Assembly (NCBI GenBank): GCA_964640225.1
Contig: CAZXFI010000003.1
Span: forward strand, 3,442-67,441
Length of the DNA stretch: 64,000 nt
DNA from: an uncultured archaeon
GTDB lineage: Archaea; Aenigmatarchaeota; Aenigmatarchaeia; PWEA01; JAGHBM01
Reading direction: 5' to 3'
Shown: positions 1 through 64,000 of the stretch, one piece after another
Position numbering within the stretch: position 1 is the first letter of the stretch
How the letters are laid out: each line of letters opens with the position of its first letter
Translations under genes and position numbers: made by a program
The notes under the pieces: generated by a model
What the model was told of the DNA's origin: nothing
Databases searched by the model: none
Seen by the model: the letters and a program-made list of their open reading frames with translations, nothing else

Positions 1-255
1 AAGCTCGTTTTCAAGTGCGCCACCCAGGAAGTCCCGTGCGTCATGGAAAAAATTAAAAAAAGGATAGAGCCCTCCGACATGAAAGTGATTGAAAAGGACG
101 CGGAAAAACTGGGCGAGCACGAAATAGGGGAAGTTGAGCTGAAACTGGAAACCCCTGTGTTCATGGACGACTTCAACGACATACCTGAAATGGGAAGGTT
201 CGTGCTGGAAAGGAGCGGGACCATAAGCGGCGGGGGAATCGTCACAGAGGTGTGA
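1..255 (+). CDS. C-terminal beta-barrel domain of an EF-Tu/EF-1alpha/CysN-family GTPase. The gene is 5'-truncated by the window edge.
   Basis: The frame is open from nt 1. The motifs KFKCATQEVPC ... GRFVLER ... GGGIV resemble domain 3 of translational GTPases. Confidence 0.45.
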   Translation, partial: KLVFKCATQEVPCVMEKIKKRIEPSDMKVIEKDAEKLGEHEIGEVELKLETPVFMDDFNDIPEMGRFVLERSGTISGGGIVTEV

Positions 256-258
256 AAA

Positions 259-1038
259 ATGTTTCTCGTCCTGGGGATAGACGCGGCCACATGGAAGATG
301 ATAGAACCCAACATCGGCAGGCTTCCTAATTTCAAAAAGCTTCTGGAAACCTGCTACAGCGGGACGATTCACCTGAAGGAAAAGCCCTACTCGCCGCCGC
401 TATGGTGCGGCATGTTCTCAGGAAAAACCGTGGAGGAGCACGGGCACAAAGAATACGTTATGGAGGGAAAGATAAGAAAAAGGGAAGACATACACGTGGA
501 CTTCATCTGGGACATCCTGGAGAAAAAAGGATACAAGGTAAAGGCGGTAAACGTGCCTTTCGTGGTGCCTCCCTACAACTTCGGAGTGGATTTTGAGCCA
601 ATAGGTTACGGACTTCCGGACAATCCGAAAGAGTGGGAAGAAGAACTGGAAAGAGTTACGGAAAAAGTTGTCGGGCTGATAAAGGAAAAACCGGACGTGA
701 TTATAGCCGTATTCACGAGCCTGGACCGCATACAGCACTTCCACTGGGGAGAGCCTCTCGTGGCGGACTGGTATGAAAAAATGGACAGGCGATTGGGGGA
801 AATTTTGTTTGACACAAATTTTTTGGAAAACGAGGATAACCGCTTTATACTAATATCGGACCACGGATTCTGCTCTTTCGGCGAGGCCAAGGTACAGACG
901 CTCCCGAAGAAAACAAAAACAGGGATTGAGATGAAGGGAGACCACCACGAGGATGCCGTGGTGGTGACAAAAAACGCGGGTTATGAAATAAAAAGGCCCC
1001 AGGACGTGTTTTTCGCGATACTCGGGGCATTTGACTAG
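259..1038 (+). CDS. Alkaline-phosphatase-superfamily protein (type I phosphodiesterase / nucleotide pyrophosphatase-like)
   Basis: N-terminal GIDAATW, SPPLWCGMFSGK and LISDHG motifs are typical of the AlkP core. Confidence 0.55.
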   Translation: MFLVLGIDAATWKMIEPNIGRLPNFKKLLETCYSGTIHLKEKPYSPPLWCGMFSGKTVEEHGHKEYVMEGKIRKREDIHVDFIWDILEKKGYKVKAVNVPFVVPPYNFGVDFEPIGYGLPDNPKEWEEELERVTEKVVGLIKEKPDVIIAVFTSLDRIQHFHWGEPLVADWYEKMDRRLGEILFDTNFLENEDNRFILISDHGFCSFGEAKVQTLPKKTKTGIEMKGDHHEDAVVVTKNAGYEIKRPQDVFFAILGAFD

Positions 1039-1082
1039 TTAGATTTATATTGCTTACGATTTTATTAATACAAGGTGAAAGG

Positions 1083-2018
1083 ATGAAAGTGGGGGTAGTA
1101 GGAGCGGGAATGATGGGCTCCCTGCATTCCAGGGTTTATTACGAGTTGCCTGGAGTGGAACTGGCTGCTGTTGTGGACAAAGATTTGGAGAAAGCCAGGA
1201 AAACGGCGGAAAAATACGGGGCCCGGGCTTTCAGCGACATGAAAGAGCTGGTTGGAAAAGTGGACGCAGTCACGGTCGCGGTTCCCACGAGCCTTCACAA
1301 GGACGTTTCTGTTTTCTTCCTGAAAAACGGGATAGACGTGTTGGTGGAAAAACCCATGGCCCTGACAATTGAAGAGGCCGATGAAATGATAAAGACGGCC
1401 GAGGAGAACAATCGGGTTTTCATGGTAGGGCACATTGAAAGGTTCAACCCGGCCATAGGGGCTTTAAGGGAAATGGTTAAGAATGAAAAGATTTATGAAA
1501 TAGAAACCAGGAGAAGGAACCCCTTCATAAGCAGGATAAACGACTGCGGCGTGGTCCTGGACCTCATGGTGCATGACATAGACGTGGTGAGGTACATAAC
1601 AGGGGAAACCCCGAAAATTGACTACGTTGTCGGGGGCTCTGTGAAATCAAAACACGAGGACTGGGCCAAAGTCTTCGTACGGTACGGGGACATACCCGCC
1701 GTGCATCTTTCCGACAGGAGAACCCAGAAAAAGATAAGAAATATAGAGGTTACCTGCGAGGACAAGCTTATAGTCGTGGATTATTTCAGGCAGACCATAA
1801 ATGTCTACAGCCAGGCAAAGATAATTTACGGGACCATACCCACGTTTGCCGAAAAAATGGAGACCGTAAACGTCAGGGGGGAGCCTCTCAAGCTTGAGCT
1901 TTCTGAATTCATGGATTGCGTGAAAACCAGAAGGAAGCCCTGCGTTGACGGGGAGGAAGGCAAGAAGAACATGCAGATAATATCCCAGATTCTTGAAAAA
2001 ATGAGAGTGGGTGAATGA
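1083..2018 (+). CDS. Gfo/Idh/MocA-family NAD-dependent oxidoreductase, WbpB-like UDP-GlcNAcA 3-dehydrogenase candidate
   Basis: MKVGVVGAGMMG Rossmann N-terminus. GGTGA purine tract lies 5 nt upstream of ATG 1083. Sits next to the WbpA/E/D homologs. Confidence 0.7.
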   Translation: MKVGVVGAGMMGSLHSRVYYELPGVELAAVVDKDLEKARKTAEKYGARAFSDMKELVGKVDAVTVAVPTSLHKDVSVFFLKNGIDVLVEKPMALTIEEADEMIKTAEENNRVFMVGHIERFNPAIGALREMVKNEKIYEIETRRRNPFISRINDCGVVLDLMVHDIDVVRYITGETPKIDYVVGGSVKSKHEDWAKVFVRYGDIPAVHLSDRRTQKKIRNIEVTCEDKLIVVDYFRQTINVYSQAKIIYGTIPTFAEKMETVNVRGEPLKLELSEFMDCVKTRRKPCVDGEEGKKNMQIISQILEKMRVGE

Positions 2019-3286
2019 AAGGGAAAATCTGCGTGGTCGGCCTGGGCTACGTCGGCATACCCGTGGCCGCGAAGTTTGCGGAAGCCGGCTTTGAGGTCGT
2101 GGGCATAGACATAGACAAGGAAAAAGTTGAGAAGCTGAACAAAGGCGTCTTTCCTTTGAAGGGAGAGGAGCCTGGAATGAAGGAACTTGTTGAAAAAACC
2201 GTCAAAACCGGGAAACTGAAGGCAAGTCTTGATTACAATGAATGCAAGAATGCTGATTTTATCATAATTTCCGTGCAGACCCCCATGATGGGGGATGACC
2301 CGGACTATTCATTTCTCAAGAAATCTTTGGAAGAAACTGCCGGGAGAATAAAGAGGGGATGCCTGGTTAGCGTGGAGTCCACCCTGGCTCCCAAGACCAT
2401 GGAAAAAATTGTAAAACCTATTCTTGAGAAGGGTTCCGGGTTAAGGGCCGGTGATGATTTTTATCTTATACACTGCCCCGAGAGGGTTAGGCCCGGGCAT
2501 CTCTTATACCAGCTGGAGTATTTCAACAGGGTTGTCGGCGGGGTAAACAGGGAGAGCGCTGAAAAGGCCATGGGATTCTATGAAAAAATCGTCAGGGGAG
2601 ATTTGGACTTGACCGACATGACAAGCGCGGAGATAGTCAAGACTGTTGAAAACACTTACAGGGATGTGCAGATAGCTTTTGCTAACGAAATTGCCGTGGT
2701 GTGCGAAAAACTCGGCGCCGATGTTTTTGAAATAAGGGAGCTTGTCAACAAATGCCCGTGGAGGGACATGCACGTGCCCGGGGCAGGGGTTGGGGGGCAC
2801 TGCATACCGAAGGACCCCAGGCTTCTGGCTTACAGCGTCATGGATTCTTACAAACCGGAGCTGGTTCTTCTCTCAAGGAAGATAAACGAGGGCATGCCCC
2901 GGCATGTGGTGGATTTGGTAAAAGAAAACGTGAAGACAGACGGACCAAAAGCAAGCATCCTGGGACTGGCGTTTGTCAAGGATACTGATGATATGAGAAA
3001 CAGTCCCTCCGGGGAAATAATAAAGGGGCTGGAAGAATCAGGGTTTGAAGTTTGCGCGCACGACCCTTACGTTGAAAGCAGGGGGCTGGACGAATGCCTG
3101 AAAGGCAGCGACTGCCTGGTGCTTGTGACAGACCACGCCAAGTTCAGGGAGCTGAACACCGGCAAAGGGCTTGAAAAAATAAGGAAGCTTATGAGGACTC
3201 CCGTTATCGTGGACGGGAGGAACCTGTTTGACAAAAAGCTGTGCGAGGAATCGGGTTTCGTGTATAAGGGCATAGGAAAGGGCTAG
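2015..3286 (+). CDS. UDP-N-acetyl-D-glucosamine/mannosamine 6-dehydrogenase (nucleotide-sugar dehydrogenase family, WbpA/WecC-like)
   Basis: N-terminal GLGYVGIP Rossmann motif and the catalytic GGHCIPKD motif. The start overlaps the upstream stop. Confidence 0.8.
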   Translation: MKGKICVVGLGYVGIPVAAKFAEAGFEVVGIDIDKEKVEKLNKGVFPLKGEEPGMKELVEKTVKTGKLKASLDYNECKNADFIIISVQTPMMGDDPDYSFLKKSLEETAGRIKRGCLVSVESTLAPKTMEKIVKPILEKGSGLRAGDDFYLIHCPERVRPGHLLYQLEYFNRVVGGVNRESAEKAMGFYEKIVRGDLDLTDMTSAEIVKTVENTYRDVQIAFANEIAVVCEKLGADVFEIRELVNKCPWRDMHVPGAGVGGHCIPKDPRLLAYSVMDSYKPELVLLSRKINEGMPRHVVDLVKENVKTDGPKASILGLAFVKDTDDMRNSPSGEIIKGLEESGFEVCAHDPYVESRGLDECLKGSDCLVLVTDHAKFRELNTGKGLEKIRKLMRTPVIVDGRNLFDKKLCEESGFVYKGIGKG

Positions 3287-4338
3287 ATTAATTCTTGGGG
3301 CAAACCTTTGCCTACCAGGGAAATGCCTCCCCAGTATCTCATGAGGCGTGTTCCCCATTTGACGTCAAACTTAGGAACCTCTTCACCGAGGGCGTGCTTT
3401 ACGGCGCCGTATATTACGTTTGCACCCGCAAGAGTTGACAGAACCATGGTCCCCTGAATTCTGGGGTTGCTCTCCAGTATTTTCGGCACGCCTTTTTCGT
3501 CAAGCTTGAACTGGTATCCGTGGGCGTACTCCAGTCCCATCTCCATGGAAAGCTTTTCCGAGGCCTCTATTATCGGCTGGTTTTTTTCCGCGGTTCCGTT
3601 GAAGGTTATCCCGGTCCTTATGTGGTCCCTGGAGCGCGGAATCACAACGGTCCTGTTAGCGGTGAGCACATCCACCGAGTATTCCTTTCCGGAAAGAAAT
3701 TCCGTTGCTATAAGCTCAGGGAAGCTTTCGCCCAGAATCGCTTTCAGCTCCTCTTTTCTGATGTGAACGCCGGAAGGCTTTTCCGAATAAAACGTCTTTT
3801 TCCTGTCTTCGGTTTCGCTGACTATCCTCAGTCCCCTCATGCCGCTGGAAACAGGAGGCTTCACTACAACTGGAACGTCAGGCCAGCCCAGGTCTTCCAT
3901 GTGTTTTTCCAGCTCGCTGAAATTGTCTGAAAGGTAAAAATTGGCGGTGGGAAGGCCCAGCTTTCTGGATATCTTCATCAGCTCGTGTTTGTTGTTTGAA
4001 ATTTCTATTCCCTTTCTGTCGGAAATGGCAACTTTAGTTCCGGTTTTTTCAAAATCCCTTCTGTGTTCCGACAGCTTGGCCAGCTCCGCGGTCACCTGCG
4101 GGAGGATTACGTCAACTTTCTCTTTCTCGCACACGTCCATTAAACGGCTTAAGAAAGACTGTTCGGAAGGCTTTGGAATCACGTGGAAAGAGTCGCAGAG
4201 GTGCCTGCCCACCACGTCCTCCCTTATGTCCACGCCCACAGTCCTTATCTTCCTTTTGTCAAAGTTGTTCCTGAGGGAAAAAAGCGTGCCTTTTATACCC
4301 GGAGCCCCTGCTCCCGTGACCAGAACTACTGCCTCCAC
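3283..4338 (-). CDS. ATP-grasp domain ligase (carboxylate-amine ligase family)
   Basis: Length and a PylC/CarB-like ATP-grasp arrangement. Sits inside the sugar-modification cluster. Confidence 0.55.
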   Translation of the reverse strand: MEAVVLVTGAGAPGIKGTLFSLRNNFDKRKIRTVGVDIREDVVGRHLCDSFHVIPKPSEQSFLSRLMDVCEKEKVDVILPQVTAELAKLSEHRRDFEKTGTKVAISDRKGIEISNNKHELMKISRKLGLPTANFYLSDNFSELEKHMEDLGWPDVPVVVKPPVSSGMRGLRIVSETEDRKKTFYSEKPSGVHIRKEELKAILGESFPELIATEFLSGKEYSVDVLTANRTVVIPRSRDHIRTGITFNGTAEKNQPIIEASEKLSMEMGLEYAHGYQFKLDEKGVPKILESNPRIQGTMVLSTLAGANVIYGAVKHALGEEVPKFDVKWGTRLMRYWGGISLVGKGLPQELI

Positions 4339-4958
4339 CTTATCACCTCAAAGGCTTCCGCGTAATCATTGTCGGACTGCACGCCCCTTACCCTTGCAAG
4401 GCCCCTGATGAAGTCCTCGGAGAAATAGCCTCTTTTCATGGACTTCTGGGTATTGTAGCAGCTCAGCATGTCCATTTTCCTTTTAACGTGTCTTTCGGAA
4501 AGCCTGAAAAAGAAAGTCGGGGAGAAGCCTATCTTGTTCCACGGAATTTCGTAACCGAGAATGTTGGAACGCTTGTTGAACGCTCTCAATCCTTCCATGG
4601 CCACAACGTGATGGTCCTGGTGAAAATCATTAAGGGAAGGCATTATCACCAGGTCCGGTGAAAATTCCTGCCTTATTTTTATCAGGCTTTCAAGTATTTC
4701 CTGCCTTTTTTCGTGAAAACACCTCACCTTGAAATCATATATTGTATATTTTTCAAGGCCGAGTTTTTTTGCCACTTCCAGGAATTCTTTTTTCAAGGCG
4801 TCCCTGGGAAATCCCCCCGGGACCGAGTCCTCGGCCACGGAAAAAACCACCCACTTGACATCGTGCCCCTCTTCAAGAAAACGGGCCACGGTGCCGCCCG
4901 CCCCCAGTTCCACGTCGTCCGTGTGAGGCGAGAGAAGCAGTATCTTTATTTTTTTCAT
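4326..4958 (-). CDS. PIG-L/LmbE-family N-acetyl-sugar deacetylase
   Basis: The N-terminal SPHTDDVELGAGGT motif is the LmbE/PIG-L signature. Confidence 0.7.
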   Translation of the reverse strand: MKKIKILLLSPHTDDVELGAGGTVARFLEEGHDVKWVVFSVAEDSVPGGFPRDALKKEFLEVAKKLGLEKYTIYDFKVRCFHEKRQEILESLIKIRQEFSPDLVIMPSLNDFHQDHHVVAMEGLRAFNKRSNILGYEIPWNKIGFSPTFFFRLSERHVKRKMDMLSCYNTQKSMKRGYFSEDFIRGLARVRGVQSDNDYAEAFEVIRWRQ

Positions 4959-6025
4959 AAAATCCCCTTTATAGAGTTGACTATCGTGCTTAAATCTTTT
5001 TGCTCCAGGGCGGGATGAACCGGCAGGGACAGGACTTTTCTGGACATCTCCTCTGTTACAGGCAGAAAGTCACCGTATCCCATCTTCTGGTAAAATGGCT
5101 GCTTGTGTATGGGCTTTGGGTAGTAAACCCTGGCTCCGATTCCGGCCTCGTTGAGTTTTTTCAAGAGAAAGTCCCTTTTGTCCGTTTTTATGGTGTACTG
5201 GTGGTAAGCGTGTTTTACGTGGGAAGACACGTACGGCGTTTCCACGGCATCCTTGAGCTTCTTTGTCAGGTATCCCGCGTTTTCCGACCTTATTTTGTTG
5301 AAGCGGTTTAGCTTCTTCAGTTGCTCCAGGCCTATTGCCGCGTTTATGTTTGTCATTCTAAGGTTGAATCCCAGGCATTCGTGCTCGTAGGTCTGCGTCT
5401 GGCCGTGGTTCCTGAGTTTCCTGAGCTTCTCTGCCAGTGCGTCGCTGTTAGTCGTGACCATTCCCCCCTCTCCCGTTATCATGTTCTTGGTGGCGTAAAA
5501 GGAGAAGGCCGCGCAGTCGCCGAAAGACCCGGCCTTGCGGCCCCTGTACTCGGAGCCGTGCGCCTGGGCCGCATCTTCCAGAACTTTCAGACCCCTTTCC
5601 CTGGCTATGCTCGTTATCTCATCCATTTCAGCCGGGTGGCCGTAAAGGTGGACTGGAATTATTGCCTTGGTTTTGGGGGTTATTTTCTCCCTTATCCTTT
5701 CCGGGTTTATGTTGAAGGTTTTTGAGTCTATGTCAGCGAAAACGGGTTTGGCCCCGCAGAAAAGGATTGAATTGGCTGTGGCTATGAAGGAAAAGGAAGT
5801 TGTTATAACTTCGTCTCCGGGGCCCACTCCCATGGCCAGGAGAGCCAGGTGAAGGGCGGTGGTACCTGAGGAAACAGCCACGGCATGCTCCGTTCCCGTG
5901 TAGCGGGCAAAGTTCTTTTCAAGCTCCTCCACTTTCACCCCCTGAACCAGCATTCCCGAGTTCAGGACGTCAATTACGGCCTTCTTTTCCTCTTCCCCTA
6001 TCAGGGGATTTGCTATGTGAATCAT
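4955..6025 (-). CDS. DegT/DnrJ/EryC1 PLP-dependent sugar aminotransferase (WbpE-like)
   Basis: The track ORF reaches 6301, but the conserved N-terminus MIHIANPLIGEEE begins at ATG 6025. GGAGG lies 6 nt upstream. The ATGA overlaps the upstream gene's stop. Confidence 0.8.
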   Translation of the reverse strand: MIHIANPLIGEEEKKAVIDVLNSGMLVQGVKVEELEKNFARYTGTEHAVAVSSGTTALHLALLAMGVGPGDEVITTSFSFIATANSILFCGAKPVFADIDSKTFNINPERIREKITPKTKAIIPVHLYGHPAEMDEITSIARERGLKVLEDAAQAHGSEYRGRKAGSFGDCAAFSFYATKNMITGEGGMVTTNSDALAEKLRKLRNHGQTQTYEHECLGFNLRMTNINAAIGLEQLKKLNRFNKIRSENAGYLTKKLKDAVETPYVSSHVKHAYHQYTIKTDKRDFLLKKLNEAGIGARVYYPKPIHKQPFYQKMGYGDFLPVTEEMSRKVLSLPVHPALEQKDLSTIVNSIKGIL

Positions 6026-6684
6026 TCCAACCTCCTCATCCTGTCGGAAAGGTTTGTGGGGTCCAGCTTCCTTACAATGTCCCGCACGTCGCCTGTTACC
6101 CTTGCAGGCACGCCGTAAACAACCTTGAAATCGGGGACATCCCTGGTTACAACGGAGCCCGCCCCGACAAGAGCCCCCCTTCCTATGGTTATGCCCGGCA
6201 GTATCGTGGCGTTGGCCGCTATCGTGGCGCATCTTTTGATAAGGGAGGCGTCGCATTTCCAGTCTTTCAGGAAAGCAGGGGCCTTGTCGTTGGTCAGGCA
6301 CACATTGGGCGCCAGAAAAACATCATCCTCTATCACAGTTCCGGTGGGTATGTACACGCCGGCCTGGATACTGACATTCTTTCCCACGGTGCAGTTGTTG
6401 TCTATCGTAACGCTGGTCCCTATGAGAGTACCGTCCCCTATGCGCGTGTTCTCCCTTACCATGTAGAAATGGCCTGTCCTGACGTTGTCTCCCAGGACTG
6501 CCTTGGAATAAATTGTCCCGTGTGCCCTCAGGTGGCAGTTTTTGCCCACAACAGAGCCCTCTATGCCACCAGGGTTTTTCTTGAAGGCGTCAATCTCCGA
6601 AACTGACGGGTGGCCTATGGTAACGTGGTCCCCTATTATCGTTCCGGAACCTATTCTGCTTTTGCCGTATACGGAAGGTTTCAT
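6022..6684 (-). CDS. Left-handed beta-helix (hexapeptide) N-acetyltransferase (WbpD/PglD-like)
   Basis: Repeated [LIV]GxxxxI hexapeptide pattern throughout the protein. Confidence 0.8.
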   Translation of the reverse strand: MKPSVYGKSRIGSGTIIGDHVTIGHPSVSEIDAFKKNPGGIEGSVVGKNCHLRAHGTIYSKAVLGDNVRTGHFYMVRENTRIGDGTLIGTSVTIDNNCTVGKNVSIQAGVYIPTGTVIEDDVFLAPNVCLTNDKAPAFLKDWKCDASLIKRCATIAANATILPGITIGRGALVGAGSVVTRDVPDFKVVYGVPARVTGDVRDIVRKLDPTNLSDRMRRLE

Positions 6685-6722
6685 GAAATAGTTTTGGAAA
6701 AAAACGCTTAAATAGGTTGAAT

Positions 6723-7637
6723 TCAGCCCAGTATTTCCTGTATGGTTTTTGCCACGGACTCCCTGGAATTGTATTGCGGTGACCAGCCCAATTTTTTTAT
6801 TTTGGCTATGTTAAGAAGGAACTTGGGCACGTCGCCTTTCCATCCCCGCTTTCCGCCAGTATACCTTATGGAGGCCTCGGAAGACTTTTTTTCTATGACC
6901 AGTTCCGCTATCTCCTTTACTTTTATTGTGTCCTCGGAGCCTATGTTGAAAATGTTAACCTTTTCCCGCGAGTTTTCCGCCGCATAGAGAATGGCGCCCA
7001 CGCAGTCCTCCACATGCAGGTAGGACTTGTTCTGGGAGCCGTCTCCCAGAACCTCAAGTTCTTCAGGATTTTTTTCCAGTTTTTTCACGAAATCGGGAAT
7101 CACACCATGGTTTGACCTGCCGCCTATTATGTTGGCCAGCCTGAAAACCCATGAATGTATACCGAACTCGGAGTAGGCGTAGATAAGGGACTCGGCGGCC
7201 AGTTTTGACGCGCCGTAAAGGGATATTGTCACCAGCGGGCCGTAGTCTTCCGGGGTGGGTATGACCTTTGCCTCGCCGTAAACAGTGGAGGTTGATGTGA
7301 AGGCTATTTTGTCCAGTTTGTTCACCCGCATGGCTTCAAGCACGTTGTGGGTCGCGATTATGTTCTCCCTTATGTGAATCTCGTGGTTCTCCTCCCCGAG
7401 CCTCACGTCAGGGTTTGCCGCCAGGTGGTATACCGCCTCAACCCCCTTCACGTTTTCGGCCACGAAATCCTTGTCCTTCAGGTCGCCTTTGACAAAAACC
7501 GCCCCGGGATTCACGTTTTCCTTTTTGCCGGAAGAAAGATTGTCTATTACCGTGACCTCGTGGCCCCTTTCCAGAAGCCTGTCCACAAGGCACGAGCCTA
7601 TGAAGCCCGCGCCGCCGGTAACCAGAATTTTGCCCAT
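6723..7637 (-). CDS. NAD-dependent nucleotide-sugar epimerase/dehydratase (GalE-like SDR)
   Basis: VTGGAGFIGS and YxxxK short-chain-dehydrogenase motifs. Confidence 0.8.
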   Translation of the reverse strand: MGKILVTGGAGFIGSCLVDRLLERGHEVTVIDNLSSGKKENVNPGAVFVKGDLKDKDFVAENVKGVEAVYHLAANPDVRLGEENHEIHIRENIIATHNVLEAMRVNKLDKIAFTSTSTVYGEAKVIPTPEDYGPLVTISLYGASKLAAESLIYAYSEFGIHSWVFRLANIIGGRSNHGVIPDFVKKLEKNPEELEVLGDGSQNKSYLHVEDCVGAILYAAENSREKVNIFNIGSEDTIKVKEIAELVIEKKSSEASIRYTGGKRGWKGDVPKFLLNIAKIKKLGWSPQYNSRESVAKTIQEILG

Positions 7638-7686
7638 GAAAATTTTTGGGAGGGAGTTTATTTAAATTTCTTTAATTTATCAAAAG

Positions 7687-8661
7687 TTACTTAAACTTTA
7701 GGGAGAAAATAACGGCGCCCAGAACAATATAAGGCCAGAACATGAAAAGCCTTGTTATGAGAGTCACGGCAGTAACCTGGGCCAGGGTCACTGAAAAAAG
7801 TGATGTGAAAAAAGTGACCGTCACCACCTCAGAAGAGCCTATCGCGCCGGGCAGGAAAGTCATCACCCCTATGAGCACGGAAAGCGGAATTACTGCTATG
7901 CAGGCCCATGCCAAGTTCTGCGCCATGAAACCCGTTGATAGAAAGGAAATATAGACCGACAGGCCCTGTATCATCCACACAACTGCGGTCAGGGCAAAGG
8001 AAGAAACAAGCGTGGGTACGTGCTTGTATTTTACAAAGGCCTTGTTAAGCTTATTAGAGCCTTTCCTTACCCTGCTTTCATAAGACTTTACCTTGGGTAT
8101 GAAAGAGAACACCCTGAAAAGCCTTGTGAAGAACGCCTCGGAGCGCTTCTCTGAAGTTATGACAAAAATACCCAGGCCTACCACGAAGACATAAAGTAAC
8201 AAGGATATAAAAATCCAGTCAATCATCGTCTCCAGGGCCGCGAAGAGGAAGTACATGGAGATTAGGGCAACCAGCAGAAGGAAAACAACATCCAGCATCC
8301 TCTCAACCACAACCGAGGACAGGGAACTGGAAAAGGATTCGTCCTCCGTCCTCTTAAGTATCACGGAGCGTATGGGGTCCCCTGTTTTTGCCGGGCTGAT
8401 GTTTGAAAAGAACATTGAGGCCACGAATATCTGCCATGCCCTGGAAAATTTTGTTTTTATTCCTATCCTTCCCAGAAGCACCTGCCACCTGAGTGTCCTT
8501 ACTATTGTGTCGGCAATCCAGAGAAAAAACAGGACAAAAAGAAGAAAGGGGTTGGCCACGGCCATTATGTGGAGCGTTTTTCCAATGTCCGAAAAGTAAA
8601 GCAGGATGCCAAGTATGGAAAAGGACAGAATAAACAGCAGAAACCTTTTTTTAATTCTCAC
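7687..8661 (-). CDS. Polytopic membrane protein, UPF0104 / LPG-synthase-TM-like (flippase-like)
   Basis: Multiple TM helices and an RWQVLL motif. Confidence 0.45.
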   Translation of the reverse strand: MRIKKRFLLFILSFSILGILLYFSDIGKTLHIMAVANPFLLFVLFFLWIADTIVRTLRWQVLLGRIGIKTKFSRAWQIFVASMFFSNISPAKTGDPIRSVILKRTEDESFSSSLSSVVVERMLDVVFLLLVALISMYFLFAALETMIDWIFISLLLYVFVVGLGIFVITSEKRSEAFFTRLFRVFSFIPKVKSYESRVRKGSNKLNKAFVKYKHVPTLVSSFALTAVVWMIQGLSVYISFLSTGFMAQNLAWACIAVIPLSVLIGVMTFLPGAIGSSEVVTVTFFTSLFSVTLAQVTAVTLITRLFMFWPYIVLGAVIFSLKFK

Positions 8662-8672
8662 GGTTTTTCACC

Positions 8673-9686
8673 TTACCATACGCTGGAGGGCCTGTCCATG
8701 TCCAGGCCCTGTTTCTTGGATAAAGAATTCAGCATGATGTTTAATAAAGGCGACGGGAGGGAGTATACCCTTTTTATCAAGAGGCCGCGCCTCATCTCCC
8801 CGGCAAGCCTCTTTCTCCATTCCTTTTCGTAATCCTTCATTTTGGGCTCCTCTGGTTTTATCAGGGAAGAAGCCACGTCTGCGGCTGTCAGACCGTAAAC
8901 CACTCCCCCGCCGGAGTAAGGCTTGGTCTGGGAGGCGGCGTCGCCGCAGAGAAAAACCCTTTTGGTGGTTATTTTTGGGAGGAGGCCGTAGGGTACGAGG
9001 CCTGAGTAAACTTTCCTGTAAGAGAACTTGAGCTTTTTGGAAAACATTTCAAAGTACTTTTTTGCGTTGGTTTCGCAGGCAATTCCAAATTCAACCCCTT
9101 CTTTCCTGGGTATCCTCCAGGCAAAGAAGCCGGGGGCCTTTTTATAGTACAAATCCACAAAGTCGTCCGGCTCCTCCCGGGTGTAGCAGAATATTCCGTG
9201 GAGGAACTGCGGGGGGCGCAGGCCCATTTTACTCCTTACCATGGAAAGCGGGCCGTCGCACCCGGCCAGGACTCCTGTTTTTGTGTTCTGGAAATTGTCC
9301 GACTTTATGTAGAGGGAAACATGTTTTTCGCCCTCAAAAAAGCTGAAAAGCCTTGTGCCCGTGGCTATTTTTGCGCCGGCCCTTTCAGCCAGGTCGGCCA
9401 GCTTCCTGTCAAGGCGGGGCCTGTTTATTACAACTGCCTGATTTGAAAGAAAAATGTGGGTCTTTTTGCCCAGGTGAATCCTGGCCCCCTTTATTTCCCT
9501 TTCCACAAGCTTTTTGTCCCGGGGAACGAAATTCCATATGTTTTTTGATACAAGGCCGGAGCATGCCACCGGCTCCCCTATCTTTCCGTGCTCCTCCAAA
9601 AGAAGAACGCTGTGGCCTCTTTCCGAGAGTTTCCACGAAAGATAAGAGCCCACCGGGCCCGCGCCGCACACCGTGAAATCGTACAT
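8673..9686 (-). CDS. Geranylgeranyl-reductase-family FAD-dependent oxidoreductase
   Basis: CGAGPVGS dinucleotide-binding N-terminus and GDAA motif. Confidence 0.7.
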   Translation of the reverse strand: MYDFTVCGAGPVGSYLSWKLSERGHSVLLLEEHGKIGEPVACSGLVSKNIWNFVPRDKKLVEREIKGARIHLGKKTHIFLSNQAVVINRPRLDRKLADLAERAGAKIATGTRLFSFFEGEKHVSLYIKSDNFQNTKTGVLAGCDGPLSMVRSKMGLRPPQFLHGIFCYTREEPDDFVDLYYKKAPGFFAWRIPRKEGVEFGIACETNAKKYFEMFSKKLKFSYRKVYSGLVPYGLLPKITTKRVFLCGDAASQTKPYSGGGVVYGLTAADVASSLIKPEEPKMKDYEKEWRKRLAGEMRRGLLIKRVYSLPSPLLNIMLNSLSKKQGLDMDRPSSVW

Positions 9687-9754
9687 ATTAAATATTTTGT
9701 AAAAGGTAGAGTTAAAAGTGTTGTTCCGGCGGGTTTAAATATTTTTATAACGTT

Positions 9755-10630
9755 ATGCCTATAATGTTTTTTATGAAAGCCCTTTACGAGAAGCACTACA
9801 AGAAGCTTATTGTACTACCACTCATATTGCTGGCCACGTGTATGGGGCTTCTTTTTGTCATGTACTTGAATACGGGGGAATTTATTTCAAGGGGCATTGA
9901 CCTGAGGGGGGGCTCCCAGCTGACCGTAGACACGGAGCAGCAGGTTAGCGCACCGGAGCTGGAGGCGCACCTGAGAGGGATTTTCGGGGACGTTCATGTA
10001 AGGACTGTCGCTGGAGTCGGCGGGAGCAGCCTGCTTATAAGGGCCAGCGAAGACGTGGACAGGGATGCCCTGCTGGACGAGGTTGAAAGTTACGGCATAG
10101 ACACCGATTCACATTCTTTTGAGCAAATCGGCGCGGCACTTGGGGAGAGTTTTTTTGAGCAAAGCATGACCGCCCTGATAGTGGCCTTTGTTTTCATGGG
10201 CTTCGTGGTGTTCTTTGTTTTCAGGAGCTTCGTGCCTTCCGTGGCGGTTATATGGTGCGCTTTCTCCGATATAATATGCACGATAGCCGTCATGCAGGCC
10301 TTTGGAATAAGCCTTTCCCTTGCATCCTTTGCGGGCCTTCTGCTCGTGCTGGGCTACTCCATAGACACAGACATACTTCTTACAACGCGCATAATAAAAA
10401 GGCGCGAGGGTAGCGTCATGGAAAGGAGCGCGGGGGCCTTTAAAACCGGGGTCACAATGACCGCCACCACCATGGTGGCCCTGACCGCGCTTTATCTTGT
10501 TTCAGGCGCCACCGCCCTGGGGGAAATATCAACCGTGCTTATAATTGCCTTGCTTATAGACATGCCGAACACCTGGCTCACAAACCTGGGCGTGGTGAGA
10601 TGGTGGTCAGAAAAGAAGGGATTTTCATGA
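9755..10630 (+). CDS. secF: Protein-export membrane protein SecF
   Basis: SecD/SecF-family C-terminal TM block (IDTDILLTTRI). Confidence 0.8.
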   Translation: MPIMFFMKALYEKHYKKLIVLPLILLATCMGLLFVMYLNTGEFISRGIDLRGGSQLTVDTEQQVSAPELEAHLRGIFGDVHVRTVAGVGGSSLLIRASEDVDRDALLDEVESYGIDTDSHSFEQIGAALGESFFEQSMTALIVAFVFMGFVVFFVFRSFVPSVAVIWCAFSDIICTIAVMQAFGISLSLASFAGLLLVLGYSIDTDILLTTRIIKRREGSVMERSAGAFKTGVTMTATTMVALTALYLVSGATALGEISTVLIIALLIDMPNTWLTNLGVVRWWSEKKGFS

Positions 10631-12291
10631 GCTTGTGGAAGGAATGGAGAGTTTGGTTTTTCGTTTTAATAGTCATGGGAAGCATAGCAGCTATAAACCC
10701 GAACCCCTGGGCAAAGGGCGTTGTCGTCAGCTACGTGGAAGAAGACTCTCCGTTTGAAGGAGAAGTGCTGCCGGGAGAGACTATAACATCCGTAAACGAA
10801 GTGCCCATAGAGAGTTCTTCCGACCTGATTGTTTTCCGGAACCACACGGGTATGGTAAGGATGTTCCACAACGGAAAGCTCACGCTGAAGGAGGTTGAAA
10901 ACGGCCTCGGTATAGAGGTGAAAAATGCGGGTTTCACCAACCTGAACATGGGGATGGACCTGATTGGGGGAACGAGGGTGCTTTTGGAGCCGGTTTACGA
11001 GGGCACGAACGTTAGCGACAAAGCACTGGTAATTGGCCGCGTGATATCCACCCTCCAGACCAGAATGAACGTCTACGGGCTCAAGGAAATAAACTTCCAG
11101 GCCGTGAATGACGTGGATGGCAACAGGTACGTACAGATAGAGATGGCCGGCGCGAGCAGGAAAGAAATAGACGAGCTCCTGGAAAGGCAGGGTAGGTTTG
11201 AAAGCTACATACCGAGAGGCGTCTTGTTTAAGAACGGCACCGGAGCAATGGAGCTGGGTGACGAGAACTACACCATAGCGCTTATGAACGGCACGATAGA
11301 AATAGAAGGCAGTGAACTGGGAATAAATGACACGGTGGAACTGAACGGGATAGACTTTGAGGTTTGGAACATAACCAATGAAACGGCCCTTCTTGCAGGC
11401 AGTGTTTTTACAGGAGACGATATAAAGTATGTTTATTTTGACCCCCAGCACTCTTTTTTGAGAAAGTACGGTGACGGGTGGGAATTTTCCTTCCAGATAC
11501 TTGTCTCCGACGAGGGGGCGGAAAGGTTTGCCAAAATAACAGAGGACATACCAGTGGTGATAGACCCGAAAACGGGAGAGTCCTACCTGGAGAGGCAGAT
11601 ATACCTTTTCCTGGATGATATGTTTATGGACAGCCTCAGGGTAAGCGCCAACCTCGCGGGGGAGGCATACTCAACGCCCCAGATAACGGGCGGGGGCGCA
11701 AGAGAAGAGGACGCGTCCGTGAACCAGAGGAGGCTTCAAAGCATACTCAGCAGCGGCGCCCTGCCTGTTGAGTTGGAGACCGTGAGGGTGGACAGTATAT
11801 CCCCCTCGCTTGGAAGCCAGTTTATGAAAAGCATTCTGATTGCCGCCCTGGGAGCCCTGGTTGCGGTGAGCGTTGTTATTTCCGTGAGGTACAAGAACTG
11901 GAAAATAGTGCTCCCCATTCTCGTAACATCAATCTCTGAAATAATAATAATTCTCGGTTTGGCTTCCGTTATAAACTGGACAATAGACCTGGCCGCTATA
12001 GCGGGGATAATAGCGGCCGTGGGAACGGGAGTGGACCACCAGATAATAATCACTGACGAGATATCCCTGGCGGGGGAAATGACATTCTCCATAAAAGAGA
12101 AGATAAAACGGGCCTTTTTCATAATATTCGGGACCGCGTCCACGACCGTAGCAGCGATGATACCCCTGGGCATAATAGGCATCGGGGTCATGAGGGGTTT
12201 TGCCATAACAACGATAATCGGTGTTCTTGTGGGAATTTTTATAACAAGGCCCACCTATAGTAAAATTATTGAAAAACTGGAGCTGGTTTAA
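10627..12291 (+). CDS. secD: Protein-export membrane protein SecD
   Basis: Large periplasmic domain followed by a SecDF TM block. The ATG overlaps the secF stop as ATGA. Confidence 0.8.
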   Translation: MSLWKEWRVWFFVLIVMGSIAAINPNPWAKGVVVSYVEEDSPFEGEVLPGETITSVNEVPIESSSDLIVFRNHTGMVRMFHNGKLTLKEVENGLGIEVKNAGFTNLNMGMDLIGGTRVLLEPVYEGTNVSDKALVIGRVISTLQTRMNVYGLKEINFQAVNDVDGNRYVQIEMAGASRKEIDELLERQGRFESYIPRGVLFKNGTGAMELGDENYTIALMNGTIEIEGSELGINDTVELNGIDFEVWNITNETALLAGSVFTGDDIKYVYFDPQHSFLRKYGDGWEFSFQILVSDEGAERFAKITEDIPVVIDPKTGESYLERQIYLFLDDMFMDSLRVSANLAGEAYSTPQITGGGAREEDASVNQRRLQSILSSGALPVELETVRVDSISPSLGSQFMKSILIAALGALVAVSVVISVRYKNWKIVLPILVTSISEIIIILGLASVINWTIDLAAIAGIIAAVGTGVDHQIIITDEISLAGEMTFSIKEKIKRAFFIIFGTASTTVAAMIPLGIIGIGVMRGFAITTIIGVLVGIFITRPTYSKIIEKLELV

Positions 12292-12930
12292 TTGGCGGAT
12301 GCTATAATACTGGCAGGAGGAAAGGGCAAGAGGCTAAGGCCTCTCACGGACAACATCCCCAAGTGCCTTGTGCCCGTGAACAGAAAGCCTCTTCTGGAAT
12401 ACCAGAGGGATTTTTTCAAAAAACACGGCGTGGAAAGGATAATACTGGCCTGCGGATATTTGTGGGAAAAAATAAAGGAAAGGTACGGCGACGAGTTTAT
12501 TTACTCGGTTGAAGACGAGCCCCTTGGAACAGGGGGCGCCATCAAGAAGGCCATGAAACACGTGAAGGGAGACGGATTTTTCGTCATAAACTGCGACGAG
12601 TACTGTGATGTTGACCTCAATAAAGTGGAAAAAATGGGAGCCAACGCAATCGTTTTGGCCCGCTTCAACTGCAGGTTCGGGTTGGTTGACACCGAGGGAG
12701 ACATGGTAAGGGGCTTCAGGCAAAAGCCCGTCCTTCCTTACTGGGCAAATATGGGCCTGTATTTCTTGAACAAAAAAATAAGCCTTCCAGACAAGGGAGC
12801 CATAGAGACGGAGACTTTCCCGGACATGGCGAAAGGGGGAGAACTGAAGGCTTACAAACACGAGGGAGTTTGGCTTACCGTAAACTCCATAAAGGATTTG
12901 GAAAAACTGGAAAAATTTTTAAAGGGGTGA
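12292..12930 (+). CDS. Sugar-phosphate nucleotidyltransferase (NTP_transferase fold)
   Basis: N-terminal AIILAGGKGKRLRPLT signature. Apparent TTG start directly after the secD stop. Confidence 0.7.
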   Translation: MADAIILAGGKGKRLRPLTDNIPKCLVPVNRKPLLEYQRDFFKKHGVERIILACGYLWEKIKERYGDEFIYSVEDEPLGTGGAIKKAMKHVKGDGFFVINCDEYCDVDLNKVEKMGANAIVLARFNCRFGLVDTEGDMVRGFRQKPVLPYWANMGLYFLNKKISLPDKGAIETETFPDMAKGGELKAYKHEGVWLTVNSIKDLEKLEKFLKG

Positions 12931-12934
12931 TTTT

Positions 12935-13114
12935 TTGAAAGTTTCGGTGGATGGGGAAAAATGCATTGGATGCGGGGCATGTGTTTCCGTGTGTCCTGAT
13001 GTTTTTGAGCTGGGGGATGACGGAAAGTCAACCGTGAAGGAGAAAGAGACTGAAATGGAGTGTTGTAAGGAAGCAAAAGATATCTGCCCGGTTGACGCAA
13101 TCTCTGTGGACTAA
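12935..13114 (+). CDS. fdx: Pyrococcus-type [4Fe-4S] ferredoxin (59 aa, absent from the ORF track)
   Basis: Translation reads MKVSVDGEKCIGCGACVSVCPDVFELGDDGKSTVKEKETEMECCKEAKDICPVDAISVD. This is near-collinear with P. furiosus Fd (KVSVD..CIG..C.S.CPDVFE). TTG start with an AAAGGGG purine tract upstream. Confidence 0.75.
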   Translation: MKVSVDGEKCIGCGACVSVCPDVFELGDDGKSTVKEKETEMECCKEAKDICPVDAISVD

Positions 13115-13632
13115 TTCATTTTCGGGAGCAGGTCCAGGAATCCCTGTATCCCGTCCCTTAATCTTATTACATATTTTCTGCAGTCTTCCATGTATTCCTC
13201 TCTCAGGTCCCCGTACAGTGCCTTCTCATAGAAAGCCCTGAAGGCGTTCCAGACTATTGATTTCTGCGCGGCCGTTTTCTGGGGGTAGCTTGTTTCAACA
13301 GTGCCTTTTATCTCTATGTCCAGGTCTCCGATGTACTTTATTTTGGGCTTGTTTATGGGCTTCAGCTTCATGTCTATTTCCAGCTCGTAAAGTATTCTCG
13401 TGTACTTGTCTTTCTGCTTCCACGCCTCAAGAAATATGTGAATCTTTTCCGGCTCCCCCTTGGTGTGCTCGTATACCCTCTCGTTTATGCTGGTTGGGGG
13501 AAGCTTGCACCTGGAAATAAGAATCTCTTTTATTTCAGGGTATACTGAATGCGGATTCGGTATGTTTTTGACGGTTATCCTGGGTATTATGTCACATTCA
13601 TCTTCAACTACAATCTTCGCCATTTTAATCAC
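13111..13632 (-). CDS. Hypothetical protein
   Basis: Long ORF with a coherent coding pattern. No family recognised. Confidence 0.4.
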   Translation of the reverse strand: MIKMAKIVVEDECDIIPRITVKNIPNPHSVYPEIKEILISRCKLPPTSINERVYEHTKGEPEKIHIFLEAWKQKDKYTRILYELEIDMKLKPINKPKIKYIGDLDIEIKGTVETSYPQKTAAQKSIVWNAFRAFYEKALYGDLREEYMEDCRKYVIRLRDGIQGFLDLLPKMN

Positions 13633-14160
13633 TTATATTTTAGGGGAAGTATCAAAACAGTCCTCGCAAATCCACTGCCCGTCAACCTTCCTGAGATTCT
13701 CGCTGTAATTCCCGCAGAACTCGCAGACATCCCCTTCCATTTCGGAATCCATTTCCCTTCTATCAACAAGCGACTCCACCAGTCCGGGAGCCATTCTTAA
13801 TATGTCCCCGTCCGTGAGGACCCCCACAACCCTTTTTCCGTCAACAACGGGGAGCCTCTTGACTTTTTTTTCAAGCATTATCCTTATGGCCTCTATGACA
13901 TCCTCGTCCACCGGGGTTGTCACCAGCTTTTTTGTCATAACATCCTTTGCCTTTATTTTTTTCAAATCCTTGTTGGGAATTATTACTCTTTTCACAAGGT
14001 CTTCCGAGGTTATGAGTCCGAGAAGCCTGTTCTTATCGCAGACCAGCATGGAGCCAATGTCCTTTACCTTCATCTTTTTGGCCACCTCTGTAACTGGCTC
14101 ATCTGGGCCGACTGTTATGATAACCTTTGTCATTGCATCTTCCACTGTTATTTTGGACAT
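13633..14160 (-). CDS. CBS-domain pair protein with a C-terminal Zn-ribbon
   Basis: Two CBS repeats plus CEFC...CEDC. Confidence 0.75.
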   Translation of the reverse strand: MSKITVEDAMTKVIITVGPDEPVTEVAKKMKVKDIGSMLVCDKNRLLGLITSEDLVKRVIIPNKDLKKIKAKDVMTKKLVTTPVDEDVIEAIRIMLEKKVKRLPVVDGKRVVGVLTDGDILRMAPGLVESLVDRREMDSEMEGDVCEFCGNYSENLRKVDGQWICEDCFDTSPKI

Positions 14161-14215
14161 CGTACCACAATATTAAATTTATTAAAGCATCTATTTAAAA
14201 TTAAATCGTGATTTT

Positions 14216-14587
14216 GTGACCAACTACGGGAAAGGCGTGGCTTTTGAATTCCGGGTAAGGGATTTGTTCAGGAAACTTGGCTATGTAGCAGAAAGAAAGG
14301 CGGCCTCTTCCCCCTACGATATTATTGTGATGAAGGATGGGAGCGTCAAGTTTCTTGTTGACGCAAAAAAAACCTCCCAGAAAGACAAAAAATTCATTTA
14401 CATCAAACAGGCGGACCTGGAAAAAATAATAAAGGAATCCAAAAAACTAGGGGCAAGGCCACTTGTTGTTTACGGGTTTTATAGGTCTCCAATATTCGTG
14501 GACTTTCCGGGGAAACTGGTTAAAAAAAATGTGGCCAGGCTTACCGGAGGGATTAGACTGGAGGATTTTCTTTTATCCTGCGTATAG
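14216..14587 (+). CDS. hjc: Holliday junction resolvase Hjc-like PD-(D/E)xK nuclease
   Basis: The GxAFExxVRDLFRKLGYVAER...DII...VDAKKT pattern is collinear with archaeal Hjc. GTG start. Confidence 0.6.
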   Translation: MTNYGKGVAFEFRVRDLFRKLGYVAERKAASSPYDIIVMKDGSVKFLVDAKKTSQKDKKFIYIKQADLEKIIKESKKLGARPLVVYGFYRSPIFVDFPGKLVKKNVARLTGGIRLEDFLLSCV

Positions 14588-14730
14588 GTCGCGTTGTTTT
14601 ACAAAGAAGCCCATTAAAAACAAAAACACCCCCGGGACTGACACAACCCAGGAAAGGGGGATTTTATACAAAAAATACAAAAACAACCCCAAAACCACGA
14701 CTAAAAAACCAATAATCATCCATCTGTAGT

Positions 14731-15450
14731 TCATCCAAATCCCCTCTTTAACATTCCCTTGAGCTCTGTTAAATTTCTTGTTTTAGTCATCGCCAGAACT
14801 ATTCCCTCTATTCCCGCTATCCTCCTGGCCACCTCGTCCACCTTTTCTGGCCCATGGAGTATTACGAGTGAGGGTTTTAGGTTTGTCACCTTTATGGCAA
14901 CCATTGAAGACCTTCCTGTGGTTACGTTTGAGAATATAAGCGCCCTGTTGGTTGTAAACCCGTATATTTTGACCAATTCCATCGGGGTTAGCTCCATTAT
15001 GGCTTTCATTGAATCAACAAGCGAGTAGCCGTATATCTCGTTCTCTAGTAAATCTTCCCTTGAGACCACCATGCAGTTTGTTTTCTCGCAAAAATCCCCT
15101 ATTGAAACAGGGTATTTAAATTCCTTTATATCAAGAATGCTTGAAAGTAGAAAATTTTCTCCTGAAAGCGTGTAAAACTCCCTTAAAAATTCGGCTCCCT
15201 TCCTTTCGGAAATTTTTATAAGGGAATTGACTATGTTGTTTATTATTTTTATTCCCGGTGAAGACCTTCTGTTGCTTTCATAATCAGATATTACAGAAGG
15301 TGTGACCTTCATTTCATCTGCAATTTCCTTTTGAGAAACTTTGAAAATATTTCTCCATTTTTTTATAACCGAGCCTGGTTTTTGGGACAGGACTATTTCT
15401 CCACAAATTCTCTTAACTAAATTCTCTTTTATTAAATCTTTTTCATTCAT
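14731..15450 (-). CDS. HTH (XRE-type) transcriptional regulator, archaeal COG1395-like
   Basis: HTH motif VSQKEIADEMKVTPSVISDYE followed by a C-terminal domain. Confidence 0.55.
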   Translation of the reverse strand: MNEKDLIKENLVKRICGEIVLSQKPGSVIKKWRNIFKVSQKEIADEMKVTPSVISDYESNRRSSPGIKIINNIVNSLIKISERKGAEFLREFYTLSGENFLLSSILDIKEFKYPVSIGDFCEKTNCMVVSREDLLENEIYGYSLVDSMKAIMELTPMELVKIYGFTTNRALIFSNVTTGRSSMVAIKVTNLKPSLVILHGPEKVDEVARRIAGIEGIVLAMTKTRNLTELKGMLKRGFG

Positions 15451-15727
15451 AAGTTATTTATTGTCGAAATAAATATAAATAAATGTCGTATATACCCTGA
15501 GACGTTTGTTTCTTATGGAGATTTTTTATTTTTAATAGGTTTATAATATAATATATAACAGTGTTATATCATAGTTAGTAGTAGTAATAAGAAATTCCAA
15601 AGGAAATAGAGGGGTGTCTTATTCACACCCCTTTATTTCACGTGCAAATTCACACCCCTTTATTTCACGTGCAGATATGTATTTATAAATTCAAACTCTA
15701 TATGAAAGAAAGGGGGGTTGGTTTCAT
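15451..15727. promoter_or_regulatory. Candidate replication origin (oriC) upstream of orc1/cdc6
   Basis: A ~130 bp AT-rich stretch (candidate DUE, 15.47-15.60 kb) is followed by ORB-like elements of the form dyad CACGTG + GAAA + G-string. All lie immediately 5' of orc1/cdc6. Confidence 0.55.
15622..15673. repeat. Tandem 25-nt ORB-like elements. An inverted half-site lies at 15611-15631.
   Basis: TTCACACCCCTTTATTTCACGTGCA occurs twice with a 27-bp period. On the bottom strand it reads CACGTGAAATAAAGGGGTGTGAA. GGGGTGT / ACACCCC form an inverted repeat. Confidence 0.6.
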
Positions 15728-16915
15728 TTGCAAAAATCTTTGGAGTCTATTTTCAATGGTTATGTAAATAAAAGAAAGATTTTTACTAACAAAAAAGCAA
15801 TAACAATTTCCTACAAACCCAACGAGCTTCCACACAGAAACAGGGAAATAGAGAGCGTGGCTTCAATTTTAGGCCCAAGTTTAAGTGGGGAGAAACCCTC
15901 CAATGTATTTATATTCGGGAAGCCCGGAACAGGCAAAACTGCCGTGATTCACCTAATATCAAAAAAACTCACTAAGATGAGCAAAAAAAACGTGGGCCTG
16001 TTTTATCTTAATTGTAAAATGAGGAATGTGGCCGACACGGAATATAGGCTAATCGCGCAGCTTGCAAGAGAGCTCGGTGAGTTCGTTCCTGTCACAGGTC
16101 TCCCAACGGACCATGTTTACAACCTGTTCTTCAAGGCCTTGGACAAACGAGGCGGGGTTATTATTCTAATACTGGATGAAATAGACGTGCTTGTTGAAAA
16201 AATAGGGGACAACTTCCTTTATAACTTGACAAGAATAAACGAGGAGCTCAATAACACCCAGGTAAGTATAGTGGGAATTTCAAACAACCTGTCCTTCACG
16301 AACGACATGGATCCCCGCGTGAAGTCTTCACTTTCTGAGGAGGAGCTAATATTCCACCCTTACAATGCAATACAGCTGCAGGATATTTTAAGAAAGAGGT
16401 CCGAGGGGGCCTTCAAGGAAAACACCTTGGAGCCGGGTGTGATAGAAAAGTGCGCGGGACTGGCTGCCCAGGAGCACGGGGACGCCAGGAGGGCGCTGGA
16501 CCTGCTCAGAGTGGCCGCCGAGATAGCGGAAAGAGAAAGTTCGGAAAGGGTTATGGAGAAGCACGTTGACATGGCGGAGTCAAAAATAGACAAGGACAGG
16601 ATAGTAGAAATAGTAAAATCCCAACCCAGGCAGAGCCAGGCAGTCTTGTGGAGTATAATGAAGACAGGAGGCGAGATTCAGACGGGGGATATATTTTCTG
16701 TTTACGAAAAAATATGCGCCGAAAACGGCCTCAAGCCCCTGACGCACAGAAGGGTTTCCGACCTGATAGCGGAGCTGGATATGCTGGGAATAATAAGTGC
16801 CAGGGTTGTCAGCAAGGGCAGGTATGGAAGGACGAGAATAGTCAAGATGAGCCTCCAGGATTCTCTTTTAGGCAAAATAAGGGAAATACTGCAGACAAAA
16901 TATTACTTCCAGTGA
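15728..16915 (+). CDS. orc1: Orc1/Cdc6 replication initiator
   Basis: AAA+ Walker A GKPGTGKTA, Walker B LDEIDV, and a C-terminal winged helix. Confidence 0.85.
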   Translation: MQKSLESIFNGYVNKRKIFTNKKAITISYKPNELPHRNREIESVASILGPSLSGEKPSNVFIFGKPGTGKTAVIHLISKKLTKMSKKNVGLFYLNCKMRNVADTEYRLIAQLARELGEFVPVTGLPTDHVYNLFFKALDKRGGVIILILDEIDVLVEKIGDNFLYNLTRINEELNNTQVSIVGISNNLSFTNDMDPRVKSSLSEEELIFHPYNAIQLQDILRKRSEGAFKENTLEPGVIEKCAGLAAQEHGDARRALDLLRVAAEIAERESSERVMEKHVDMAESKIDKDRIVEIVKSQPRQSQAVLWSIMKTGGEIQTGDIFSVYEKICAENGLKPLTHRRVSDLIAELDMLGIISARVVSKGRYGRTRIVKMSLQDSLLGKIREILQTKYYFQ

Positions 16916-16919
16916 TTTT

Positions 16920-17927
16920 ATGGATTTGGTTAAGGATTTTTTAGACAAGGGAATTCTGCTGTCCCCGGGGGTGGTAGGCAAGGTTAAAAAAAAGGACCTG
17001 AAGGAAATAACGAAAAAAATGGGCAGGAAAGTCGTGGTAACGGGAGAGGTATTGTGCGCGGTCAGGGGAACGGGAGTGGAAATATTAAGAGAGCATAAGA
17101 AACTGGATGAAACAAAAAGAATAACGGAATTTGTTGATTTTTACAACAAAAGGTTTGAATTTTTGCGCGGATTGCTGGAGGAAAAACTGGAAATTGAGAA
17201 AATAACATCCATAAACAAACTTAACACAGGCAGAGTCACGGTCATAGGAATGGTAAGGGAAATAAATGATAAGGGGTTTAAGATAGAGGACTCCACGGGT
17301 TCTGTTTTTTGCAGGTCAGATGAAAGGCTTTTGGAGGACGAGGTTGTGGCGGTTGCGGGGAATTTTGACAGGAAAGACCTCTGCGCCGAAAAAATAATCT
17401 ACCCGGACATACCCCTTAACAAAAAAATAAATCTGACGAAGGAAGACTGCCGTGTGTTGTTCACAAAAAAACTCACCAAGGAGCCTTCACATGAACCTTC
17501 ACATATATTCACGTTTGATTTAAACCCGGAAATTTTGGGGAGCATTTCAGCAGAAATTATAACGAAAAAAGAGGGCCTGAAAAAAGGCCCCGGAAGGACA
17601 GGCCTTGGGCTACCATCTCTCTTGGAAATAAGCGGGGTGAAGATTTTTGTTTTTGAGAACAAGGAAATGGAAGAAATAAAGAAGAAAACGGAAATCAAAG
17701 ACGAGAAAAATCTAATTACCTCGCTCCTGAAAAGAAGGCACCTGCTTCCGCATGTTTACACGGAAGGCGACCCGTATCTGCTGAAGGATATACCAGACAT
17801 AATATTTTTCTCCGGGGGAAAGGAAAGTTTCTTCCTGAATTACAAGGGGGTTTCAATCGTTTCGGTTGCAGGAAAGGAAAGCTTTTTGGTAAACCTGAAA
17901 ACAAGGGATTATGAGGAGTTGGAATGA
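16920..17927 (+). CDS. Truncated DP1-like (PolD small-subunit / B-subunit-like) protein. It keeps the N-terminal domain, OB fold and C-terminal tail but lacks the phosphoesterase catalytic core.
   Basis: The MDLVKDFLDKGILLSP N-terminus and OB segment (IEDSTGSVF...VVAVAG) resemble DP1. The C-terminal LLKRRHLLP...DPYLL..IPDIIFFSGG...YKGVSIVSVAG is collinear with the DP1 tail RHVAP..DP..L...PD..HMGHVH...YRGV.LVNS, with the His residues replaced. Confidence 0.45.
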   Translation: MDLVKDFLDKGILLSPGVVGKVKKKDLKEITKKMGRKVVVTGEVLCAVRGTGVEILREHKKLDETKRITEFVDFYNKRFEFLRGLLEEKLEIEKITSINKLNTGRVTVIGMVREINDKGFKIEDSTGSVFCRSDERLLEDEVVAVAGNFDRKDLCAEKIIYPDIPLNKKINLTKEDCRVLFTKKLTKEPSHEPSHIFTFDLNPEILGSISAEIITKKEGLKKGPGRTGLGLPSLLEISGVKIFVFENKEMEEIKKKTEIKDEKNLITSLLKRRHLLPHVYTEGDPYLLKDIPDIIFFSGGKESFFLNYKGVSIVSVAGKESFLVNLKTRDYEELE

Positions 17928-18535
17928 ACATAATATTTGACCTCGGGGGCGTTTTAATAACAAACGACTGGGATAAAAAAAACACGGGGTTTTTTGCGGA
18001 GTTTATAGGGGTTTTCGGGGTTTCCGAGAAAGACATGGACCGGGGGTGGAGAGCCGGACACGATCCCTTCTTTACGGGTAGGATAAGCGAAAACGAGTTC
18101 TGGAAAATATTTTTTAAAAAGGCAGGCCGCGAAGAAGTCTCGGAAGAAGACCTTGCCCGCGCCAAAAAAATTTGGAGAAAGCACCAGAAACAGGACAAAA
18201 ACATGCTGGCTCTTTTGAGGAAACTGAAAAAAAACCACATTTTGGTAGGACTTACCAACCTAGGAAGGGAGTGGGCCGACTATAAGATAAAAAAATACAA
18301 ACTAAACAGGTATTTTCAAACGGTTTTCATTTCCGGGTACCTGGGAGTGGCCAAACCGGACCCGGAAATCTACAAGAAAGTACTCATGAAGCTCGGCGCC
18401 GAGCCAGAAGATTGCTTTTTTATTGACGACAGGGAGAGAAACACCGCCCCCGCGGAAATTCTGGGGTTCAGGACCGTTGTTTTTAAGAACCGGAAAGAAC
18501 TGGAAAAAAAACTGGCTGAAGTGGGTCTGCTGTAA
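17924..18535 (+). CDS. HAD-superfamily (subfamily IA-like) hydrolase
   Basis: N-terminal FDLGGVL nucleophile motif and a C-terminal FIDD motif. The ATGA overlaps the upstream gene. Confidence 0.7.
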   Translation: MNIIFDLGGVLITNDWDKKNTGFFAEFIGVFGVSEKDMDRGWRAGHDPFFTGRISENEFWKIFFKKAGREEVSEEDLARAKKIWRKHQKQDKNMLALLRKLKKNHILVGLTNLGREWADYKIKKYKLNRYFQTVFISGYLGVAKPDPEIYKKVLMKLGAEPEDCFFIDDRERNTAPAEILGFRTVVFKNRKELEKKLAEVGLL

Positions 18536-18600
18536 AACAATATGCTGCAGAACAAATTAATTTTTATAGCTTAATGTTCATTACTTTGTTGGGGTTGAAA

Positions 18601-21267
18601 ATGGAGTTGCAGGTTCTTGACGCCGATTACACGTTGCTTAATGAAAAACCAATAGTAAGAGTTTTCTGCAAGGATTCTACGGGGAAGGTTTTTTGTGTTT
18701 TTAAAAGGGGTGTGGAACCTTACTTCTATGCGCTGGGGGAAACGGATGAGATAAAGGAGAAACTCAAGAAATTTGAAGGCGAAATACAGAGAGTGGAGGA
18801 AGTAGAAAGGTTCCTTCCGGTGGGCTACCAGGAAAAGAAAACAAAAGTCCTTAAAATAACCAACAGAAACCCCTCCAAGGTTCCCGCCATAAGGGAAACC
18901 CTGGGGTGCAGGGTTTTTGAGGCGGACATTCTTTTCAAGTACAGGTTCTTCTCGGACACAGGCATAAAAGGCATGAACTGGATAGAAGTTGAGGGAGATT
19001 TTGTCAACACAAACACGGTCTCTTGTACGGGAATTGAAGCAAAAAAGATAAAACCAAAAAACAAGGAGGAAAACATTCCTTTAAAAATTATGGCCCTGGA
19101 CATAGAGACAGAGGCGCCGTCGGACAGGATGCCGGAGCCGGACAAGGACGCGATAACCATGATAAGCCTGGCCTTCTCGGAGGATTACAAAAAGGAGAAA
19201 GACATGGTTATAGTCTCAAAACATGTCATGCTCAGGGACGACCAGAAAAATAATACAATATGCACGGATAACGAGAAAAAAATGCTGGAAAAACTCAAGG
19301 ATGTGATAAACGACTACGACCCCGATGTAATAACAGGATACAACATACAGAACTTTGACATGCCCTTTATTGTCGGCAGGATGGACAAGTCCGGCGTCAA
19401 GAAGGACTTCGGAAGGGCAAAGGACAAGAACGTTTTTTGCAGCAAGTATGGTCCAATCTCCAACACGAACATGTCAGGAAGAATAGTCTCCGATTCCTAC
19501 CAAATTATCAAAAAAGACTTCTCCTTCAAGAGCTACAAGCTGGACAACGTAGCGGAAAAGCTTCTGGGCAAGAAAAAAATTGACATAAGCTACAAAGATT
19601 TTGAAAGGCTGTGGAACGGGAGAAAAGAGGGTGTTCAAAAACTCATAGATTACGCGAGAAAAGACTCAATACTGGCGCTGGACCTTGTGAAAAAGAAGAA
19701 CCTCCTTGACAAGTACATAGCTCTTTCAAGGGTTTCCGGAATACTGCTTCAGGATGCTCTGAACGGGGGAGAGTCAATAAGAATAGAAAACGTTTTGCTC
19801 TCCGAGTTCAACAAGAGAGGCCTACTTTTCCCTCCCAAGCCAAGCGACAGGGAGGTTATGGAAAGGGCGAATAGAAGGGAGAAGAGCGGACTGAAGGGGG
19901 GGCTTGTTCTGGAGCCGAGGGCGGGACTTCATACCGACGGATGCATACTTGTTCTGGACTTCAAGAGCCTTTACCCAAGCATAATAAGGACTTACAATAT
20001 ATGCCCCACAACGCTTCTCAAAGAAAATTTGGATGTGGAATACAGCACTTCCCCGCTTGGAATAAAGTTCGTGAAAAGCAGCGTAAAGGAAGGCATACTT
20101 CCCCACGTGCTGGAGAACCTGATAAACCAGAGATCCCTTGTCAAGAAAAAAATGCACGAGGAAAGGGATGCGGACAAGAAGAGACTGCTTTACGCCAAAC
20201 AGTGGGCCCTTAAAATACTGGCCAACGCCTTTTACGGTTATACGGGGTATCTCAGGGCAAAAACCTACGTCATGGAGGTGGCCAACACAATAACCGCCTT
20301 TGGTAGGGAATTGCTGCAAAGAACCAGAAAGGAAATAACCGACATGGGTTACGAGGTTGTATACGGGGACACGGACTCGGTTTTTGTTAAAGCGGACACC
20401 AAGGACCTTGAAAAGGCGTACAAGCTGGGAAACCGGATAGTAAGCAAGATAGACTTACCCGGAAAACTTGTCCTGGAATTTGAGAAAATATTCCGCTCGT
20501 TTCTTATATTGACCAAAAAAAGGTACGCCGGATGGAGCTTTGAGAAAAACAACGGCGACTGGTCGGACAAAATAGAGATGAAGGGAATAGAAACTGTGAG
20601 GAGGGACTGGCCAGACCTTGTAACGGAGAGCATGAATGTGGTGCTTAACATAATCCTGAAGGAAGGCAACGTCAAAAAGGCGATAGCCTACGTCCAGGGA
20701 GAGGTTGACAAGCTCAACGCGGGAACAGTGAACCTTAAAAAGCTCGCGGTCACAAAGAGCATAACAAAAAGCGTGGACAGGTATGACGGCATGCTGCCGC
20801 ACATAGAGCTGGCCAAAAAGATAAGTCAGAGGAATCCCTCCCAGACTCCTTCCCCGGGGACCAGGATATCTTACATCATAATAAGGGGCAACCAGATGCT
20901 GAGTAAGAGAGCCGAAGAGCCCGAGTACATAAACGAGCACAAGCTGAACATAGACTCCTGTTATTACATAGAGAACCAGCTTTTGCCCCCACTTGAAAGA
21001 ATATTTTCCGTGATAGGCGTTGACAAGGGAGAGCTTATGGGCAAGGGGAGGCAGTGCAACCTGAAGGACATGCTGAAGCCCGCCAAGAGAAACCATAAAA
21101 TAGAGATACCCCCGGAAAAAATTATCGTAAAGTCCCCCGAAGGATTCGTCTGCAGGAACTGCAACAAGAATTTCAGAAGGGTCCCTCTTGTGGGTAGGTG
21201 TGATTGCGGGGGAGAGATTCTGGCCTTTGCTCGGGGGAATATGGGTTTTCTTATAAAACTAAATTAA
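18601..21267 (+). CDS. polB: Family B DNA polymerase (PolB) with a C-terminal Zn-ribbon extension
   Basis: Exo I LDIETE. Pol motifs DFKSLYPSII, KILANAFYGYTGY, YGDTDS. A ~85-aa tail after the thumb carries CRNC...CDCGG. ATG 18601 is preferred. Confidence 0.85.
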   Translation: MELQVLDADYTLLNEKPIVRVFCKDSTGKVFCVFKRGVEPYFYALGETDEIKEKLKKFEGEIQRVEEVERFLPVGYQEKKTKVLKITNRNPSKVPAIRETLGCRVFEADILFKYRFFSDTGIKGMNWIEVEGDFVNTNTVSCTGIEAKKIKPKNKEENIPLKIMALDIETEAPSDRMPEPDKDAITMISLAFSEDYKKEKDMVIVSKHVMLRDDQKNNTICTDNEKKMLEKLKDVINDYDPDVITGYNIQNFDMPFIVGRMDKSGVKKDFGRAKDKNVFCSKYGPISNTNMSGRIVSDSYQIIKKDFSFKSYKLDNVAEKLLGKKKIDISYKDFERLWNGRKEGVQKLIDYARKDSILALDLVKKKNLLDKYIALSRVSGILLQDALNGGESIRIENVLLSEFNKRGLLFPPKPSDREVMERANRREKSGLKGGLVLEPRAGLHTDGCILVLDFKSLYPSIIRTYNICPTTLLKENLDVEYSTSPLGIKFVKSSVKEGILPHVLENLINQRSLVKKKMHEERDADKKRLLYAKQWALKILANAFYGYTGYLRAKTYVMEVANTITAFGRELLQRTRKEITDMGYEVVYGDTDSVFVKADTKDLEKAYKLGNRIVSKIDLPGKLVLEFEKIFRSFLILTKKRYAGWSFEKNNGDWSDKIEMKGIETVRRDWPDLVTESMNVVLNIILKEGNVKKAIAYVQGEVDKLNAGTVNLKKLAVTKSITKSVDRYDGMLPHIELAKKISQRNPSQTPSPGTRISYIIIRGNQMLSKRAEEPEYINEHKLNIDSCYYIENQLLPPLERIFSVIGVDKGELMGKGRQCNLKDMLKPAKRNHKIEIPPEKIIVKSPEGFVCRNCNKNFRRVPLVGRCDCGGEILAFARGNMGFLIKLN

Positions 21268-21298
21268 TGCTTATATTTGGCGCCCCTGAAATATTATT

Positions 21299-21751
21299 AT
21301 GACCCCCGTGGACCAGCTGGCGTTTTTCTCCGACAGCATAATTTATCTTTCCGTGCTGCTGATACCGTTTTATCTTTGGGGTAATGACAGGAAAAAACTT
21401 TTTTTATATTCATTAAGCTTTGTTGCGGTGCTGGTTTCCGTTTACCTCATCAAGATAACTCTAGCCGTTCCCAGGCCGGCCCTCGGCCTTATTCCGATGC
21501 CGGCCACGCCTTCCTTCCCAAGCATGCACGCCTCCCTCGGCCTGCTTCCGGCGGGATTTTTTTTTCATGTGAAAAAATACAAGGTTCCTCTCATTGCTTA
21601 CGGCTCTCTGATAGCGTATTCTAGGGTACTTCTGGGAGTTCATTACTGGATGGACATATTTACCGGGGCGGTGATCGGTTTTCTAATACCTCTGACGATT
21701 TTTTACAAAAAGAAAAAAGTGCTTAAGTTTTTCAGGCTAGACAAAAAATAA
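21299..21751 (+). CDS. PAP2-family membrane phosphatase (polyprenyl-pyrophosphate phosphatase-like)
   Basis: KxxxxxxRP, PSMHAS and SRVLLGVHYWMD motifs. Confidence 0.6.
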   Translation: MTPVDQLAFFSDSIIYLSVLLIPFYLWGNDRKKLFLYSLSFVAVLVSVYLIKITLAVPRPALGLIPMPATPSFPSMHASLGLLPAGFFFHVKKYKVPLIAYGSLIAYSRVLLGVHYWMDIFTGAVIGFLIPLTIFYKKKKVLKFFRLDKK

Positions 21752-22921
21752 AATAGTAGGGAGTATCAGACATCCCATCATGTAGCTTCTTCTGGTTCCG
21801 GAGAGTATACAAAAAAGACCGAGTGATGTTGAAAGCAAAAGAACACACAGTCCGGTTAATCCGGTGAACAGAACGGTCATGAAGACAAGAAAAACCAATA
21901 TGGCAAAGCCAAGAAAATTGTAGTTTATTTTTCTCAGAACCCCTATGAAATTTCCGGCAACCAGTAGGGTTGCAATTGAGGACAGGCCCCCTGCCAGTAT
22001 TATCGCGCCCATTAAAATAACAACGTCTGTTACGGTGAGAGTGGTTAGTATTTCCTGCACCGCCACACCGGCACCGCTCCTCGGGTTGCCTATCAACCAT
22101 AATGCAAGTATGGACAGGACGGCGACCACCGTGTTAACACCTCCTATTGCTATCATAAACTCGTTTTCTCTTTTCTTTCCAACAAGTTCCCGTGAAACAA
22201 AAGTGGCCTGCGCGGCACCCACCCCCGGGAGGAGGCCGGCGAGAATTCCCGACAGGGACCCGATAACCCCTCCCCTGAATATCTCACCTCTTTTCAGTTC
22301 AAGTTCGTCTGTTTTCTGCCCAGGTATTACCACACGGTCCTTTAGAGACTTTACTATCATGCTCATCCCAAACAGTCCGGTAAGCATGGGGAACAGGGCG
22401 AACTTTCCGAGAACTCCCCCGTTCAGGACAAGATACCCGAGAATCCCGGAAAGCAGAAAGACCAGAGGACCGGACAGGGTTTTGTCCTTCAGAAACATAA
22501 AACCGGTCAGAAAAATAAGGAGCCAGTGTACGTTCGGCCTCAGGGTGGAGTAAAAACTGCCTATAAAAAAGGCGAGAACAGGCAGCACTGCGAGTACCAT
22601 AAGGAGGGACACCACGCCCCCAACCACGGTAAGTTTTACCGCCTGCTGGCCCATGCCGCTCATCATCATTCTGTGCCCCGGCAGCACGCTCAGCGCGGTT
22701 TCCGGGTCGGGTGCCCCGAGCATTATTGAGGGAATGAAGTCAAGGAAGGAGTGGGCCACTGACATGGACACAATCATGACAGAAAAAAGAAGGGGGTTGC
22801 CGAAGAACAGGCCCAGGAAAACGGTTATTACGGTGTTGGGGTGGAGCCCGGGAGTAAGGCCCGTGATTATACCAACGGCTGTACCGAGAAAAATATAAAA
22901 AAGAATAGCAAGCAAATCCAT
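21737..22921 (-). CDS. TctA/DUF112-family membrane transporter
   Basis: About ten TM helices. Conserved GxLPG segments. Confidence 0.55.
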   Translation of the reverse strand: MDLLAILFYIFLGTAVGIITGLTPGLHPNTVITVFLGLFFGNPLLFSVMIVSMSVAHSFLDFIPSIMLGAPDPETALSVLPGHRMMMSGMGQQAVKLTVVGGVVSLLMVLAVLPVLAFFIGSFYSTLRPNVHWLLIFLTGFMFLKDKTLSGPLVFLLSGILGYLVLNGGVLGKFALFPMLTGLFGMSMIVKSLKDRVVIPGQKTDELELKRGEIFRGGVIGSLSGILAGLLPGVGAAQATFVSRELVGKKRENEFMIAIGGVNTVVAVLSILALWLIGNPRSGAGVAVQEILTTLTVTDVVILMGAIILAGGLSSIATLLVAGNFIGVLRKINYNFLGFAILVFLVFMTVLFTGLTGLCVLLLSTSLGLFCILSGTRRSYMMGCLILPTILFFV

Positions 22922-22948
22922 GCTTTAGGTTTCGGGAAGTGAAATAAA

Positions 22949-23137
22949 TTATTTCTTTTTCTTGTTTTTCATTGCATGGATTATTACTTCAAAAGATGTT
23001 ATTATAGCCGCTATGAGAAACCCTGTTCCAAAAGAGAGAGTTGCTTCTTTTCCCATGTACCACATAAGCGCGGTCACTACGATGAGCACTACCAGGAACA
23101 GCGGTACTTCCTCCTTCAATTGCCAACCGATTTTCAT
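22949..23137 (-). CDS. Small 2-TM membrane protein (possible TctB-like partner)
   Basis: Hydrophobic 62-aa ORF adjacent to the TctA-like gene. Confidence 0.3.
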   Translation of the reverse strand: MKIGWQLKEEVPLFLVVLIVVTALMWYMGKEATLSFGTGFLIAAIITSFEVIIHAMKNKKKK

Positions 23138-23192
23138 GTTATCACAGTTAGTTTTGTAGTTTAATATATATAATCTTTTTTAAATATCTTTA

Positions 23193-23525
23193 GTGGTTAG
23201 GATGTTCAATCAGAAGCAGATGGAGAAGGCAATGAAGAGGATGGGAATCCGGTCGGAGGAGATAGACGCCGAGGAGGTTCTCATAAAATGCAGGGACAGG
23301 GAGCTTGTGATAAGAGAGCCCGTGGTGTCAAAAATAAAAATGGGAGGACAGGAAACCTTCCAGGTCATGGGCAAAGTTTCAGAGAAACTCGCTGAGAAGT
23401 TTACCCAGGAAGACATAAATCTCGTGATGGAGCAGACAGGATGCTCCGACGAAGAGGCGGTAAGGGCGCTGGACGAGACCGGGAACATGGCTGAGGCGAT
23501 AATGAAGCTCAAGGGCAAAGCTTAA
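23193..23525 (+). CDS. nac: Nascent polypeptide-associated complex protein (NAC alpha with UBA domain)
   Basis: NAC beta-barrel core plus a C-terminal UBA-like segment (EEAVRALDETGNMAEAIMKL). Confidence 0.75.
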   Translation: MVRMFNQKQMEKAMKRMGIRSEEIDAEEVLIKCRDRELVIREPVVSKIKMGGQETFQVMGKVSEKLAEKFTQEDINLVMEQTGCSDEEAVRALDETGNMAEAIMKLKGKA

Positions 23526-23559
23526 ATATTTTGGCGCAGAACTTTCTCTGTCAAATTCA

Positions 23560-23712
23560 ATGAGTGACAGAAAAATGGACGAGAAGGACGGAATAAAGGA
23601 AGTAGAAGTGAAATGCAGCTGCGGCAGGAAGATAAGGATAAAATTCATTGCCCCCGTGGTCGTGGAGCATGACTGCACGTACGAGATAAGAGGGGAAAAC
23701 AGCGTACCCTAG
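23560..23712 (+). CDS. Small (50 aa) Zn-ribbon-like protein
   Basis: Translation MSDRKMDEKDGIKEVEVKCSCGRKIRIKFIAPVVVEHDCTYEIRGENSVP. Below the ORF-track size cut-off. Confidence 0.3.
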   Translation: MSDRKMDEKDGIKEVEVKCSCGRKIRIKFIAPVVVEHDCTYEIRGENSVP

Positions 23713-23837
23713 CCTTTTATAACACTGTTATATCACTTTAAATAACTTTCAGGATAAATTTATCAAGGCCCGTCTCGATCAGCTCTCGGAAAGGCCTGTG
23801 GGCCCTTATGAAAAAGAGTGTTATGGGCGGGTCACAA

Positions 23838-24113
23838 ATGATTCTTATGCTCCTCAAGCTCAAGGTCAAACCGGCTTCCGAGAAGACCATAATAAAAGTG
23901 GAAACAGGTTTAAAAGGCTCCGTTGTTAAAATATGGCTAAAATCTCCCGCAAAAGACGGAAAGGCCAACAAAGAGTTGTCCTTACTCTTAAATAAGGTTT
24001 TTGGAAGCTACAAATTTGTTTCCGGCCGCATATCCAGGGAAAAGCTTATAAAGGTTGATATGGATATAGATAATGTATTTGACAGAATAAGAAAGTTTAC
24101 AAAAAGAACCTAG
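23838..24113 (+). CDS. DUF167 (YggU/UPF0235) family protein
   Basis: KVKPAS...GKANKELSLLLNKVF...VSGRISREK pattern. Confidence 0.55.
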   Translation: MILMLLKLKVKPASEKTIIKVETGLKGSVVKIWLKSPAKDGKANKELSLLLNKVFGSYKFVSGRISREKLIKVDMDIDNVFDRIRKFTKRT

Positions 24114-24208
24114 GGAACTTATAATCATCATTCATCACTAATCTGATGCGTCCTTTAGGACAATGTGGGGAACAGTTCTTTCTAGGTTTTTCAAAAGAGG
24201 TGATAGTT

Positions 24209-25408
24209 ATGAGCAAGCTAGCTCAATCCACGTCAAAGTACAACATAGTGGCAAAATTCAGCTCAAAAGGGGTTGTGGAGAAGCCTGACGTAATAGGCGC
24301 GGTTTTCGGCCAGACAGAAGGGCTTCTCGGCGCAGACATGGACCTGAGAGAGCTGCAGAGAACGGGAAGGATAGGAAGAATAGAGGTAAATATAAACACA
24401 AAGAACGGCAACACCCAGGGAGTCATAAACATACCATCGTCCCTGGATGCAAGCGAAACAGCTCTCATAGCCGCCACCCTGGAGACCATAGAAAGGGTGG
24501 GACCCTGCGACGCCAAAATAAACGTGGAAAAGGTGGAGGACATAAGAGCCGTAAAAAGAAAGTACGTGGTGGACAGGGCAAAGGAGATACTGAAAAACGT
24601 GTTTGAGGAGGGGTTGCCTGAAACGCAGGAAATAGCCGAGGAAATAAAGGAGGCCGTCCGGTCTTCGGAAGCCACGGTATACAGGGGACTTCCGGCCGGG
24701 CCGAACATAATGTCTTACGACTCCCTGATAGTTTGCGAAGGAAGGGCAGACGTAGTCAAGCTACTAAAGAACGGAATAAAGAACGCCATAGCCATAGAGG
24801 GCTCTTCTGTGCCGGATTTGATTATAGGCCTGAGCAAGCAGAAAACCACGACGGCCTTCCTGGACGGGGATAGGGGAGGAGACCTGATACTCAAGGAGAT
24901 GATACAGAAAGGAGTTGACCTGGATTTCGTGGCAAGGGCTCCCAGGGGAAAGGAAGTGGAAGACCTGACAAAAAAGGAGATATACAAGTGCCTGAGAGAC
25001 AAGGTCTCCTCGGACCAGGAGAAAATAGATGCAAACAGCAAAAACAACGGAAAGAAAACGGAGACCACCACGAGCGCCCAGAAGACTGAAAAAAAGAGCT
25101 TCCCAAAAACCAGCAGCAAGGAGGACGGGGAGTTCAAGAAAGTTCTCTCCGACCTCACGGGAACGCGGGCGGCTTATTTCTTTGACAAGGACATGAAGAT
25201 AATAGGCAAGATACCCGTGAAGGAAATGTTCAGCGCGCTCAAGGAAATGAAAGACATTTACGCTCTAGTGTTCGACGGTTCAATAGACCAGAAACTGGTA
25301 AAATTCAGCGCGGACAAGAACATCAAGCACCTGGTGGGAATGAAAATCAACGGAAGAATAAACGTGCCTAAGAATATGAGGGTAGTTACTCAGAAGGAAC
25401 TCAAATAA
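24209..25408 (+). CDS. dnaG: Archaeal DnaG-type primase (Toprim, exosome-associated)
   Basis: Toprim motifs CEGRADV and DGDRGGD. GAGGTGA lies upstream of ATG 24209. Confidence 0.8.
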   Translation: MSKLAQSTSKYNIVAKFSSKGVVEKPDVIGAVFGQTEGLLGADMDLRELQRTGRIGRIEVNINTKNGNTQGVINIPSSLDASETALIAATLETIERVGPCDAKINVEKVEDIRAVKRKYVVDRAKEILKNVFEEGLPETQEIAEEIKEAVRSSEATVYRGLPAGPNIMSYDSLIVCEGRADVVKLLKNGIKNAIAIEGSSVPDLIIGLSKQKTTTAFLDGDRGGDLILKEMIQKGVDLDFVARAPRGKEVEDLTKKEIYKCLRDKVSSDQEKIDANSKNNGKKTETTTSAQKTEKKSFPKTSSKEDGEFKKVLSDLTGTRAAYFFDKDMKIIGKIPVKEMFSALKEMKDIYALVFDGSIDQKLVKFSADKNIKHLVGMKINGRINVPKNMRVVTQKELK

Positions 25409-25514
25409 TCATTTCATCGTCTATGACCAAACCGCATCCGCCGCAGAAAGTCAGTATGTTCCTTCCATCGTCTTCCTTTTTTATTTTAAGGCAACCGCAT
25501 TCGGGACATTTCAT
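25401..25514 (-). CDS. Small (37 aa) C4 Zn-ribbon protein
   Basis: Translation MKCPECGCLKIKKEDDGRNILTFCGGCGLVIDDEMIF. Convergent with dnaG and overlapping its end. Confidence 0.3.
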   Translation of the reverse strand: MKCPECGCLKIKKEDDGRNILTFCGGCGLVIDDEMII

Positions 25515-25611
25515 ATCTCCCACCCGATTGAGTATTTGGCCTGGTAGGATTTAAACATTTATCTGTAAGGAAATATGGTTTATAAAATAGATACAAAAAA
25601 ACAAACAACAA

Positions 25612-27447
25612 ATGACGATTTACGAACCAAAGGTGATAAAAATGAGCAATAAAAAAAGACAAAAGATAGTACCGGACACTTCCGTAATCATAGACGAGAA
25701 GCTGTCTGAACTGATAGAGAAAGACGGCCTGAAGGCAGACATAATCATACCGGAAATGGTTCTGGATGAGCTGCAGAGCCAGGCTAACAGGGGTCTGGAG
25801 ATAGGATTCAACGGGCTTAACGAAATAAAGAAGCTGAGGGACATATCAAAAACCAACCCCGGTGTGAAGATAATGGCCACCGGAAGAAGACCCACCCCCG
25901 ACGAGGTTAAGCTTGCCAAGAAGGGAAGGATAGACGCCCTTATAAGGGACGTTGCCAAGAAGGAATCCGCGGTTCTTTACACGGAGGACCTTGTACAGTC
26001 TGAGGTGGCCAAGGCCGACGGCATTGAAGTGGTTTACATAGAGACAAAGTCCGACGAGGAACTGGTTTTTGAGAAATACCTCACGAAGAACACGATGTCC
26101 CTTCATTTCAAGGAAAAATCAAGGCCGATGGCCAAGATAGGAAAACCAGGAGAGGTGGAACTGAAGGAGTTGAGAAAGGAGATTTGCACCAAGGAGGAGC
26201 TTGAGAGAATGGCTTCGGACATAGTATATGCTACCAGGCGCAGGGAAGGGCAGTTTGAGATAAGCCGCAACGGAGCAGAGGTCGTGCAGCTGGGGGAGTA
26301 TAGGATTGCGATAACAAAACCTCCGTTTTCCAAGGACTACGAGATAACGATAATAAGGCCCATAGTAAAGCTAAAGCTGGAGGACTACGAACTCTCTGAA
26401 AAGCTTTTAAAAAGGCTAAAAAGAAAGGCCGAGGGAATTCTTATATCGGGACCGCCAGGCTCCGGGAAGTCAACCTTCGCGTCGGGCCTTGCGGAGTTCT
26501 ACCTGAAGCAGGGAAAGATAATAAAAACCCTGGAATCCCCAAGGGACCTGCAGGTGCCACCCGAGGTAACGCAGTACGCGCCGCTCAACGGCAGCATGTC
26601 AAACTCGGCAGACGTGCTTCTTCTTGTAAGGCCGGACTACACGATTTACGACGAGATGAGGAAGACCGCCGATTTCAGGGTTTTCTCGGACATGAGGCTA
26701 TCCGGAATAGGAATGGTCGGGGTGGTGCATGCAAGCGATCCTATTAACGCCGTGCAGAGGTTTATCGGAAGGACAGAGCTGGGAATGATACCCCACATAC
26801 TTGACACAATAGTTTTCATAAGGTACGGCAAGATAGAAAAGGTCTTTTCAATCTCCATGAAGGTGAAAGTCCCCACAGGGATGGTGGAGCAGGACCTGGC
26901 CAGGCCGGTTGTGGAGATAAGGGACTTTGAATCTGGAAAACTGGAGTATGAAATATACACCTACGGCGAGGAAAACGTGGTCTTGGAAGTCTCGGAAGAG
27001 AAGGACAAGCCCATGGAAAAGTTGGCAAAGGAAAGGATAAGAGAGGAAATAAAGAAGTACGACAAGTCCGCGGAAATAGAGTTCACGGGCGGAAAAAGAA
27101 TAGTGGCAAAGGTCGGCAACAAGGCAATACCGAAGCTTATAGGCAAGGAAGGAAAGACGATAGAGAAGATAGAGAAGAAGCTCGGGGTAAGCATAGACGT
27201 CCAGCCGAGAATAGAGAGCCTGGGAAAAGAGGTGAAATTTGACGTGGGCGAAAGCGGGGCCTATATAATATTTTCCTTCAAGAAAAATTTAAGAGGAGAA
27301 AACGCCAATACCTATGTGAAGGACGAGTATTTGTTCACGGCAACCGTGGGAAAGTCAGGTCAGATAAGGATTTCCAAGAATTCCGACCTGGGCAAGCAGA
27401 TAATAAACGCGCTTGCCACCAAGAAAAGAATCAGGGTATTTGTCTAG
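25612..27447 (+). CDS. PIN domain - PhoH-like ATPase - KH domain protein (COG1855-type)
   Basis: N-terminal PIN segment (IVPDTSVIID), P-loop GPPGSGKST, C-terminal KH (GKEGKTIEKIEKKLG). Confidence 0.7.
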   Translation: MTIYEPKVIKMSNKKRQKIVPDTSVIIDEKLSELIEKDGLKADIIIPEMVLDELQSQANRGLEIGFNGLNEIKKLRDISKTNPGVKIMATGRRPTPDEVKLAKKGRIDALIRDVAKKESAVLYTEDLVQSEVAKADGIEVVYIETKSDEELVFEKYLTKNTMSLHFKEKSRPMAKIGKPGEVELKELRKEICTKEELERMASDIVYATRRREGQFEISRNGAEVVQLGEYRIAITKPPFSKDYEITIIRPIVKLKLEDYELSEKLLKRLKRKAEGILISGPPGSGKSTFASGLAEFYLKQGKIIKTLESPRDLQVPPEVTQYAPLNGSMSNSADVLLLVRPDYTIYDEMRKTADFRVFSDMRLSGIGMVGVVHASDPINAVQRFIGRTELGMIPHILDTIVFIRYGKIEKVFSISMKVKVPTGMVEQDLARPVVEIRDFESGKLEYEIYTYGEENVVLEVSEEKDKPMEKLAKERIREEIKKYDKSAEIEFTGGKRIVAKVGNKAIPKLIGKEGKTIEKIEKKLGVSIDVQPRIESLGKEVKFDVGESGAYIIFSFKKNLRGENANTYVKDEYLFTATVGKSGQIRISKNSDLGKQIINALATKKRIRVFV

Positions 27448-27739
27448 CCCCAGTAGCTCAGTCTGGGAGGCCTTTCTTTTCACAAAAGAAAGCACTCGTG
27501 GATTTGGAAATGAAAAATTTCCAAACTTGAAAATGTTATTTTCAAGAAAGAAAATTTAGGTGCAACCTGTGGAAACGGGAAAGGTCTGGATATATAGAGC
27601 GACTGCCTCCTAAGCTTTTGGAGTAAGCAGTAGGTCCCGTGTTCGAAAACAGGCCCCTTTTAGAAAAAGGTTCCTGTACCTCCCAAAATCCGGAAATTCA
27701 AGAATTTCCCAAACGGGGAAAGTCACGGCTGGGGCGCCA
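27447..27739 (+). tRNA. tRNA-Arg (anticodon CCU) interrupted by three introns (D-loop, canonical 37/38, T-loop)
   Basis: Acceptor GCCCCAG/CTGGGGC, discriminator G, encoded CCA. D-stem GCTC/GAGC. Anticodon arm ACTGC-CTCCTA[13-nt intron]A-GCAGT. T-arm CCGTG-TTCGAA..[~75 nt]..CACGG. Inferred exon ends at 27469, 27612 and 27648. Confidence 0.6.
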
Positions 27740-27768
27740 AATTTATTTTAAAGGGGACTAATAATCTT

Positions 27769-28272
27769 ATGGCCTGCAAAAAAAAGTTCTGGAAGATAGA
27801 AAGAATAATGGCCATGCTTTTTGCTGTTTTCATGGTATCATTCCTTTCTTTCGTGGCTTTGGCCCTGATGGAGTTCGTGGACATGAACGAATACGAAGAG
27901 GCCAACGTGGTAAAAATCATAGACACGACAGTAGTTCTGGGAAACAACTGCACCGCTATAGTCGCCCGGACCTCCCAGGAGAGGGCCAGGTCCATAGAGC
28001 TGGGTCTGGAGAAAAGGATTGAAATACGTCCCAACACGCACGACCTTCTGGCCGACACCATGGAAAGCTTCAACATAACCCTAGAGTATGTGACCATGGA
28101 CAGGTTTGAAGACAGCATTTATTACGCGACGCTTCACATGAAGAAGGGTAACGAAAGGCTGAAGCTTGACTCCAAGCCGTCTGATGCTATATCAATAGCT
28201 TTAAGAACCGAAAGCCCGATATACATAAAAAAAGGCCTTTTGGAGGAATACGGCCAGAATATATGCAAATAA
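27769..28272 (+). CDS. Membrane-anchored bifunctional nuclease (BFN/DUF151) domain protein
   Basis: N-terminal TM helix. The C-terminal PSDAISIALRTESPIYIKKGLLEE matches the DUF151 core. Confidence 0.55.
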   Translation: MACKKKFWKIERIMAMLFAVFMVSFLSFVALALMEFVDMNEYEEANVVKIIDTTVVLGNNCTAIVARTSQERARSIELGLEKRIEIRPNTHDLLADTMESFNITLEYVTMDRFEDSIYYATLHMKKGNERLKLDSKPSDAISIALRTESPIYIKKGLLEEYGQNICK

Positions 28273-28305
28273 ATATATTGTTGAAAAATAAAATTATAAC
28301 TTGAG

Positions 28306-31300
28306 GTGTGGTTTGTGGATTCAACTAAATGTTTACCGCTAATTTTCATACTGCTCCTGCCTGCCCTTATTTCAGGCGGCACGATTTGGAGCACCGACTC
28401 GGATTTCAACGCTTCCTCCCCTGTTTACATGAACTTTACGAACTCCTACAACGGGAACACAACCCTTGGCGTAAATTCCACGGGAATCCTGGAAGTGGGA
28501 AACGTCACGAACACGGTGAGGGCCAACTACACCCAGCCGGCCTCGGGCTGGACCTACGGGCAGTCAAGCTACGACTCATCTCTCTGCGGCCTGGGCTCCA
28601 ACAACTTTGATTTCAGGGTAAGGAACGGCACCGGTTGTTATAACGTAACGGAAAACCTTACCGGCACATCATGGGTTGCCCTGGAAAGAATTGAGGACAA
28701 CTGCCCGCCCGGCAGATACTACGGCCTGATTAACATAACCAATTCCACGCTTGCGACTGATTACGCCAACGTCACCGTGGTGATGAACCTTCCCATAAAC
28801 GAGGACAACTCGCTCAACACCACTCTGGGAATCGGCCAGTTCAGGGGAACCATGTCCACCACAACCAAGACCTATCACATTTACTACATAAACACGAGCG
28901 ACGTGGAGAACTCCACGTCTGTTACCGTGAAGAACCTTGCCCCGGACGTCTTCCTTTTTGACCCGAGCGGAAACCTTAAGGCCAAGAACATACTGGGCTC
29001 GGGACAGAGCCTTGTTTACCAGTATCTAACAGGCGAGGCCCTGGGAATAGCTGTCTTTGACAACTCCTCCACCGCGGCCTACTCAGGCCTGGCCCTGTTT
29101 TCAACCCTGAACGCCACAAGTTCCGGACAGCAGGTTTTATTTTTGGACTTCGGCGAAATGAGTGCATCCGAAAAAAACACGACCCAGCTCAGGCTGGAAA
29201 ACGAGGGAGCCCTGACGCTTTCTTCCGTTTCCCAGGGAAGGGAGCTTTACCACACGGATACGCGCCCCGGCAGCGGACCGGAAACCTTCGGCTTCCGCGT
29301 TCCCGATTTCGCTACCGAGGTAAGGGCGGAGCTCAGATGGAACGGAAGCTCCAACTACACCGTCAGGCTGTACAAGCCAGACGGCACATCCGTGTCAAAC
29401 TCCTCCGGCAGTTACATAAATTCAAATATAACCGGCGTGGAACAGGAGGAGTATGCCGAATACTCGGGGATAGTGGGCTTTGCCAACGCCGGCCTGTGGA
29501 CCGTGGAAGTCGTGAACAACACGAACGCCACTAATTCATACGTTCTTGACTTCAAGGTGTGGATGGACCCGGCCGAATGGGTGGACACAAACTACAGCAC
29601 AAAAACTTTCAACTCAACCACCTCTCCGGAAGACGTGGAGTTAAACTTCACGGTTCAGAACTACACACTCAGCGGCCAGTACAACGGCTCCCTGAGCTAC
29701 ACCAGCAGCGCCGGTGCAGTTGTCAGAGTTCCGTTCGGGACGAACGTCACCGCGCCCGAGCTTTTCGCCAACGGCACGTTCAGAAATTCCACGATAACCG
29801 TAAACGAGAACAGGGGATTCAACAGGACCGTAAATTTGAACGTAACCGTCAACAACACAGGCAACCAGGAACTTTCCGTTTCCCATTCCAATTCTTCTTT
29901 CCTGAACCACACAGCAGTCCCGTCCAACTACGTGGAGCTGTCCTACGTCCCGGTGTCTTCAATAGCTTCGGGAGAGTCAGACACGCTGGAGATAACCCTG
30001 ACAATAGACACCACGAAAACAAACAACACGGCCGGAACCTACGAGGGATGGATATACCTGAACGATTCGGACGCCCGTCCCTACACCGGGTTCAACCTTA
30101 CCCTGCAGGTCGTGCTTTCCAATTCCCTCAGCGTGCTCATAACCGACCTGGTAACGGAGGACGGGGACTCGGAAATAACCAGCAGGTCCTCGGACGAGAA
30201 CTTCACCGTGGAGGCAAAGGTTTTCTACGCCAACGGCACCTCAACCGGCGGAAACCTGACAATCTCAAACTTCGGCTCAGTGAGGCTGAGAAACCAGAAC
30301 GTGACCTACTGGATTCCCGATTCCGGATACTTTGACATAGAGGCGCATGACGATGGACTTTGGCAGGGAGGCTTCGGCGAATACTGGATAAACGCCACGT
30401 TTGAAGGGGACACAGACTGGCCCGGCGGCTACTTCAGCGTGTATCTCTCGGCCAACAAGTCTGCCACAGGCGCGACACTTTCCGGAACCAACAGCAGCGG
30501 CACGCTGACTATACCCGGGGAGGGTATGTGGTTCACGGAGCACGAAACCGTGAGCAATTTTGACGAGGTCGGCGAAACGCAGTACTACGTGATAAAGGTC
30601 ATAAATTACGGCACCGAAGACGCTACTTCCCAGATTAACCTGACCCTGACGGGGGGAGACTGCGACGACTACATAATTCTGGACGTGGAGAACGCCACCT
30701 CAGGGTGCGGGAGCGACGACGGAGGGGCGCAGTTTGACATAGACATAGACCCCGGGGACACGTGCTACTTCACCTGGGAAGTGAAAGTCAAGGACTCCAT
30801 CAACACGGATTACGTGGTGGACGAGGAGGACTGCCTGATTTCTGTGAAAACTGACGAGAATAGGTTTACAGTTTTACCGCAGGACTACTTTGACGTATAC
30901 ATATCCGAGGGAAGCTCTGGCGGGAGCGACGACGATGACGACGACGAAAACGAGGACATAGACATAACCGAGTATCCCTCATCCCTGACCATCACCCAGA
31001 ACGAGACCGATGTTTTTGAAATAACCGTGGAGAACGACGGGGACACGGACGAGAACAACATAGAACTTACCATCACGGGTATACCCTCAAGCTGGTACTC
31101 TTTCAGCCCGTCAAACCTTGACCTTGACTCCGGGGACGAGGACGAGTTTGACGTGACGCTGGAAGTTCCGGAGGACGGGGAAGTCAAGAGCTATTCGCTC
31201 ACCTTCAAGGCAGACAACGGCGATGTCTCGGATTCCAAGTCCTCCACGCTGAAAGTCCTTCCGTGCGAGGAGGGGAAGGAAAGTATAAACCTTACTTACA

Positions 31301-31788
31301 CCGGTTATATGGAAAACTACACCCGGCTTTTGGATAGAATGAGAAACATGAGCTTGGAGGGAAAGAACGTAACGGAACTCAACTCCACCATGCAGGACAT
31401 CAAGTCAAAGCTGGACGCCATGCTGGGCTACATGGAAGACGATGATTATTTCAACGCGGCCCAGATTATTGATGACATAGAATCGCTTTTCACGGCGGCC
31501 GAGGCGCAGGCCTATGAGGAAGCAGGGGAAGAAACCGTTGATATAATACAGGAGGCAACCAGCTACGTGTGGCTTGTTATAGGCGTTGTGATAATAATAA
31601 TAGCAGGCTTCCTCGTATACATGTTCATGCCGCCACCCAAGGACTCCCACAAGGTAAAAAAATTCAAATACGCTCCTCCGGGCAAGGGCGACACGCTTGG
31701 CAAAAAAATAGACAAGCAGATAAGGAGGTTGAAGACAAAGCTGAGCGACTCTAAAAAGAAGGAAGGATTTAGATGGAAGAAAAAATAA
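28306..31788 (+). CDS. Giant (1160 aa) secreted cell-surface glycoprotein, S-layer protein candidate
   Basis: Signal peptide. Dozens of N-x-S/T sequons. An acidic DDDDDDENED stretch. C-terminal TM anchor with a basic tail. Confidence 0.6.
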   Translation: MWFVDSTKCLPLIFILLLPALISGGTIWSTDSDFNASSPVYMNFTNSYNGNTTLGVNSTGILEVGNVTNTVRANYTQPASGWTYGQSSYDSSLCGLGSNNFDFRVRNGTGCYNVTENLTGTSWVALERIEDNCPPGRYYGLINITNSTLATDYANVTVVMNLPINEDNSLNTTLGIGQFRGTMSTTTKTYHIYYINTSDVENSTSVTVKNLAPDVFLFDPSGNLKAKNILGSGQSLVYQYLTGEALGIAVFDNSSTAAYSGLALFSTLNATSSGQQVLFLDFGEMSASEKNTTQLRLENEGALTLSSVSQGRELYHTDTRPGSGPETFGFRVPDFATEVRAELRWNGSSNYTVRLYKPDGTSVSNSSGSYINSNITGVEQEEYAEYSGIVGFANAGLWTVEVVNNTNATNSYVLDFKVWMDPAEWVDTNYSTKTFNSTTSPEDVELNFTVQNYTLSGQYNGSLSYTSSAGAVVRVPFGTNVTAPELFANGTFRNSTITVNENRGFNRTVNLNVTVNNTGNQELSVSHSNSSFLNHTAVPSNYVELSYVPVSSIASGESDTLEITLTIDTTKTNNTAGTYEGWIYLNDSDARPYTGFNLTLQVVLSNSLSVLITDLVTEDGDSEITSRSSDENFTVEAKVFYANGTSTGGNLTISNFGSVRLRNQNVTYWIPDSGYFDIEAHDDGLWQGGFGEYWINATFEGDTDWPGGYFSVYLSANKSATGATLSGTNSSGTLTIPGEGMWFTEHETVSNFDEVGETQYYVIKVINYGTEDATSQINLTLTGGDCDDYIILDVENATSGCGSDDGGAQFDIDIDPGDTCYFTWEVKVKDSINTDYVVDEEDCLISVKTDENRFTVLPQDYFDVYISEGSSGGSDDDDDDENEDIDITEYPSSLTITQNETDVFEITVENDGDTDENNIELTITGIPSSWYSFSPSNLDLDSGDEDEFDVTLEVPEDGEVKSYSLTFKADNGDVSDSKSSTLKVLPCEEGKESINLTYTGYMENYTRLLDRMRNMSLEGKNVTELNSTMQDIKSKLDAMLGYMEDDDYFNAAQIIDDIESLFTAAEAQAYEEAGEETVDIIQEATSYVWLVIGVVIIIIAGFLVYMFMPPPKDSHKVKKFKYAPPGKGDTLGKKIDKQIRRLKTKLSDSKKKEGFRWKKK

Positions 31789-32663
31789 AAATAATGTCAA
31801 TAATAGGGACGCTGATAGGAATTCTGATAACCGTTTCCTTTGTTCTTTTCAGGACGTTTGCCATATCCACCGAGTCCGTTATGATTTATCCGATGGTTTT
31901 CTTCAACGATTTTATTTCAACGAGTGCGTCCGCCGGATCCTCCGAGGCCATGATTTCCTCCATTCTCAGTCCGCTGACCTTTATAGCACCCTTCATACCC
32001 CTCGCGCTTGGTTTTTCGGTCCTGATATTCTACGGAATAAAATACGGCGAAGACAGGAAATTCGGGCTTGTTGTCACACTTGTGCCCTCGCTAATCGGGA
32101 TAGTCCTTCTGGGCCCCTCGCTGACTTCCGTTTTGTTTGCTCTGGCCCTGGCGGTGTCCGGAGTCCTTTGCACCCCGATAGCCGTAATGTACCTCAAGGA
32201 GCTGAAAAAGTTCAGGAGATACAGGATAGGTTCAAGAACAATGGGCAAGCTTTTCTTTTTCATCAATCTGGTGCTTTTTTTCGCGCTTCTTATTAACGTG
32301 ACTTACGGCGCGGATAACTATAACCAAATTTACTCGGAAGAAATGAAAGGCTTTATAATGGAGATGCTGCCTGACGTGGATACGGGAGACATGCCGGAAA
32401 TTGAGGGGTTTGACCTGCTTCCGCCAGAACAGCAGCAGGAGATAATGGAGCAGTATTCAGAGTTAACGGAGTCGCAGAAAGAGATGGTTGAGTCAAGAAT
32501 GGAAAGCATGGTGGAGTCCGAAAACATCTCAGCCATGATAAGCCTTCTTGTTTTCATAACCCCTATGATGGTTTTTGCGGTTCTTGAGATGCTAAGGATA
32601 GTTTTGCTGTCCCCCCTGGCAGGGTTCGCCTCAAGCGTTTCCCTGCCCGAGCTGAAAAATTAG
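31773..32663 (+). CDS. Polytopic membrane protein, hypothetical
   Basis: Several TM helices and an acidic coiled segment. Overlaps the upstream gene's end. Confidence 0.4.
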   Translation: MEEKIKIMSIIGTLIGILITVSFVLFRTFAISTESVMIYPMVFFNDFISTSASAGSSEAMISSILSPLTFIAPFIPLALGFSVLIFYGIKYGEDRKFGLVVTLVPSLIGIVLLGPSLTSVLFALALAVSGVLCTPIAVMYLKELKKFRRYRIGSRTMGKLFFFINLVLFFALLINVTYGADNYNQIYSEEMKGFIMEMLPDVDTGDMPEIEGFDLLPPEQQQEIMEQYSELTESQKEMVESRMESMVESENISAMISLLVFITPMMVFAVLEMLRIVLLSPLAGFASSVSLPELKN

Positions 32664-32989
32664 ACAATCTTGTCCACAAGGCCTTTCTTCCTTATGTACT
32701 TGCAGATGCAGCATATTTCATCCGTTGCTTCGTGGAATGTTATTTCGTTTTTCGCAAGGGACCTGGAAATATCAGATATATTCCTGTTTACTTCGGAATC
32801 CTCCTCAAGAGCCTTCGCCCTGTAGCCCCTTGTGTGCTTCTTGTACTGGGAAACCGCGGGCTGCGTCATGCCGAGCTTTTTGGCGGCCTCCTCCTGGGTC
32901 ATCTTGTGGACCTCTATAAGGTCCCGGGCCACGAGTGCCCTCAAGGCCGGAACAACATAAAGGCTCATTATCTCGCACACGGGTTTCAT
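32660..32989 (-). CDS. HTH transcriptional regulator with a C-terminal Cys cluster
   Basis: HTH motif MTQEEAAKKLGMTQPAVSQY. Confidence 0.5.
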   Translation of the reverse strand: MKPVCEIMSLYVVPALRALVARDLIEVHKMTQEEAAKKLGMTQPAVSQYKKHTRGYRAKALEEDSEVNRNISDISRSLAKNEITFHEATDEICCICKYIRKKGLVDKIV

Positions 32990-33099
32990 GAAATCTCCAA
33001 ATACAATTGCCCGGTGAAATATTTAAATATAACATTGTTATAAAATACTCGGGCTTTGCTCCGAAGTAATTTTTTTGACAACTTTAGGAGCAAAGCCAA

Positions 33100-34305
33100 T
33101 TATTCGTACCTCAGAGCATCCACTGGGTCAAGCAAAGAGGCCCTCCTGGCCGGGTAAGCTCCGGATAGCATGCCGACCGCCATGGAAAACACAAGCGAGC
33201 CGCCGAACAGCTCCGGGGAGAAGAAAACCTTCACGGGTATTCCCACCATACTGGCCGCAAACTGGGCAACCACGTAAGAGCCCGTGAATCCAAGGGCAAA
33301 CCCTATCATCCCCCCCAGAAGCCCGACGACCGCGGCCTCGCCGAGGAAAAGGAGAAGTATTGTCTTGTTAGTGGCTCCGGTGGCCTTCATAACCCCGATT
33401 TCCTTCGTTCTTTCCATCACGGTCATTAGCATTATGTTCATTATTCCTATTCCGCCCACGAGAAGCGATATGGCGGCTATCCCTATGAAAACGTACTGTA
33501 GAATACCTATAATTCTGTTAACCATATCCAGAAGGTCCCCGAAGGTCTGAATTTTGAAATCCTCGGCGTTCCTGTGGTCTTCCAGTTCGTCTTTTAACTT
33601 GTCCGATATCTTGTCAATGTCAAGGTCGTCCCTGACGTCAACGAATATCATGGAAAATTCGTCCGTGTTGTTGAAAACATCCTTGGCCGCATCAAGGGGG
33701 ATCATTATTGACATGTCGTCCATCGGATTCCCTATTTTCTTAAGCAACCCGACCACCCTGAAGTTTTTGCCGTTGATTTTTACCTTGTCCCTTACCCTTA
33801 CTTCGTCTTCAAAAAGGTCGGTTTTAGCCATGTAACCGAAAATTGCCGCATACCTGTCGTTGCTTTTGAGGTCTCTCCCTTCTTCAATCTCGTAGCCCTG
33901 CATGTCGGAGAAAAGGTCTCCCGCAATGTCCACATCCATCCCGTATATAATATTATAAGCGCTTTCCCTCCCGAACTCCAGCTCCGCGGTCTTGCTGATG
34001 ATACCGAAGGCGGTTTCCACGCCGTTCACCCTTTCCACCACCTTCAGGTCGCTTTCCGTCAGGCTATCAGTTCCCAGAGCGCTTCCCGAAAGGCCTATAG
34101 AAGTGGGCGGTCCGGGTGTTATTATTATCTTGTCCGTTCCTATCTGCTCAAACTGCTCGGTTATTGTGTTTTCAAGGGAGTCCCCTATTGTTATCATGGA
34201 AGTTATAGCGCCTATGCCAATCACTATACCGAGAAGCGTCAGGGCGGTCCTGAGCTTCTGGTAAGACAGATTCCTGTATATAATCTTCCATATACCCAGC
34301 ATCAT
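33100..34305 (-). CDS. ABC transporter permease, MacB/FtsX family
   Basis: N-terminal TM helix, MacB periplasmic domain, C-terminal FtsX 3-TM block. Confidence 0.8.
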   Translation of the reverse strand: MMLGIWKIIYRNLSYQKLRTALTLLGIVIGIGAITSMITIGDSLENTITEQFEQIGTDKIIITPGPPTSIGLSGSALGTDSLTESDLKVVERVNGVETAFGIISKTAELEFGRESAYNIIYGMDVDIAGDLFSDMQGYEIEEGRDLKSNDRYAAIFGYMAKTDLFEDEVRVRDKVKINGKNFRVVGLLKKIGNPMDDMSIMIPLDAAKDVFNNTDEFSMIFVDVRDDLDIDKISDKLKDELEDHRNAEDFKIQTFGDLLDMVNRIIGILQYVFIGIAAISLLVGGIGIMNIMLMTVMERTKEIGVMKATGATNKTILLLFLGEAAVVGLLGGMIGFALGFTGSYVVAQFAASMVGIPVKVFFSPELFGGSLVFSMAVGMLSGAYPARRASLLDPVDALRYE

Positions 34306-34308
34306 GGT

Positions 34309-35241
34309 TCACTTTTTCTTCCTGTTTTTGAGAAAAGAAACAAGCTTTTTCACCGGCGGGACCAGGAAGTACTTGATTGCCACAAGGGCCACTATTACGT
34401 AGACAAGGTACTGCCACCACGGAGTTTCTGTCTGCATTTCTTCCATTACTTCCTCCTGAGAATAAACCCTGATATAGACAGTGTCCTCCGTCTCGTACTT
34501 CCTGTCATCCTCGTCCTTGTAGTAGGATTTTATCTTGACGGGATACTTTCCGGGCTCCGCGTTTTCCCCGATTTCCAGGTCAAAGTCTATCGTATCCGAA
34601 TCGTCCGCGTCCATTGTGCCGATAAATATCTCGCTGACCTCAATATCGGCTATCTCAGTTTCGGCCTCTATTATCGTATAGTAAGCCGTGCCGGATGCTA
34701 TGTTGGCAAGGTTTATAGAGAGGGTGGCTTCCCCGCCTGGGTAGGCCTTGGGTTCCGATGATATGTAAAAGGCCTTCAGTTCCGCCTTGCTTGCCGGTTT
34801 TGTTACATAAACTTCCATGTCCTTTTCCAGGCTTGCCCCCCCGTTTATGCTGTATTTTATTTTCAGGTTTTCCCATCCTTCCATTACATCCTTGTCAACC
34901 TTGAGCTTGTACTGGAGTATTACCGTGTAAAGTCCCGGTATTTTTGAAAACGACCTTTTGGCCGTTTCGTCGGGATGCAATGAAAACGGATACCCGGTTT
35001 TCAGTTCAAACGCCACGTTTTTTGCCTCCTCAAGCCCCCTGTTGTATACCTGTATCCACAGCGTCACGTATTCCCCGGGCTCGGCCGGGTAAGGCTCGTA
35101 CTTGAGCTCCACGAGGTTCAGAGAAGCGAAAGGAACCGTTGTATAATCCTCCCCGAGCAAACTTGAAAGGTCCTGTCCAAGAGACATACTCGGAATTAGA
35201 ATAAGAAACAAGCTGAATGCAGCGAAAAATTTCATTTTCAT
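34309..35241 (-). CDS. Secreted beta-sandwich (CARDB/DUF11-like) protein with a C-terminal TM anchor
   Basis: Signal peptide, repeated beta-rich segments, a TM helix before a basic C-terminus. Co-operonic with the ABC genes. Confidence 0.4.
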   Translation of the reverse strand: MKMKFFAAFSLFLILIPSMSLGQDLSSLLGEDYTTVPFASLNLVELKYEPYPAEPGEYVTLWIQVYNRGLEEAKNVAFELKTGYPFSLHPDETAKRSFSKIPGLYTVILQYKLKVDKDVMEGWENLKIKYSINGGASLEKDMEVYVTKPASKAELKAFYISSEPKAYPGGEATLSINLANIASGTAYYTIIEAETEIADIEVSEIFIGTMDADDSDTIDFDLEIGENAEPGKYPVKIKSYYKDEDDRKYETEDTVYIRVYSQEEVMEEMQTETPWWQYLVYVIVALVAIKYFLVPPVKKLVSFLKNRKKK

Positions 35242-35927
35242 TTATCACACCCCTCCATTTTTTCTATCCTGCCGTCTTTCAGGCAGATTCTTTTTTTGGT
35301 CCTTTTGGCAATTTCCATGTCATGCGTCACCAAAATAACCGTCCTACCTTGTTTATAAAGCGTTTCAAATATATTTAAGATTTCCTTTCCTGTCTTGGAA
35401 TCCAGATTTCCCGTGGGCTCGTCGCCCACGACCACCGACGGGTCGTTTGCCAGGGACCTGGCTATTGCAACCCTCTGCCTTTCCCCACCGGATATTTCGG
35501 AAGGCCGGTGGGTTATTCTCTTTTCCAGCCCCACCATCTCAAGGAGTTTCTTCGCCCTTTCGTTCCTTTCCTCCTCGCTTTTGCCCATGAACCACATCGG
35601 CAGCGTGACGTTTTCCAGCGCGGTCAGTCTCTGGATGAGATTGAAAGTCTGGAACACGAAGCCTATCTTCTGGCCCCTTATTACAGCCAGCTCGTTGTCA
35701 TCCATTTTTGCTATGTCCTTTCCTTCAATCAAAACCTTTCCCTCGCTGGGCCTGCTGAGGCAGCACATGACGTTCAGCAGGGTGGACTTGCCGGAGCCGC
35801 TTGCCCCGATTACCGACACAAACTCGTTGCGGTTTATATTAAAGCTTATTCCATCAAGCGCCCTTACCTCCACGCTTCCCATGTGGTATATTTTCTTGAC
35901 GTTTTTCAGTTCAATTATGGGTTTCAT
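35238..35927 (-). CDS. ABC transporter ATP-binding protein (MacB/LolD-like)
   Basis: Walker A GASGSGKST, signature LSGGERQR, Walker B VVVGDEPT. Start trimmed to MKPIIELKNVKK. Confidence 0.85.
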   Translation of the reverse strand: MKPIIELKNVKKIYHMGSVEVRALDGISFNINRNEFVSVIGASGSGKSTLLNVMCCLSRPSEGKVLIEGKDIAKMDDNELAVIRGQKIGFVFQTFNLIQRLTALENVTLPMWFMGKSEEERNERAKKLLEMVGLEKRITHRPSEISGGERQRVAIARSLANDPSVVVGDEPTGNLDSKTGKEILNIFETLYKQGRTVILVTHDMEIAKRTKKRICLKDGRIEKMEGCDK

Positions 35928-36405
35928 TTTTCCTTGCCTCCATTTCGGCCCTTTCAACCATTCCGATCATTTTTTCCGTTATTTTCTCCATCACAATCAA
36001 TTGCTTATAGTAGTTCTCCAATATATTTAATTCCCCCCTCGGGCTACTCTCTTTCTTGTATCTTTCCATTATGCCCGGCACCCGGTCTTTCATAATAAGT
36101 ATTATTTTCCGGGTTCTTTCCCCGAATATTTTCAGGAAGCTACCTATCATGTCCTTCTCCATGTAAAAGTAAACCTTCCTTGAGCCGGGTTTTTTCACCC
36201 TTTTAACGAACTCGGAGCCCGCGAGAAACTTCATTGAGGTGCTTACCGCGGAAAGGCTGTATCCGGTCCGTTCCGCAAGCTCTTCAAGGGACACCTCCCG
36301 CGGTTCGGCGTAAAGTATGCCTATTATTCTTGAAGAAAGCTCGTCCATTCCCTTGATTCTGTTTATTTCACACAAAAGCTCTATGAACTCCTCCTTGGGC
36401 TTCAT
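35911..36405 (-). CDS. Winged-helix transcriptional regulator (MarR/GbsR-like)
   Basis: wHTH segment SLEELAERTGYSLSAVSTSMKFL. Confidence 0.5.
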   Translation of the reverse strand: MKPKEEFIELLCEINRIKGMDELSSRIIGILYAEPREVSLEELAERTGYSLSAVSTSMKFLAGSEFVKRVKKPGSRKVYFYMEKDMIGSFLKIFGERTRKIILIMKDRVPGIMERYKKESSPRGELNILENYYKQLIVMEKITEKMIGMVERAEMEARKNETHN

Positions 36406-36488
36406 TGACGCACCAAATTTCTCAACTTTCAGTATATTATGAAATACGTGAAAATAATATTTAAAGCTTTTACAGAAGATATTAAATC

Positions 36489-37046
36489 ATGAGGCTGGGA
36501 AGGAAATTCTATTCAAGAAGAACGGACAGGGTGGCCAGGGATTTGCTCGGGTGCGTTCTTGTCCACAGGCTGAAAGGCACGAAGCTTTCGGGAAAAATCG
36601 TGGAGACAGAGGCCTACTTCGGCCGCGGCGACCCGGGCAGCCATGCCTCAAGAAAAAGAACACCTAGGAACAGCATAATGTTCGGCAAGCCCGGGTTCGC
36701 TTACGTTTACTTTGTTTACGGCAACCATTACTGCCTCAATTTCGTGACAGAAAAGGAAGGCACGGCAGGCGCGGTTCTGATAAGGGCTCTGGAACCCCTT
36801 GAGGGAACGGAAGAGATGGCAAGGAGAAGAAAGGGAAAAAACCTTACGGGCGGTCCGGGAAGGCTTACCCAGGCGCTCGGGATAACCAAGGAGCACAACG
36901 GGCTTGACCTAACTGGAAATGAGCTTTTTGTTCTCCGGGGCTCGAGGCCGGCCCGGATAGCCAGGGCAACCAGGGTGGGCCTGAGGCACGGGAAGGAGCT
37001 TGAATTAAGATTTTATATCAGGGGCAACAAATTTGTATCTGTATGA
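36489..37046 (+). CDS. mpg: DNA-3-methyladenine glycosylase (AAG/Mpg family)
   Basis: IVETEAY, GxxxxHASRxxTxRN and MFGxPGxxYVY motifs. Confidence 0.8.
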   Translation: MRLGRKFYSRRTDRVARDLLGCVLVHRLKGTKLSGKIVETEAYFGRGDPGSHASRKRTPRNSIMFGKPGFAYVYFVYGNHYCLNFVTEKEGTAGAVLIRALEPLEGTEEMARRRKGKNLTGGPGRLTQALGITKEHNGLDLTGNELFVLRGSRPARIARATRVGLRHGKELELRFYIRGNKFVSV

Positions 37047-38095
37047 CGGCATCCCGCAGAATAAAAAAACTCAGGGCAGGCATGAAGAAGAAAAACATAG
37101 ATACCGCGGTTTTTATCTCCTCCGAACCCCTTTACGACCCGAATGTATATTATTTAACGGGATTCCGCCAGGAAAGATATCATTCCTTTTCCTGCCTTAT
37201 AGTCAACCGGAAAAAGACCGCGCTGGTGCTTTCTTCCCTGGACTACGACAGGGCGTCAGGCAAAGAGGCCGACGAAATTATAGAGAAAGGCTGCCCGCTT
37301 TCAAAAATCATAAGGGAAAGGGCCTCCGGAAGCATCGGGATTGTCAGTGGCCTTTTTCCCTTCAGGCTTTCCGTTAAATTGAGAAAACTGAAGGACATAA
37401 CGTCCCTGATGGATGAAATCAGAAGCGTCAAGGATTCCGGGGAAATAGAGACGATAAGAAAAGCCTGCAGAATCACCAACTTTGGAATAAAATTTATAGA
37501 AAATTCGCTGAAAGGCATGACAGAGAGGGAGCTGGCAGGGGCCTTGGAGGATGAAATGAAAGGCAGGGGCGCGGAGGGAATGTCCTTCCCGACCATAGTG
37601 ACCTCATCGGGCTCTTCGGCCATACATCCCTTCCCATCCTTTTCTGGAAGAAAGATAGGAAGGGGCCTCGGCCTGGTGGACTTCGGTATAATTTACAGGG
37701 GCTACTGCACCGATGTCACCGTCCCGTTTTCCGTCGGCAGGCTCAAGGAAAGGGAAAAGAAAATAGTTGAAACCGTGGAAGGGGCCTACGAGAGAACCCT
37801 GGACAAGCTTAAGGCTGGAGTGGAAACCCGGACGCTTTTTGAAACGGCCGAATGGGTCATAAAGGAAGCCGGGTTTGAGCTCAGGCACGGGCTAGGCCAC
37901 GGCATAGGCTTGGAAGTCCACGAGTCCCCCCAAATATCCTCCAGAAAGGGGGGTAGGATAAGAAAAAACAGCGTCTTTACAATAGAGCCCGGTGTCTACG
38001 TTCCGGGAACCGGGGGGTGTAGGCTGGAGAACGATTTTCTTGCGAAAGCCGGGGGATTTGAAGTTTTAACCAAGTCAAGGTTTTTTAAGATATAA
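37043..38095 (+). CDS. M24-family Xaa-Pro aminopeptidase/dipeptidase
   Basis: Pita-bread metal ligands in D...D...H...E...E spacing. HGLGHGIGLEVHE motif. Confidence 0.8.
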   Translation: MTASRRIKKLRAGMKKKNIDTAVFISSEPLYDPNVYYLTGFRQERYHSFSCLIVNRKKTALVLSSLDYDRASGKEADEIIEKGCPLSKIIRERASGSIGIVSGLFPFRLSVKLRKLKDITSLMDEIRSVKDSGEIETIRKACRITNFGIKFIENSLKGMTERELAGALEDEMKGRGAEGMSFPTIVTSSGSSAIHPFPSFSGRKIGRGLGLVDFGIIYRGYCTDVTVPFSVGRLKEREKKIVETVEGAYERTLDKLKAGVETRTLFETAEWVIKEAGFELRHGLGHGIGLEVHESPQISSRKGGRIRKNSVFTIEPGVYVPGTGGCRLENDFLAKAGGFEVLTKSRFFKI

Positions 38096-38133
38096 AAACA
38101 TAACTAAACAAGAAATTATTTAGAGGTGTTGTT

Positions 38134-39174
38134 ATGGGAGTTAAAGTTCTGCTCAAAAAATTTACCGAGGTCCCGGGAATATCCGGCTCCGAGGACGGTA
38201 TAAGAAATCTTATGAAGAAAGAAATGAAAGGCGGCGTGGACAAGGTTTATGAGGATGCCGTGGGAAATCTGATTTCAGTCAAGGGTAAGGGGAAGCTGAA
38301 GGTTCTCCTGACGGCCCACATGGACGAAATAGGCTTTGTTGTAAAGCACGTGACGGACAAGGGCTTCATAAAGCTGAATCCCGTCGGCGGCTGGGACCCA
38401 AAAATACTTCCCTCCCAGAGAGTAAGGATACACACGGAAAGTGGAGTCGTGAACGGGGTAATAGGCTCAAAGGCGATACACCTCCAGGAGAAGGAGGAGC
38501 TGGAAAAGGCTTTCAAGCTCAAGCAGCTCTCCGTTGACATAGGCGCCATGGACAGAAAAGACGCGGAAAAGGCGGGAGTCGGAATAGGCGATTTCGTGGA
38601 GGTCGTCGGGGAGTTCACTGAGCTGAAAAACAACAGGTTTTCCGGAAGGTGCTTTGACAACAGGATAAGCTGCGCCGTTCTTGTTGAAGTGATGAAAAGG
38701 GTGAAACCAAAGGGATTCACGCTTTACGGAGTAGGCAGCGTGCAGGAAGAAATAGGCCTCAAGGGCGCCGCGGCCACGATGTTCGGCATAAACCCGGACA
38801 TAATAATATCCCTGGATGTGGAGATTGCGGGGGACCACCCCCTTATAGAAGACGGCGAGTCGCCCCTAAAACTGGGGGCCGGGGTGGTTATAGGGCTCCA
38901 GGATGCCAGGTACGTGATTCACAAAAAAATCAAAAAGCTGTTCACGGACACGGCAAAAAAGAACAAGATAAAATACCAGCTGGGGGTAAACTCGGCTGGC
39001 ACAACGGAGGCCACCATGGCGATTATGACAAGGGAGGGCAAGCCCGGGGGGCTGGTGTCCGTTCCCATAAGGTACATGCACACTACCGTGGGGACGGCCG
39101 ACCTGGAGGACATAGAAAGTGCGATAAGTCTTGTTGCAAAGTCCCTGAACAATGCGGGCAAATATTTCAAGTGA
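38134..39174 (+). CDS. M42-family (TET/FrvX) aminopeptidase
   Basis: HMDEIGF motif and FrvX-like length. Confidence 0.8.
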   Translation: MGVKVLLKKFTEVPGISGSEDGIRNLMKKEMKGGVDKVYEDAVGNLISVKGKGKLKVLLTAHMDEIGFVVKHVTDKGFIKLNPVGGWDPKILPSQRVRIHTESGVVNGVIGSKAIHLQEKEELEKAFKLKQLSVDIGAMDRKDAEKAGVGIGDFVEVVGEFTELKNNRFSGRCFDNRISCAVLVEVMKRVKPKGFTLYGVGSVQEEIGLKGAAATMFGINPDIIISLDVEIAGDHPLIEDGESPLKLGAGVVIGLQDARYVIHKKIKKLFTDTAKKNKIKYQLGVNSAGTTEATMAIMTREGKPGGLVSVPIRYMHTTVGTADLEDIESAISLVAKSLNNAGKYFK

Positions 39175-39178
39175 GTTT

Positions 39179-39553
39179 ATGGTAAGTTCATCGGATGACA
39201 TAATAAAGAGGGCAAGAGAGCTTGAGATGATGAGGAAGCTCAAGGACAGCGGTCAGCTCCCGCAATCTGATGACCAAAATTTGGGCAAAGCCGTGCAGAT
39301 TCTTGAAATGAAGATGGACATAATAAACAAGAAACTTGACGAGCTGCTCCAGCAGAAGCAGAGCAAGGAATTCAAGGATGTCCATCAGAAAATCATTAAC
39401 GTTCTCGCGGAATGGATGAACACCCAGAGCATATCCCAGATGCTTGGCTACAGGCAGGAGTATGTCAGCAGGAAAGTGGCCGAGCTCAAGGAGATGGGAA
39501 AAATTGAGGAGAAAAGGGAAGGCAAGAACCTGTTCTACAGAAGAATTGCGTGA
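39179..39553 (+). CDS. Winged-helix transcriptional regulator
   Basis: C-terminal wHTH (ISQMLGYRQEYVSRKVAELKEMG). ATG 39179 is preferred over the track start. Confidence 0.5.
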   Translation: MVSSSDDIIKRARELEMMRKLKDSGQLPQSDDQNLGKAVQILEMKMDIINKKLDELLQQKQSKEFKDVHQKIINVLAEWMNTQSISQMLGYRQEYVSRKVAELKEMGKIEEKREGKNLFYRRIA

Positions 39554-39881
39554 AAAGCTGGTTTCATTCCTCACCGAAATGAAAGACGATACTGTTGTAG
39601 TTGAGGGAATCAGGGACAAAAAGGTTTTGGACAGACTCGGGTTCTCCGATGTGCGCAAAATAAACGGAAGCCTTTACGATTTTGCCATGAAATTCAGCGG
39701 AAGCGTGCTGGTTATGACTGATTTTGACCCCGAGGGGGAGAAGATAGCCAAAAAGCTTTCCGTTCTTCTCACCAAGGCCGGGTGCAGGGTGGAGAGGGCA
39801 AAAAGGAACAAGCTCCGGAGACTTTTCATAAAGAACAAGGTAAACACGGTGGAAGGAATGAGAAGGCTGATGAGGTTTTGA
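39546..39881 (+). CDS. Small Toprim-domain protein (COG1658-like)
   Basis: VVVEGIRDKKVL ... VMTDFDPEGEKIA Toprim motifs. The start is uncertain: TTG 39546 or ATG 39580. Confidence 0.5.
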   Translation: MREKLVSFLTEMKDDTVVVEGIRDKKVLDRLGFSDVRKINGSLYDFAMKFSGSVLVMTDFDPEGEKIAKKLSVLLTKAGCRVERAKRNKLRRLFIKNKVNTVEGMRRLMRF

Positions 39882-39886
39882 TTTAA

Positions 39887-40261
39887 ATGAAAACCACGGT
39901 GCTTTACTTTGGCAACGAACTGGTTCCCGAAGACAGGATTTCCATAGAAACAGTAGACAGGATTATGAAAGAGCTGCCTGGCGTGGATTTTATACACTGC
40001 CGGTTTCCCGAAGACGTTGTCAGATACCGTAAAAACAAACCGTTCATCCTGGATGTAGCCAGGGGAATAGAGGAAGTTACTGTAATAGAAGACACTGAAA
40101 ATATAAGCACCAGGAGAGTTTCAACACTTCATGATTTTGGACTCTCATTTTTTCTCAAGCTGTTTGAGAAAACAGAGCCCGGTTTTAGGGTTAAAATAAT
40201 AACAATCCCCGCAAACAAAAAATCAGACAAAAAAATAATACAGCTTCTCAAATCTCAGTGA
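39887..40261 (+). CDS. Hydrogenase-maturation-protease-like protein (divergent HycI/HybD-like)
   Basis: Size, GNELVPED N-terminus and STLHDFGL segment resemble maturation endopeptidases. Adjacent to the hydrogenase large subunit. Confidence 0.45.
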   Translation: MKTTVLYFGNELVPEDRISIETVDRIMKELPGVDFIHCRFPEDVVRYRKNKPFILDVARGIEEVTVIEDTENISTRRVSTLHDFGLSFFLKLFEKTEPGFRVKIITIPANKKSDKKIIQLLKSQ

Positions 40262-41532
40262 ATTTCCAGTTCAAGAAAATGCGCGGAGCAGGACATGCAG
40301 GGGTCGTACGCCCTTATGAGCTTTTCCATTCCCGCCCTTATCCTGTCCCTGGGCAGGTTCATCATTTCAGGCAAAACCGAGGCGACCGCATCCTCCATGT
40401 TCTTGACGTTCTGGGTGGTTGGGGGTATTATGTTCACTCGGGTAACATTGCCTTCCTTATTCAGCTTGTAGTGATGGTACAGGAGACCCCTGGGAGCCTC
40501 GGTCGCGCTGATTCCCTCCCCCTCCCGGGGTCTGGCTTCAATTACCTTCTCTTTTCGCAGTTCAAGCATTTCAAGGATATCCAGGCAACGGTCTATGCAG
40601 TGTATTGTTTCCGCAGCTCTCGCGGCATTGGCCGAGAGAAGATTGTACTCAGGATTGCTCAGTTTCTTCAGGGCGTTTCTTGCGTCTTCAGATAGCCCCT
40701 CGCGGTGAACGTTTACCCTGGCCAGGGGACCCACCATAAAGCTTTTGTCCCTGAACGTCACGTGCTTTGAAGTTGATTCCGGAACGACTTTTTCCTCAAG
40801 ATGTTTGCGGTAGTCTCTTGGGACAAACCCGCGGCCGGACAGGGACACGACGTTCCCTTCCAGAAAGGGATAATTTTTTCCCGCGGTTTCAAGGGAAAGG
40901 AATTCCGTTTCAAATGTAATTTTTTCTTTTTCCAGATTCTCAATCAATTCGGCCGTTTCTTTGGCATACATCTTTGCTTCCCGGAGTTTCCTGACAAGCC
41001 CCCTAACTTTATCTTTTTCTGGAATTTTGGTGAACCCGCCCACGACAGACGTGATTGGATGTATGCTTCTTCCGCCTATGGCGCTTGCAACATCGTTTCC
41101 AATTTCCTTCAGACGAAGCCCTCTCTTTACGTATTCAAGCCCCTTTCCTTTCATATCTAGGGCCGAGGAGCAGCCAAGGTAGTCGGGAAGGGCGAGAAGA
41201 TGGATGTGCAGCACGTGGCTGTGGAAAATTCCGCTAAGCACAAGTAGTTCCCTCAGGAGCCTTGTCTGTTCGCTCGGTTTTATTTCCAGCGCGTTCTCAA
41301 CTGCCATCGCGGAGCCTACGAGATGGGCGATGTTGCATATTCCGCATATCCTGCCTGCAAGGTAAGGGACTTCCTTGTAGCTTCTGTTTTTTATCGCGGC
41401 TTCAAAATATCTCGGGCTTTCAAAAACTTCCAGGGAGCATTTTTTAACCTTTTTTTTATTTCTGTCAAACCCGACTGAAAGTTTGGCATGTCCCTCTATT
41501 TTTGTCAGATGACTTATCTCAATTTCTTCCAT
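40255..41532 (-). CDS. hydA: [NiFe] hydrogenase large (alpha) subunit, sulfhydrogenase/group-3-like
   Basis: N-terminal RICGICNIAH and C-terminal DPCMSCSAH Ni-Fe-ligand motifs with a short cleavable tail. Confidence 0.9.
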   Translation of the reverse strand: MEEIEISHLTKIEGHAKLSVGFDRNKKKVKKCSLEVFESPRYFEAAIKNRSYKEVPYLAGRICGICNIAHLVGSAMAVENALEIKPSEQTRLLRELLVLSGIFHSHVLHIHLLALPDYLGCSSALDMKGKGLEYVKRGLRLKEIGNDVASAIGGRSIHPITSVVGGFTKIPEKDKVRGLVRKLREAKMYAKETAELIENLEKEKITFETEFLSLETAGKNYPFLEGNVVSLSGRGFVPRDYRKHLEEKVVPESTSKHVTFRDKSFMVGPLARVNVHREGLSEDARNALKKLSNPEYNLLSANAARAAETIHCIDRCLDILEMLELRKEKVIEARPREGEGISATEAPRGLLYHHYKLNKEGNVTRVNIIPPTTQNVKNMEDAVASVLPEMMNLPRDRIRAGMEKLIRAYDPCMSCSAHFLELEIH

Positions 41533-42266
41533 GCTTCACTACCCTTTATTTCCTCGTAGAGGTTGTATATTTTTAACTTTTCCTTTATGTCTTTCCTGGT
41601 CATTTTGAATTTTTTTGTGAGCAAAGCGAAAAACTCCCCGAGATTTGCATCCTCTATTATGCCCCGGCACCCGACACAGGGATATTCGTTATGCGGGCAT
41701 ATGGCCTTGCACCCCGCCCGGCTTATGGGGCCAAGGCACAGGATGCCCCTGTCAAGGAGGCAGTCCTTTTCTCTCATTCTGCACTCAACGCACACATCGT
41801 GGGTTTTCTCTCTCCATACCTTTCCGATGAGAACGGAGTTTACCAGTGAAAGGAGTTCGTGCCTGGAAAAGGGGCAGCCGCGCAAATAGTAGTCCACGTT
41901 GACATGTTTTTCTATACCGCTTACCGGAACAGAGCCGTAAAGGTTTTTTCCGTAAACCACTTCCTCCGGTTTCCGGGCATAGTTTTTCAAGGTCATTACG
42001 CAGCCGTTGCAGGCACAGGAGCCCAAAGCCACGAGTATTTTGGACCTTTTTCTTATCTCCTTAACCTCCTTAACCTCCTTCCTGGTGCTGATACCTCCCT
42101 CTACAAATGTTATGTCATATTCACTTTCCAGGTTCCTTCCCTTAACGAGCTTGAAATCCACGAAGTCCAGGCTTCCAAACATCTTCAAGAGACAGTCCCT
42201 TAGGTTGAGAAACTCAAAACTACATCCGAAGCACGAAGTGAAAGTTATTAGAGCGGCTTTTTTCAT
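41514..42266 (-). CDS. hydD: [NiFe] hydrogenase small (delta) subunit
   Basis: CFGCSFEF proximal-cluster motif. Start trimmed to MKKAALI. Confidence 0.8.
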   Translation of the reverse strand: MKKAALITFTSCFGCSFEFLNLRDCLLKMFGSLDFVDFKLVKGRNLESEYDITFVEGGISTRKEVKEVKEIRKRSKILVALGSCACNGCVMTLKNYARKPEEVVYGKNLYGSVPVSGIEKHVNVDYYLRGCPFSRHELLSLVNSVLIGKVWREKTHDVCVECRMREKDCLLDRGILCLGPISRAGCKAICPHNEYPCVGCRGIIEDANLGEFFALLTKKFKMTRKDIKEKLKIYNLYEEIKGSEAWKKLR

Positions 42267-42270
42267 CGTT

Positions 42271-43083
42271 TTACCACACCTTTTCGGTAAGCCCGTCAAG
42301 CTCGTCCAGCCTGAAGACGGGACCGTCCTTGCATACGTAAAGTTTGCCTATGTTGCAGTGTCCGCAGTGCCCCATGCCGCATTGCATGAGCCTTTCTATT
42401 GATACGTATATCCGCTTCATTTCAAGCCCCCTTTCCAGGAGCTTTTTGCAGACGAATTTTGACATGATACAGGGACCGCAGAGGCATGCTGCCGTTTTAC
42501 TGTCAATTATAAGGTCTTCAAGCAAAGTGGTGATCACACCGACGTTTCCTTTCCAACCTCCCGTTTTTTTATCCACCGTAATCCCAACTTTGATGTCCTT
42601 CCTTTCCCCCCATTCTTTCATTTCGCTTTTATAGACTATATCCTCCGGAGTCCTGGCCCCGTAGTAAAGTTCTATCCTGCCGTAACAATCCCTCTTCTCA
42701 AGGAGGTTTATGAGAAGCGATTTTATGGGGGGAGAGCCTATGCCTCCGGCCACCATTATGACGTTTTTTCCTTTCATGTCCTTTATCGGGTAGCCGTTGC
42801 CGAAAGGTCCCCTGATTCCTATACGATCGCCTTTTTTAAGCCTGAAAAGCCTGTTTGTGACTATCCCGGTTTTCTTTACGCCGAATTCATAAACGCCCCG
42901 CCTACCGGTGGGAATTATTCCGAAAGTTGACTCCCCGAAGCCCAGGACGCTAACCATTATTACCTGGCCGGGCGTGAACTTTATTTCCTTTTCTTCATCC
43001 AGACTGAAATGAAATGTTTTGACGTCCGGAGTCTCCCTCTTTACTCCCAGAATTTTTCCCATTTCAGGCACGTACGGATTCAT
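42271..43083 (-). CDS. hydG: Hydrogenase gamma subunit, FAD/NAD(P)-binding with a [2Fe-2S] CxxGxCGxC module
   Basis: FNR-like fold with C-terminal CGMGHCGHC. Start at MNPYVPEM, immediately after the hydB stop. Confidence 0.8.
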   Translation of the reverse strand: MNPYVPEMGKILGVKRETPDVKTFHFSLDEEKEIKFTPGQVIMVSVLGFGESTFGIIPTGRRGVYEFGVKKTGIVTNRLFRLKKGDRIGIRGPFGNGYPIKDMKGKNVIMVAGGIGSPPIKSLLINLLEKRDCYGRIELYYGARTPEDIVYKSEMKEWGERKDIKVGITVDKKTGGWKGNVGVITTLLEDLIIDSKTAACLCGPCIMSKFVCKKLLERGLEMKRIYVSIERLMQCGMGHCGHCNIGKLYVCKDGPVFRLDELDGLTEKVW

Positions 43084-44078
43084 TTTCTCCCCCTCTCCAG
43101 TAGCTTTTCCGCTTCCGCGAAGAAGTCTATTCCCGTCGGGCAAACATCCACGCACCTTCCGCACCCTGTACATAATTGTTTTCCGTGTTCCTTCTTGAAA
43201 TAACTTAGCTTGTGGAACACGAACTGTTTGCACCTTTCAGGCCTTTCCCTCCTGAACACAACGTCTCCGGCTACGCGTGAAAAATCAAGGAGCATGCAGA
43301 AATCCCAGATTCTTTTCCTGACTCCACGGGATTCGCCGAACTCGTTTTCATCCCTGACATTAAAACAGTAGCACGTGGGGCACACTGCCGTGCAGGCGCC
43401 GCAGGACAGGCATTTCCCCGCAATTTTATTCCACCCCGGGCTGCCAAAAACCGGTAGCAATCTCTTTTCAATATTTTTTGAATCAAATATTCTCGTGTTT
43501 TTCATTTTTTTTGTTCTCGGAGCCCGCGAAACTCTTCTAAACCCCTTCATGATTTTCCTGCCCCTGTCCGTGGAGTCCTCCACCAAATAACCTTCTTCAG
43601 TCTCGCTCAGCAGGATATCAAACCCGTCCTCAAGTCTGTCGGTTCCCATTGACTGGCAAAAGCAATTATCACCCGATTTGGCGCAGTTAACAGCAATTAC
43701 AATAGTGTCCTTTCTTTTTTGGGAATAATAAGGGTCTTCATACTCGTTCATAAAAACCTTGTCCAGCCTTGCCAGGCCATGGACGTCGCAAGGCCTTATG
43801 CCAAATATCACCCGCCTTTCCCTGGATACGGTATCTTCAACCCCACCCCTTTTGGAATCGTAACGGAAAAGAATTTCCCCGTTGGGAATAAAAAAATTCT
43901 TCGGCGGGTACGCCGTGTTTGTGTAGTCAAGGATTGCCTCTTCCCCACCGGAAATTCTTTGAAAATTCACCCCGTTTTCCGTTTTCACGGGAGCTATAAC
44001 GCTGAAGTTTTTTTCAATCAGGGAATCCAGAAAATCCGGCACATGCTTTTTAGAAATAGTCAAAACCATACAAATCAT
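43080..44078 (-). CDS. hydB: Hydrogenase beta subunit, 4Fe-4S protein (AsrA-like)
   Basis: Two CxxCxxCxxxCP ferredoxin motifs. Confidence 0.8.
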   Translation of the reverse strand: MICMVLTISKKHVPDFLDSLIEKNFSVIAPVKTENGVNFQRISGGEEAILDYTNTAYPPKNFFIPNGEILFRYDSKRGGVEDTVSRERRVIFGIRPCDVHGLARLDKVFMNEYEDPYYSQKRKDTIVIAVNCAKSGDNCFCQSMGTDRLEDGFDILLSETEEGYLVEDSTDRGRKIMKGFRRVSRAPRTKKMKNTRIFDSKNIEKRLLPVFGSPGWNKIAGKCLSCGACTAVCPTCYCFNVRDENEFGESRGVRKRIWDFCMLLDFSRVAGDVVFRRERPERCKQFVFHKLSYFKKEHGKQLCTGCGRCVDVCPTGIDFFAEAEKLLERGRK

Positions 44079-44126
44079 TTGGTTTTTCTACTTAAATTTT
44101 TTATATCTGCGGATTTAATGATGGTT

Positions 44127-44336
44127 ATGTGTCTTGCTATTCCCGCCAAGGTTGTCAAGGTTGAGGGAGAAAAGGCCGTGCTGGACGTTTTTGGAGAGAC
44201 GTCCGGGGCCAGGGTAAAAACTCCCAGACCAAAAGTCGGGGACTACGTTCTTGTCCAGTTCGGAACTGTAACAGACATACTGGATAAAAAAGCGGCTGGT
44301 GAAAGCCTGAAGGCATGGAAAGAAATTCTCCGCTAG
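44127..44336 (+). CDS. hypC: Hydrogenase assembly chaperone HypC
   Basis: Canonical MCLAIP N-terminus, 69 aa. Internal start within the track ORF 43719-44336. Confidence 0.8.
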   Translation: MCLAIPAKVVKVEGEKAVLDVFGETSGARVKTPRPKVGDYVLVQFGTVTDILDKKAAGESLKAWKEILR

Positions 44337-44701
44337 TCAAGATAAATTCTTTCCGGAACAATTTCCAACTCCCCCCTATATTTTTTTACAATGCCTTCCA
44401 CTTCCATTTCCATACCGTTGGTTATTTCTCCCGGATTCACTCTCAGCCTGCTCATGCTGCTTTCAAAAATCACAACCTTTATCTTTCCGATCCCGTCCGC
44501 GAGCGTGAAGAACAGGTGCTCGCCGGTATAATATCTTGACTGGACCTCTCCTGAAACAGAGACCAGAGTCCCCTCGTCGTCTTCCCCAATGTTCCCTATG
44601 TCCGTTACCCGCGCTTCCGCGAAATGCACCCCGGCGTAAAGCAGGCCCAAGCCCAGTATAGTGCACAACAAGCAAAGCTTCATGAGGTTTCTGTCTTCCA
44701 T
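44333..44701 (-). CDS. Membrane-anchored OB-fold protein (tRNA_anti-like)
   Basis: N-terminal TM helix plus an OB-like beta segment. Confidence 0.35.
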   Translation of the reverse strand: MEDRNLMKLCLLCTILGLGLLYAGVHFAEARVTDIGNIGEDDEGTLVSVSGEVQSRYYTGEHLFFTLADGIGKIKVVIFESSMSRLRVNPGEITNGMEMEVEGIVKKYRGELEIVPERIYLD

Positions 44702-45231
44702 AAAGGCACGCTCTTTATCTCCCTGTAAACCGGCCCCCGCGGCGTGAGGCGGCTTTCAAAAAGCACGATTTCCCTGACTTTCATTCTTCCCGCGCTGAAG
44801 TCCCTGAATTTTTCTATCTTCTCGTAAAGCTTTTTTCTGTCTTTCACGGACCTGGCTCGGCACAGGGTAAGGTGCGGCTTCACTCCCGACTTTCCCCCCA
44901 ACTCGGAAAACTTTAAATTAACCTCCCTTAAAAATTCCGTGAATTCTTCCCCGCCCTCGCCGATTCCCAGCCACACGACTTTAGCGCGGGACTCTCTGGG
45001 GAAAACTCCCAGTCCCCCAACTTCCACGTAAAACTCCCTTTCTTCAATGGAATCCATGAGTTCCTTGACTTTCTCCACCTCAATGTCCCCGAGCTCGCCG
45101 AAGAACCTGACAGTCCAGTGAAGGTTATCGGGCTCCACCGTTTTCACCCCCCTCATTTCAAATTCATTAATAAGCCGGGCCGCATTTTTTCTGACTTCTT
45201 CGGAGACCCTTACCGCAAGAAAGCACCTCAA
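44680..45231 (-). CDS. thpR: RNA 2',3'-cyclic phosphodiesterase (2H family, ThpR/LigT-like)
   Basis: Two H-x-T-x motifs (HWTV, HLTL). Confidence 0.75.
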   Translation of the reverse strand: MRCFLAVRVSEEVRKNAARLINEFEMRGVKTVEPDNLHWTVRFFGELGDIEVEKVKELMDSIEEREFYVEVGGLGVFPRESRAKVVWLGIGEGGEEFTEFLREVNLKFSELGGKSGVKPHLTLCRARSVKDRKKLYEKIEKFRDFSAGRMKVREIVLFESRLTPRGPVYREIKSVPLWKTETS

Positions 45232-45323
45232 GTTACCACCGGTAAAGTATTATATTTTTTAACACACATTTCTTTATAAATTAATAATTTAAAACGTTAA
45301 ACAGTAACACAGTACTGCCTTCA

Positions 45324-47666
45324 GTGATGTACATGACGAAAAATTCTATACTTATGGTTAGGGATATTGACGACTCAATAGAAGATTTCTGCGCCGTTGA
45401 CAGGAACAACATAAATTTCTGGCTCTCGCAACTGGAGAGGTACAGTCCCAAGAAAGTTGAGGCAATATGCCTTCAGGTGGGGACGGACAAGAATATCGCA
45501 AGGGAAATAGCAAACGAGATAGACACGTACGCCGACAACCGGGTAAGAATGTCGGAAATCAGGCCCCTTGTGTTCACGCTTCTTCAGAAAAAAGACCCCA
45601 GCGCCGCGAAAAGATTCAGGGCCGGCGATGTTTTCGTAAGAACCTCCACGCAGTTGTTTGAGAGGTTCAACAGGGAAAAGATAGCGGAGTCCCTTCTCAA
45701 CGAGAGCGAGATAGACGAAAAGGAAGCGGAAAACATAGCCGAGGACGTGGAAAAATTCATAAGGAAGTCAAGCCTGGACTACATCTCGTCACCGCTCATA
45801 AGGGAGATAGTCAACGCCAAGCTCATAGAGAGGGGGCTTGAGACTGCCAGAAGAAGGTATACGAGAGTGGGCCTCCCCGTTTTTGACATAACCAAGCTGA
45901 TAAACGAGGGAACCAAGGAGAATGCAAACCTTCAGTACAACCCGGAGACAATACACAAGCTCATGGGGGACAAGATGATGAAGGAGTATACTCTGACAAA
46001 AATCCTGCCCATGAACCTTGCCGACGCGCACATGAACGGCCAGGTCCATATCCACGACCTGGATTACTTCCCCATAAGGCCTTTCTGTTTTTCCCATGAC
46101 ATAAGGTTCTTCCTGAAAAGAGGCTTCAAGCCGGACGGAACCGGGGACCACGCGACCATAGCGGGACCGGCCAAAACCCCGGAGGTGGCCTTCCTTCACG
46201 CGGCAAAGGTGCTGGCGGCGGCCCAGACCAACTGCGCGGGGGGGCAGGGTTTCTCCTACTTCAACACTTTCCTGGCTCCCGTGATAAGGGGGTTGAGCTA
46301 CAAGCAGGTGAAGCAGCTTGCACAGATGTTTATTTTTGAAATGGGGCAGATGTACGTGGCCAGGGGAGGCCAGACTGTGTTCTCTTCAATAGACCTTGAC
46401 ATGACCGTGCCCAAGGTTTTCAGGGACATACCCGCCGTGCATCTTGGCGGAAAAACCAACGGGGAAACCTACGCCAATTACGAGGACGAGGTTAGGACGC
46501 TTTTCAACGCCTTCCTGGACGTGTATTCAGGCGGGGACTACCAGGGCAAGCCCTTCAACTTCCCGAAGTTTGAAGTTCAGATATACCCCAAGGACTTCAA
46601 GAACGGTAAGTTTGACGACGAGCTGATGAAGGTATCGGAGCTGGCCGCCAAGTTCGGCACGCCCTATTATATAATAAACCAGCCTTACATGCCCGACTTC
46701 GCGTGCTACCAGTGCTGCGCCTACCTGATGCCTCTGGACAAGTCCATTGACATAAACGACCTGGAAAACGAGACGGTGAGGGGCGGCTCGCTTCAGGTGG
46801 TTACAATAAACCTGCCCCAGATTGCCTACGAGGCCAGGGGCAACGACGCGAAGTTTTTTGAGATTCTGGACGAGAGGATGGAAAAGGCGAAGAAAGTAAT
46901 GATATTAAGGCGCGAGATAATAGAGAGAAACCTGAAAAACGGCATGCTTCCGTTCCTGAACCAGAGAGTAAACGAAAAAGAGAGGTATTTTGAGCCGGAC
47001 AAGCAGAGCTACACGATAGGGCTCGTGGGAATAAACGAGATGGCTGCGTTCCACCTGGGGGAGGAGCTGCATGAATCAAAGAAGGCGTGGATGTTCGGGC
47101 TGAAAGTTATGAAGCACATGAAGGATGTAGTGGCAAGGTTCCGGGAAGAGACAGGCATGAACTTCGCTCTTGCCAGAACCCCCGCGGAATCAACCGCCTA
47201 CCGCCTGGCCACGATTGACAGGAAGGTTTACGGAGACAGGGCCATAGTACAGGGAGACCCGGTTACAAAATCAATTTACTACACCAATTCCTTCCACGTA
47301 AGGCCGAATGCCGACATACCTCTTTTTGACAGGATGAAAATAGAAGGCTCTTTCCACCCGCTGACCGACGGAGGAGCCATGAGCCATGTGTGGCTTGGCG
47401 AGGCGCATCCGAATCCGGAAGCCATAATGGAGCTTACCAAGAAGATAGCCACGAAGACCGCAATCCAGTACATGGCCTACACCAAGGACCTGACCATATG
47501 CGAGAGCTGTGGTTTTGTTACCGGGGGGCTTCACAGCAACTGCACTAAATGCAAGAGCGAAAGGGTGCAAAACTGGTCCCGTATCACCGGCTACTACCAG
47601 AATGTAAAGGGATGGGACAAGGGAAAGCTGGCGGAGCTCAGGGACAGGAGAAGATACGGTGTTTAA
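45324..47666 (+). CDS. nrdD: Anaerobic ribonucleoside-triphosphate reductase (class III, NrdD)
   Basis: C-terminal Cys4 Zn site CxxC...CxxC, followed by the glycyl-radical motif RITGYY. Confidence 0.9.
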   Translation: MMYMTKNSILMVRDIDDSIEDFCAVDRNNINFWLSQLERYSPKKVEAICLQVGTDKNIAREIANEIDTYADNRVRMSEIRPLVFTLLQKKDPSAAKRFRAGDVFVRTSTQLFERFNREKIAESLLNESEIDEKEAENIAEDVEKFIRKSSLDYISSPLIREIVNAKLIERGLETARRRYTRVGLPVFDITKLINEGTKENANLQYNPETIHKLMGDKMMKEYTLTKILPMNLADAHMNGQVHIHDLDYFPIRPFCFSHDIRFFLKRGFKPDGTGDHATIAGPAKTPEVAFLHAAKVLAAAQTNCAGGQGFSYFNTFLAPVIRGLSYKQVKQLAQMFIFEMGQMYVARGGQTVFSSIDLDMTVPKVFRDIPAVHLGGKTNGETYANYEDEVRTLFNAFLDVYSGGDYQGKPFNFPKFEVQIYPKDFKNGKFDDELMKVSELAAKFGTPYYIINQPYMPDFACYQCCAYLMPLDKSIDINDLENETVRGGSLQVVTINLPQIAYEARGNDAKFFEILDERMEKAKKVMILRREIIERNLKNGMLPFLNQRVNEKERYFEPDKQSYTIGLVGINEMAAFHLGEELHESKKAWMFGLKVMKHMKDVVARFREETGMNFALARTPAESTAYRLATIDRKVYGDRAIVQGDPVTKSIYYTNSFHVRPNADIPLFDRMKIEGSFHPLTDGGAMSHVWLGEAHPNPEAIMELTKKIATKTAIQYMAYTKDLTICESCGFVTGGLHSNCTKCKSERVQNWSRITGYYQNVKGWDKGKLAELRDRRRYGV

Positions 47667-47670
47667 TTTT

Positions 47671-48036
47671 ATGCTTATTCTATATACAGGAACCAAATGC
47701 CCGAAATGCCCTCCAGCAAGGAAGGTGGTCAGGGAAGCGGCGAAAGATTTGGGATGGGCGGAAGGAAAGGATTTTGTGGAAAAGCTGATAGATGGAAAGG
47801 ACCTTAATCCCGGAAAAACAAAGCTGGAAGGCGAAGAATACCATCTGGTTGCCTCTGTCGCTGACATAACGCCGGAAAAGGTACCGGCCGCGCTTGTGGG
47901 CGACGATTTCTCTATGGAGGCTCTAATGTACCAGGTGGCCTCCACGCCGTCCATAGTAATAGAAGAGGAGGCTGTTTTCATCGGTGAAATTCCCTCCAAG
48001 GAAGAGCTCATAAAGGCGGTTAAAGAGCGTGTCTGA
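47671..48036 (+). CDS. Thioredoxin-fold redoxin (NrdH/glutaredoxin-like, CPKC active site)
   Basis: MLILYTGTKCPKCP N-terminus. Located between nrdD and nrdG. Confidence 0.5.
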   Translation: MLILYTGTKCPKCPPARKVVREAAKDLGWAEGKDFVEKLIDGKDLNPGKTKLEGEEYHLVASVADITPEKVPAALVGDDFSMEALMYQVASTPSIVIEEEAVFIGEIPSKEELIKAVKERV

Positions 48037-48765
48037 ATGAAAATTAAAACGGGCGGAATCCTTGACATGTCCACGGTAGACTACCCCGGCAGGCTGGCTT
48101 CCGTTATGTTTTTTTATGGATGCAACTTCAGGTGCCCTTTCTGCTACAACACGGAGCTTGTGGAGGGGGAGAAGTACATTGAGCCCACGGTGGAGGAAGT
48201 CCTGAAAAGGATAAGAAAGAACAGGGAATTCATAAATGCGGTGGTTATAACAGGCGGAGAGCCAACCCTTCAGCCGGAAGGGCTTGAAGAAGTTTGCTCG
48301 GGCCTGAAAGGGCTTAAATTACTGGTTAAACTGGACACAAACGGCTACAATCCCGATGTCGTTGAAAAGCTTCTGAAGAAAGGCCTTCTGGACTTTGTTT
48401 CCATGGACATAAAGACTTCGCCCCGCCACTATAACAAGCTCTCGGGCATAGAGTGCGATATAACCAGGATAGCCAAAACAATCGGTATTCTCAGGGACTC
48501 TGAAACTGATTACGAGCTAAGAACCACGATAATTCCCGGAATTAACGACAGCGTAGAGGAAATAAATGAAATATGTAGCTTCATAAAGCCGGCCGGGACT
48601 TATGTTTTGCAGCAGTTCAGGCCCGGAGAGGGCACGCTGAACAAAAGTTTATCTAATTTGCCCAAAATGGACAGGGACAATATTGTAAAACTGGCTGAAA
48701 CGGCAAAAAAAACAGGCCTTAAAGTCAAAATAAGAACGGAAGAGCAGGGAGAAGAGGAACTTTAA
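48037..48765 (+). CDS. nrdG: Anaerobic RNR-activating radical-SAM protein (NrdG)
   Basis: CNFRCPFCYN radical-SAM cluster motif. Confidence 0.85.
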   Translation: MKIKTGGILDMSTVDYPGRLASVMFFYGCNFRCPFCYNTELVEGEKYIEPTVEEVLKRIRKNREFINAVVITGGEPTLQPEGLEEVCSGLKGLKLLVKLDTNGYNPDVVEKLLKKGLLDFVSMDIKTSPRHYNKLSGIECDITRIAKTIGILRDSETDYELRTTIIPGINDSVEEINEICSFIKPAGTYVLQQFRPGEGTLNKSLSNLPKMDRDNIVKLAETAKKTGLKVKIRTEEQGEEEL

Positions 48766-48810
48766 AGGATTTAAACTACAATTACCATAGGTTTTATTGA
48801 ACACCGTTCA

Positions 48811-49146
48811 ATGCATAAGGGAAAGATTTTTATGCCACAAAAAAAGCAGGATTTGCAGAAAATAAAAAGGATTTTAAGGGTTCTTTTGGCAAATCCGGAT
48901 GGTATATGGCTTAGAAAGATATCCAGAGAGTCAAAACTGCCCCTTTCCACGGTACACTATTATTTAGAGAATATAATGGTGAATATGGTAGAAAACATAG
49001 GCGCCAGGGACGAAGAAGGCCGTTTCTTCGGTGTAAGGCTTATAAGACTTAAAAACGGGCTTTTTAACCAGCTTAACAACGGAGACCTGGATTCAAGTCT
49101 CAGAAAGGTAATCAAAACCAACGAGATACTCTCAGATTTGGGTTAG
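48811..49146 (+). CDS. Small winged-helix DNA-binding protein
   Basis: wHTH (LRKISRESKLPLSTVHYYLENI). Confidence 0.45.
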   Translation: MHKGKIFMPQKKQDLQKIKRILRVLLANPDGIWLRKISRESKLPLSTVHYYLENIMVNMVENIGARDEEGRFFGVRLIRLKNGLFNQLNNGDLDSSLRKVIKTNEILSDLG

Positions 49147-49149
49147 GTC

Positions 49150-49560
49150 CCGGGAATCACAAACCTTCCAGTCTCACATTAACTCTCACATTTGAAACAA
49201 AAGACTAACATTTACTCCCAAAAACCCGAAAAACCTCACTTTTCTCCCCGGGTTTTCAAACCTCACTCTTTTCCTCCCTAATAAGGACCCAAAAACACTC
49301 ACATTTCCTTTCTTAACTCATCTAAATGAACTTGAAGCGGGTTGTTTACCGGATAAATTAGCGGATGGCTCACATTTTGCATATTATCCTGCGAAAAATT
49401 CCAATTTTCATCCTTCTCAATGGCCAATATAATCGGGTTTATAGGGCTAAATACTCACATTTGGCCTAAATAGCCTAGTTTAACTTCCACAACCCCGTGT
49501 TTTATTCAGAATGATTAACTCACATAACCAATCCAGTTCCGTCAAATCTCTCCAGCGCTT
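49150..49560. repeat. Non-coding array of roughly 8 CTCAC(A/T)TT(T) iterons
   Basis: CTCACATTT-like 9-mers recur at irregular spacing. No ORF over 60 aa on either strand. Confidence 0.5.
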
Positions 49561-49903
49561 AAAACCTTCACGTAAGGTATTCACATACTATTCACATATC
49601 CTTCACATTAATACCTTCACGTTCACGTGAACGCACAATATTGCATCATTAATCAAAACTTTCCATAAAACCCTTCACAAAGTATTCACGTGAACCTTCA
49701 CGTTTTAATAAAAATTTTCACAAACCCTTCACATGATATTCACATATTATTCACAAATTCACAAAACCTTCACAAAATATTCACGTGAAATTCACGTGAA
49801 GGTGTGAATAAATATAAGGAAGATTTGTCACAAATTAACCTTCACATTTAAATATTCACGTGAACTTATTTAAGGTAAGTAAGCTTCACGTGAAGGTGTT
49901 TTA
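49561..49903. repeat. Dense array of TTCAC(G/A)T / palindromic TTCACGTGAA (mini-ORB-like) iterons
   Basis: About 20 copies of TTCAC(R)T. 6 perfect TTCACGTGAA palindromes. Two TTCACGTGAAGGTGT elements next to the downstream gene. Confidence 0.6.
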
Positions 49904-51040
49904 GTGATAGAAGACTACGAAAAAAACCTTGAAAACTGGCTTAATCGGCTGAACTGGAAAGAAAACCCCTTCACGCTGAAAATAGACCCCCTGCTTTACG
50001 TGGGCTACCAGGACCAGCTAAAGCGCCTTATAAACCACATACGCGAGGGGCACAAGGTCGCCCTGATAACAGGCTCAACGGGTTCGGGGAAGACTACCAC
50101 TCTAAAGCTCATGGAAAGGGACTTGGACAGCAGTTACGAGGTTATTTACATCTCCAAACCCCCCAGAAAGGAGGATTTGGTGGACATATTCCTTTCCAGA
50201 TTCAGACCTTCCATTCTTCAGAGAATTTTCGGCGTGAATGTGAGCCTTCACAACCTTCACGTGTACCTGAACAAAAAACTGGGCCAGAAAAGGCTCCTTG
50301 TGCTCCTGGACGAGACTCACGAGGCGGATGTGGATGTCTTGAAGTGGTTCAGGACGCTTTGCGACCAAATAGAGGGAATGCAGCTTATAATGGCGGGATT
50401 GTCCACGGTTGATGTTGTTCTGAAGGACATAGAAACGCTAAGAAGCAGGATAATAACCCATATAGAACTCTTAAACCTTACACGTGAAGATTCACGTGAA
50501 CTTATAAAGAAAAGGATAGAGAGCGTGGGAGGCAACGACATAAGCCCCTTCACGGACAACTGCGTGAAGGAAATATACCAGATTACGGGGGGATTTCCCA
50601 GGGAAGTGCTTAAAATATGCGACAAGCTTGTTCAGAAGGCGATTGAGGAGAACAGGATGGAGATAAACCGGACGGAAGGTCTTAAATGTGAGACTTCGGA
50701 GCCCGGGGAGCCGGAAGAGGCTGTACCGGCATATTCAGGGGGCCCGGAGACCGCGGAAAAGGAAGAGAAGGGGCCCCCGAGCAAGGATTTCGTGAAGAGT
50801 CTGCCCTACAAGCAGAGAAAAATAATACTTCTTCTGTCGGAGGAAGGTGAGCTATTTCCGTCTGAACTGGCGGAGAAACTGGGGATTGAAAAATACAAGT
50901 CCAAGCAGCATGCCGTCAGATCGGTCAACAACATACTCAAGAGGCTCTCCGGAATGGGATACGTGGACAGGAAGCCGAGGGGAAAGGGGTTTGTCTATTC
51001 CCTGAACCTGAAGACAAAAAATCTGCTTATAAAGAGCTGA
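49904..51040 (+). CDS. AAA+ ATPase (ExeA/AAA_22-like, ORC-related) with a C-terminal winged helix
   Basis: ENPF motif, Walker A GSTGSGKTT, Walker B LLDETHE, C-terminal wHTH. GTG start after an AAGGTG purine tract. Confidence 0.6.
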   Translation: MIEDYEKNLENWLNRLNWKENPFTLKIDPLLYVGYQDQLKRLINHIREGHKVALITGSTGSGKTTTLKLMERDLDSSYEVIYISKPPRKEDLVDIFLSRFRPSILQRIFGVNVSLHNLHVYLNKKLGQKRLLVLLDETHEADVDVLKWFRTLCDQIEGMQLIMAGLSTVDVVLKDIETLRSRIITHIELLNLTREDSRELIKKRIESVGGNDISPFTDNCVKEIYQITGGFPREVLKICDKLVQKAIEENRMEINRTEGLKCETSEPGEPEEAVPAYSGGPETAEKEEKGPPSKDFVKSLPYKQRKIILLLSEEGELFPSELAEKLGIEKYKSKQHAVRSVNNILKRLSGMGYVDRKPRGKGFVYSLNLKTKNLLIKS

Positions 51041-51045
51041 TAAAT

Positions 51046-51576
51046 GTGCTGATTCTTCTTGTCGGCCTGACATCATCGGGAAAAAGCACGGCGGCCGAAA
51101 TACTCCGGGAAATGGGCTTTTCAGTTGCCTCCACCGGTGACGTTATAAGGGAGGAAATAAGAAACAGGGGCCTTGAGTACGACAAGAAAAACGACCTGGA
51201 GGTCTCAAAGTGGTTCAACGAGGGAAGGGAAGAGCTGGTCGTAAGAAGGCTTCTTCATATGCTGAGCGGGAAAAGGATGGCCTTGGACGGAATAAGGAGT
51301 CCGGAGATGCTGGAAAAGCTTGAGGAAACAGCCGGCGAGCGGCCGGTCATAGTGGCCATAAAGGCGGATTTTGACTCAAGGTTCAGGAGGGAATGTGAGA
51401 GAAAGAAGTTCGTCGGATTCACCAGGGAAGACATGAGAAAAAGGGACAACACACACCTGGGTATGGGAACAAGGGAATTAATGGAAAAGGCCGACTTCAC
51501 GATAGACAATACAAATCTCACAAAGGAGGAGCTTCGCAGGGAATTAAAGGGAATCGTGGAGAGTACAAACATATAA
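51046..51576 (+). CDS. P-loop nucleotide kinase (dephospho-CoA-kinase-like / UPF0200-like)
   Basis: LVGLTSSGKST P-loop at the N-terminus. GTG start. Confidence 0.5.
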   Translation: MLILLVGLTSSGKSTAAEILREMGFSVASTGDVIREEIRNRGLEYDKKNDLEVSKWFNEGREELVVRRLLHMLSGKRMALDGIRSPEMLEKLEETAGERPVIVAIKADFDSRFRRECERKKFVGFTREDMRKRDNTHLGMGTRELMEKADFTIDNTNLTKEELRRELKGIVESTNI

Positions 51577-51622
51577 ATTTAAGCGTGCAAATACTATAGG
51601 TAATAATCCTAGGGGTGATTTT

Positions 51623-51880
51623 TTGGATAACGTAAAAGGAAAAGAGCTTATGGGAAAAATACTGGTAAGCGACGAAACTGGAAGAAAATTTGGCGTAGTG
51701 GGTGACGTTAGTTTCATCACAGAATCAGGGGAGCTTATGAATGTGGTTCTTGTTGATCCCACAAAATACGTTGCCGAGCTGAATGTGCAGGAAGACGAGC
51801 ACGGAAGATACCTGGTGCCCTTTTCAGCGGTAAAGGCTGTCGGGGAATTCGTGATAGTTTCAGAAAAGGACATAATCTAG
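51623..51880 (+). CDS. PRC-barrel domain protein
   Basis: GKxVxxxxGxxxGxVxDV pattern. Confidence 0.55.
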   Translation: MDNVKGKELMGKILVSDETGRKFGVVGDVSFITESGELMNVVLVDPTKYVAELNVQEDEHGRYLVPFSAVKAVGEFVIVSEKDII

Positions 51881-52134
51881 AAGAAGTCCTTTTCGTCCCT
51901 TCTGCTTCTCTTAACTATGGCCATGCCCAGGAATATGAAAAACAGCGGCAAAACCCATGAGGCGGCGCTGGCCACCATTAGAACGGTTATGTCCTTACTC
52001 AGCTCGGATTTGACCAGGGAATTTACAAGCATCTTTCCCATGTCGGACTTGGATTCCCCGAATGCAAAGAAGAAATTGAAGGCAAGGATTATCAGTCCTG
52101 TCAAAACCAGCTCAATACCCGTCCCCCTTTTCAT
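51877..52134 (-). CDS. Small 2-TM membrane protein
   Basis: Hydrophobic 85-aa ORF. The ATGA overlaps the radA stop. Confidence 0.35.
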
Positions 52135-53135
52135 TTGGCGTCCCCTATGCCTTTTTCATCAACCACAAAAACACATTCGCCTTCAGGCAGGTAGGGTGAA
52201 TCTATAAGCCTTGCTATCCGTTTGTTCCCCTTGCTTTTTCTGAGATACAGACGGAAAGTGGCCTGGTGACCCAGAACGTGCCCCCCTATAGGAGAGGTGG
52301 GGTTTCCGAAAAGTATTCCCGGGTTCGCCATGACCTGGTTTGTTATGTATACGGCTGCGTTGTGCACGTCCGCAAGCTTTTGAAGGGCGTGAAGATGCCT
52401 GTTGAGCTTTTGCTGCCTGGGTGCAAGGGTTCCCCTGCCCGCGTAATCGCTCCTGAACTGGGAGGTCACGGAGTCAACTATTATCAGGCCCACGTTTCTC
52501 TTGTCCATTTCCTCCTTCAGCTTGTCCACGAGAAGAATCTGGTGGTCCGAATTGTAGGCCCTGGCAACGTAAATTCCTTTCAGAACCTTGTTTTCGTCCA
52601 TGCCCTTGGATTTTGCTATCTGGATTATGCGCTCGGGCCTGAAGGTCCCTTCGGTGTCTATGAAGAACGCGTTTTTTTTCATTCCGCCCTCTTCCTTGGG
52701 CAGCTGGACATTGACGGCCAGCTGGAAAGCGAGCTGGCTTTTTGCGGAGCCGAAAGCCCCGTGGGCTTCTACTATGGACTGGGTTTCCACGCCTCCGCCG
52801 AGAAGCTCGTCCAGCGTCTTGGAACCTGTCGTGATTTTGCCTATTTTGCCCCTTTTTTTCATCAGCTTCTCCGCGGTTTCAAAGCCCATGTCAAGCGCTT
52901 CCCGGGCCGCCTGTATGATTTTTGAGGCGGTGGCATCGCCTATCTCAAGCCTTTCGGAAAGCTCGGAGGATGCGGAAGCCGCAACGCTCATAAGGTCGTG
53001 GTAGCCGCTTTCTTTCATCCTTTCCGCGGTCTTTTCCCCCACGCCGGGAAGCTCCGCTATGTTTTTTATTTTCTTTTTCTCTTCTTTCGGTTCCGCGGTT
53101 TCTTCAACATTCTTTTTCCTTGGCATAATCCCCAC
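52131..53135 (-). CDS. radA: DNA repair and recombination protein RadA
   Basis: HhH N-domain, Walker [10 protein letters not shown], Walker B LIIVDS. Confidence 0.9.
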
Positions 53136-53137
53136 GA

Positions 53138-54130
53138 TTACTTTTTATCTTCAAGTTTATTTAAAATTGCCTTGGCTTCCTTCTCGGGGTCCACTTCTTT
53201 CACCTCGGAAGCCACGAATTCTATCCTTTCAAAAAACTTATTCACCTTTACCCTACCTCTTACAGCAAAATCCTTGCCAAGCCTTTCGTCCATTTTCTCC
53301 TTAAGGGGGCCGGTATCCTTGCCATTCCCGGCCAGCTTGTAGGCCTCGTCTGTTTTCATTCCCAGAATCTTTTCCGCATGTTCCCTGAAAAAAACAGCAC
53401 GGACGTTGCCGTAGCCGTCGTCCAGTATCCCGTTTATAACCAGCACGGGCTTTGGTTCCACCTTCCCGTGCTCCTCGCACTTCCCTTCGCTGATTTTGCC
53501 ATCGCACTTTGGGCAGACGAAATAAAACGGGTTTGAATCAAAGAACTGAACCATGGTCCCCCTTACTTCCGCGAACGAGCCCGCGACAAGGTCGCTTATT
53601 TTCATGCTCCGGGCATCGCTGCTTTTCACGTTTATGGAGGCCTCGGATTCTTTCAAAAGGCCCTTCTTGCCCAGCCTGACCTCGCAGCCCCCCATTCCGC
53701 TATCCTTGGTGTAGCCGTTGACTATTTCCACGACTTGGCCGGGTTTTATCTTGCCGCTTTCCACGGGCTCCACCTGCTCGTTCCAAAGCGACATTCTTGC
53801 CTGGCCCGTCTCGTCTCCTATAATCAGGTTCGCGACCTTGCCTTTCTTGCCGTCCTTTTCCCACTCTCTCGGCTCAAAAATCCTTACTATTTTTGCCGTA
53901 AGGCTTACGTTGTTCATTCCGGACAGGATATTGCCTATTTTAAGCTCTTTTGCGGTCCTTTCCAGAAGGTTCAGGCCAAGCTCTTTTGCGACTATGTGAG
54001 CCGCCCCTTCAGGAGAAATAAGGCCGGAGAACTCGTTTTCCTTCTCCTTAATCATATTCCTTACTTTATGCTCATCCAAATCGGTATTTTCAACTATTTT
54101 TTTTATTATCTCTTCAAAACTTCCGTACAT
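53138..54130 (-). CDS. rpa: Replication protein A (RPA) with OB folds and a Zn ribbon
   Basis: OB-fold repeats. CPKC...C..H zinc module. Confidence 0.8.
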
Positions 54131-54157
54131 AACACACCCACTTCAAAACAAGAAAAT

Positions 54158-54367
54158 TCAGAAGCCCTTTCTCTTGGCAAGCTTGACGTCCTTCGCCAGA
54201 ACAGTCTTTCTCCCGGCGTGCTTTGCCAGCGCGGCGGTTTCAGCGGCCAGTTCAAAGGCAACTTCCTCCAGAACGCCTGCAAACTCCTCGCAGGCCTCCC
54301 TGCTTACTCTGTTGGCACCGGCTTTCTTTAAAATCCTTTCAACGGGAGCTAAAGGCAAATCACTCAT
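54158..54367 (-). CDS. Archaeal histone (HMf family)
   Basis: 69-aa histone fold. LPLAPVERILKKAG...RKTVLAKDV pattern. Confidence 0.85.
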   Translation of the reverse strand: MSDLPLAPVERILKKAGANRVSREACEEFAGVLEEVAFELAAETAALAKHAGRKTVLAKDVKLAKRKGF

Positions 54368-54488
54368 CCAAACACCTCCGTATCTCTTATTTAACGGCCT
54401 TTCTATTTATAGGTTTTCCGGTCTTAAGTCTCACTTTTTTATATTCTGGCCTGCAATACTAAACAACTGTTTTTGGGGGAATATGTGA

Positions 54489-55514
54489 ATGGCGGGCAAG
54501 AAGGTTTTAGTGCTCTGCGTTGACAGGGACAACGACCTGGGAGAAAAGACAGGCATAAAGAGCCCAGTCATAGGAAGGGAGAACAACGTCAGGGCCGCGA
54601 CCAGGCTGGCCATAGCGGATCCGGGAGACGCCGATTCAAACACGATTTTTGAGGCAGTAAGAACTTACGACGGCCTTAAGAAGGAAAGGAAAGCGGAGAT
54701 AGCCACCGTTACAGGGGACAAGAGGCCGGGAATAAAGTCCGACGAAAAGATAGTCAGGGAGATGGACAAGGTCTTGAAAAAAGTCCGCACCAAGGACGTG
54801 GTGCTGGTAACGGACGGGATTGACGATGAAAGGATACTGCCTCTCATACAGAACAAAGTCAACATAATTTCCGTCAACAGGCTGGTTATTAAACAAAGCG
54901 AAAGGCTTGAAGGTATGTATTACATGGTTCACGATTTTATAGAAAACCCCAAGATGTCAAAGGTTGTTCTGGGCGTTCCCGCCCTGGCCCTGATTCTTTA
55001 CGCGCTCTTCGGCTCAACAGGGTGGAGGGCGATATTGGGGATACTGGGGCTTTACCTGCTGGTAAAGGGGTTCAAGCTGGAAGATACAATAATAAACTTC
55101 CTGAACGACCTGAGAACCACTGTGACAAAACGCAGGGTTGCTTTTTTCTTCTACATAGCATCCATAGCCGTTGCCATAATTGGCGTGAAGCTGGGCTACG
55201 ACTTCACCCAGACAATAGCGGCCAGGGATATTCTGGAGCTTTCCGCGTCTTTCATAAAAGGCTCCATATACGTTTTGTTCCTCTCGTGCCTTATTTTCAT
55301 AGTGGGAAGGATAATATCCCACGAGCCCGGAACCGGGGAAGCCTTCAAATACGTCACTTTAATGGCCCTGGGGTTCAGCATAACTCTCGTGTCGTCCGAA
55401 GCAGCCACAGTAATTCTCATGCCCGAGATGGGGATGAACGGCCTATTTACCTTCATAGTGTTCGGCTTTTTCATAGTGCTGGTTTCAATACTGTTTGAGA
55501 GGAAAATAACATAA
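54489..55514 (+). CDS. DUF373-family membrane protein
   Basis: KVLVLCVDRDNDLG N-terminus typical of DUF373, followed by a TM domain. Confidence 0.6.
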   Translation: MAGKKVLVLCVDRDNDLGEKTGIKSPVIGRENNVRAATRLAIADPGDADSNTIFEAVRTYDGLKKERKAEIATVTGDKRPGIKSDEKIVREMDKVLKKVRTKDVVLVTDGIDDERILPLIQNKVNIISVNRLVIKQSERLEGMYYMVHDFIENPKMSKVVLGVPALALILYALFGSTGWRAILGILGLYLLVKGFKLEDTIINFLNDLRTTVTKRRVAFFFYIASIAVAIIGVKLGYDFTQTIAARDILELSASFIKGSIYVLFLSCLIFIVGRIISHEPGTGEAFKYVTLMALGFSITLVSSEAATVILMPEMGMNGLFTFIVFGFFIVLVSILFERKIT

Positions 55515-55681
55515 AATATACTTTATAATATATATTTTTAAAAATATATTTTATAATATATCTATAATAAAACATATAATAAATAAAAACTATTAAAAAA
55601 TATATTTTATAAAATATATAATAAAAAAAATATAATAAACTTATAAATACTCTGGAAACAAAATAATAGGTAGGTGAAAAT
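55515..55681. repeat. Extremely AT-rich, low-complexity island (about 10% GC)
   Basis: ATATATTTTATAA-type motifs are repeated. Confidence 0.4.
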
Positions 55682-56071
55682 GTGAGGGGTGCGCCTGGAA
55701 AAAAGGAGCAGAAAAACAACTACAAGGAGCTTTTTTTCAAATTCAAGCCGGTTGAAATGCTGGTGTTCCTTAAAAAGGGAATGGGCCCAAAATACGCCAC
55801 ACAGGTCTCAAAAGGCGTGGATTGCACGTATTCCCACACCATAAAAGTTCTGGAAAAATTCAAGGACCTGGGCCTGGTTATTTTCAAGAAAAAAGGAAGA
55901 ATAAAGATGATACAGCTCACCCCAAACGGCGAGGAGATAGCCCATGATTTTGAGGGGTTGGGAAGAAAGTTTGAAAGGGCGGACTCCGAGAAAGACACCA
56001 AGAAAAAGGAAGACAAGAAAGCCGAGAAAAAGAGTGAAAGCGGCAAGGGAAAGAAAAACCCAAAAAATTAG
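55682..56071 (+). CDS. Winged-helix protein with a Lys-rich C-terminal tail
   Basis: wHTH (ATQVSKGVDCTYSHTIKVLEKF..KKKGRIKMIQLT) followed by a KKKEDKKAEKK tail. Confidence 0.4.
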   Translation: MRGAPGKKEQKNNYKELFFKFKPVEMLVFLKKGMGPKYATQVSKGVDCTYSHTIKVLEKFKDLGLVIFKKKGRIKMIQLTPNGEEIAHDFEGLGRKFERADSEKDTKKKEDKKAEKKSESGKGKKNPKN

Positions 56072-56240
56072 CTCCACAACGTTACAATAATGAAAATAAG
56101 GCATAAACCCGGGAAAACCATAAATTTGCCAAATTATCCCCATGTTTTAAGACCAAATCTTCTATTCAATAACCAAACAATAGAAATCTTTTTATATTCA
56201 CTGAAGCTTATTTACACTATAACGTTATTGGTGATGTTTT

Positions 56241-56711
56241 ATGGAAAAACCCACCCCGCCCAATGAAAAAAGGTTAAAATCCAAGGAGTCCTTGTATTAT
56301 CCTTCGGTACTCGGCGGCAAATGGAAGACGCTTGACCCTGATGTAAGGTGGGATTTAAGTGACGTAATAAACCACGTTTTCCCCCGAGAATACCAGGAAA
56401 AATCCAATGAATACGCGCAAAAACTAATGGAATTTTTGTTTCTCAACCCAGGGGGAATTGACAAAAAAATGCTGTCGGAATTCGTGAAAGGCCATAATTT
56501 GCCCGTTTCAACACTATATAACATTGTTATACCAAAACTCGTGAAATTGGGCATGGTGGAAAGAAGGCGCGAGCCAAACGCCTCAAATCCCGGGAAGGGC
56601 TGGTTCCTTATTCTCAAACCCTCTGTTTCGTTTTCTTCCCATTTGATCAAACTGGCGGGCGAGTGGAGGTCGCTGTACAAAACAGCATACTCCAAAGAGC
56701 ATAATGAATAA
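56241..56711 (+). CDS. Hypothetical protein with a wHTH-like segment
   Basis: STLYNIVIPKLVKLGMVERR recognition-helix-like segment. Confidence 0.35.
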   Translation: MEKPTPPNEKRLKSKESLYYPSVLGGKWKTLDPDVRWDLSDVINHVFPREYQEKSNEYAQKLMEFLFLNPGGIDKKMLSEFVKGHNLPVSTLYNIVIPKLVKLGMVERRREPNASNPGKGWFLILKPSVSFSSHLIKLAGEWRSLYKTAYSKEHNE

Positions 56712-56960
56712 TATATTTTTAAAAGATTTTTTTGTAAAATATATAATATAAAAGTTATAATTAAATAGTTATTTTAAATAATATATTTTACATTATATAT
56801 ATTATACAATATAGAAAAAATCACACAAAAATGTGAGACTTCAGGACCCAGACTCACAAGCCAAAAGAGCCCAGAATGCAAAATATGAGGTTTTAAGGCC
56901 TTTTTGATGCGTTATTAAAGTATCTTTATATAATTAAACTACCAAGAAAAAAAGAGGAAA
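56712..56960. repeat. Second AT-rich island sharing the ATATATTTTA(T/C)A motif
   Basis: Low-complexity AT DNA upstream of tRNA-Gln. Confidence 0.4.
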
Positions 56961-56961
56961 T

Positions 56962-57131
56962 AGCCCCGTAGTCTAGTGGCCAAAGGAAGTTGACATATAC
57001 GAGGTATATGTTTGTGCAATCTTTCGGTTATGGATGGGAGGCTCTGGACCTCCAGACCCAGGTTCGAATAAGCTTTTTTCTAAAAAGCTTAAGCAAAAAC
57101 TTAAAAAACGAGAGTCCTGGCGGGGCTACCA
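56962..57131 (+). tRNA. tRNA-Gln (anticodon CUG) with two non-canonical introns (D-arm and T-loop)
   Basis: Acceptor AGCCCCG/CGGGGCT, discriminator A, encoded CCA. Anticodon arm GGAGG-CTCTGGA-CCTCC at 57037-57053. T-arm CCAGG-TTCGAAT-[46-nt intron 57070-57115]-CCTGG. A ~48-nt insert sits between the D-stem halves. Confidence 0.6.
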
Positions 57132-57153
57132 TTTGTTTTAAGGGGGTACAAAA

Positions 57154-57486
57154 ATGAGGATAGACAAATTTTCTTTCGGCCAGATTGTGCTAAAGGGAAA
57201 GAAATACGACCACGACGTGTTTGTGACTAACAAATCCGTTGAGGAGAAAGAGAGCAGCCACGAGATTACCAGGGACGACATAGACAGGGCCCTGTTTCTT
57301 GAGCCGGATTTAATAATTATAGGAAAAGGAACAAGTGGCATGGTTGAGATTCCAGAAGAAATAAAGGCCATGGTGGCCCGGAACAAGGTAAGGCTGATAG
57401 AAGGAAATACCCCGGATGTTATAAAAGATTTTAATAAATTGAGCGCCAAGAATAAAATCGTGGGTATATTTCACCTTACTTGCTAG
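57154..57486 (+). CDS. Mth938-like domain protein (DUF498)
   Basis: Collinear with MTH938, ending in FHLTC. Confidence 0.65.
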   Translation: MRIDKFSFGQIVLKGKKYDHDVFVTNKSVEEKESSHEITRDDIDRALFLEPDLIIIGKGTSGMVEIPEEIKAMVARNKVRLIEGNTPDVIKDFNKLSAKNKIVGIFHLTC

Positions 57487-57965
57487 GTGTACTGATGGAA
57501 ATAAACAGAAAACAGGCGGGAACAATATTTATAGCTTTCATATTCATTATTTCCGCGATATCTTTTGCAATAAGCGCAAAACCGTCGGTTAGCCAGAACA
57601 CGGAGGAAGATTCAAGCATTTTGAAGCAGCCGCTGAATAATGAACAGAAGACAATGCTTTTGGACAACGACGTTTCAATCCTGACTTTCTTTTTCATGGA
57701 GGATGACGAGGATTCCCTGAAGACAAAAAAAGACGCCGAAAGGCTTAACGAAGAAATAGGCGAAAAACTTCTTCTGGAGGAAATAGAAATAACAAAATTC
57801 CAATCCCTTTCCGCCGAGTACAACATCCGGTCCTCACCCACGCTGCTGATAAGAGGAAAAGAAAACATAAACTCCCCCATAAGGCTTGAAGGTTCCCATG
57901 ATTATGAAACCCTGAAAAAAAACGTGTGTCTAACTTACAGCGAAAAACCAGAGGCCTGTGATTGA
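57480..57965 (+). CDS. Signal-anchored hypothetical protein (possible thioredoxin-like fold)
   Basis: N-terminal TM/signal. No active-site motif. Confidence 0.35.
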   Translation: MLGVLMEINRKQAGTIFIAFIFIISAISFAISAKPSVSQNTEEDSSILKQPLNNEQKTMLLDNDVSILTFFFMEDDEDSLKTKKDAERLNEEIGEKLLLEEIEITKFQSLSAEYNIRSSPTLLIRGKENINSPIRLEGSHDYETLKKNVCLTYSEKPEACD

Positions 57966-58318
57966 TAATGGAAATGGTATACTGGCTTTTTTTCCTGATT
58001 GTGACAATCTTACTGGCAATACTCGCAAGGAGGTACAGGAGGCTTTACATCCTGGAAAAACAGAAAAAGTCCAGCATTTCCGTGAAACACGGCAAATTTT
58101 TGGAGCATTACATACCGTGGATAAGGAAAATATTTCCCTACAGGCCTGAAAGATTCAGGTTTATAGGAAATCCAATAGACGGGATAGTTTTTGACGATAA
58201 CAAAATAGTTTTCCTTGAATTCAAAACAGGAAAATCATCCCTCACCGAATTTCAAAAAAGGATAAAGTCTCTTGTTGAGAACAAAAAAATTGAATGGAAA
58301 GAAATAAGGGCAGAATAA
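57962..58318 (+). CDS. Membrane-anchored PD-(D/E)xK nuclease-fold protein (Holliday-junction-resolvase-related endonuclease family)
   Basis: N-terminal TM helix. D-x(n)-EFK core (DGIVFDD...VFLEFKTGKS). Confidence 0.4.
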   Translation: MIMEMVYWLFFLIVTILLAILARRYRRLYILEKQKKSSISVKHGKFLEHYIPWIRKIFPYRPERFRFIGNPIDGIVFDDNKIVFLEFKTGKSSLTEFQKRIKSLVENKKIEWKEIRAE

Positions 58319-58368
58319 CCAAAAGGTTTTTATTTATAAACAGGGAAATAGATATAACTTGTGTGATG

Positions 58369-58560
58369 TTAATGGGTATGAGAGTTCTCAAGCTTAAATG
58401 CGACATATGTGGAAAGTCTCTAAACTTTTCAAACATAGGGTTCGTGAGCCACCCTCACGAGGATCACCTGAAGGCGGTAATGAGATGCAAGGGTTGCCAC
58501 AACAAAATAAAGGAAAAGAAAAGGCAGAGAAACTCCAGTTACATGATAATAGATGATTAA
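58369..58560 (+). CDS. Small Zn-ribbon protein (CxxC...CxxC)
   Basis: KCDICGKS...CKGCHNK motifs. Internal Met preferred over the track start. Confidence 0.3.
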   Translation, partial: LMGMRVLKLKCDICGKSLNFSNIGFVSHPHEDHLKAVMRCKGCHNKIKEKKRQRNSSYMIIDD

Positions 58561-58694
58561 ATCCTTTCCTTAATTCTTTCTATTTCCTCTTCCTGCTCCC
58601 GAATTTCCTTTTTTAGTTTTTCCAGGGCGGGGATTATGCCGTCTATGTCCGTTCTTAACGCTTCGGCCATTTTTTTAACTATCCTATCCCTCAT
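58557..58694 (-). CDS. Small (45 aa) coiled-coil protein coupled to the alaS stop
   Basis: Translation MRDRIVKKMAEALRTDIDGIIPALEKLKKEIREQEEEIERIKERI. The ATG overlaps the AlaRS TGA as ATGA. Confidence 0.3.
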   Translation of the reverse strand: MRDRIVKKMAEALRTDIDGIIPALEKLKKEIREQEEEIERIKERI

Positions 58695-61390
58695 TTTAAC
58701 ATCTCCCTTATTTTCTCACGGGCCTTTTCCAATTCGGCCTTCTCGGTGCCGAAGCCCTGGGCCAGCTTGGCGGAGCCGCCACCTCTCCCCCCCAGAATTT
58801 CCGAAATTTCCTTCACTATTTTACCGATGTCTATCTCAACGTCTTTCCCGGCCGAAGCAAAGATATCAATCCTCTCATTCAATCCAAACAGGAAAATTAT
58901 CGTGTTTTTTCCTGTAAGCTGCATGGAAAGTTTTTGCATATCCTTCCTGGATGTTCTCCCAAGTTCCTTTATAAGAACCTTGTTTTTGCCTATTTCTTCA
59001 AATTTCATTTTCCCGCCCCTTATTTCAGCAACCTTTCCGCTGAGTTTGTTTATTTTTTTCCTATTTTCCTTCCATTTCTTCTGCATAACTTCAATCTTTT
59101 CTACAACTTCGCTCTCTTCCACGCTCAGTATTTCTTCTGACCTTTCTAAAACCTTTTCACATTTTCCCAGATAAGTCTCGGCGGCTTTGCCTGAAACGTA
59201 AGTTAATCTTACCATGCCGTCACGGGGTTTTTCCGACTTAAGTATTATTATTTTTCCCACATCACCGGTTTGGTTGAGATGCGTCCCGCCGCATGCCTCG
59301 TGTTCCAGGTTGTCTATGGATATTATTCTCAAAGTTTTTGAGGGCACCGCGGCTCCCTGGTAAATCCTGAAGCCGTATTTCCTTTCCGCCTCAGGCCTGG
59401 GCAAAACTTCCTTTTTTACCTTGTAGTTTTTCCCGACTATTTCATTCGCTTTTTTCTGTATTTTTTCCACCTGTTTTTCCGAAAGGCTGTCGTAATGTGT
59501 TACGTCAAGATGAGCTTTGTCCACATCTTTTTTGGAGCCGCCCTGCCAGACGTGGTCTCCAAGCACCATGACCGCGGCGGCGTTGATTATATGCGTTGTG
59601 GTGTGGTGCTGCATCAGTTGTCTTCTCCTTTTCCTGTCTATTTTACATTTAACCGTATCCCCGGGCTTGAAATTTATTTTTTTAACCTGGTGGATTATCG
59701 TCTTGTCCACCTTTTCCACATTGAAAACCTCGCACCCGTTGATTTTTCCCAAGTCCGTTTCCTGGCCTCCCGACCTGGGATAGAAACCGGTTCTTTCCAG
59801 CACCACGAAATCTCCTATCACTTTCAGGACTTTTGCGTCAAATTCATAAACATTGTCATAAAACATAACAGGCGTCTCCCCTATTCCCTCAATTTCGCTT
59901 TTGTCTATGGGATACTTTTGCTTTTCCCCGGCCTCTTTTTCGTGTCTTTCCGTTACTTTCTGATATATGTCCGCGGGGATGTCTATTTTTACGCCATGCC
60001 TCTCGGCAACCTCCCTTATTGTTTCCGGCATTATGCCGTGGGAGTCATAAAGCTCAACCAGCCGGTCTTCGGTTAGTTTTTTCCCGCTTGAAATTATTTT
60101 ATTAAGCATGCTCCTTGTGTTTCTTGACGTTTCCCTGTATTTTTTCCTTTCCATGTCCATAATCCTGCCGAAATGGTCCAGTTTTTGCTTAAGTTCCGGG
60201 TTTACCGGTTTGAAATAATCCGCGATTTGTCCGGCCAGCCATTCAATTTCAAACGGAAAGCCGTATTTTTCCATAAAACTCAGTGTCCTCCTTAGGATAA
60301 CCCTTAAGTTATACCCGCCTCCGGTGTTGCTCGGCACTCCTCCGTCGTTTATGGCATAAAGAAGCGTTTTTACATGGTCTGCAACGGCATACAAGGCCTG
60401 TATTGGCTCTATTTTCTCGGCCAGTTCGTTTTTGTCAATATAGAGGGACTTCGCAATGTCTGTTTTGGCTTTCTCTATGTCTCCAACCTCGTCTATGTTC
60501 AGCAGACCGGCGAGCCTTGAATAGTCTTCAAACAGCTTCTTCTCGTATTTTATCCCGGCCTTTTTCTTCATTTTTTCAAGAACAGAGCCCAGCACGGCAT
60601 CGTAGTTGGTAGGCGTGCCCTGCGACACCCACACAAACCTTTCAAAACCGGCTCCCATGTCTATCAGCCTGTTTTTCATAACCCTGTAGTTGTCGGGCGT
60701 ACCCCTGAATTCGGTGAAAACCGCGTTCCCCAGTTCTATACCCCCAATATGGTACTCCAGCGAATAGCCGAAGGCCCCCGGCCCCAGCCAGGCGTCTTCC
60801 ATGAAGTTTATCTTCTCCTTTTTGATTCCCAATACCTCCGTGAGCATCCTGTAATCCAGTTCTATGCATTTTTCTTTCCAGTAGCCGTTTTTCTCGTCAG
60901 CAAGGGAGGCCTGTTCCAGATGAGAATGGCAGGTCCAGTGCCTTCCACTAACGCCTACCTGGGGTATGTCGTTGAATCTCAATGAAGGCTGAAGGATGAC
61001 GACGGGATTCGCAGGAAGTTCAAAAACGAACCGGTCCCCGTCTTTCCTGTAAAAGTCTACAACTCCGGCTATGGTGAAATAAAGGTCCGGAAACCACCTG
61101 CAGAGCACCGGGTATCTGTCCACAATAGCGTGCCCCTCTTTTTCAAAAAATTTCCTTACGGCTTTCCACATGGAGAAATAATCAAACTTTTTTTTGGTTA
61201 ACGGGTTCCCGATGAATTCGTAAGGCCGGCAGGAGGAGTCGTTGCAAATATCCTGGCCGGTTGTGGTCCAGAAAAATTTCCCGCATTTCTTGCACTGGTT
61301 CCTTCGGAAACCTGACTGCCTGAAAAAATCAAGATACCAGTATTTCTCCGGAGTCTTCTGTAGTATTTTCATAAGTTCCTTTTTGTTCAT
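58691..61390 (-). CDS. alaS: Alanyl-tRNA synthetase (archaeal type)
   Basis: Archaeal AlaRS N-terminus (FFW..G), editing-domain HxxxH...CGGTH, C-terminal DHHA1-like domain. Confidence 0.9.
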   Translation of the reverse strand: MNKKELMKILQKTPEKYWYLDFFRQSGFRRNQCKKCGKFFWTTTGQDICNDSSCRPYEFIGNPLTKKKFDYFSMWKAVRKFFEKEGHAIVDRYPVLCRWFPDLYFTIAGVVDFYRKDGDRFVFELPANPVVILQPSLRFNDIPQVGVSGRHWTCHSHLEQASLADEKNGYWKEKCIELDYRMLTEVLGIKKEKINFMEDAWLGPGAFGYSLEYHIGGIELGNAVFTEFRGTPDNYRVMKNRLIDMGAGFERFVWVSQGTPTNYDAVLGSVLEKMKKKAGIKYEKKLFEDYSRLAGLLNIDEVGDIEKAKTDIAKSLYIDKNELAEKIEPIQALYAVADHVKTLLYAINDGGVPSNTGGGYNLRVILRRTLSFMEKYGFPFEIEWLAGQIADYFKPVNPELKQKLDHFGRIMDMERKKYRETSRNTRSMLNKIISSGKKLTEDRLVELYDSHGIMPETIREVAERHGVKIDIPADIYQKVTERHEKEAGEKQKYPIDKSEIEGIGETPVMFYDNVYEFDAKVLKVIGDFVVLERTGFYPRSGGQETDLGKINGCEVFNVEKVDKTIIHQVKKINFKPGDTVKCKIDRKRRRQLMQHHTTTHIINAAAVMVLGDHVWQGGSKKDVDKAHLDVTHYDSLSEKQVEKIQKKANEIVGKNYKVKKEVLPRPEAERKYGFRIYQGAAVPSKTLRIISIDNLEHEACGGTHLNQTGDVGKIIILKSEKPRDGMVRLTYVSGKAAETYLGKCEKVLERSEEILSVEESEVVEKIEVMQKKWKENRKKINKLSGKVAEIRGGKMKFEEIGKNKVLIKELGRTSRKDMQKLSMQLTGKNTIIFLFGLNERIDIFASAGKDVEIDIGKIVKEISEILGGRGGGSAKLAQGFGTEKAELEKAREKIREMLK

Positions 61391-61456
61391 ATTTGAAAAT
61401 AATTGGGTTAAACTAATAAATATATGGATAGAAAGAAGCAGTTTCAGGATTGGCTT

Positions 61457-61765
61457 TTAGCCGAACAAACCCGCCAACCCTTCTGCTGCCTCTTCTTCCT
61501 TCTTTTCCTTGTCTTCTGCTGCCTCTTCTTCCTTCTCTTCGGCCTTTGCTTCTCCTGCTGGAGCTGCCGCGGCTGGAGCCGCTACAGGCATTGCCGCTTT
61601 TGATATGGCTTCCTCTATGTTCACGTCTTTTAATGCGGCTACAAGAGCTTTCACCTGAGTCTCTTCAGCTTTTTCTCCGGTGGCGTCTATCACTTTCTTG
61701 ACGCTGGCCTCGTTTATCTCCTTTCCGGCAGAGTGAAGCAACAGTGCTCCGTATATGTATTCCAT
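61457..61765 (-). CDS. rpl12: 50S ribosomal protein L12 (P1 stalk protein)
   Basis: [12 protein letters not shown]-terminus, Ala/Pro hinge, acidic GLFG C-terminus. Confidence 0.85.
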
Positions 61766-61781
61766 TTCTACACCTCCGTGA

Positions 61782-62606
61782 TCATTTTTTAAGGGCCATT
61801 GCCTTTCTGTGGGCTCTGGCTATGATTTCGTCCATTATTTCTTTTGAGTATACACCGGCCTCCAGGGCGAGCGCCTTCGCTTTCATAAAGGCTTTCTGCA
61901 CAGCCATGGGAGCGGTTACTTTAGTCAGGTATGAAGAGTTTAATGAAAGGTTTACTGCAGAAAACAAGCAGCCGTTCAGCCGGTTCATAAATTCCTCCTC
62001 GTCTATGTTCAGAACCCTTTTCTCAAACACGGTCTCGTTTTCGTAAGCAACTGTCAAATCCAGGCCGACTTCCATGGGCTCTATTCCCAGCATGTTCAAA
62101 ACGCCGGCAACATTTGAGTTTATCTTATCGCCCTCCTTCGCTACAACAGAATCCTTTATGATACGGATCTTGCCGTCCTGGACTTTGGATATTATTCCGG
62201 CGTCCGATAACTGGCCTATGGCAGGCCCCGCAGGTATTCCCGTATCACCGCTCTTCACGACAATGTTGTTTGGCGCCGTATCGCCAGCCTTTGCAGGCGC
62301 GGGTGTCTTGTTATCCTTGAGGTATTTGAAAAGCTCAAACGGATTCATTTTTGTAAACATGAAAGCCGGCTGACCCTTCAGATATGCTTCCAGCTTCTTT
62401 ACGCCCTTTTTCTTTGATTTGTCAATAGCCCTTAACATGAGGCTTTTTTTTGACATGAGTATTTTTGCCAGGTCACCAAGCTCTTTTTTCATTGACTGGA
62501 GCTGCGGCGAAGGCATTTTATACATATTCAGTACGCCTACCACGGGGTACTCGTCTATCATTTTGGCAAGTCTTGTCACTTCGTTCTTCTTCCATTCCTT
62601 TGTCAT
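61782..62606 (-). CDS. rpl10: 50S ribosomal protein L10 (P0 homolog)
   Basis: P0 family. L1-L10-L12 operon context. Confidence 0.85.
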
Positions 62607-63229
62607 TTTACCCTCACCTTGAAGGCCTTACCCATGGTCAGTTTAACCACTACATTGTCTATCTGCTGCTTCCCCTTGGGGAGTTTCCCTTCTATGAAAT
62701 TGATTATTGACTTTATATTCTCCCAAATTTCCTCGTCTTTCATACCCTCGTTTCCTACAGAGCCCTGTATAACCGGGGTTTTCACGTTCAGATTGAAAGT
62801 TTTTTCACCCCCCTTTATCAGTCCCGAAAGGTCAACCGTGGAAGGAAACGGCTTGGGCATTTTTCCACGGGGCCCAAGGACAGGGCCGAGCACCTTGCCT
62901 ATCTGAGACATTAGCGTGGTTTCACCCAAGAAATAATCGTACTCGCCGGCAATCTTCTTAGCCTCATTTTTTGGCATTTTGCGAAGTTGGTCTTTTGTGA
63001 TAACACCCACGTCAAGTTTCTTCGCTTCCGTAACTTTGGAATCAGCTATAACACATACTTTGGTTTTCTTGCCCTTTCCGTGGGGCAGAATAACGCTGCC
63101 GCTGAATCTGTTTTCAGGTTTGGAGAAGTTAATTCCCTTAAGATTTATAACAAGATCCCATGTCTGGGTAAAATTCCTTTTCTTGCTGCTTTCCCTGCAT
63201 TTCTTCAAAATTTCTTTCAATTCTTCCAT
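62603..63229 (-). CDS. rpl1: 50S ribosomal protein L1
   Basis: L1 family. 4-nt overlap with L10. Confidence 0.9.
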   Translation of the reverse strand: MEELKEILKKCRESSKKRNFTQTWDLVINLKGINFSKPENRFSGSVILPHGKGKKTKVCVIADSKVTEAKKLDVGVITKDQLRKMPKNEAKKIAGEYDYFLGETTLMSQIGKVLGPVLGPRGKMPKPFPSTVDLSGLIKGGEKTFNLNVKTPVIQGSVGNEGMKDEEIWENIKSIINFIEGKLPKGKQQIDNVVVKLTMGKAFKVRVK

Positions 63230-63294
63230 TCAAGTAACCTCCTACCGAAGTAGTAAAGCGGTTTAGATAATTAACTAATGTAAAGTATTTAAAT

Positions 63295-64000
63295 TTAACC
63301 TTTTTTGACCTCACTAACTTCCACATCCTTGGCCTCTTCCTCTTTCGGAAGCAGTTCGTTTATTATTTCCTGCGGTATCTCCTCTTCTTCCATCTTTGAA
63401 ATAATCTCCTTCCTTTCTTTTCCTTCCATCTGCTTCATTATCTCCTCGGCCACCTTCTTCATCTTTTCCATGTGCTCTTTTCTTTCTTCCGCTAACCTTT
63501 CCTTCTCTTCCTCCAGTTCCTTAAGTTCCTCCGCGCTTAGTTCCGTTTTTTCATGAATTATTTCATCATCATATTTGCCCTCATCTATTTCCCCGATAAC
63601 CTCTTTCGGATTTTTTCCTTCCACAAGAATACCGCACGACACGCAGCTTCCTATAACCTGTTTCACATTTGATTTCATTTGGGAAGAGTTCATGTCATCT
63701 CTCTTGCCCTTGGCTATCTTGATTACCTGTTCTATTTTCAGGTCGGCGATATTTTCTTCCTTCGGTCTTGAAGAAAGTTTCTCCACCTTGGCCTCCTTCT
63801 TTATCATTGCAGAAACAGGAGGGGTACCTACCTTTATCTTGAATTTTTTACCGTCAACTACAACCGTTACAGGCACTTTCATGCCAGCGAAGTCCTTTGT
63901 CTTATCGTTTATCTGGCTTATGACCTCGCCTATGTTTATTCCAAGAGGCCCCAATGCAGGTCCCAACGGGGGTCCTGCGCTGGCCTTCCCTCCTTCCACA
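63295..64000 (-). CDS. rpl11: 50S ribosomal protein L11 with a ~90-aa Glu/Lys-rich C-terminal extension. The N-terminus is cut by the window edge.
   Basis: GGKASAGPPLGPALGPLGIN L11 signature. The ORF reaches the window end. Confidence 0.8.
   Translation of the reverse strand, partial: VEGGKASAGPPLGPALGPLGINIGEVISQINDKTKDFAGMKVPVTVVVDGKKFKIKVGTPPVSAMIKKEAKVEKLSSRPKEENIADLKIEQVIKIAKGKRDDMNSSQMKSNVKQVIGSCVSCGILVEGKNPKEVIGEIDEGKYDDEIIHEKTELSAEELKELEEEKERLAEERKEHMEKMKKVAEEIMKQMEGKERKEIISKMEEEEIPQEIINELLPKEEEAKDVEVSEVKKG

Follow-up and report, generated by a model that had tools for sequence, protein, structure and literature searches.

Within the window, the 64,000-nucleotide stretch of archaeal DNA analysed here, genes for a putative ATP-grasp ligase and a putative zinc deacetylase end a minus-strand operon that also holds WbpD- and WbpE-like genes, and they face WbpB- and WbpA-like genes on the plus strand. 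The genes of the locus are as follows.

259..1038, plus strand: type I phosphodiesterase / nucleotide pyrophosphatase family protein of the same glycan locus, 259 aa (Pfam Phosphodiest 3e-18)
1083..2018, plus strand: Gfo/Idh/MocA oxidoreductase, WbpB-like, resembling UDP-GlcNAc(A) 3-dehydrogenase (Pfam GFO_IDH_MocA 2e-34)
2015..3286, plus strand: nucleotide-sugar 6-dehydrogenase, WbpA/WecC-like (UDP-ManNAc/GlcNAc), 423 aa (NCBIfam TIGR03026, 404 bits, above cutoff)
3283..4338, minus strand: ATP-grasp carboxylate-amine ligase, 351 aa, GTG start, last gene of the operon and the proposed N-re-acylating enzyme
4326..4958, minus strand: PIG-L/LmbE-family zinc de-N-acetylase, 210 aa, ATG start
4955..6025, minus strand: DegT/DnrJ/EryC1 sugar aminotransferase, WbpE-like, 356 aa (Pfam DegT 8e-139)
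6022..6684, minus strand: hexapeptide-repeat N-acetyltransferase, WbpD-like, 220 aa (Pfam Hexapep 2e-26; NCBIfam NeuD/PglB/VioB family)
6723..7637, minus strand: NAD-dependent sugar epimerase/dehydratase, 304 aa (Pfam Epimerase 9e-55)
7687..8661, minus strand: LPG_synthase_TM / flippase-like membrane protein, 324 aa (Pfam PF03706 2e-47; NCBIfam TIGR00374 flippase-like domain)
8673..9686, minus strand: geranylgeranyl-reductase-family flavoprotein, 337 aa, first gene of the operon (NCBIfam TIGR02032, 169 bits, above cutoff)
12292..12930, plus strand: sugar-phosphate nucleotidyltransferase, 212 aa (Pfam NTP_transferase 2e-22)

A preliminary description of this DNA had called the ligase and deacetylase genes co-directional and overlapping, and the open reading frame list agrees: both lie on the minus strand and share 13 nt (4326-4338) where the LmbE gene ends and the ligase gene begins, while independent gene calls on the contig recovered the same two genes. 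Stops and starts in fact overlap successively from the acetyltransferase through the DegT and LmbE genes to the ligase (4 nt between DegT and the LmbE start), and the 6-dehydrogenase gene is convergent with the ligase gene, their ends overlapping by 4 nt. The longest DegT reading frame (4955-6301) has a spurious N-terminal extension, and the gene call gives 356 aa. At the family level the ‘diacetamido-uronate cluster’ in which the pair had been placed is real, in that all four enzyme families of the UDP-GlcNAc3NAcA pathway (WbpA/B/E/D) fall within 1083-6684, with family-level scores that stay below NCBIfam equivalog cutoffs. The WbpB-like protein finds its best NCBIfam match in the archaeal UDP-GlcNAc 3-dehydrogenase (275 bits, below the 450 cutoff), and the WbpA-like protein scores 404 bits, again below cutoff, against the archaeal UDP-ManNAc dehydrogenase model. 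The phosphodiesterase-family gene sits between CysN and the WbpB-like gene on the contig, the flavoprotein is possibly a polyprenol/dolichol reductase, and the nucleotidyltransferase is a possible member of the locus.

The two domain assignments of the preliminary description, ATP-grasp and LmbE, were correct (Pfam ATPgrasp_Ter and PIG-L). By domain (PIG-L, 9e-19) and by its H-x-D-D and H-x-x-H / H-x-D-H motifs, the product of 4326-4958 is classed as an LmbE / PIG-L zinc de-N-acetylase, and alignment to the metal site of BcZBP (PDB ID 2ixd) shows the zinc and catalytic residues to be intact (H12-T-D14-D15 and H113-Q-D115-H116). Its PDB matches are BcZBP, BshB and diacetylchitobiose deacetylase, and its top NCBIfam match is BshB1 (64 bits, below cutoff); on family grounds it would be expected to hydrolyse an N-acetyl group from a GlcNAc-type sugar. 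The ligase matches ATPgrasp_Ter (5e-30), PylC-like_N (6e-13), ATP-grasp_3 and CPSase_L_D2 in Pfam and, at 121 bits and below cutoff, the NCBIfam ‘carbamoyl phosphate synthase-like’ model PRK12767; its homologs number more than 1187, at 42-68% identity, across archaea and bacteria. In Foldseek the whole of its confident AlphaFold model (pLDDT 94.4) aligns with PurD, PurT, PurK and biotin carboxylase, and this predicted fold places it in the ATP-grasp superfamily. Across an alignment of 71 homologs, mostly phosphatase-linked relatives, K160, E289, N291 and R293 (the ‘ESNPR’ motif) are invariant, and the window protein keeps these and all other family-invariant residues; by analogy, K160 and the E-x-N pair are probably the nucleotide- and Mg-binding residues. 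The closest solved structure, 2pn1 from Exiguobacterium sibiricum (PRK12767 group; Foldseek E 2.5e-22, TM 0.73-0.83), is also the best PDB sequence match, yet at 17% identity, and as a structural-genomics entry without known function it gives no information on substrate choice. Next come PurD, PurT, PurK and biotin carboxylase, related only at the level of the fold (14-20% identity), in which a small acid is activated and then attacked by a nitrogen of a larger phosphorylated substrate, a likeness that hints, weakly, at acylation of a sugar amine. A RimK-like peptide ligase whose relatives lack a link to sugar clusters, which the preliminary description had named as the observation that would count against a sugar role, is not what we found: the RimK model scores 25.7 bits (cutoff 143) and LysX 21.6 (cutoff 276), and the relatives stand consistently in glycan clusters.

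We observe a recurring cassette around this ligase family. All 80 of the loci of ligase relatives that we compared, from archaea and bacteria, are sugar clusters, and in 66 of these 80 unrelated genome loci an LmbE gene adjoins the ligase within 3 kb (same strand in 62/67), a pairing far beyond chance. Of 61 same-strand pairs, 26 show the exact 13-nt stop/start overlap of the window, and the window LmbE is 59% identical to the cassette LmbE of another such locus (L004). In loci without LmbE its place is taken by a divergent CE4-like family with invariant H-D-x-D and H...H motifs, whose profile finds CE4/NodB deacetylases, PgdA and chitin deacetylase among them (E ~3e-4); we read this replacement as non-orthologous displacement. 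In one protein of 591 aa (P0296) the CE4-like deacetylase is fused to the ATP-grasp domain. When only loci with a complete 10 kb on either side of the ligase are considered, a deacetylase of one or the other kind is present in 38/38, and a uronate-forming nucleotide-sugar 6-dehydrogenase within 10 kb in just 13/38. A phosphatase follows directly downstream of the ligase in ~60/80 loci (PHP in 45 and HAD in 14, with a small HAD-like ORF and HAD fusions among the others), so that this slot too has undergone displacement, here among unrelated folds. The phosphatase, the usual third partner, had not been foreseen in the preliminary description. A glycosyltransferase (GT4, DUF354 or GT2) stands inside the cassette in ~32/80 loci, WbpA/B/E-type genes are strongly enriched nearby, with WbpB/E genes often interleaved, and the loci carry Wzx-type flippases, several glycosyltransferases and nucleotide-sugar pathways. 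Hosts include Thermococcus, Methanosarcina, Methanothrix, Haloferax, Asgard and DPANN archaea as well as Bacteroidota, Acidobacteriota, Thermotogota and Bacillota, and the ligase family is as common in bacteria as in archaea. In tblastn searches we found no GT4 or DUF354 gene anywhere in the window and no cassette-type PHP or HAD phosphatase in its glycan cluster or linked to the pair (the sole phosphatase-family gene, a weakly matching HAD at 17924-18535, has a replication-gene setting), which makes the window an atypical member. The nearest relatives of its ligase mostly have PHP.

From this gene context we infer, with confidence that stops slightly short of an even chance, that the pair is the core of an N-acyl exchange module, in which de-N-acetylation is followed by ATP-dependent re-acylation of the freed amine. 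In the first step the LmbE zinc hydrolase, judged by its family and intact motifs, would strip an N-acetyl from a GlcNAc-derived sugar, in the window most probably the product of the WbpA/B/E/D-like neighbours, 2,3-diacetamido-2,3-dideoxy-hexuronic acid, which may be UDP-linked or already lipid-linked. Acetylation at N3 by a WbpD-like enzyme followed by deacetylation is sensible only if LmbE attacks the other nitrogen, which we assume. In the second step the ATP-grasp enzyme would convert a small carboxylic acid to its acyl phosphate and couple the acyl group to the freed amine, leaving a non-acetyl N-acyl group; we propose this coupling because of the conserved linkage, the gene fusion and the translational coupling of the two genes. 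In most relatives, but not in the window, a downstream PHP or HAD phosphatase would then remove a phosphate, and its presence in the cassette suggests that the incoming acid or co-substrate is phosphorylated. The simplest candidates, speculative as choices, would be 3-phosphoglycerate (giving N-glyceroyl) and O-phosphoserine. The window would represent a reduced version, deacetylase and ligase without phosphatase or glycosyltransferase, in which another phosphatase may act, the phosphate may be retained or a non-phosphorylated acid may be used. A broader proposition would make the cassette a widespread and undescribed means of swapping N-acetyl for another acyl group on the amino sugars of archaeal N-glycans and of the surface polysaccharides of bacteria. 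The donor would be a phosphorylated compound of central metabolism; 3-phosphoglycerate, for instance, would supply glyceroyl, and O-phosphoserine seryl. The window would then hold the smallest form, two genes whose substrate is a 2,3-diacetamido uronic acid. This proposition is more tentative, and we regard it as rather more apt to fail than to hold.

The principal alternative is that the ATP-grasp enzyme activates the (di)acetamido uronic acid at its C6 carboxylate and joins it to an amine, with LmbE acting in a step apart. For most relatives this reading calls for a phospho-amine (O-phosphoserine, phosphoethanolamine or O-phosphothreonine), later dephosphorylated by the PHP or HAD enzyme, and the product would be a Ser, Thr or ethanolamine amide similar to the ManNAc(3NAm)A6Thr of Methanococcus. 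Its strongest support comes from the Campylobacter jejuni capsule, where the ATP-dependent amidoligase Cj1438C couples the C6 carboxylate of GlcA to serinol-P or ethanolamine-P and the HAD enzyme Cj1435 then removes the phosphate (PMC11800397). This is the sole proven ATP-grasp and phosphatase pair in glycan synthesis, its target is a uronate C6 carboxylate and not an amine, and its logic matches ~60/80 of our loci, in that most relatives of the window protein, likewise predicted amide-forming ligases in glycan clusters, have a phosphatase next in line that would remove a phosphate brought in by the co-substrate. Moreover, in C. jejuni the two enzymes act once the sugar has been transferred, and the cassette often adjoins glycosyltransferases too, a uronate-forming dehydrogenase in the window converges on the ligase gene, WbpA/B/E-type genes are enriched near the cassette, with uronate formation in about a third of loci, and amino-acid amides of acetamido-uronic acids are known in methanogen N-glycans, for which an archaeal review does not name the responsible gene (PMC11407970). 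However, with Cj1438C it is the sugar's carboxylate that is activated and no deacetylase is needed, whereas in the cassette the deacetylase is the invariant partner; C6 amidation leaves it without a role despite its presence in 38/38 loci, the P0296 fusion and the conserved 13-nt overlap, and a 6-dehydrogenase lies within 10 kb in merely 13/38. Our neighbour clustering also contains no equivalents of the Cj1436 decarboxylase or Cj1437 transaminase (the only PLP enzyme is the WbpE-like DegT), so that no conserved phospho-amine-making enzyme stands beside the cassette, and the window has no cassette-type phosphatase. No Cj1438-named structure appears among the PDB sequence or structure matches of the ligase. 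We consider C6 amidation unlikely, though a serious competitor. The universal deacetylase set against the less frequent dehydrogenase points instead to the ATP-grasp enzyme itself re-acylating the amine that LmbE frees. Of the preliminary description, the domains and the sugar cluster thus stand, while its division of roles, with the ATP-grasp enzyme on C6 and LmbE apart, is less supported by the same counts; its two ideas, ligation and re-acylation after LmbE, would merge into one pathway, to which the evidence points.

Two further readings are improbable. One holds that the freed amine is N-formylated (PurT-like, with formate activated to formyl phosphate) or N-carboxylated (PurK/biotin carboxylase-like, with bicarbonate activated to carboxyphosphate), the latter with possible closure of a cyclic urea between N2 and N3. 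PurT, PurD, PurK and the biotin carboxylases are indeed the closest characterised relatives in sequence and structure, N-formyl amino sugars are common in glycans, and to our knowledge methanogens do not have the folate cofactor of the usual sugar formyltransferases; this likeness is fold-level only (14-20% identity), the linked phosphatase of ~60/80 loci is left unexplained, and the ligase family is equally common in folate-containing bacteria, so we give it little credence. The other, similarly remote, is that the genes make, in place of a glycan decoration, a small molecule or lipid head group in the manner of mycothiol or bacillithiol, with a GT4 or DUF354 enzyme placing GlcNAc on a phosphorylated acceptor and the phosphatase, LmbE and ligase yielding an acyl- or aminoacyl-GlcN-X; here the enzyme logic is that by which mycothiol is made, with GT4, phosphatase, LmbE and ligase combined, a GT4, DUF354 or GT2 is inside the cassette in ~32/80 loci and the MprF-type flippase-like protein of the window operon weakly matches a GlcN-phosphatidylglycerol flippase model, but the cassette GT4s score better on generic polysaccharide GT4 models (XrtA-system, TuaH) than on BshA/MshA, the loci have glycan-typical Wzx-type flippases, several glycosyltransferases and nucleotide-sugar pathways, and the window has neither a GT4 nor a DUF354.

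For the proposed N-acyl exchange, the thiol pathways nonetheless offer a close parallel. In mycothiol and bacillithiol synthesis (MshA/MshA2/MshB/MshC; BshA/BshB/BshC) an LmbE enzyme frees the C2 amine of a GlcNAc glycoside and an ATP-dependent ligase then acylates it, and similar to the cassette these pathways also include a GT4 and, for mycothiol, a phosphatase. The linkage, fusion and overlap of the cassette genes would fit such an order of steps. The ligases differ in fold, being ATP-grasp in the cassette and Cys-tRNA-synthetase-like MshC or BshC in the thiol pathways, the GT4s of cassette relatives are not of the MshA/BshA type (at most 57 bits with the BshA model against a 274 cutoff), and the context is polysaccharide or N-glycan synthesis as opposed to thiol synthesis. 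A second parallel comes from Neisseria, where the N-glyceroyl group of GATDH, a glyceramido-acetamido-trideoxyhexose, has been suggested to come from the ATP-grasp domain of PglB2 (PMC11130364, PMC6959607). As described, and with the PglB2 biochemistry itself at the stage of a proposal, this would be an ATP-grasp enzyme that N-acylates a sugar amine with a glycerate unit instead of acetyl. PglB2 uses a naturally free 4-amine and so needs no deacetylase, and its ATP-grasp domain is fused to a phosphoglycosyltransferase, unlike the cassette ligase. The UDP-GlcNAc3NAcA pathway, whose four families surround the pair in the window and recur by the cassette in many loci (for example in T. gammatolerans), stops in its known form at the di-N-acetyl sugar, to which the window adds a deacetylase and a ligase. 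In the literature searched we found no description of the LmbE-ligase pairing or of such a deacetylase and ligase extension.

The choice of glyceroyl as the incoming group failed both available tests. A chemical precedent for it exists in a methanogen N-glycan, whose 2,3-diaminoglucuronic acid carries acetyl and glyceroyl groups (PMC11407970). A search with a Methanoculleus sp. ortholog found no close ligase homolog in Methanoculleus marisnigri, which makes N-glyceroyl diaminoglucuronic acid, and this species was also absent among the best 80 of 157 confirmed genome matches. In Tannerella forsythia, the second test, the gene for the Gra group is reported to be still elusive (PMC6120980).

Non-acetyl N-acyl groups on amino sugars (among them glyceroyl, aminoacyl and formyl) shape both the surface chemistry and the antigenicity of N-glycans in archaea and of O-antigens and capsules in bacteria, and the genes that install them are mostly unknown, as has been stated for Tannerella (PMC6120980); for the methanogen modifications the archaeal review gives no gene (PMC11407970). 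If the exchange reading is true, sugar amines would be a new substrate class for a large uncharacterised ATP-grasp family now annotated ‘carbamoyl-phosphate synthase large subunit’, and a characterised cassette would let glycan chemistry be predicted from genomes. The conserved three-step cassette occurs in cultured hosts, including T. gammatolerans EJ3, Methanosarcina mazei, Methanofollis formosanus and a Haloferax species, and offers a direct, testable route to one such modification.

The two open reading frames described from the sequence were recovered exactly in our ORF list and again, as the same two genes, when genes were called independently on the public contig. The preliminary description of the pair therefore holds for coordinates, families and the 13-nt overlap; both genes are on the minus strand:

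4326-4958, minus strand: LmbE-type deacetylase, 210 aa, a PIG-L/LmbE-family zinc de-N-acetylase (Pfam 9e-19)
3283-4338, minus strand: ATP-grasp ligase, 351 aa, GTG start (Pfam ATPgrasp_Ter 5e-30, PylC-like_N)

The H-x-D-D and H-x-D-H metal/catalytic motifs of the deacetylase line up with those of the LmbE-like protein BcZBP (2ixd). Against NCBIfam, the ligase scores highest, though always below cutoff, with models of the PRK12767 group ('carbamoyl phosphate synthase-like'), which is uncharacterised. Public annotation names the ligase family 'carbamoyl-phosphate synthase large subunit' or 'ATP-grasp domain-containing protein'. A confident AlphaFold model built from 71 homologs (pLDDT 94.4) is closest to the solved structure 2pn1, of unknown function, followed by PurD, PurT, PurK and biotin carboxylases at 14-20% identity. 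A peptide ligase of the RimK/LysX type, held out at first as the case that would speak against a sugar role, is ruled out by the model scores together with the sugar-gene context of the relatives.

Homologs of the ligase number more than 1187; the best 120 share 54-68% identity with it (the window's own entry aside), and of the representative clusters built at 50% identity about 367 match it at <1e-30. A genome scan gave 80 loci at 42-66% identity, these being the best 80 of 157 confirmed genome matches, in which ORFs were called, clustered and positioned relative to the ligase. Their hosts are archaeal (Thermoplasmata, Thermococci, Methanosarcinales, Methanomicrobiales, Methanobacteriota, Halobacteria, Asgard, DPANN and Thermoproteota) and bacterial (Bacteroidota, Acidobacteriota, Thermotogota, Bacillota, Planctomycetota and others). 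Cultured examples are Thermococcus gammatolerans EJ3, with the order GT2-AcT-DegT-GFO-dehydrogenase-GT2-DUF354-PIG-L-ligase, and a Methanosarcina mazei strain (CP187260), with GT2-GT2-DUF354-PIG-L-ligase-PHP. The WbpA-like dehydrogenase of the T. gammatolerans cluster bears an intein (919 aa; L086:3252-6011), and in M. mazei a CapK-like adenylate-forming enzyme (PF27533; L087:10854-12179) directly follows the cassette PHP gene, with a possible role in providing the acyl group or in modifying it further.

In 66 of the 80 loci an LmbE gene lies within 3 kb of the ligase (<=3 kb), nearly always directly upstream on the same strand, and where LmbE is missing from this position an unannotated family of ~250 aa takes its place. 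The profile of this family matches CE4/NodB deacetylases (PgdA, chitin deacetylases; E ~3e-4) with an invariant R-H-D-x-D motif and H...H, and by these matches it is a putative non-orthologous replacement of the LmbE deacetylase. Of the 38 loci with a complete 10 kb on either side, all have a deacetylase and 32 a phosphatase; only 13 encode a nucleotide-sugar 6-dehydrogenase. In one representative protein, P0296 (591 aa), the two are fused in a single chain, with the CE4-like deacetylase domain at residues 1 to ~235 and the ATP-grasp domain at 240-571, and the exact 13-nt stop/start overlap of the window pair recurs in 26 of 61 same-strand LmbE-ligase pairs. The invariant deacetylase, its displacement by the CE4-like family, the fusion and the recurrent overlap therefore favour a reading in which deacetylation and ligation would be coupled steps. 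LmbE and ligase pairwise identities also correlate across loci (Pearson 0.56). L003, the locus closest to the window in similarity (66% identity) and synteny, has a ligase ORF (L003:5113-6309) that carries in frame only ~39 N-terminal LmbE residues, which could reflect an LmbE deletion or an assembly artefact.

Directly downstream of the ligase, 45 of the 80 loci encode a ~210-aa PHP-domain protein and 14 a HAD phosphatase, and a few more have a small HAD-like ORF or a HAD fusion, such that dephosphorylation, predicted from gene content, would usually come third, through phosphatases of at least two unrelated folds. In the simplest scheme that draws on all three activities, the deacetylase would expose a sugar amine, the ATP-grasp enzyme would turn a carboxylic acid into an acyl phosphate and then acylate that amine, and the phosphatase would take off the phosphate brought in by the acid. 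Synthesis of mycothiol and of bacillithiol likewise runs through an LmbE step and then an ATP-dependent ligase, the same order as in the proposed module. Precedent for sugar N-acylation comes from Neisseria PglB2, whose ATP-grasp domain has been proposed to add N-glyceroyl (PMC11130364, PMC6959607), and precedent for the pairing of ligase and phosphatase from Campylobacter jejuni, where the ATP-dependent glycan amidoligase Cj1438C uses a phosphorylated co-substrate and a dedicated phosphatase, Cj1435, trims the phosphate afterwards (PMC11800397). The enzyme families are thus known and the logic has precedents, but the cassette itself seems undescribed; in the searchable literature we found no paper combining LmbE or PIG-L with ATP-grasp.

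Attractive candidate donors are 3-phosphoglycerate, whose acyl phosphate is 1,3-bisphosphoglycerate, and O-phosphoserine. A methanogen N-glycan has a 2,3-diaminoglucuronic acid bearing acetyl and glyceroyl groups (PMC11407970). Methanoculleus marisnigri makes an N-glyceroyl diaminoglucuronic acid; a link to that sugar is unsupported, as no family member was seen in this organism: the species was absent from a search with a Methanoculleus sp. ortholog, in which Methanofollis, Methanomicrobium, Methanoregula and Methanosarcina were present, and absent among the best 80 of the 157 confirmed genome matches, so that it appears to be without the ligase family. A link to the Pse5Am7Gra of Tannerella forsythia is likewise unsupported, since the papers give no candidate gene, one calling the gene for the Gra group elusive (PMC6120980), and report neither an ATP-grasp nor a deacetylase for the locus. 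With the glyceroyl guess having failed both checks, we assign no donor.

The sugar-modification role proposed in the preliminary description stands, but its division of labor, with the ATP-grasp enzyme amidating the C6 carboxylate of a uronic acid independently of a 2-N-deacetylation, is disfavored by the evidence for coupled deacetylation and re-acylation. C6 amidation can point to the Cj1438/Cj1435 precedent and to the 6-dehydrogenase present in the window and in a third of the loci; however, it has no part for the invariant deacetylase to play, and no conserved enzyme making a phospho-amine sits beside the cassette, and we consider it unlikely. N-formylation or N-carboxylation of the PurT or PurK kind agrees with the structural neighbours of the ligase but leaves the phosphatase unexplained, which makes it quite improbable. 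Just as improbable is a mycothiol-like small molecule or lipid head group, a product that would agree with the set of GT4, phosphatase, LmbE and ligase but that gains no support from the GT4 subtype or the glycan context.

A glycosyltransferase often lies upstream of LmbE, either a GT4 or a rare DUF354-family protein (12 loci), and comparison with GT4 models did not support an MshA/BshA-like nature for the cassette GT4s. Genes of the WbpB, WbpE, WbpD and WbpA kinds often lie near the cassette, at times interleaved with it (DegT-LmbE-ligase-PHP-AcT in L019; GFO-LmbE-ligase-PHP-AcT in L017). AsnB-like amidotransferases or a WbuX/HisH/HisF-like acetamidino-forming trio often flank the cassette (loci L006, L013, L014, L016, L052, L056, L057, L067, L073, L075 and L079), and the sugars concerned are probably also given C6 amide or acetamidino groups.

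In the window the pair ends a minus-strand operon running from 9686 to 3283, in the order geranylgeranyl-reductase-family protein, MprF-type flippase-like protein, NAD-dependent epimerase/dehydratase, hexapeptide N-acetyltransferase, DegT, LmbE and ATP-grasp, with stop/start overlaps joining the last four genes. At its head lies:

7687-9686, minus strand: geranylgeranyl-reductase-family protein (short) and MprF-type flippase-like membrane protein

The latter weakly matches the NCBIfam model for a GlcN-phosphatidylglycerol flippase, and these two genes may connect the operon to a lipid carrier or an amino-sugar lipid. The longest DegT ORF (4955-6301, minus strand) has a ~92-residue Arg/Gly-rich N-terminal extension overlapping the acetyltransferase gene (6022-6684, minus strand) in another frame; the true start is at ~6025 (MIHIANPL), giving a 4-nt overlap. 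The operon is convergent with genes for a Gfo/Idh/MocA 3-dehydrogenase-like protein and a nucleotide-sugar 6-dehydrogenase, and since equivalog cutoffs were not reached the WbpA/B/E/D-type pathway is assigned at family level only. Because the WbpD-like acetyltransferase is co-transcribed with the pair, the most coherent reading is that WbpD acetylates N3 and LmbE and the ligase swap the N2 acyl group; the reverse assignment, or a lipid-linked sugar as substrate, is possible.

Queried by tblastn against the 64-kb window, the cassette PHP, HAD, GT4, DUF354 and CE4-like proteins found nothing beyond one weak HAD, the sole phosphatase-family gene there (17924-18535, plus strand); placed between Cdc6 and PolB, it is apparently a housekeeping gene. 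The window ligase sits among relatives that have a linked PHP and keeps all residues invariant across its family in the homolog alignment, and a changed specificity is therefore not indicated. A different phosphatase may serve, the phosphate may stay in place, or the acid may carry none.

Farther left on the contig, ~7-10 kb from position 1 (L084:293-4702), are genes for a radical-SAM/SPASM protein, a SAM methyltransferase, a second and distant ATP-grasp of 383 aa (21% identity to the window ligase), a PHP phosphoesterase and a sulfatase-like protein. This PHP (232 aa) was rejected as a relocated partner, as it belongs to the second ATP-grasp and is of a non-cassette subtype; that it stands in for the missing phosphatase from ~10 kb away is possible. 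Loci L002, L006, L011 and L014 have second copies that share 30% identity with this second ATP-grasp, and in the last two that copy precedes a CE4-like deacetylase gene. Nearer the window on this side are a Wzx-like flippase gene and the sulfate-activation genes CysD and CysN (L084:6624-9997; a CysD-like PAPS-reductase-family gene with an intein, 703 aa, then a CysN-like GTPase), which suggests sulfated glycans, and the region is a large archaeal glycan-decoration locus. Cdc6, PolB and SecDF genes lie in the window, and Hjc just past its end; an Rfam scan of the 64 kb gave zero matches. One row of genes is probably a replication-origin neighbourhood:

15728-21267, plus strand: Cdc6/Orc1, a 335-aa ORF, a 203-aa HAD hydrolase and a family-B DNA polymerase

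A low-GC stretch (38%) at 14-16 kb lies ahead of this row.

Follow-up and report, generated by a model that had tools for sequence, protein, structure and literature searches.

We describe an intergenic region of an archaeon of the Aenigmatarchaeota (DPANN) that we read, with a probability of roughly 80%, as the oriC1-type replication origin of its chromosome. The original prediction had proposed an oriC here, and at the level of sequence that proposal is supported by an initiator of the Orc1-1 type, several ORBs, an inverted pair of them around an AT-rich stretch, and a conserved layout. The window, by which we mean the whole stretch of 64 kb analysed here, holds this region as a gap between two divergent genes, with a palindrome in the middle of its DUE. 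As a type of origin it is ordinary; the phylum is unstudied, and the central palindrome is the one extra element open to experiment. To our knowledge, the origins of DPANN archaea have yet to be dissected, and rotating genomes to orc1 is simply a convention (bioRxiv 10.64898/2026.05.13.725050). At this locus, ORBs, DUE and promoters can be mapped base by base, in a layout that holds across the phylum and with ORB cores that hold across DPANN. Of greater use is the palindrome. In Sulfolobus, the mid-DUE ucm and the UBP protein that binds it were found by Bell and colleagues to be essential, and the authors raised the question of analogous factors in other archaeal lineages (PMC12141716). The present locus supplies a specific candidate site together with a candidate protein, and recombinant proteins would allow both to be tested in vitro even for an uncultivated organism. 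The features discussed below are as follows, in positions of the window.

14731..15450, minus strand: gene for an HTH_3 (XRE-type) regulator of 239 aa (Pfam HTH_3, 2.8e-07)
15451-15727: intergenic gap of 277 bp between the divergent HTH gene and orc1/cdc6 (Orc1-1-type)
15462..15488, no strand: putative promoter/operator of the HTH gene, two direct TGTCG boxes (15462-15466 and 15484-15488) around an A/T TATA-like element (about 15473-15483)
15495..15521, minus strand: ORB-L, left DUE-flanking, bottom strand TCTCCATAAGAAACAAACGTCTCAGGG; its dyad adjoins the DUE
15522..15594, no strand: AT-rich putative DUE, 73 bp, about 84% AT, between the inverted ORB-L (minus) and ORB-R1 (plus)
15553..15569, no strand: central palindrome ATATAACAGTGTTATAT with core TATAACAnTGTTATA, centre at 15561, mid-DUE
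15573..15590, no strand: microrepeat (TAG)n/(TAA)n between the palindrome and ORB-R1
15595..15618, plus strand: ORB-R1, right DUE-flanking, TTCCAAAGGAAATAGAGGGGTGTC; its dyad adjoins the DUE
15621..15647, minus strand: ORB-R2, first tandem repeat, bottom strand TTGCACGTGAAATAAAGGGGTGTGAAT; head-to-head with R1
15648..15674, minus strand: ORB-R3, second tandem repeat; abuts the orc1 BRE/TATA
15682..15689, plus strand: predicted orc1 TATA box TTTATAAA; TTTATAA invariant in 10 genomes
15696..15718, plus strand: ORB-like R4, CTCTATATGAAAGAAAGGGGGGT, in the orc1 5' leader; TC.A...GAA invariant
15728..16915, plus strand: orc1/cdc6, Orc1-1 type, 395 aa, TTG start (NCBIfam ORC1-type, 1.2e-147)
16920..17927, plus strand: DP1-like polymerase B-subunit gene, 335 aa (NCBIfam PolD small subunit, 8.7e-27)
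18574..21267, plus strand: family B DNA polymerase gene, 897 aa (Pfam DNA_pol_B, 7e-107)
32660..32989, minus strand: 109-aa HTH gene; the palindrome in its promoter (33028-33042) adjoins a TATA element TTTAAATA

The initiator encoded beside the gap carries the Pfam domains Cdc6_lid and Cdc6_C and keeps the DPRVKSSL and GRYG(K/R)T segments. Its closest matches are Sulfolobus Orc1-1 (2qby_A, E 1e-100) and Aeropyrum ORC1 (2v1u_A, 3e-98), both of them ORB-bound crystal-structure proteins and both matched over its full length, while Orc1-3 (4e-42) and the Orc1-2-type 1w5s (8e-17) match more weakly. The original prediction placed the start of orc1/cdc6 about 55 bp downstream of a repeat pair, and the TTG at 15728 indeed begins 54 bp after the second repeat; relatives L084-L086 have ATG at the aligned position. 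The DP1-like gene and orc1 form an operon-like arrangement, and matches to a model of the DP1-like protein (pLDDT 87.5) include DP1 of P. abyssi (E 5e-19) and the human Pol delta subunit p50 (2e-16). The order HTH, oriC, orc1, DP1-like, (HAD), PolB is common to relatives, HAD being present here, and in nearly all of them the 239-aa HTH gene flanks the origin on its left (position kept in L081-L086 and L088). In Aenigmatarchaeota, DP1 pairs with a PolB bearing a DP2-type C-terminal domain (PMC12680538). Searches of the window with Rfam and ARAGORN found no RNA gene in the intergenic region, and matches from a sigma-70 promoter scan were at chance level.

Key to the origin reading is the arrangement of the ORBs. 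Two tandem repeats had been noticed earlier, and they are real: the units at 15621-15647 and 15648-15674 are alike at 26 of 27 nt, an exact 25-mer recurs at 15622-15646 and 15649-15673, and none of 100 dinucleotide shuffles yielded such a pair, even with three mismatches allowed. Their bottom-strand reading TGCACGTGAAATAAAGGGGTGTGAAT is as had been described. They are ORB elements, as proposed, although they do not form the pair that brackets the DUE; they sit between ORB-R1 and the orc1 promoter. The bracketing pair consists instead of the previously unnoticed ORB-L (15495-15521, minus) and ORB-R1 (plus), the latter having been recorded only as a facing half-site, GGGGTGT...ACACCCC; the facing sequence exists, and on the plus strand it is a complete ORB at 15595-15618. 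The full ORB pattern CANNNGAAATNNNGGGGT has three exact matches in 64 kb, namely R1, R2 and R3, all within 75 bp, and with one mismatch it has four matches against 0.61 expected. ORB-L and R4 fit the ORB core only. The core of ORB-L, TCCANNNGAAAC, lies at 15508-15519 on the minus strand and its G-string (CGTCTCAGGG) is weak; because the short core alone is not unusual in the window (three matches against 1.8 expected, statistically ordinary), we base the status of ORB-L on its position and conservation. R4 forms inverted repeats with both R2 and R3, and its G-run doubles as the Shine-Dalgarno element of orc1. The position of the predicted TATA box would fit a transcription start near 15710. 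Two further matches were considered and set aside. A possible sixth ORB, TTGCAGATGAAATGAAGGTCACACC, near 15296-15320 in the HTH coding region, lacks the G-string and was not counted, its conservation being explained by the conserved peptide KEIADEMKVT that it encodes, and an ORB-like match at 57351, considered as a second origin, lies inside a coding region and is without a partner.

Comparison of 12 Aenigmatarchaeota loci, with Orc1 identities of 57-83%, revealed that the order and spacing of the elements are kept. Measured from the palindrome centre, ORB-L lies at -43 to -55 in 11 loci, ORB-R1 at +36 to +43 in all 12, and ORB-R3 at +106 to +112 across the set; the orc1 start follows at +162 to +170 in nine, and at +177 in L002. 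In an alignment of the intergenic region from 10 genomes, the invariant columns are those of the ORB cores, the palindrome, the TATA box and the leader, whereas the DUE flanks vary. Within it, TC.A...GAAA of the ORB-L core, TCCA...GAAA...GGGGT of ORB-R1, and both ATTTCACGTGCAG and ACCCC of ORB-R3 are invariant, with the distance from ORB-R3 to the TATA box fixed at 7-8 bp. ORB-R2 is kept in seven of 10 close relatives and is degenerate in L026, L082 and L086. Single relatives carry fuller versions of some elements, ORB-R1 of L001 having the textbook form CTCCAGTGGAAATAAAGGGGT and L002 bearing a full ORB core CTCCATAAGAAAT at the position of R4. A set of 61 DPANN loci at greater distance shows the ORB core YCCANNNGRAA enriched 11-fold next to the initiator gene: its density is 3.6 per kb over the 500 bp that precede orc1, against 0.32 per kb in the rest of those loci.

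The AT-rich stretch is shorter than had been claimed. A run of about 130 bp at more than 85% AT is not found, 15470-15600 being only 78.6% AT, and only a 70-bp core reaches 86% (best window 15521-15590, 85.7%); between the flanking ORBs, 15525-15593 is 84.1% AT. AT-richness alone does not mark out the DUE, because blocks near 55.5 and 56.7 kb are far richer (95-97%). Those blocks, considered as an ORB-type origin, have no ORBs nearby and were rejected. Outside the palindrome the sequence of the DUE is poorly kept in relatives, although it stays A/T-rich and of similar length. A perfect tandem run of a 3-4-nt unit, 11-17 nt long, is seen at the microrepeat position in seven of the 12 origins, with a unit that differs by genome. 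GC and AT skew within the window track gene orientation and are uninformative on the origin; the sign change near 15 kb is only one of several.

These elements suggest how such an origin might operate. DUE-flanking ORBs are of opposite polarity, so that bound Orc1 molecules face each other (PMC6742236), and the geometry of ORB-L (minus), DUE and ORB-R1 (plus) matches that rule. Monomers of the Orc1-1-type initiator would bind ORBs with fixed polarity. With the dyad ends of ORB-L and ORB-R1 directed toward the 73-bp DUE, the bound pair would be expected to face each other, by analogy with Sulfolobus oriC1. The crystal-structure papers of 2007 reportedly placed the winged-helix domain at the dyad end of the ORB. 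Such a facing pair could then recruit two MCM hexamers onto the DUE, where melting and bidirectional synthesis would presumably begin. For R2, R3 and the ORB-like R4, which are located downstream of the DUE and ahead of the orc1 start, with R3 (minus) and R4 (plus) bracketing the TATA box, autoregulation by Orc1 seems the likeliest role, and they may also add cooperative loading of the initiator.

The central palindrome may serve as a docking site for a second protein. Its centre is separated from the inner edges of ORB-L and ORB-R1 by 40 bp and 34 bp, respectively; 15 of its 17 columns are invariant across 10 genomes while its flanks vary, and it is found in every Aenigmatarchaeota origin examined, including those of L087 and L088. 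None of the 61 other DPANN loci carries this palindrome. The window contains four exact copies against 0.11 expected, three of them intergenic. The copy at 33028 lies in the promoter of the 109-aa HTH gene, and palindrome and TATA are found together upstream of homologues of this gene in L089, L090 and L091 as well, giving four genomes in total. The palindromic form suggests a dimeric binder, and the site is most likely that of a dimeric accessory DNA-binding protein, for which the 109-aa HTH protein is, from this co-occurrence at promoters, probably the best candidate; an alternative is the protein of the neighbouring 239-aa HTH gene. The model of the 109-aa protein is all-helical with an HTH (pLDDT 90.5). 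A PDB fold search with it returned nothing better than E 0.38 and a PDB sequence search no significant relative, and for this reason we give it no family name. Conserved residues of its family (Cys5, His52 and Cys93-x-x-Cys96) could form a metal or redox site.

A protein bound at the palindrome would act where two helicases meet, as is envisaged by analogy with the ucm/UBP pair. In Sulfolobus, the ucm is an essential 11-bp motif midway between ORB2 and ORB3, bound by a monomer of UBP (SiRe_1573/Saci_0847), a beta-rich saddle protein that has more than 300 genomic sites and is reported only in Sulfolobales and Desulfurococcales (PMC12141716). The Sulfolobus/Saccharolobus oriC1 (ORB3-DUE-ORB2) resembles the present locus in its adjacent Orc1-1-type initiator gene, in its inverted ORBs around an AT-rich DUE of similar size with a further ORB outside the pair, and in a short conserved mid-DUE motif that recurs elsewhere, mostly in intergenic sequence (here within 64 kb). 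However, the motif here is a perfect palindrome of 15-17 bp and its candidate binder an all-helical HTH protein, a distinction drawn from the descriptions of UBP and ucm, not from their sequences; the extra ORBs are arranged in tandem and abut the orc1 promoter; and the origin here is a prediction from sequence. The palindrome and the 109-aa HTH protein are therefore an analogue of ucm/UBP and not a member of that system. We also put forward, as a tentative and rather doubtful proposal, that Aenigmatarchaeota evolved a mid-origin module of their own independently of ucm/UBP, in which a dimeric 109-aa HTH protein would sit on the palindrome, regulate its own gene, bind other promoters, and in this way make initiation or helicase release responsive to a cellular signal. 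Were this true, archaeal origins would have converged repeatedly on the same device, a sequence-specific factor set between two loaded helicases.

Two further systems place the locus among known origins. The Pyrococcus origin belongs to a cdc6-DP1-DP2 cluster and has an ORB consensus nearly the same as the one found here, the L001 element reading CTCCAGTGGAAATAAAGGGGT. As in Pyrococcus/Thermococcales, the origin lies directly upstream of orc1/cdc6, followed by genes for a DP1-family protein and a replicative polymerase. In contrast to Pyrococcus, that polymerase is here PolB and not DP2, the ORBs are few (4-5) in place of many mini-ORBs, and a central palindrome is present. The oriC1 of Aeropyrum pernix has four ORBs, in two inverted pairs around the DUE, and its ORC1 was crystallised on ORB4 (2V1U). 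The initiator described here is close to that protein (E 3e-98) and several ORBs in opposed orientations are likewise present, whereas here the ORBs are placed asymmetrically, a single one to the left and three to four to the right.

An alternative account is that the gap is only a regulatory region shared by the divergent HTH and orc1 promoters, with the ORBs serving as Orc1 operators and the palindrome as a transcription-factor operator, and with replication starting elsewhere or by another route such as recombination-dependent initiation. We consider this unlikely. It would account for the bracketing of the orc1 TATA box by R3 and R4 at fixed distance, and for the palindrome copies at other promoters (33028 and 23718), each of which adjoins a TTTAAATA element. 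Furthermore, Thermococcus kodakarensis dispenses with both its canonical oriC and Cdc6 (PMC5663688), so that a canonical origin sequence is no proof of use. However, ORB-L and ORB-R1 stand 100-170 bp away from either start codon, and the spacer between them is AT-rich and keeps its length but not its sequence, which is the signature of a DUE and not of an operator. The enrichment of ORB cores upstream of orc1 likewise holds across DPANN, and regulation is in any case compatible with origin function, as the Sulfolobus orc1-1 gene itself adjoins oriC1.

It is very improbable that the origin instead belongs to an integrated plasmid or virus with its own orc1. Archaeal mobile elements often carry orc1 genes, and at about 14-17 kb the GC content falls to 0.38-0.40 compared with about 0.47 overall, both of which would suit such an insertion. 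Yet the initiator belongs to the conserved Orc1-1 clade, its neighbours include the core genes SecD/F, Hjc, DP1-like and PolB, synteny of the whole block extends to relatives with as little as 57% Orc1 identity, among them a closed chromosome of 833 kb (CP070662.1, orc1 at about 264.2 kb), and no integrase, tRNA or repeat borders were found nearby. We attach next to no weight to the remaining reading, that the repeats are a chance feature or a terminator hairpin formed by GGGGTGT...ACACCCC and a following T-rich run. A terminator scan does flag AGGGGTGTGAATAAGACACCCCT with CTATTTCCTT on the minus strand, but no minus-strand gene ends upstream of the hairpin, orc1 lies on the plus strand, and the hairpin arms, being the inverted repeat of the R1 and R2 G-strings, belong to two complete ORBs. 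With chance expectation for the 25-mer duplication at zero and the elements kept in 10-12 genomes, conservation and gene orientation effectively refute this reading.

At the left edge of the putative origin, the paired TGTCG boxes form a pattern that is unique within the window, and TTGTCGnAA...ATATAAATA...TGTCGTA is kept in nine of 10 aligned relatives. We suggest that they act as promoter and operator of the HTH gene, whose ATG lies about 26 bp from the TATA-like element, a distance that implies a leaderless mRNA.

The 277-bp space that separates two divergent genes at 15451-15727 is supported, at the level of sequence, as the replication origin (oriC) of this genome, with some refinement of the original prediction. 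That prediction was essentially correct apart from its AT percentage: more than 85% AT had been claimed over ~130 bp, whereas 15470-15600 is 78.6% AT and just a 70-bp core at 15521-15590 reaches 85.7%. The origin is of a textbook type, in a phylum for which no origin has yet been described in detail, and the value added here lies in a base-level map and in an invariant palindrome in the middle of the AT-rich duplex unwinding element (DUE), for which a candidate cognate protein is proposed.

Genes flanking the gap.
14731-15450, minus: HTH_3 gene, 239 aa, left neighbour of the gap
15728-16915, plus: orc1/cdc6, 395 aa, TTG start at 15728, right neighbour of the gap
16920-17927: 335-aa gene unrecognised by Pfam, first after orc1
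between the 335-aa gene and PolB: HAD hydrolase gene, second after orc1
18574-21267: family B DNA polymerase (PolB) gene, third after orc1

In a PDB search the initiator matched S. solfataricus Orc1-1 (2qby_A, E 1e-100) and A. pernix ORC1 (2v1u_A, E 3e-98), both proteins crystallised on ORB DNA, ahead of Orc1-3 (2qby_B, E 4e-42) and an Orc1-2-type protein (1w5s, E 8e-17). Because of this ranking, and of full-length alignments to the two best matches in which the AAA+ segment DPRVKSSL and the winged-helix wing GRYG(K/R)T are both kept, we classify it as the Orc1-1 orthologue, the paralogue that defines the widely conserved oriC1 (PMC12141716). In a protein search its relatives carried the label Candidatus Aenigmatarchaeota/Aenigmarchaeota (a DPANN phylum), and the closest species representatives (Orc1 identity 79-80%) include a closed chromosome of 832,879 bp (CP070662.1). 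Orc1 neighbourhoods were taken from 14 further Aenigmatarchaeota contigs (Orc1 identity 57-83%), giving a comparative set of 12 non-redundant loci with the window included. The order HTH / gap / orc1, 335-aa gene, (HAD), PolB is conserved among these relatives, and the gap measures 276-297 bp where the HTH neighbour is kept at this spacing (L081-L086). By an NCBIfam match (8.7e-27) and by its fold, which resembles human Pol delta p50 (E 2e-16) and, more closely, P. abyssi DP1 (5e-19), the product of the 335-aa gene is a compact homologue of the DP1/polymerase B subunits; that Aenigmatarchaeota, which lack DP2, pair DP1 with PolB has already been published (PMC12680538). The locus mirrors the Pyrococcus order of oriC, orc1, DP1 and polymerase.

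Ten gaps were aligned (alignment A1, mean column identity 69%); invariant columns fall into separate blocks, and elements were mapped relative to the palindrome centre.

Elements of the gap.
15462-15488: HTH promoter, TGTCG boxes (15462-15466, 15484-15488) around a TATA-like element ~26 bp from the ATG
15495-15521, minus: ORB-L, bottom strand TCTCCATAAGAAACAAACGTCTCAGGG; core at -43 to -55 in 11/12 loci
15522-15594: DUE, AT-rich spacer
15553-15569: palindrome ATATAACAGTGTTATAT
~15573-15590: microrepeat, short tandem run
15595-15618, plus: ORB-R1; core at +36 to +43 in 12/12 loci
15621-15647, minus: ORB-R2, degenerate in 3 relatives
15648-15674, minus: ORB-R3, ATTTCACGTGCAG invariant
15682-15689: orc1 TATA box TTTATAAA, invariant
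15696-15718, plus: ORB-like R4, CTCTATATGAAAGAAAGGGGGGT; core TC.A...GAA invariant

The two tandem repeats first proposed as origin recognition boxes, ORB-R2 and ORB-R3, agree at 26/27 nt and share a 25-mer that occurs exactly twice, with no match in 100 shuffles at a tolerance of 3 mismatches; the proposal that they are ORBs is correct. What had been taken for a facing half-site turns out to be a whole ORB on the plus strand (TTCCAAAGGAAATAGAGGGGTGTC, 15595-15618), and the pattern CANNNGAAATNNNGGGGT has only three perfect matches in the whole 64 kb, all inside the gap. [quoted passage not shown] In L001 the R1 element is CTCCAGTGGAAATAAAGGGGT, the textbook ORB, and the R3-equivalent elements of L088 are CTCCATACGAAAC and CTCCACACGAAGC; judged by these forms, the CACGTG of this genome is a lineage-specific version of the ORB dyad and not a separate E-box-type site. 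At the R4 position, L002 carries a true CTCCATAAGAAAT core. Among the ORBs, ORB-R2 shows the weakest conservation and probably plays an auxiliary part.

The direct TGTCG boxes, 22 bp apart and kept in relatives, are probably the operator of the 239-aa HTH regulator itself. Perfect microsatellites of 3-4-nt units, 11-17 nt long, occupy a fixed place between palindrome and ORB-R1 both in the window (~15573-15590) and in L001, L002, L003, L082, L083 and L087; the unit differs per genome (TAG, TTAG, TACT, ATTT, AAGT, TAGT, ATAC), with place conserved and sequence not. Slippage at an initiation site may be one explanation.

ORB-L and ORB-R1 point their dyad ends toward the 73-bp spacer and their G-strings outward. 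With the winged-helix domain on the dyad end of an ORB, this geometry would be canonical, and a spacer of 73-85 bp would approximate the length of two head-to-head hexamers. Orc1 monomers bind ORBs with defined polarity, opposite-polarity ORBs beside a DUE set two initiators face to face, and MCM is then loaded on the DNA between them (PMC6742236; PMC12141716). ORB-R3 and R4 show the same inverted geometry around the orc1 TATA box, just 21 bp apart, with the R3-to-TATA distance fixed at 7-8 bp in 10/10 genomes of A1; Orc1 bound there could compete with TBP/TFB and so autoregulate orc1.

Canonical origins can go unused, as in T. kodakarensis, and the gap might be purely regulatory. We consider this improbable, since the AT spacer between the inverted ORBs, conserved in length and variable in sequence, is not operator-like, and ORBs and spacer lie 100-170 bp from either start codon. 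An origin brought in by a mobile element is very unlikely given core-gene synteny throughout the phylum, and a chance feature or terminator hairpin, contradicted by both conservation and gene orientation, is scarcely credible.

The palindrome is conserved more strongly than anything else in the gap: TATATAAC..TGTTATA does not vary among the ten genomes of A1, while the sequence on either side does. It is kept even in L087 and L088, the most divergent loci of the set, where the rest of the gap is rearranged, and it lies at an almost constant distance from ORB-R1 (37-39 bp in 9/12 loci). Its core TATAACAnTGTTATA has four exact copies in the 64-kb window, at 15554 and at the three sites below, against an expectation of 0.11 hits even with two mismatches allowed.

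Palindrome copies outside the gap.
23718: just upstream of a TTTAAATA, before a DUF167 and Toprim (DnaG-like) gene pair
33028: immediately 5' of the TTTAAATA TATA box belonging to a 109-aa HTH gene (32660-32989, minus)
56517: within a small ORF

Three homologues of the 109-aa gene (53-68% identity) all carry the palindrome in their promoters (L089 at 1449; L090 at 1415; L091 at 965 and 1495), and in 2/3 it abuts TTTAAATA as in the window. With the window, the palindrome is conserved at the promoter of this gene in four genomes. A search with the 109-aa family gave only 17 clusters, the named ones mainly from Aenigmatarchaeota MAGs. The confidently modelled protein (pLDDT 90.5) is all-helical with a recognition helix LGMTQPAVSQY; neither its sequence nor its fold matched any PDB entry significantly. 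Cys93-x-x-Cys96 is invariant and His52 nearly so (P0121-P0137), and Cys5 (MKPxCE) occurs in every full-length member; together they might make up a metal or redox-sensing site. On the simplest reading the HTH protein would be dimeric and autoregulated, with its site present mid-origin as well. The divergent 239-aa HTH protein is the alternative candidate binder, and its own promoter has different boxes, TGTCG.

In position, and in its recurrence within the 64 kb of the window, the palindrome resembles ucm, the 11-bp mid-DUE motif of Sulfolobus oriC1, where linker scanning found ORB2, ORB3 and ucm each essential (PMC12141716). UBP, a beta-rich DNA-binding monomer of 111 aa, targets ucm and >300 other, mostly intergenic sites, contacts the MCM N-terminal domains and is seemingly needed for helicase exit; the authors of that study note its restriction to Sulfolobales and Desulfurococcales and ask about analogues in other lineages (PMC12141716). 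The palindrome differs in sequence symmetry and in predicted binder type; we treat it as a possible analogue of ucm, not a member. That it serves replication, rather than transcription purely, is a tentative and rather doubtful proposition.

A wider scan covered 61 loci at greater distance (Woese-, Pace-, Nano-, Iainarchaeota and others; Orc1 identity 40-55%). The palindrome was found in none of these non-Aenigmatarchaeota DPANN loci. The core YCCANNNGRAA occurs at 3.6/kb within the 500 bp that precede orc1 versus 0.32/kb in the remainder of each locus, and from this enrichment orc1-adjacent ORB-type origins are predicted to be general in DPANN, the window locus being one instance. Woese-, Pace- and Nanoarchaeota loci (among L004-L080) share an ORB on the minus strand, TTCCATAAGAAACCATAGGGTCACA, that is very conserved and lies far ahead of orc1 (~260-420 bp upstream), with additional cores at about -200 and -98, which suggests a common DPANN layout unlike the Aenigmatarchaeota one in detail.

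Elsewhere in the window, a probable tRNA-Gln(CUG) gene at ~56963-57133 (+), missed by both ARAGORN and Rfam, has two long non-canonical introns (D-arm and T-loop regions), acceptor halves GCCCCGU and GCGGGGC followed by an encoded CCA, and a fold z-score of -3.4. Two AT blocks (55515-55655, 56711-56835; 95-97% AT, each ~130 bp, 14-nt periodicity, loosely inverted mutually) are unrelated to the gap, more AT-rich than its 85.7% core, and have no ORB motifs close to them. They enclose two small winged-helix-like ORFs (55682-56071, 56241-56711) adjoining the intron-containing tRNA gene, and blocks and ORFs may together form a small integrated element.

Follow-up and report, generated by a model that had tools for sequence, protein, structure and literature searches.

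The open reading frame at 16920-17927 (+ strand; 335 aa, ATG start) most probably encodes a DP1-like, catalytically dead protein that serves as the non-catalytic second subunit of this organism's replicative B-family DNA polymerase, a reading to which we assign a probability of roughly 0.8. Five lines of evidence agree on it: the fold of the protein, the loss of its active site, a C-terminal domain (CTD) on the neighboring polymerase that resembles the Zn-III element of DP2, the adjacency of the two genes in 20/20 loci, and the lack of a DP2 gene in the 64 kb analyzed. The sequence-only reading had already hinted at an inactivated DP1 acting as a B-subunit-like accessory of PolB, and this idea is upheld. 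It had also taken the arrangement to be undescribed, which proved mistaken, as the locus is a member of the inactive-DP1/B6 PolB system that is already known from Aenigmatarchaeota (PMC7544198, 2020; PMC12680538, 2025).

On the + strand of the window (the whole 64-kb stretch of DNA analyzed here), ORB-like repeats are followed by orc1/cdc6, the DP1-like gene, a HAD gene, and the PolB gene in a tight, co-directional order. Coordinates and domain matches alike place the frame between orc1/cdc6 and polB with the HAD gene ahead of PolB, as had been read from the letters. The replication initiator (15728-16915, + strand; 395 aa) matches NCBIfam NF001625 (E 1.2e-147) and the Pfam Cdc6_lid and Cdc6_C domains, and only 4 nt separate its stop codon from the start of the DP1-like gene. 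The ATG of a HAD-IA family phosphatase (17924-18535, + strand; 203 aa; Pfam Hydrolase E 2e-15; TIGR01509) overlaps the DP1-like stop codon (ATGA), and after a 38-nt spacer comes the family B DNA polymerase (18574-21267, + strand; 897 aa as listed; DNA_pol_B E 7e-107; exo1 E 2e-41), whose translation may actually begin at Met10 (18601) instead of 18574. Scans of the 64-kb window for tRNAs and Rfam families returned no matches.

Upstream of orc1, a repeat search identified three ORB-like elements (15591-15674, unstranded; families D2, I1, and I3) with the core GAAATA[G/A]AGGGGTG, arranged as two tandem 27-nt repeats and one inverted copy that is preceded by the dyad TTCCAAAGGAA. The motif is seen three times against 0.12 expected, with no further copy in the 64 kb, and it recurs 5' of orc1 in four related loci (L007, L008, L011, and L012). 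The intergenic region 5' of orc1 is AT-rich (GC 0.379 over 14001-16000). Because these repeats resemble archaeal origin recognition boxes, it is reasonable to read the region as oriC-orc1-DP1-like, and the earlier proposal of an oriC next to orc1/cdc6 is borne out to the extent that such a cluster is present; we infer its role as a putative replication origin from sequence. In Pyrococcus the gene order is oriC-cdc6-DP1-DP2.

The product is DP1-like by both sequence and structure. A single-sequence search retrieved the NCBIfam DP1 models (best NF003118, E 8.7e-27) and, over the OB region, PDB chains of DP1, with scores lying under the curated cutoffs (for the NCBIfam equivalog, 94 bits against a required 445; for Pfam PF04042, 14 bits against 29.1). 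The family profile matched the T. kodakarensis and P. abyssi DP1 structures in the PDB at E values from 7.6e-32 to 5e-28 and, more weakly, human Pol delta subunit 2 (E 3.5e-4). The three DP1 hallmarks named in the sequence-only reading were each recovered. The N-terminal helical domain (residues 1-52, motif FLxKGxLLSP; 16920-17075, + strand) is homologous to DP1N, aligning with the N-termini of full-length DP1s at an hhalign probability of 96.4% (E 1.2e-9); the OB fold (17220-17414, + strand; residues ~101-165), in which the EDxTG and PDIP motifs are conserved, forms together with the start of the phosphoesterase (PDE) domain one significant DP1 block (i-E 1.4e-20), and the C-terminal PDE half forms a second (i-E 5.8e-8). 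An AlphaFold2 model built with 51 homologues is compact and confident (pLDDT 89.6, pTM 0.81) and has the two-domain OB plus calcineurin-like PDE architecture of the DP1/B-subunit superfamily. Structural and profile comparisons with DP1 and the B-subunits point the same way, the profile matches being significant and the best 50 Foldseek matches listed all being DP1 or eukaryotic B-subunits, with E values down to 3e-19.

The calcineurin-like PDE domain (residues ~172-335; 17433-17924, + strand) is trimmed and inactive. Eight full-length DP1s, each with the five motifs of functional DP1 (DxH, GD, GNHD, H, and GHxH), served as controls in an alignment; none of these motifs is found in the DP1-like protein, and 0/8 key metal-ligand positions are kept. 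Motif I (SDxHxGS) reads FTKKL, motif II (GDxVDG) reads FTFDLN, motif IV (YHG) reads VFEN, and motif V (GHxH) reads SGGKES; deleted outright are ~50 residues past motif II, the entire GNHD segment (motif III), and ~17 residues near the C-terminus, for a total loss of about 100-125 aa relative to full-length DP1s. The claim that the phosphoesterase core is missing must therefore be narrowed, as the PDE fold is trimmed by this amount rather than deleted; the statement that catalytic His residues are replaced was correct, the His/Asp ligands being replaced or deleted (0/8 kept). The residues that the protein does share with active DP1s (E123, D124, T126, G127, D140, P162, D163, R273, H274, D284, P292, D293, and Y308) are non-catalytic ones, and the C-terminal PDE half (LLKRRHLxP...DPYLL..IPDI...NYKG) is conserved. 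Within the family, conservation is 0.39 in the OB fold, 0.41 in the C-terminal PDE half, and lowest (0.21) in the old motif I-III zone; constraint has thus shifted from catalysis to scaffold.

The exonuclease motifs of the neighboring PolB (ExoI DIET, ExoII NIQNFDMPF, and ExoIII YARKD) and its polymerase motifs (PolA DFKSLYPS, PolB KILANAFYG, and PolC YGDTDS) are intact, so that, judged from its motifs, the enzyme should be able to polymerize and proofread alone. In pairwise comparison with the PDB it is nearly equidistant from P. abyssi PolB (E 4.7e-108) and the human Pol delta catalytic subunit (E 1.3e-104). Past the thumb, a tail of ~65 residues ends in a single CxxC-x12-CxC Zn-ribbon (C860-x2-C863...R868 R869 x P...C876-x-C878; 21142-21264, + strand) that is homologous to Zn-III of DP2. 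A CTD profile was made from 13 PolB tails, among which the four Cys are invariant and the RR pair is at least 90% conserved. Against the PDB, this profile matched T. kodakarensis DP2 (E 4.1e-9, residues 1128-1164) and P. abyssi DP2 (E 3.2e-7), with no comparable match besides DP2; the aligned element, at DP2 residues ~1120-1160, reads FxCxxCNxxFRRxPLxGKCxxCGG, and the PolB CTD also matched positions 1041-1068 of the DP2 model NF003103 (E 1e-3). Every PolB tail read carries a single CxxC...CxC motif within its last ~40 residues, and the two-motif CTD (CysA and CysB) with a helical bundle is absent from these tails. A regular-expression search of the DP1-like protein and PolB for PIP boxes yielded no canonical PCNA-binding motif, which is uninformative on PCNA binding.

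We compared 20 independent loci, comprising the window and L001, L003, and L006-L022 minus duplicates. In all 20, no more than 1.6 kb separates the DP1-like gene from a gene for a PolB of about 880-900 aa, which is mostly on the same strand and often 2-8 nt downstream, and the linkage holds down to 26% identity between the DP1-like proteins. Because PolB sits on the opposite strand, ~1.5 kb off, in L013 and L014, co-transcription of the two genes is not universal. The Zn CTD was confirmed by reading the PolB C-terminus in 16/20 loci and by a tblastn match only in L008 and L017, a count that leaves out L018 (tail not inspected singly) and L019 (locus incomplete). Of the loci compared, only the window and L006 and L008, its two nearest relatives, have the HAD gene between the DP1-like and PolB genes; the HAD gene is thus a lineage-specific insertion outside the conserved module.

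The protein might instead act mainly at the origin with Orc1, as an OB-fold factor for single-stranded DNA binding or recruitment that is co-expressed with the initiator. The gene orc1 lies immediately 5' of the DP1-like gene in 15 loci. In the sub-lineage of L003, L020, L021, and L022 orc1 is not adjacent while PolB is still found 2-8 nt downstream, so PolB is the constant partner; moreover, we know of no case in which the OB fold of DP1 or the B-subunits binds single-stranded DNA independently within these complexes. We therefore regard a main role at the origin as improbable, though it is the best of the alternatives. In that other sub-lineage the position of orc1 is occupied by a conserved winged-helix-like ORF of ~85 aa, for which an origin as a detached Orc1 winged-helix domain was not supported (hhalign probability 0.07%). 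An origin role and a polymerase-subunit role of the DP1-like protein are mutually compatible.

It could also be argued that the protein still serves a DP2 encoded elsewhere and that its proximity to PolB is inherited synteny, since the orc1-DP1 order is ancestral in Euryarchaeota and our own search for DP2 was confined to the 64-kb window and the flanks of related loci. Within the window and the flanks of 20 related loci, no DP2 is encoded. Two ORFs of the window were checked as DP2 candidates and set aside: the sole match of the 1160-aa ORF at 28306-31788 is an NPCBM-associated surface-protein domain, and the 899-aa minus-strand ORF is AlaRS. Against a distant DP2 stand two independent surveys, one reporting its absence from most sequenced Aenigmarchaeota (Kazlauskas et al. 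2020 NAR, PMC7544198) and the other from Aenigmatarchaeota (2025 Nat Ecol Evol, PMC12680538). A nuclease-dead DP1 would moreover leave PolD without proofreading, and it is PolB that now carries the docking module of DP2. We consider this alternative very unlikely. The earlier suggestion that DP2 has been replaced at this locus is accordingly in keeping with its absence from the window, with its published absence from the phylum, and with the published yeast two-hybrid interaction between DP1 and PolB (PMC7544198, PMC12680538).

The arrangement is thus already on record. Kazlauskas et al. described Aenigmarchaeota with an inactive DP1 group and a CTD-bearing "B6" PolB, and proposed that they model how the B-subunits of eukaryotes arose (PMC7544198). 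The 2025 study, combining AF3 with yeast two-hybrid assays, reported that DP1 binds PolB-DP2CTD in Aenigmatarchaeota and Baldrarchaeia, described the aenigmatarchaeal PolB CTD as short and "degenerate" with a different predicted structure, and attributed the two-motif "B6-aenigma2" sequences to Baldrarchaeia contamination (PMC12680538); the window PolB, being of the single-motif type, is consistent with that finding. As the significance of the system has thus been published (2020, 2025), the window represents one more example of it and not a discovery. The main text of the 2020 paper makes no mention of gene adjacency or of PDE shortening (PMC7544198), so the orc1-DP1-like-PolB linkage and the gradient of active-site decay described below may be small additions; for neither the decay gradient nor the operon-like linkage did we find a description in the main texts consulted.

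A word-indexed search retrieved about 30 short relatives (300-360 aa) with identities as low as 26%; those that have a name are annotated as "Candidatus Aenigm(at)archaeota hypothetical protein." An exhaustive profile search of 1.84 billion cluster representatives gave 450 matches at E ≤ 1e-30, of which the best 150 were all 242-412 aa long; at least 150 short-form cluster representatives at 50% identity lie at E ≤ 6e-53. These numbers bear on whether the ORF might be no more than a DP1 remnant in decay since the loss of PolD, either a pseudogene or a gene drifting without function. The disappearance of all catalytic residues, the deletion of ~100-125 aa, the poor conservation of the old motif I-III zone, and the graded decay within the family would all fit such a relic. 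However, the frame is intact and has full-length relatives down to 26% identity, residues D124, P162, R273, P292, and D293 are invariant, the predicted fold is confident and compact, PolB is adjacent in every locus compared, and a two-hybrid interaction has been published (PMC12680538). Because the family spans at least 150 clusters at 50% identity, with members of similar length, we conclude that the ORF is no pseudogene, and a decaying relic is highly improbable. As the closest relative among the DNA loci compared has only ~58% protein identity, synonymous sites are saturated.

A motif census of 178 members showed that 104/178 (median length 339 aa) keep 0/8 ligand positions and that 10/178, with lengths of 376-398 aa, keep 6-7/8; one of the latter, P0058, keeps 7/8 and gives a weak Metallophos match. 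Tentatively, and with the odds somewhat against it, we suggest that these proteins form one family that is always found with the same Zn-CTD PolB and that has decayed continuously from ~390-aa forms with 6-7/8 ligands to ~300-340-aa forms with 0/8. The PolB partner of P0058 has the Zn-ribbon, and the switch to a CTD-bearing PolB therefore seems to be earlier than the decay of the nuclease. Should the long forms still act as nucleases, the PolB holoenzyme of some Aenigmatarchaeota would have two sites for proofreading. The family would in that case preserve, among living organisms, the course by which a B-subunit of the eukaryotic type lost its activity and shrank once PolB had taken over from DP2, with the window protein marking the smallest scaffold that CTD docking requires. 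The decay series of the active site across the family could serve to date and order the steps of inactivation. Since some members keep 6-7/8 ligand positions, part of the family may have remained active, and the retained ligands and the Metallophos match of P0058 could be taken to favor hydrolysis by the trimmed PDE domain through other residues, as a non-canonical nuclease or phosphatase; for the window protein this is scarcely credible, given 0/8 ligands, a deleted motif III segment, and no replacement His/Asp cluster, its sole conserved His (H274) lying outside the five motifs and being equally conserved among active DP1s.

We thus favor the polymerase-subunit reading, in which the DP1-like protein descends from DP1, the subunit that proofreads in archaeal PolD, and has kept the N-terminal helical domain, the OB fold, and a slimmed phosphoesterase sandwich while losing all metal-binding residues. 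The neighboring PolB would carry out polymerization and proofreading by itself, and its C-terminus carries the Zn-III element that in PolD anchors DP2 on the OB/PDE groove of DP1. In PolD, the KxRRxP loop of Zn-III docks onto DP1 at an acidic groove lying between its OB and PDE domains, and a 20-residue Zn-III peptide binds DP1 with nanomolar affinity (PMC6355029). In the proposed mechanism, PolB would dock by the RRxP loop of its Zn-ribbon in the acidic OB/PDE groove that the DP1-like protein conserves, giving a two-subunit holoenzyme that would resemble eukaryotic Pol delta, alpha, and epsilon with their B-subunits. Because the CTD is shorter, has one Zn motif, and lacks the helical bundle, the interface may differ from that of PolD. 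The N-terminal domain, left free, might in turn tether the polymerase to a CMG-type helicase through GINS, as would parallel the Thermococcus DP1N-Gins51C complex and yeast Dpb2N-Psf1 (PMC9023282). L8 and L13 of the DP1-like protein align with L7 and L12 of Tko DP1, which are critical for Gins51 binding (PMC9023282), in an alignment block that alone is not significant. The N-terminal-domain profile had no significant direct match to solved DP1N among PDB sequences, and the GINS link thus rests on indirect homology; like the docking geometry, it is a matter of inference.

[quoted passage not shown] The single-motif Zn CTD of the window PolB and the labeling of homologous loci as Candidatus Aenigmatarchaeota fit the B6-aenigma1 type, and we find no essential difference from that system, the orc1-DP1-like-PolB synteny and the graded motif loss being extra detail. 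Compared with PolD of P. abyssi or T. kodakarensis, the partner here is a family B polymerase rather than a double-psi-beta-barrel enzyme such as DP2, the small subunit lacks a nuclease site (0/8 ligands) and is smaller by ~100-125 aa, and the window PolB is without the helical bundle seen in the DP2 CTD. The crenarchaeal PolB1-PBP1-PBP2 holoenzyme of Saccharolobus is likewise an archaeal family B replicase with small accessory subunits; however, PBP1 and PBP2 are not known to be related to DP1 or the B-subunits, and PolB1 is not known to have a DP2-like Zn CTD. Baldrarchaeia (Asgard) are the other archaeal lineage reported to be without DP2; they keep DP1, and their PolB3-DP2CTD fusion binds DP1 in the two-hybrid assay, but its CTD is full-length and DP2/eukaryote-like, whereas that of Aenigmatarchaeota is shorter and "degenerate" (PMC12680538).

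With the eukaryotic B-subunits (Pol delta p50/Pol31, Pol alpha p70/Pol12, and Pol epsilon p59/Dpb2) the window protein has an inactivated PDE domain in common, as well as a family B partner whose C-terminal Zn module is homologous to DP2 Zn-III/eukaryotic CysB. The eukaryotic B-subunits are bigger, at about 390-560 aa in solved chains vs 335 aa here, the sequence likeness is weak (E 3.5e-4 at best), and the eukaryotic CTDs contain CysA, CysB, and a helical bundle, whereas the window PolB has one motif. A B-subunit this small offers a compact structural target for the CTD/B-subunit interface. In joining a DP2-derived Zn tail on PolB to a disarmed DP1, this pair comes closer than any other prokaryotic system to the replicative polymerases of eukaryotes, and it therefore bears on the origin of Pol alpha, delta, and epsilon.

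Just upstream of the replication cluster, the window carries genes for an Hjc resolvase and for CBS-domain proteins (13633-14587), and the same genes occupy this position in two distant relatives (L003 6560-8245 and L022 1933-3631), so that conservation across the phylum extends to the wider neighbourhood. Between these genes and the DP1-like gene, three ORB-like elements (window 15591-15674) lie upstream of the orc1/cdc6 initiator gene, arranged as a 27-nt repeat in tandem plus one inverted copy and sharing the core GAAATA[G/A]AGGGGTG. This core is found nowhere else in the window, and the motif also lies upstream of orc1 in four related loci (L007, L008, L011, and L012). We consider 15591-15674 a likely replication origin.

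One sub-lineage does not have orc1 upstream; there, the position directly 5′ of the DP1-like-PolB pair is held by a conserved ORF of ∼85 aa (L003 9726-9983, L020 211-468, L021 882-1118, L022 5636-5893, and L023 1658-1915), with a mean column identity of 67%. Its winged-helix matches were weak, and hhalign detected no relationship to the Orc1 winged-helix domain (probability 0.07%). The product may serve as another polymerase-associated factor or as a regulator.

A HAD-IA phosphatase gene (window 17924-18535), whose start overlaps the DP1-like stop codon (ATGA), separates the DP1-like gene from PolB in the window, L006, and L008 only; it might encode a candidate nucleotide-pool "house-cleaning" enzyme that is co-expressed with the polymerase. 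The listed PolB start (window 18574-18603; ATG at 18574, MFITLLGLKMELQ...) is perhaps placed too far upstream. Alignments of homologues to this protein begin only at residue ∼8-10, so translation may in fact start at Met10 (18601).

Among the related loci, the PolB of L016 (10919-14848) owes its length of 1309 aa to an intein, situated within the polymerase domain at about residues 606-1013, that contains a LAGLIDADG homing endonuclease; this PolB retains the C-terminal Zn-ribbon. PolB lies on the strand opposite to the DP1-like gene in two distant relatives (L013 12397-14142 and L014 12390-15035), the two genes being convergent and ∼1.5 kb apart; in these loci the linkage is preserved and co-transcription is lost.

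Elsewhere in the window, a 1160-aa ORF (28306-31788) was ruled out as DP2, the catalytic subunit of PolD, its only Pfam match being an NPCBM-associated (NEW3) domain; its product is probably a surface protein of large size. No tRNA genes, and no Rfam families at the gathering threshold, were found across the 64-kb window (1-64000). Two stretches are low in GC (48-50 kb at 0.41 and 56-58 kb at 0.39).

Within the short DP1-like family, some proteins, among them P0058, P0061, and P0067 (376-398 aa; L022 5907-7088), retain 6-7 of the 8 metal-ligand positions of the DP1 nuclease. P0058 gave a weak Metallophos match, and a gap of 2 nt separates its gene from a downstream PolB that carries the same DP2 Zn-III-like C-terminal domain.
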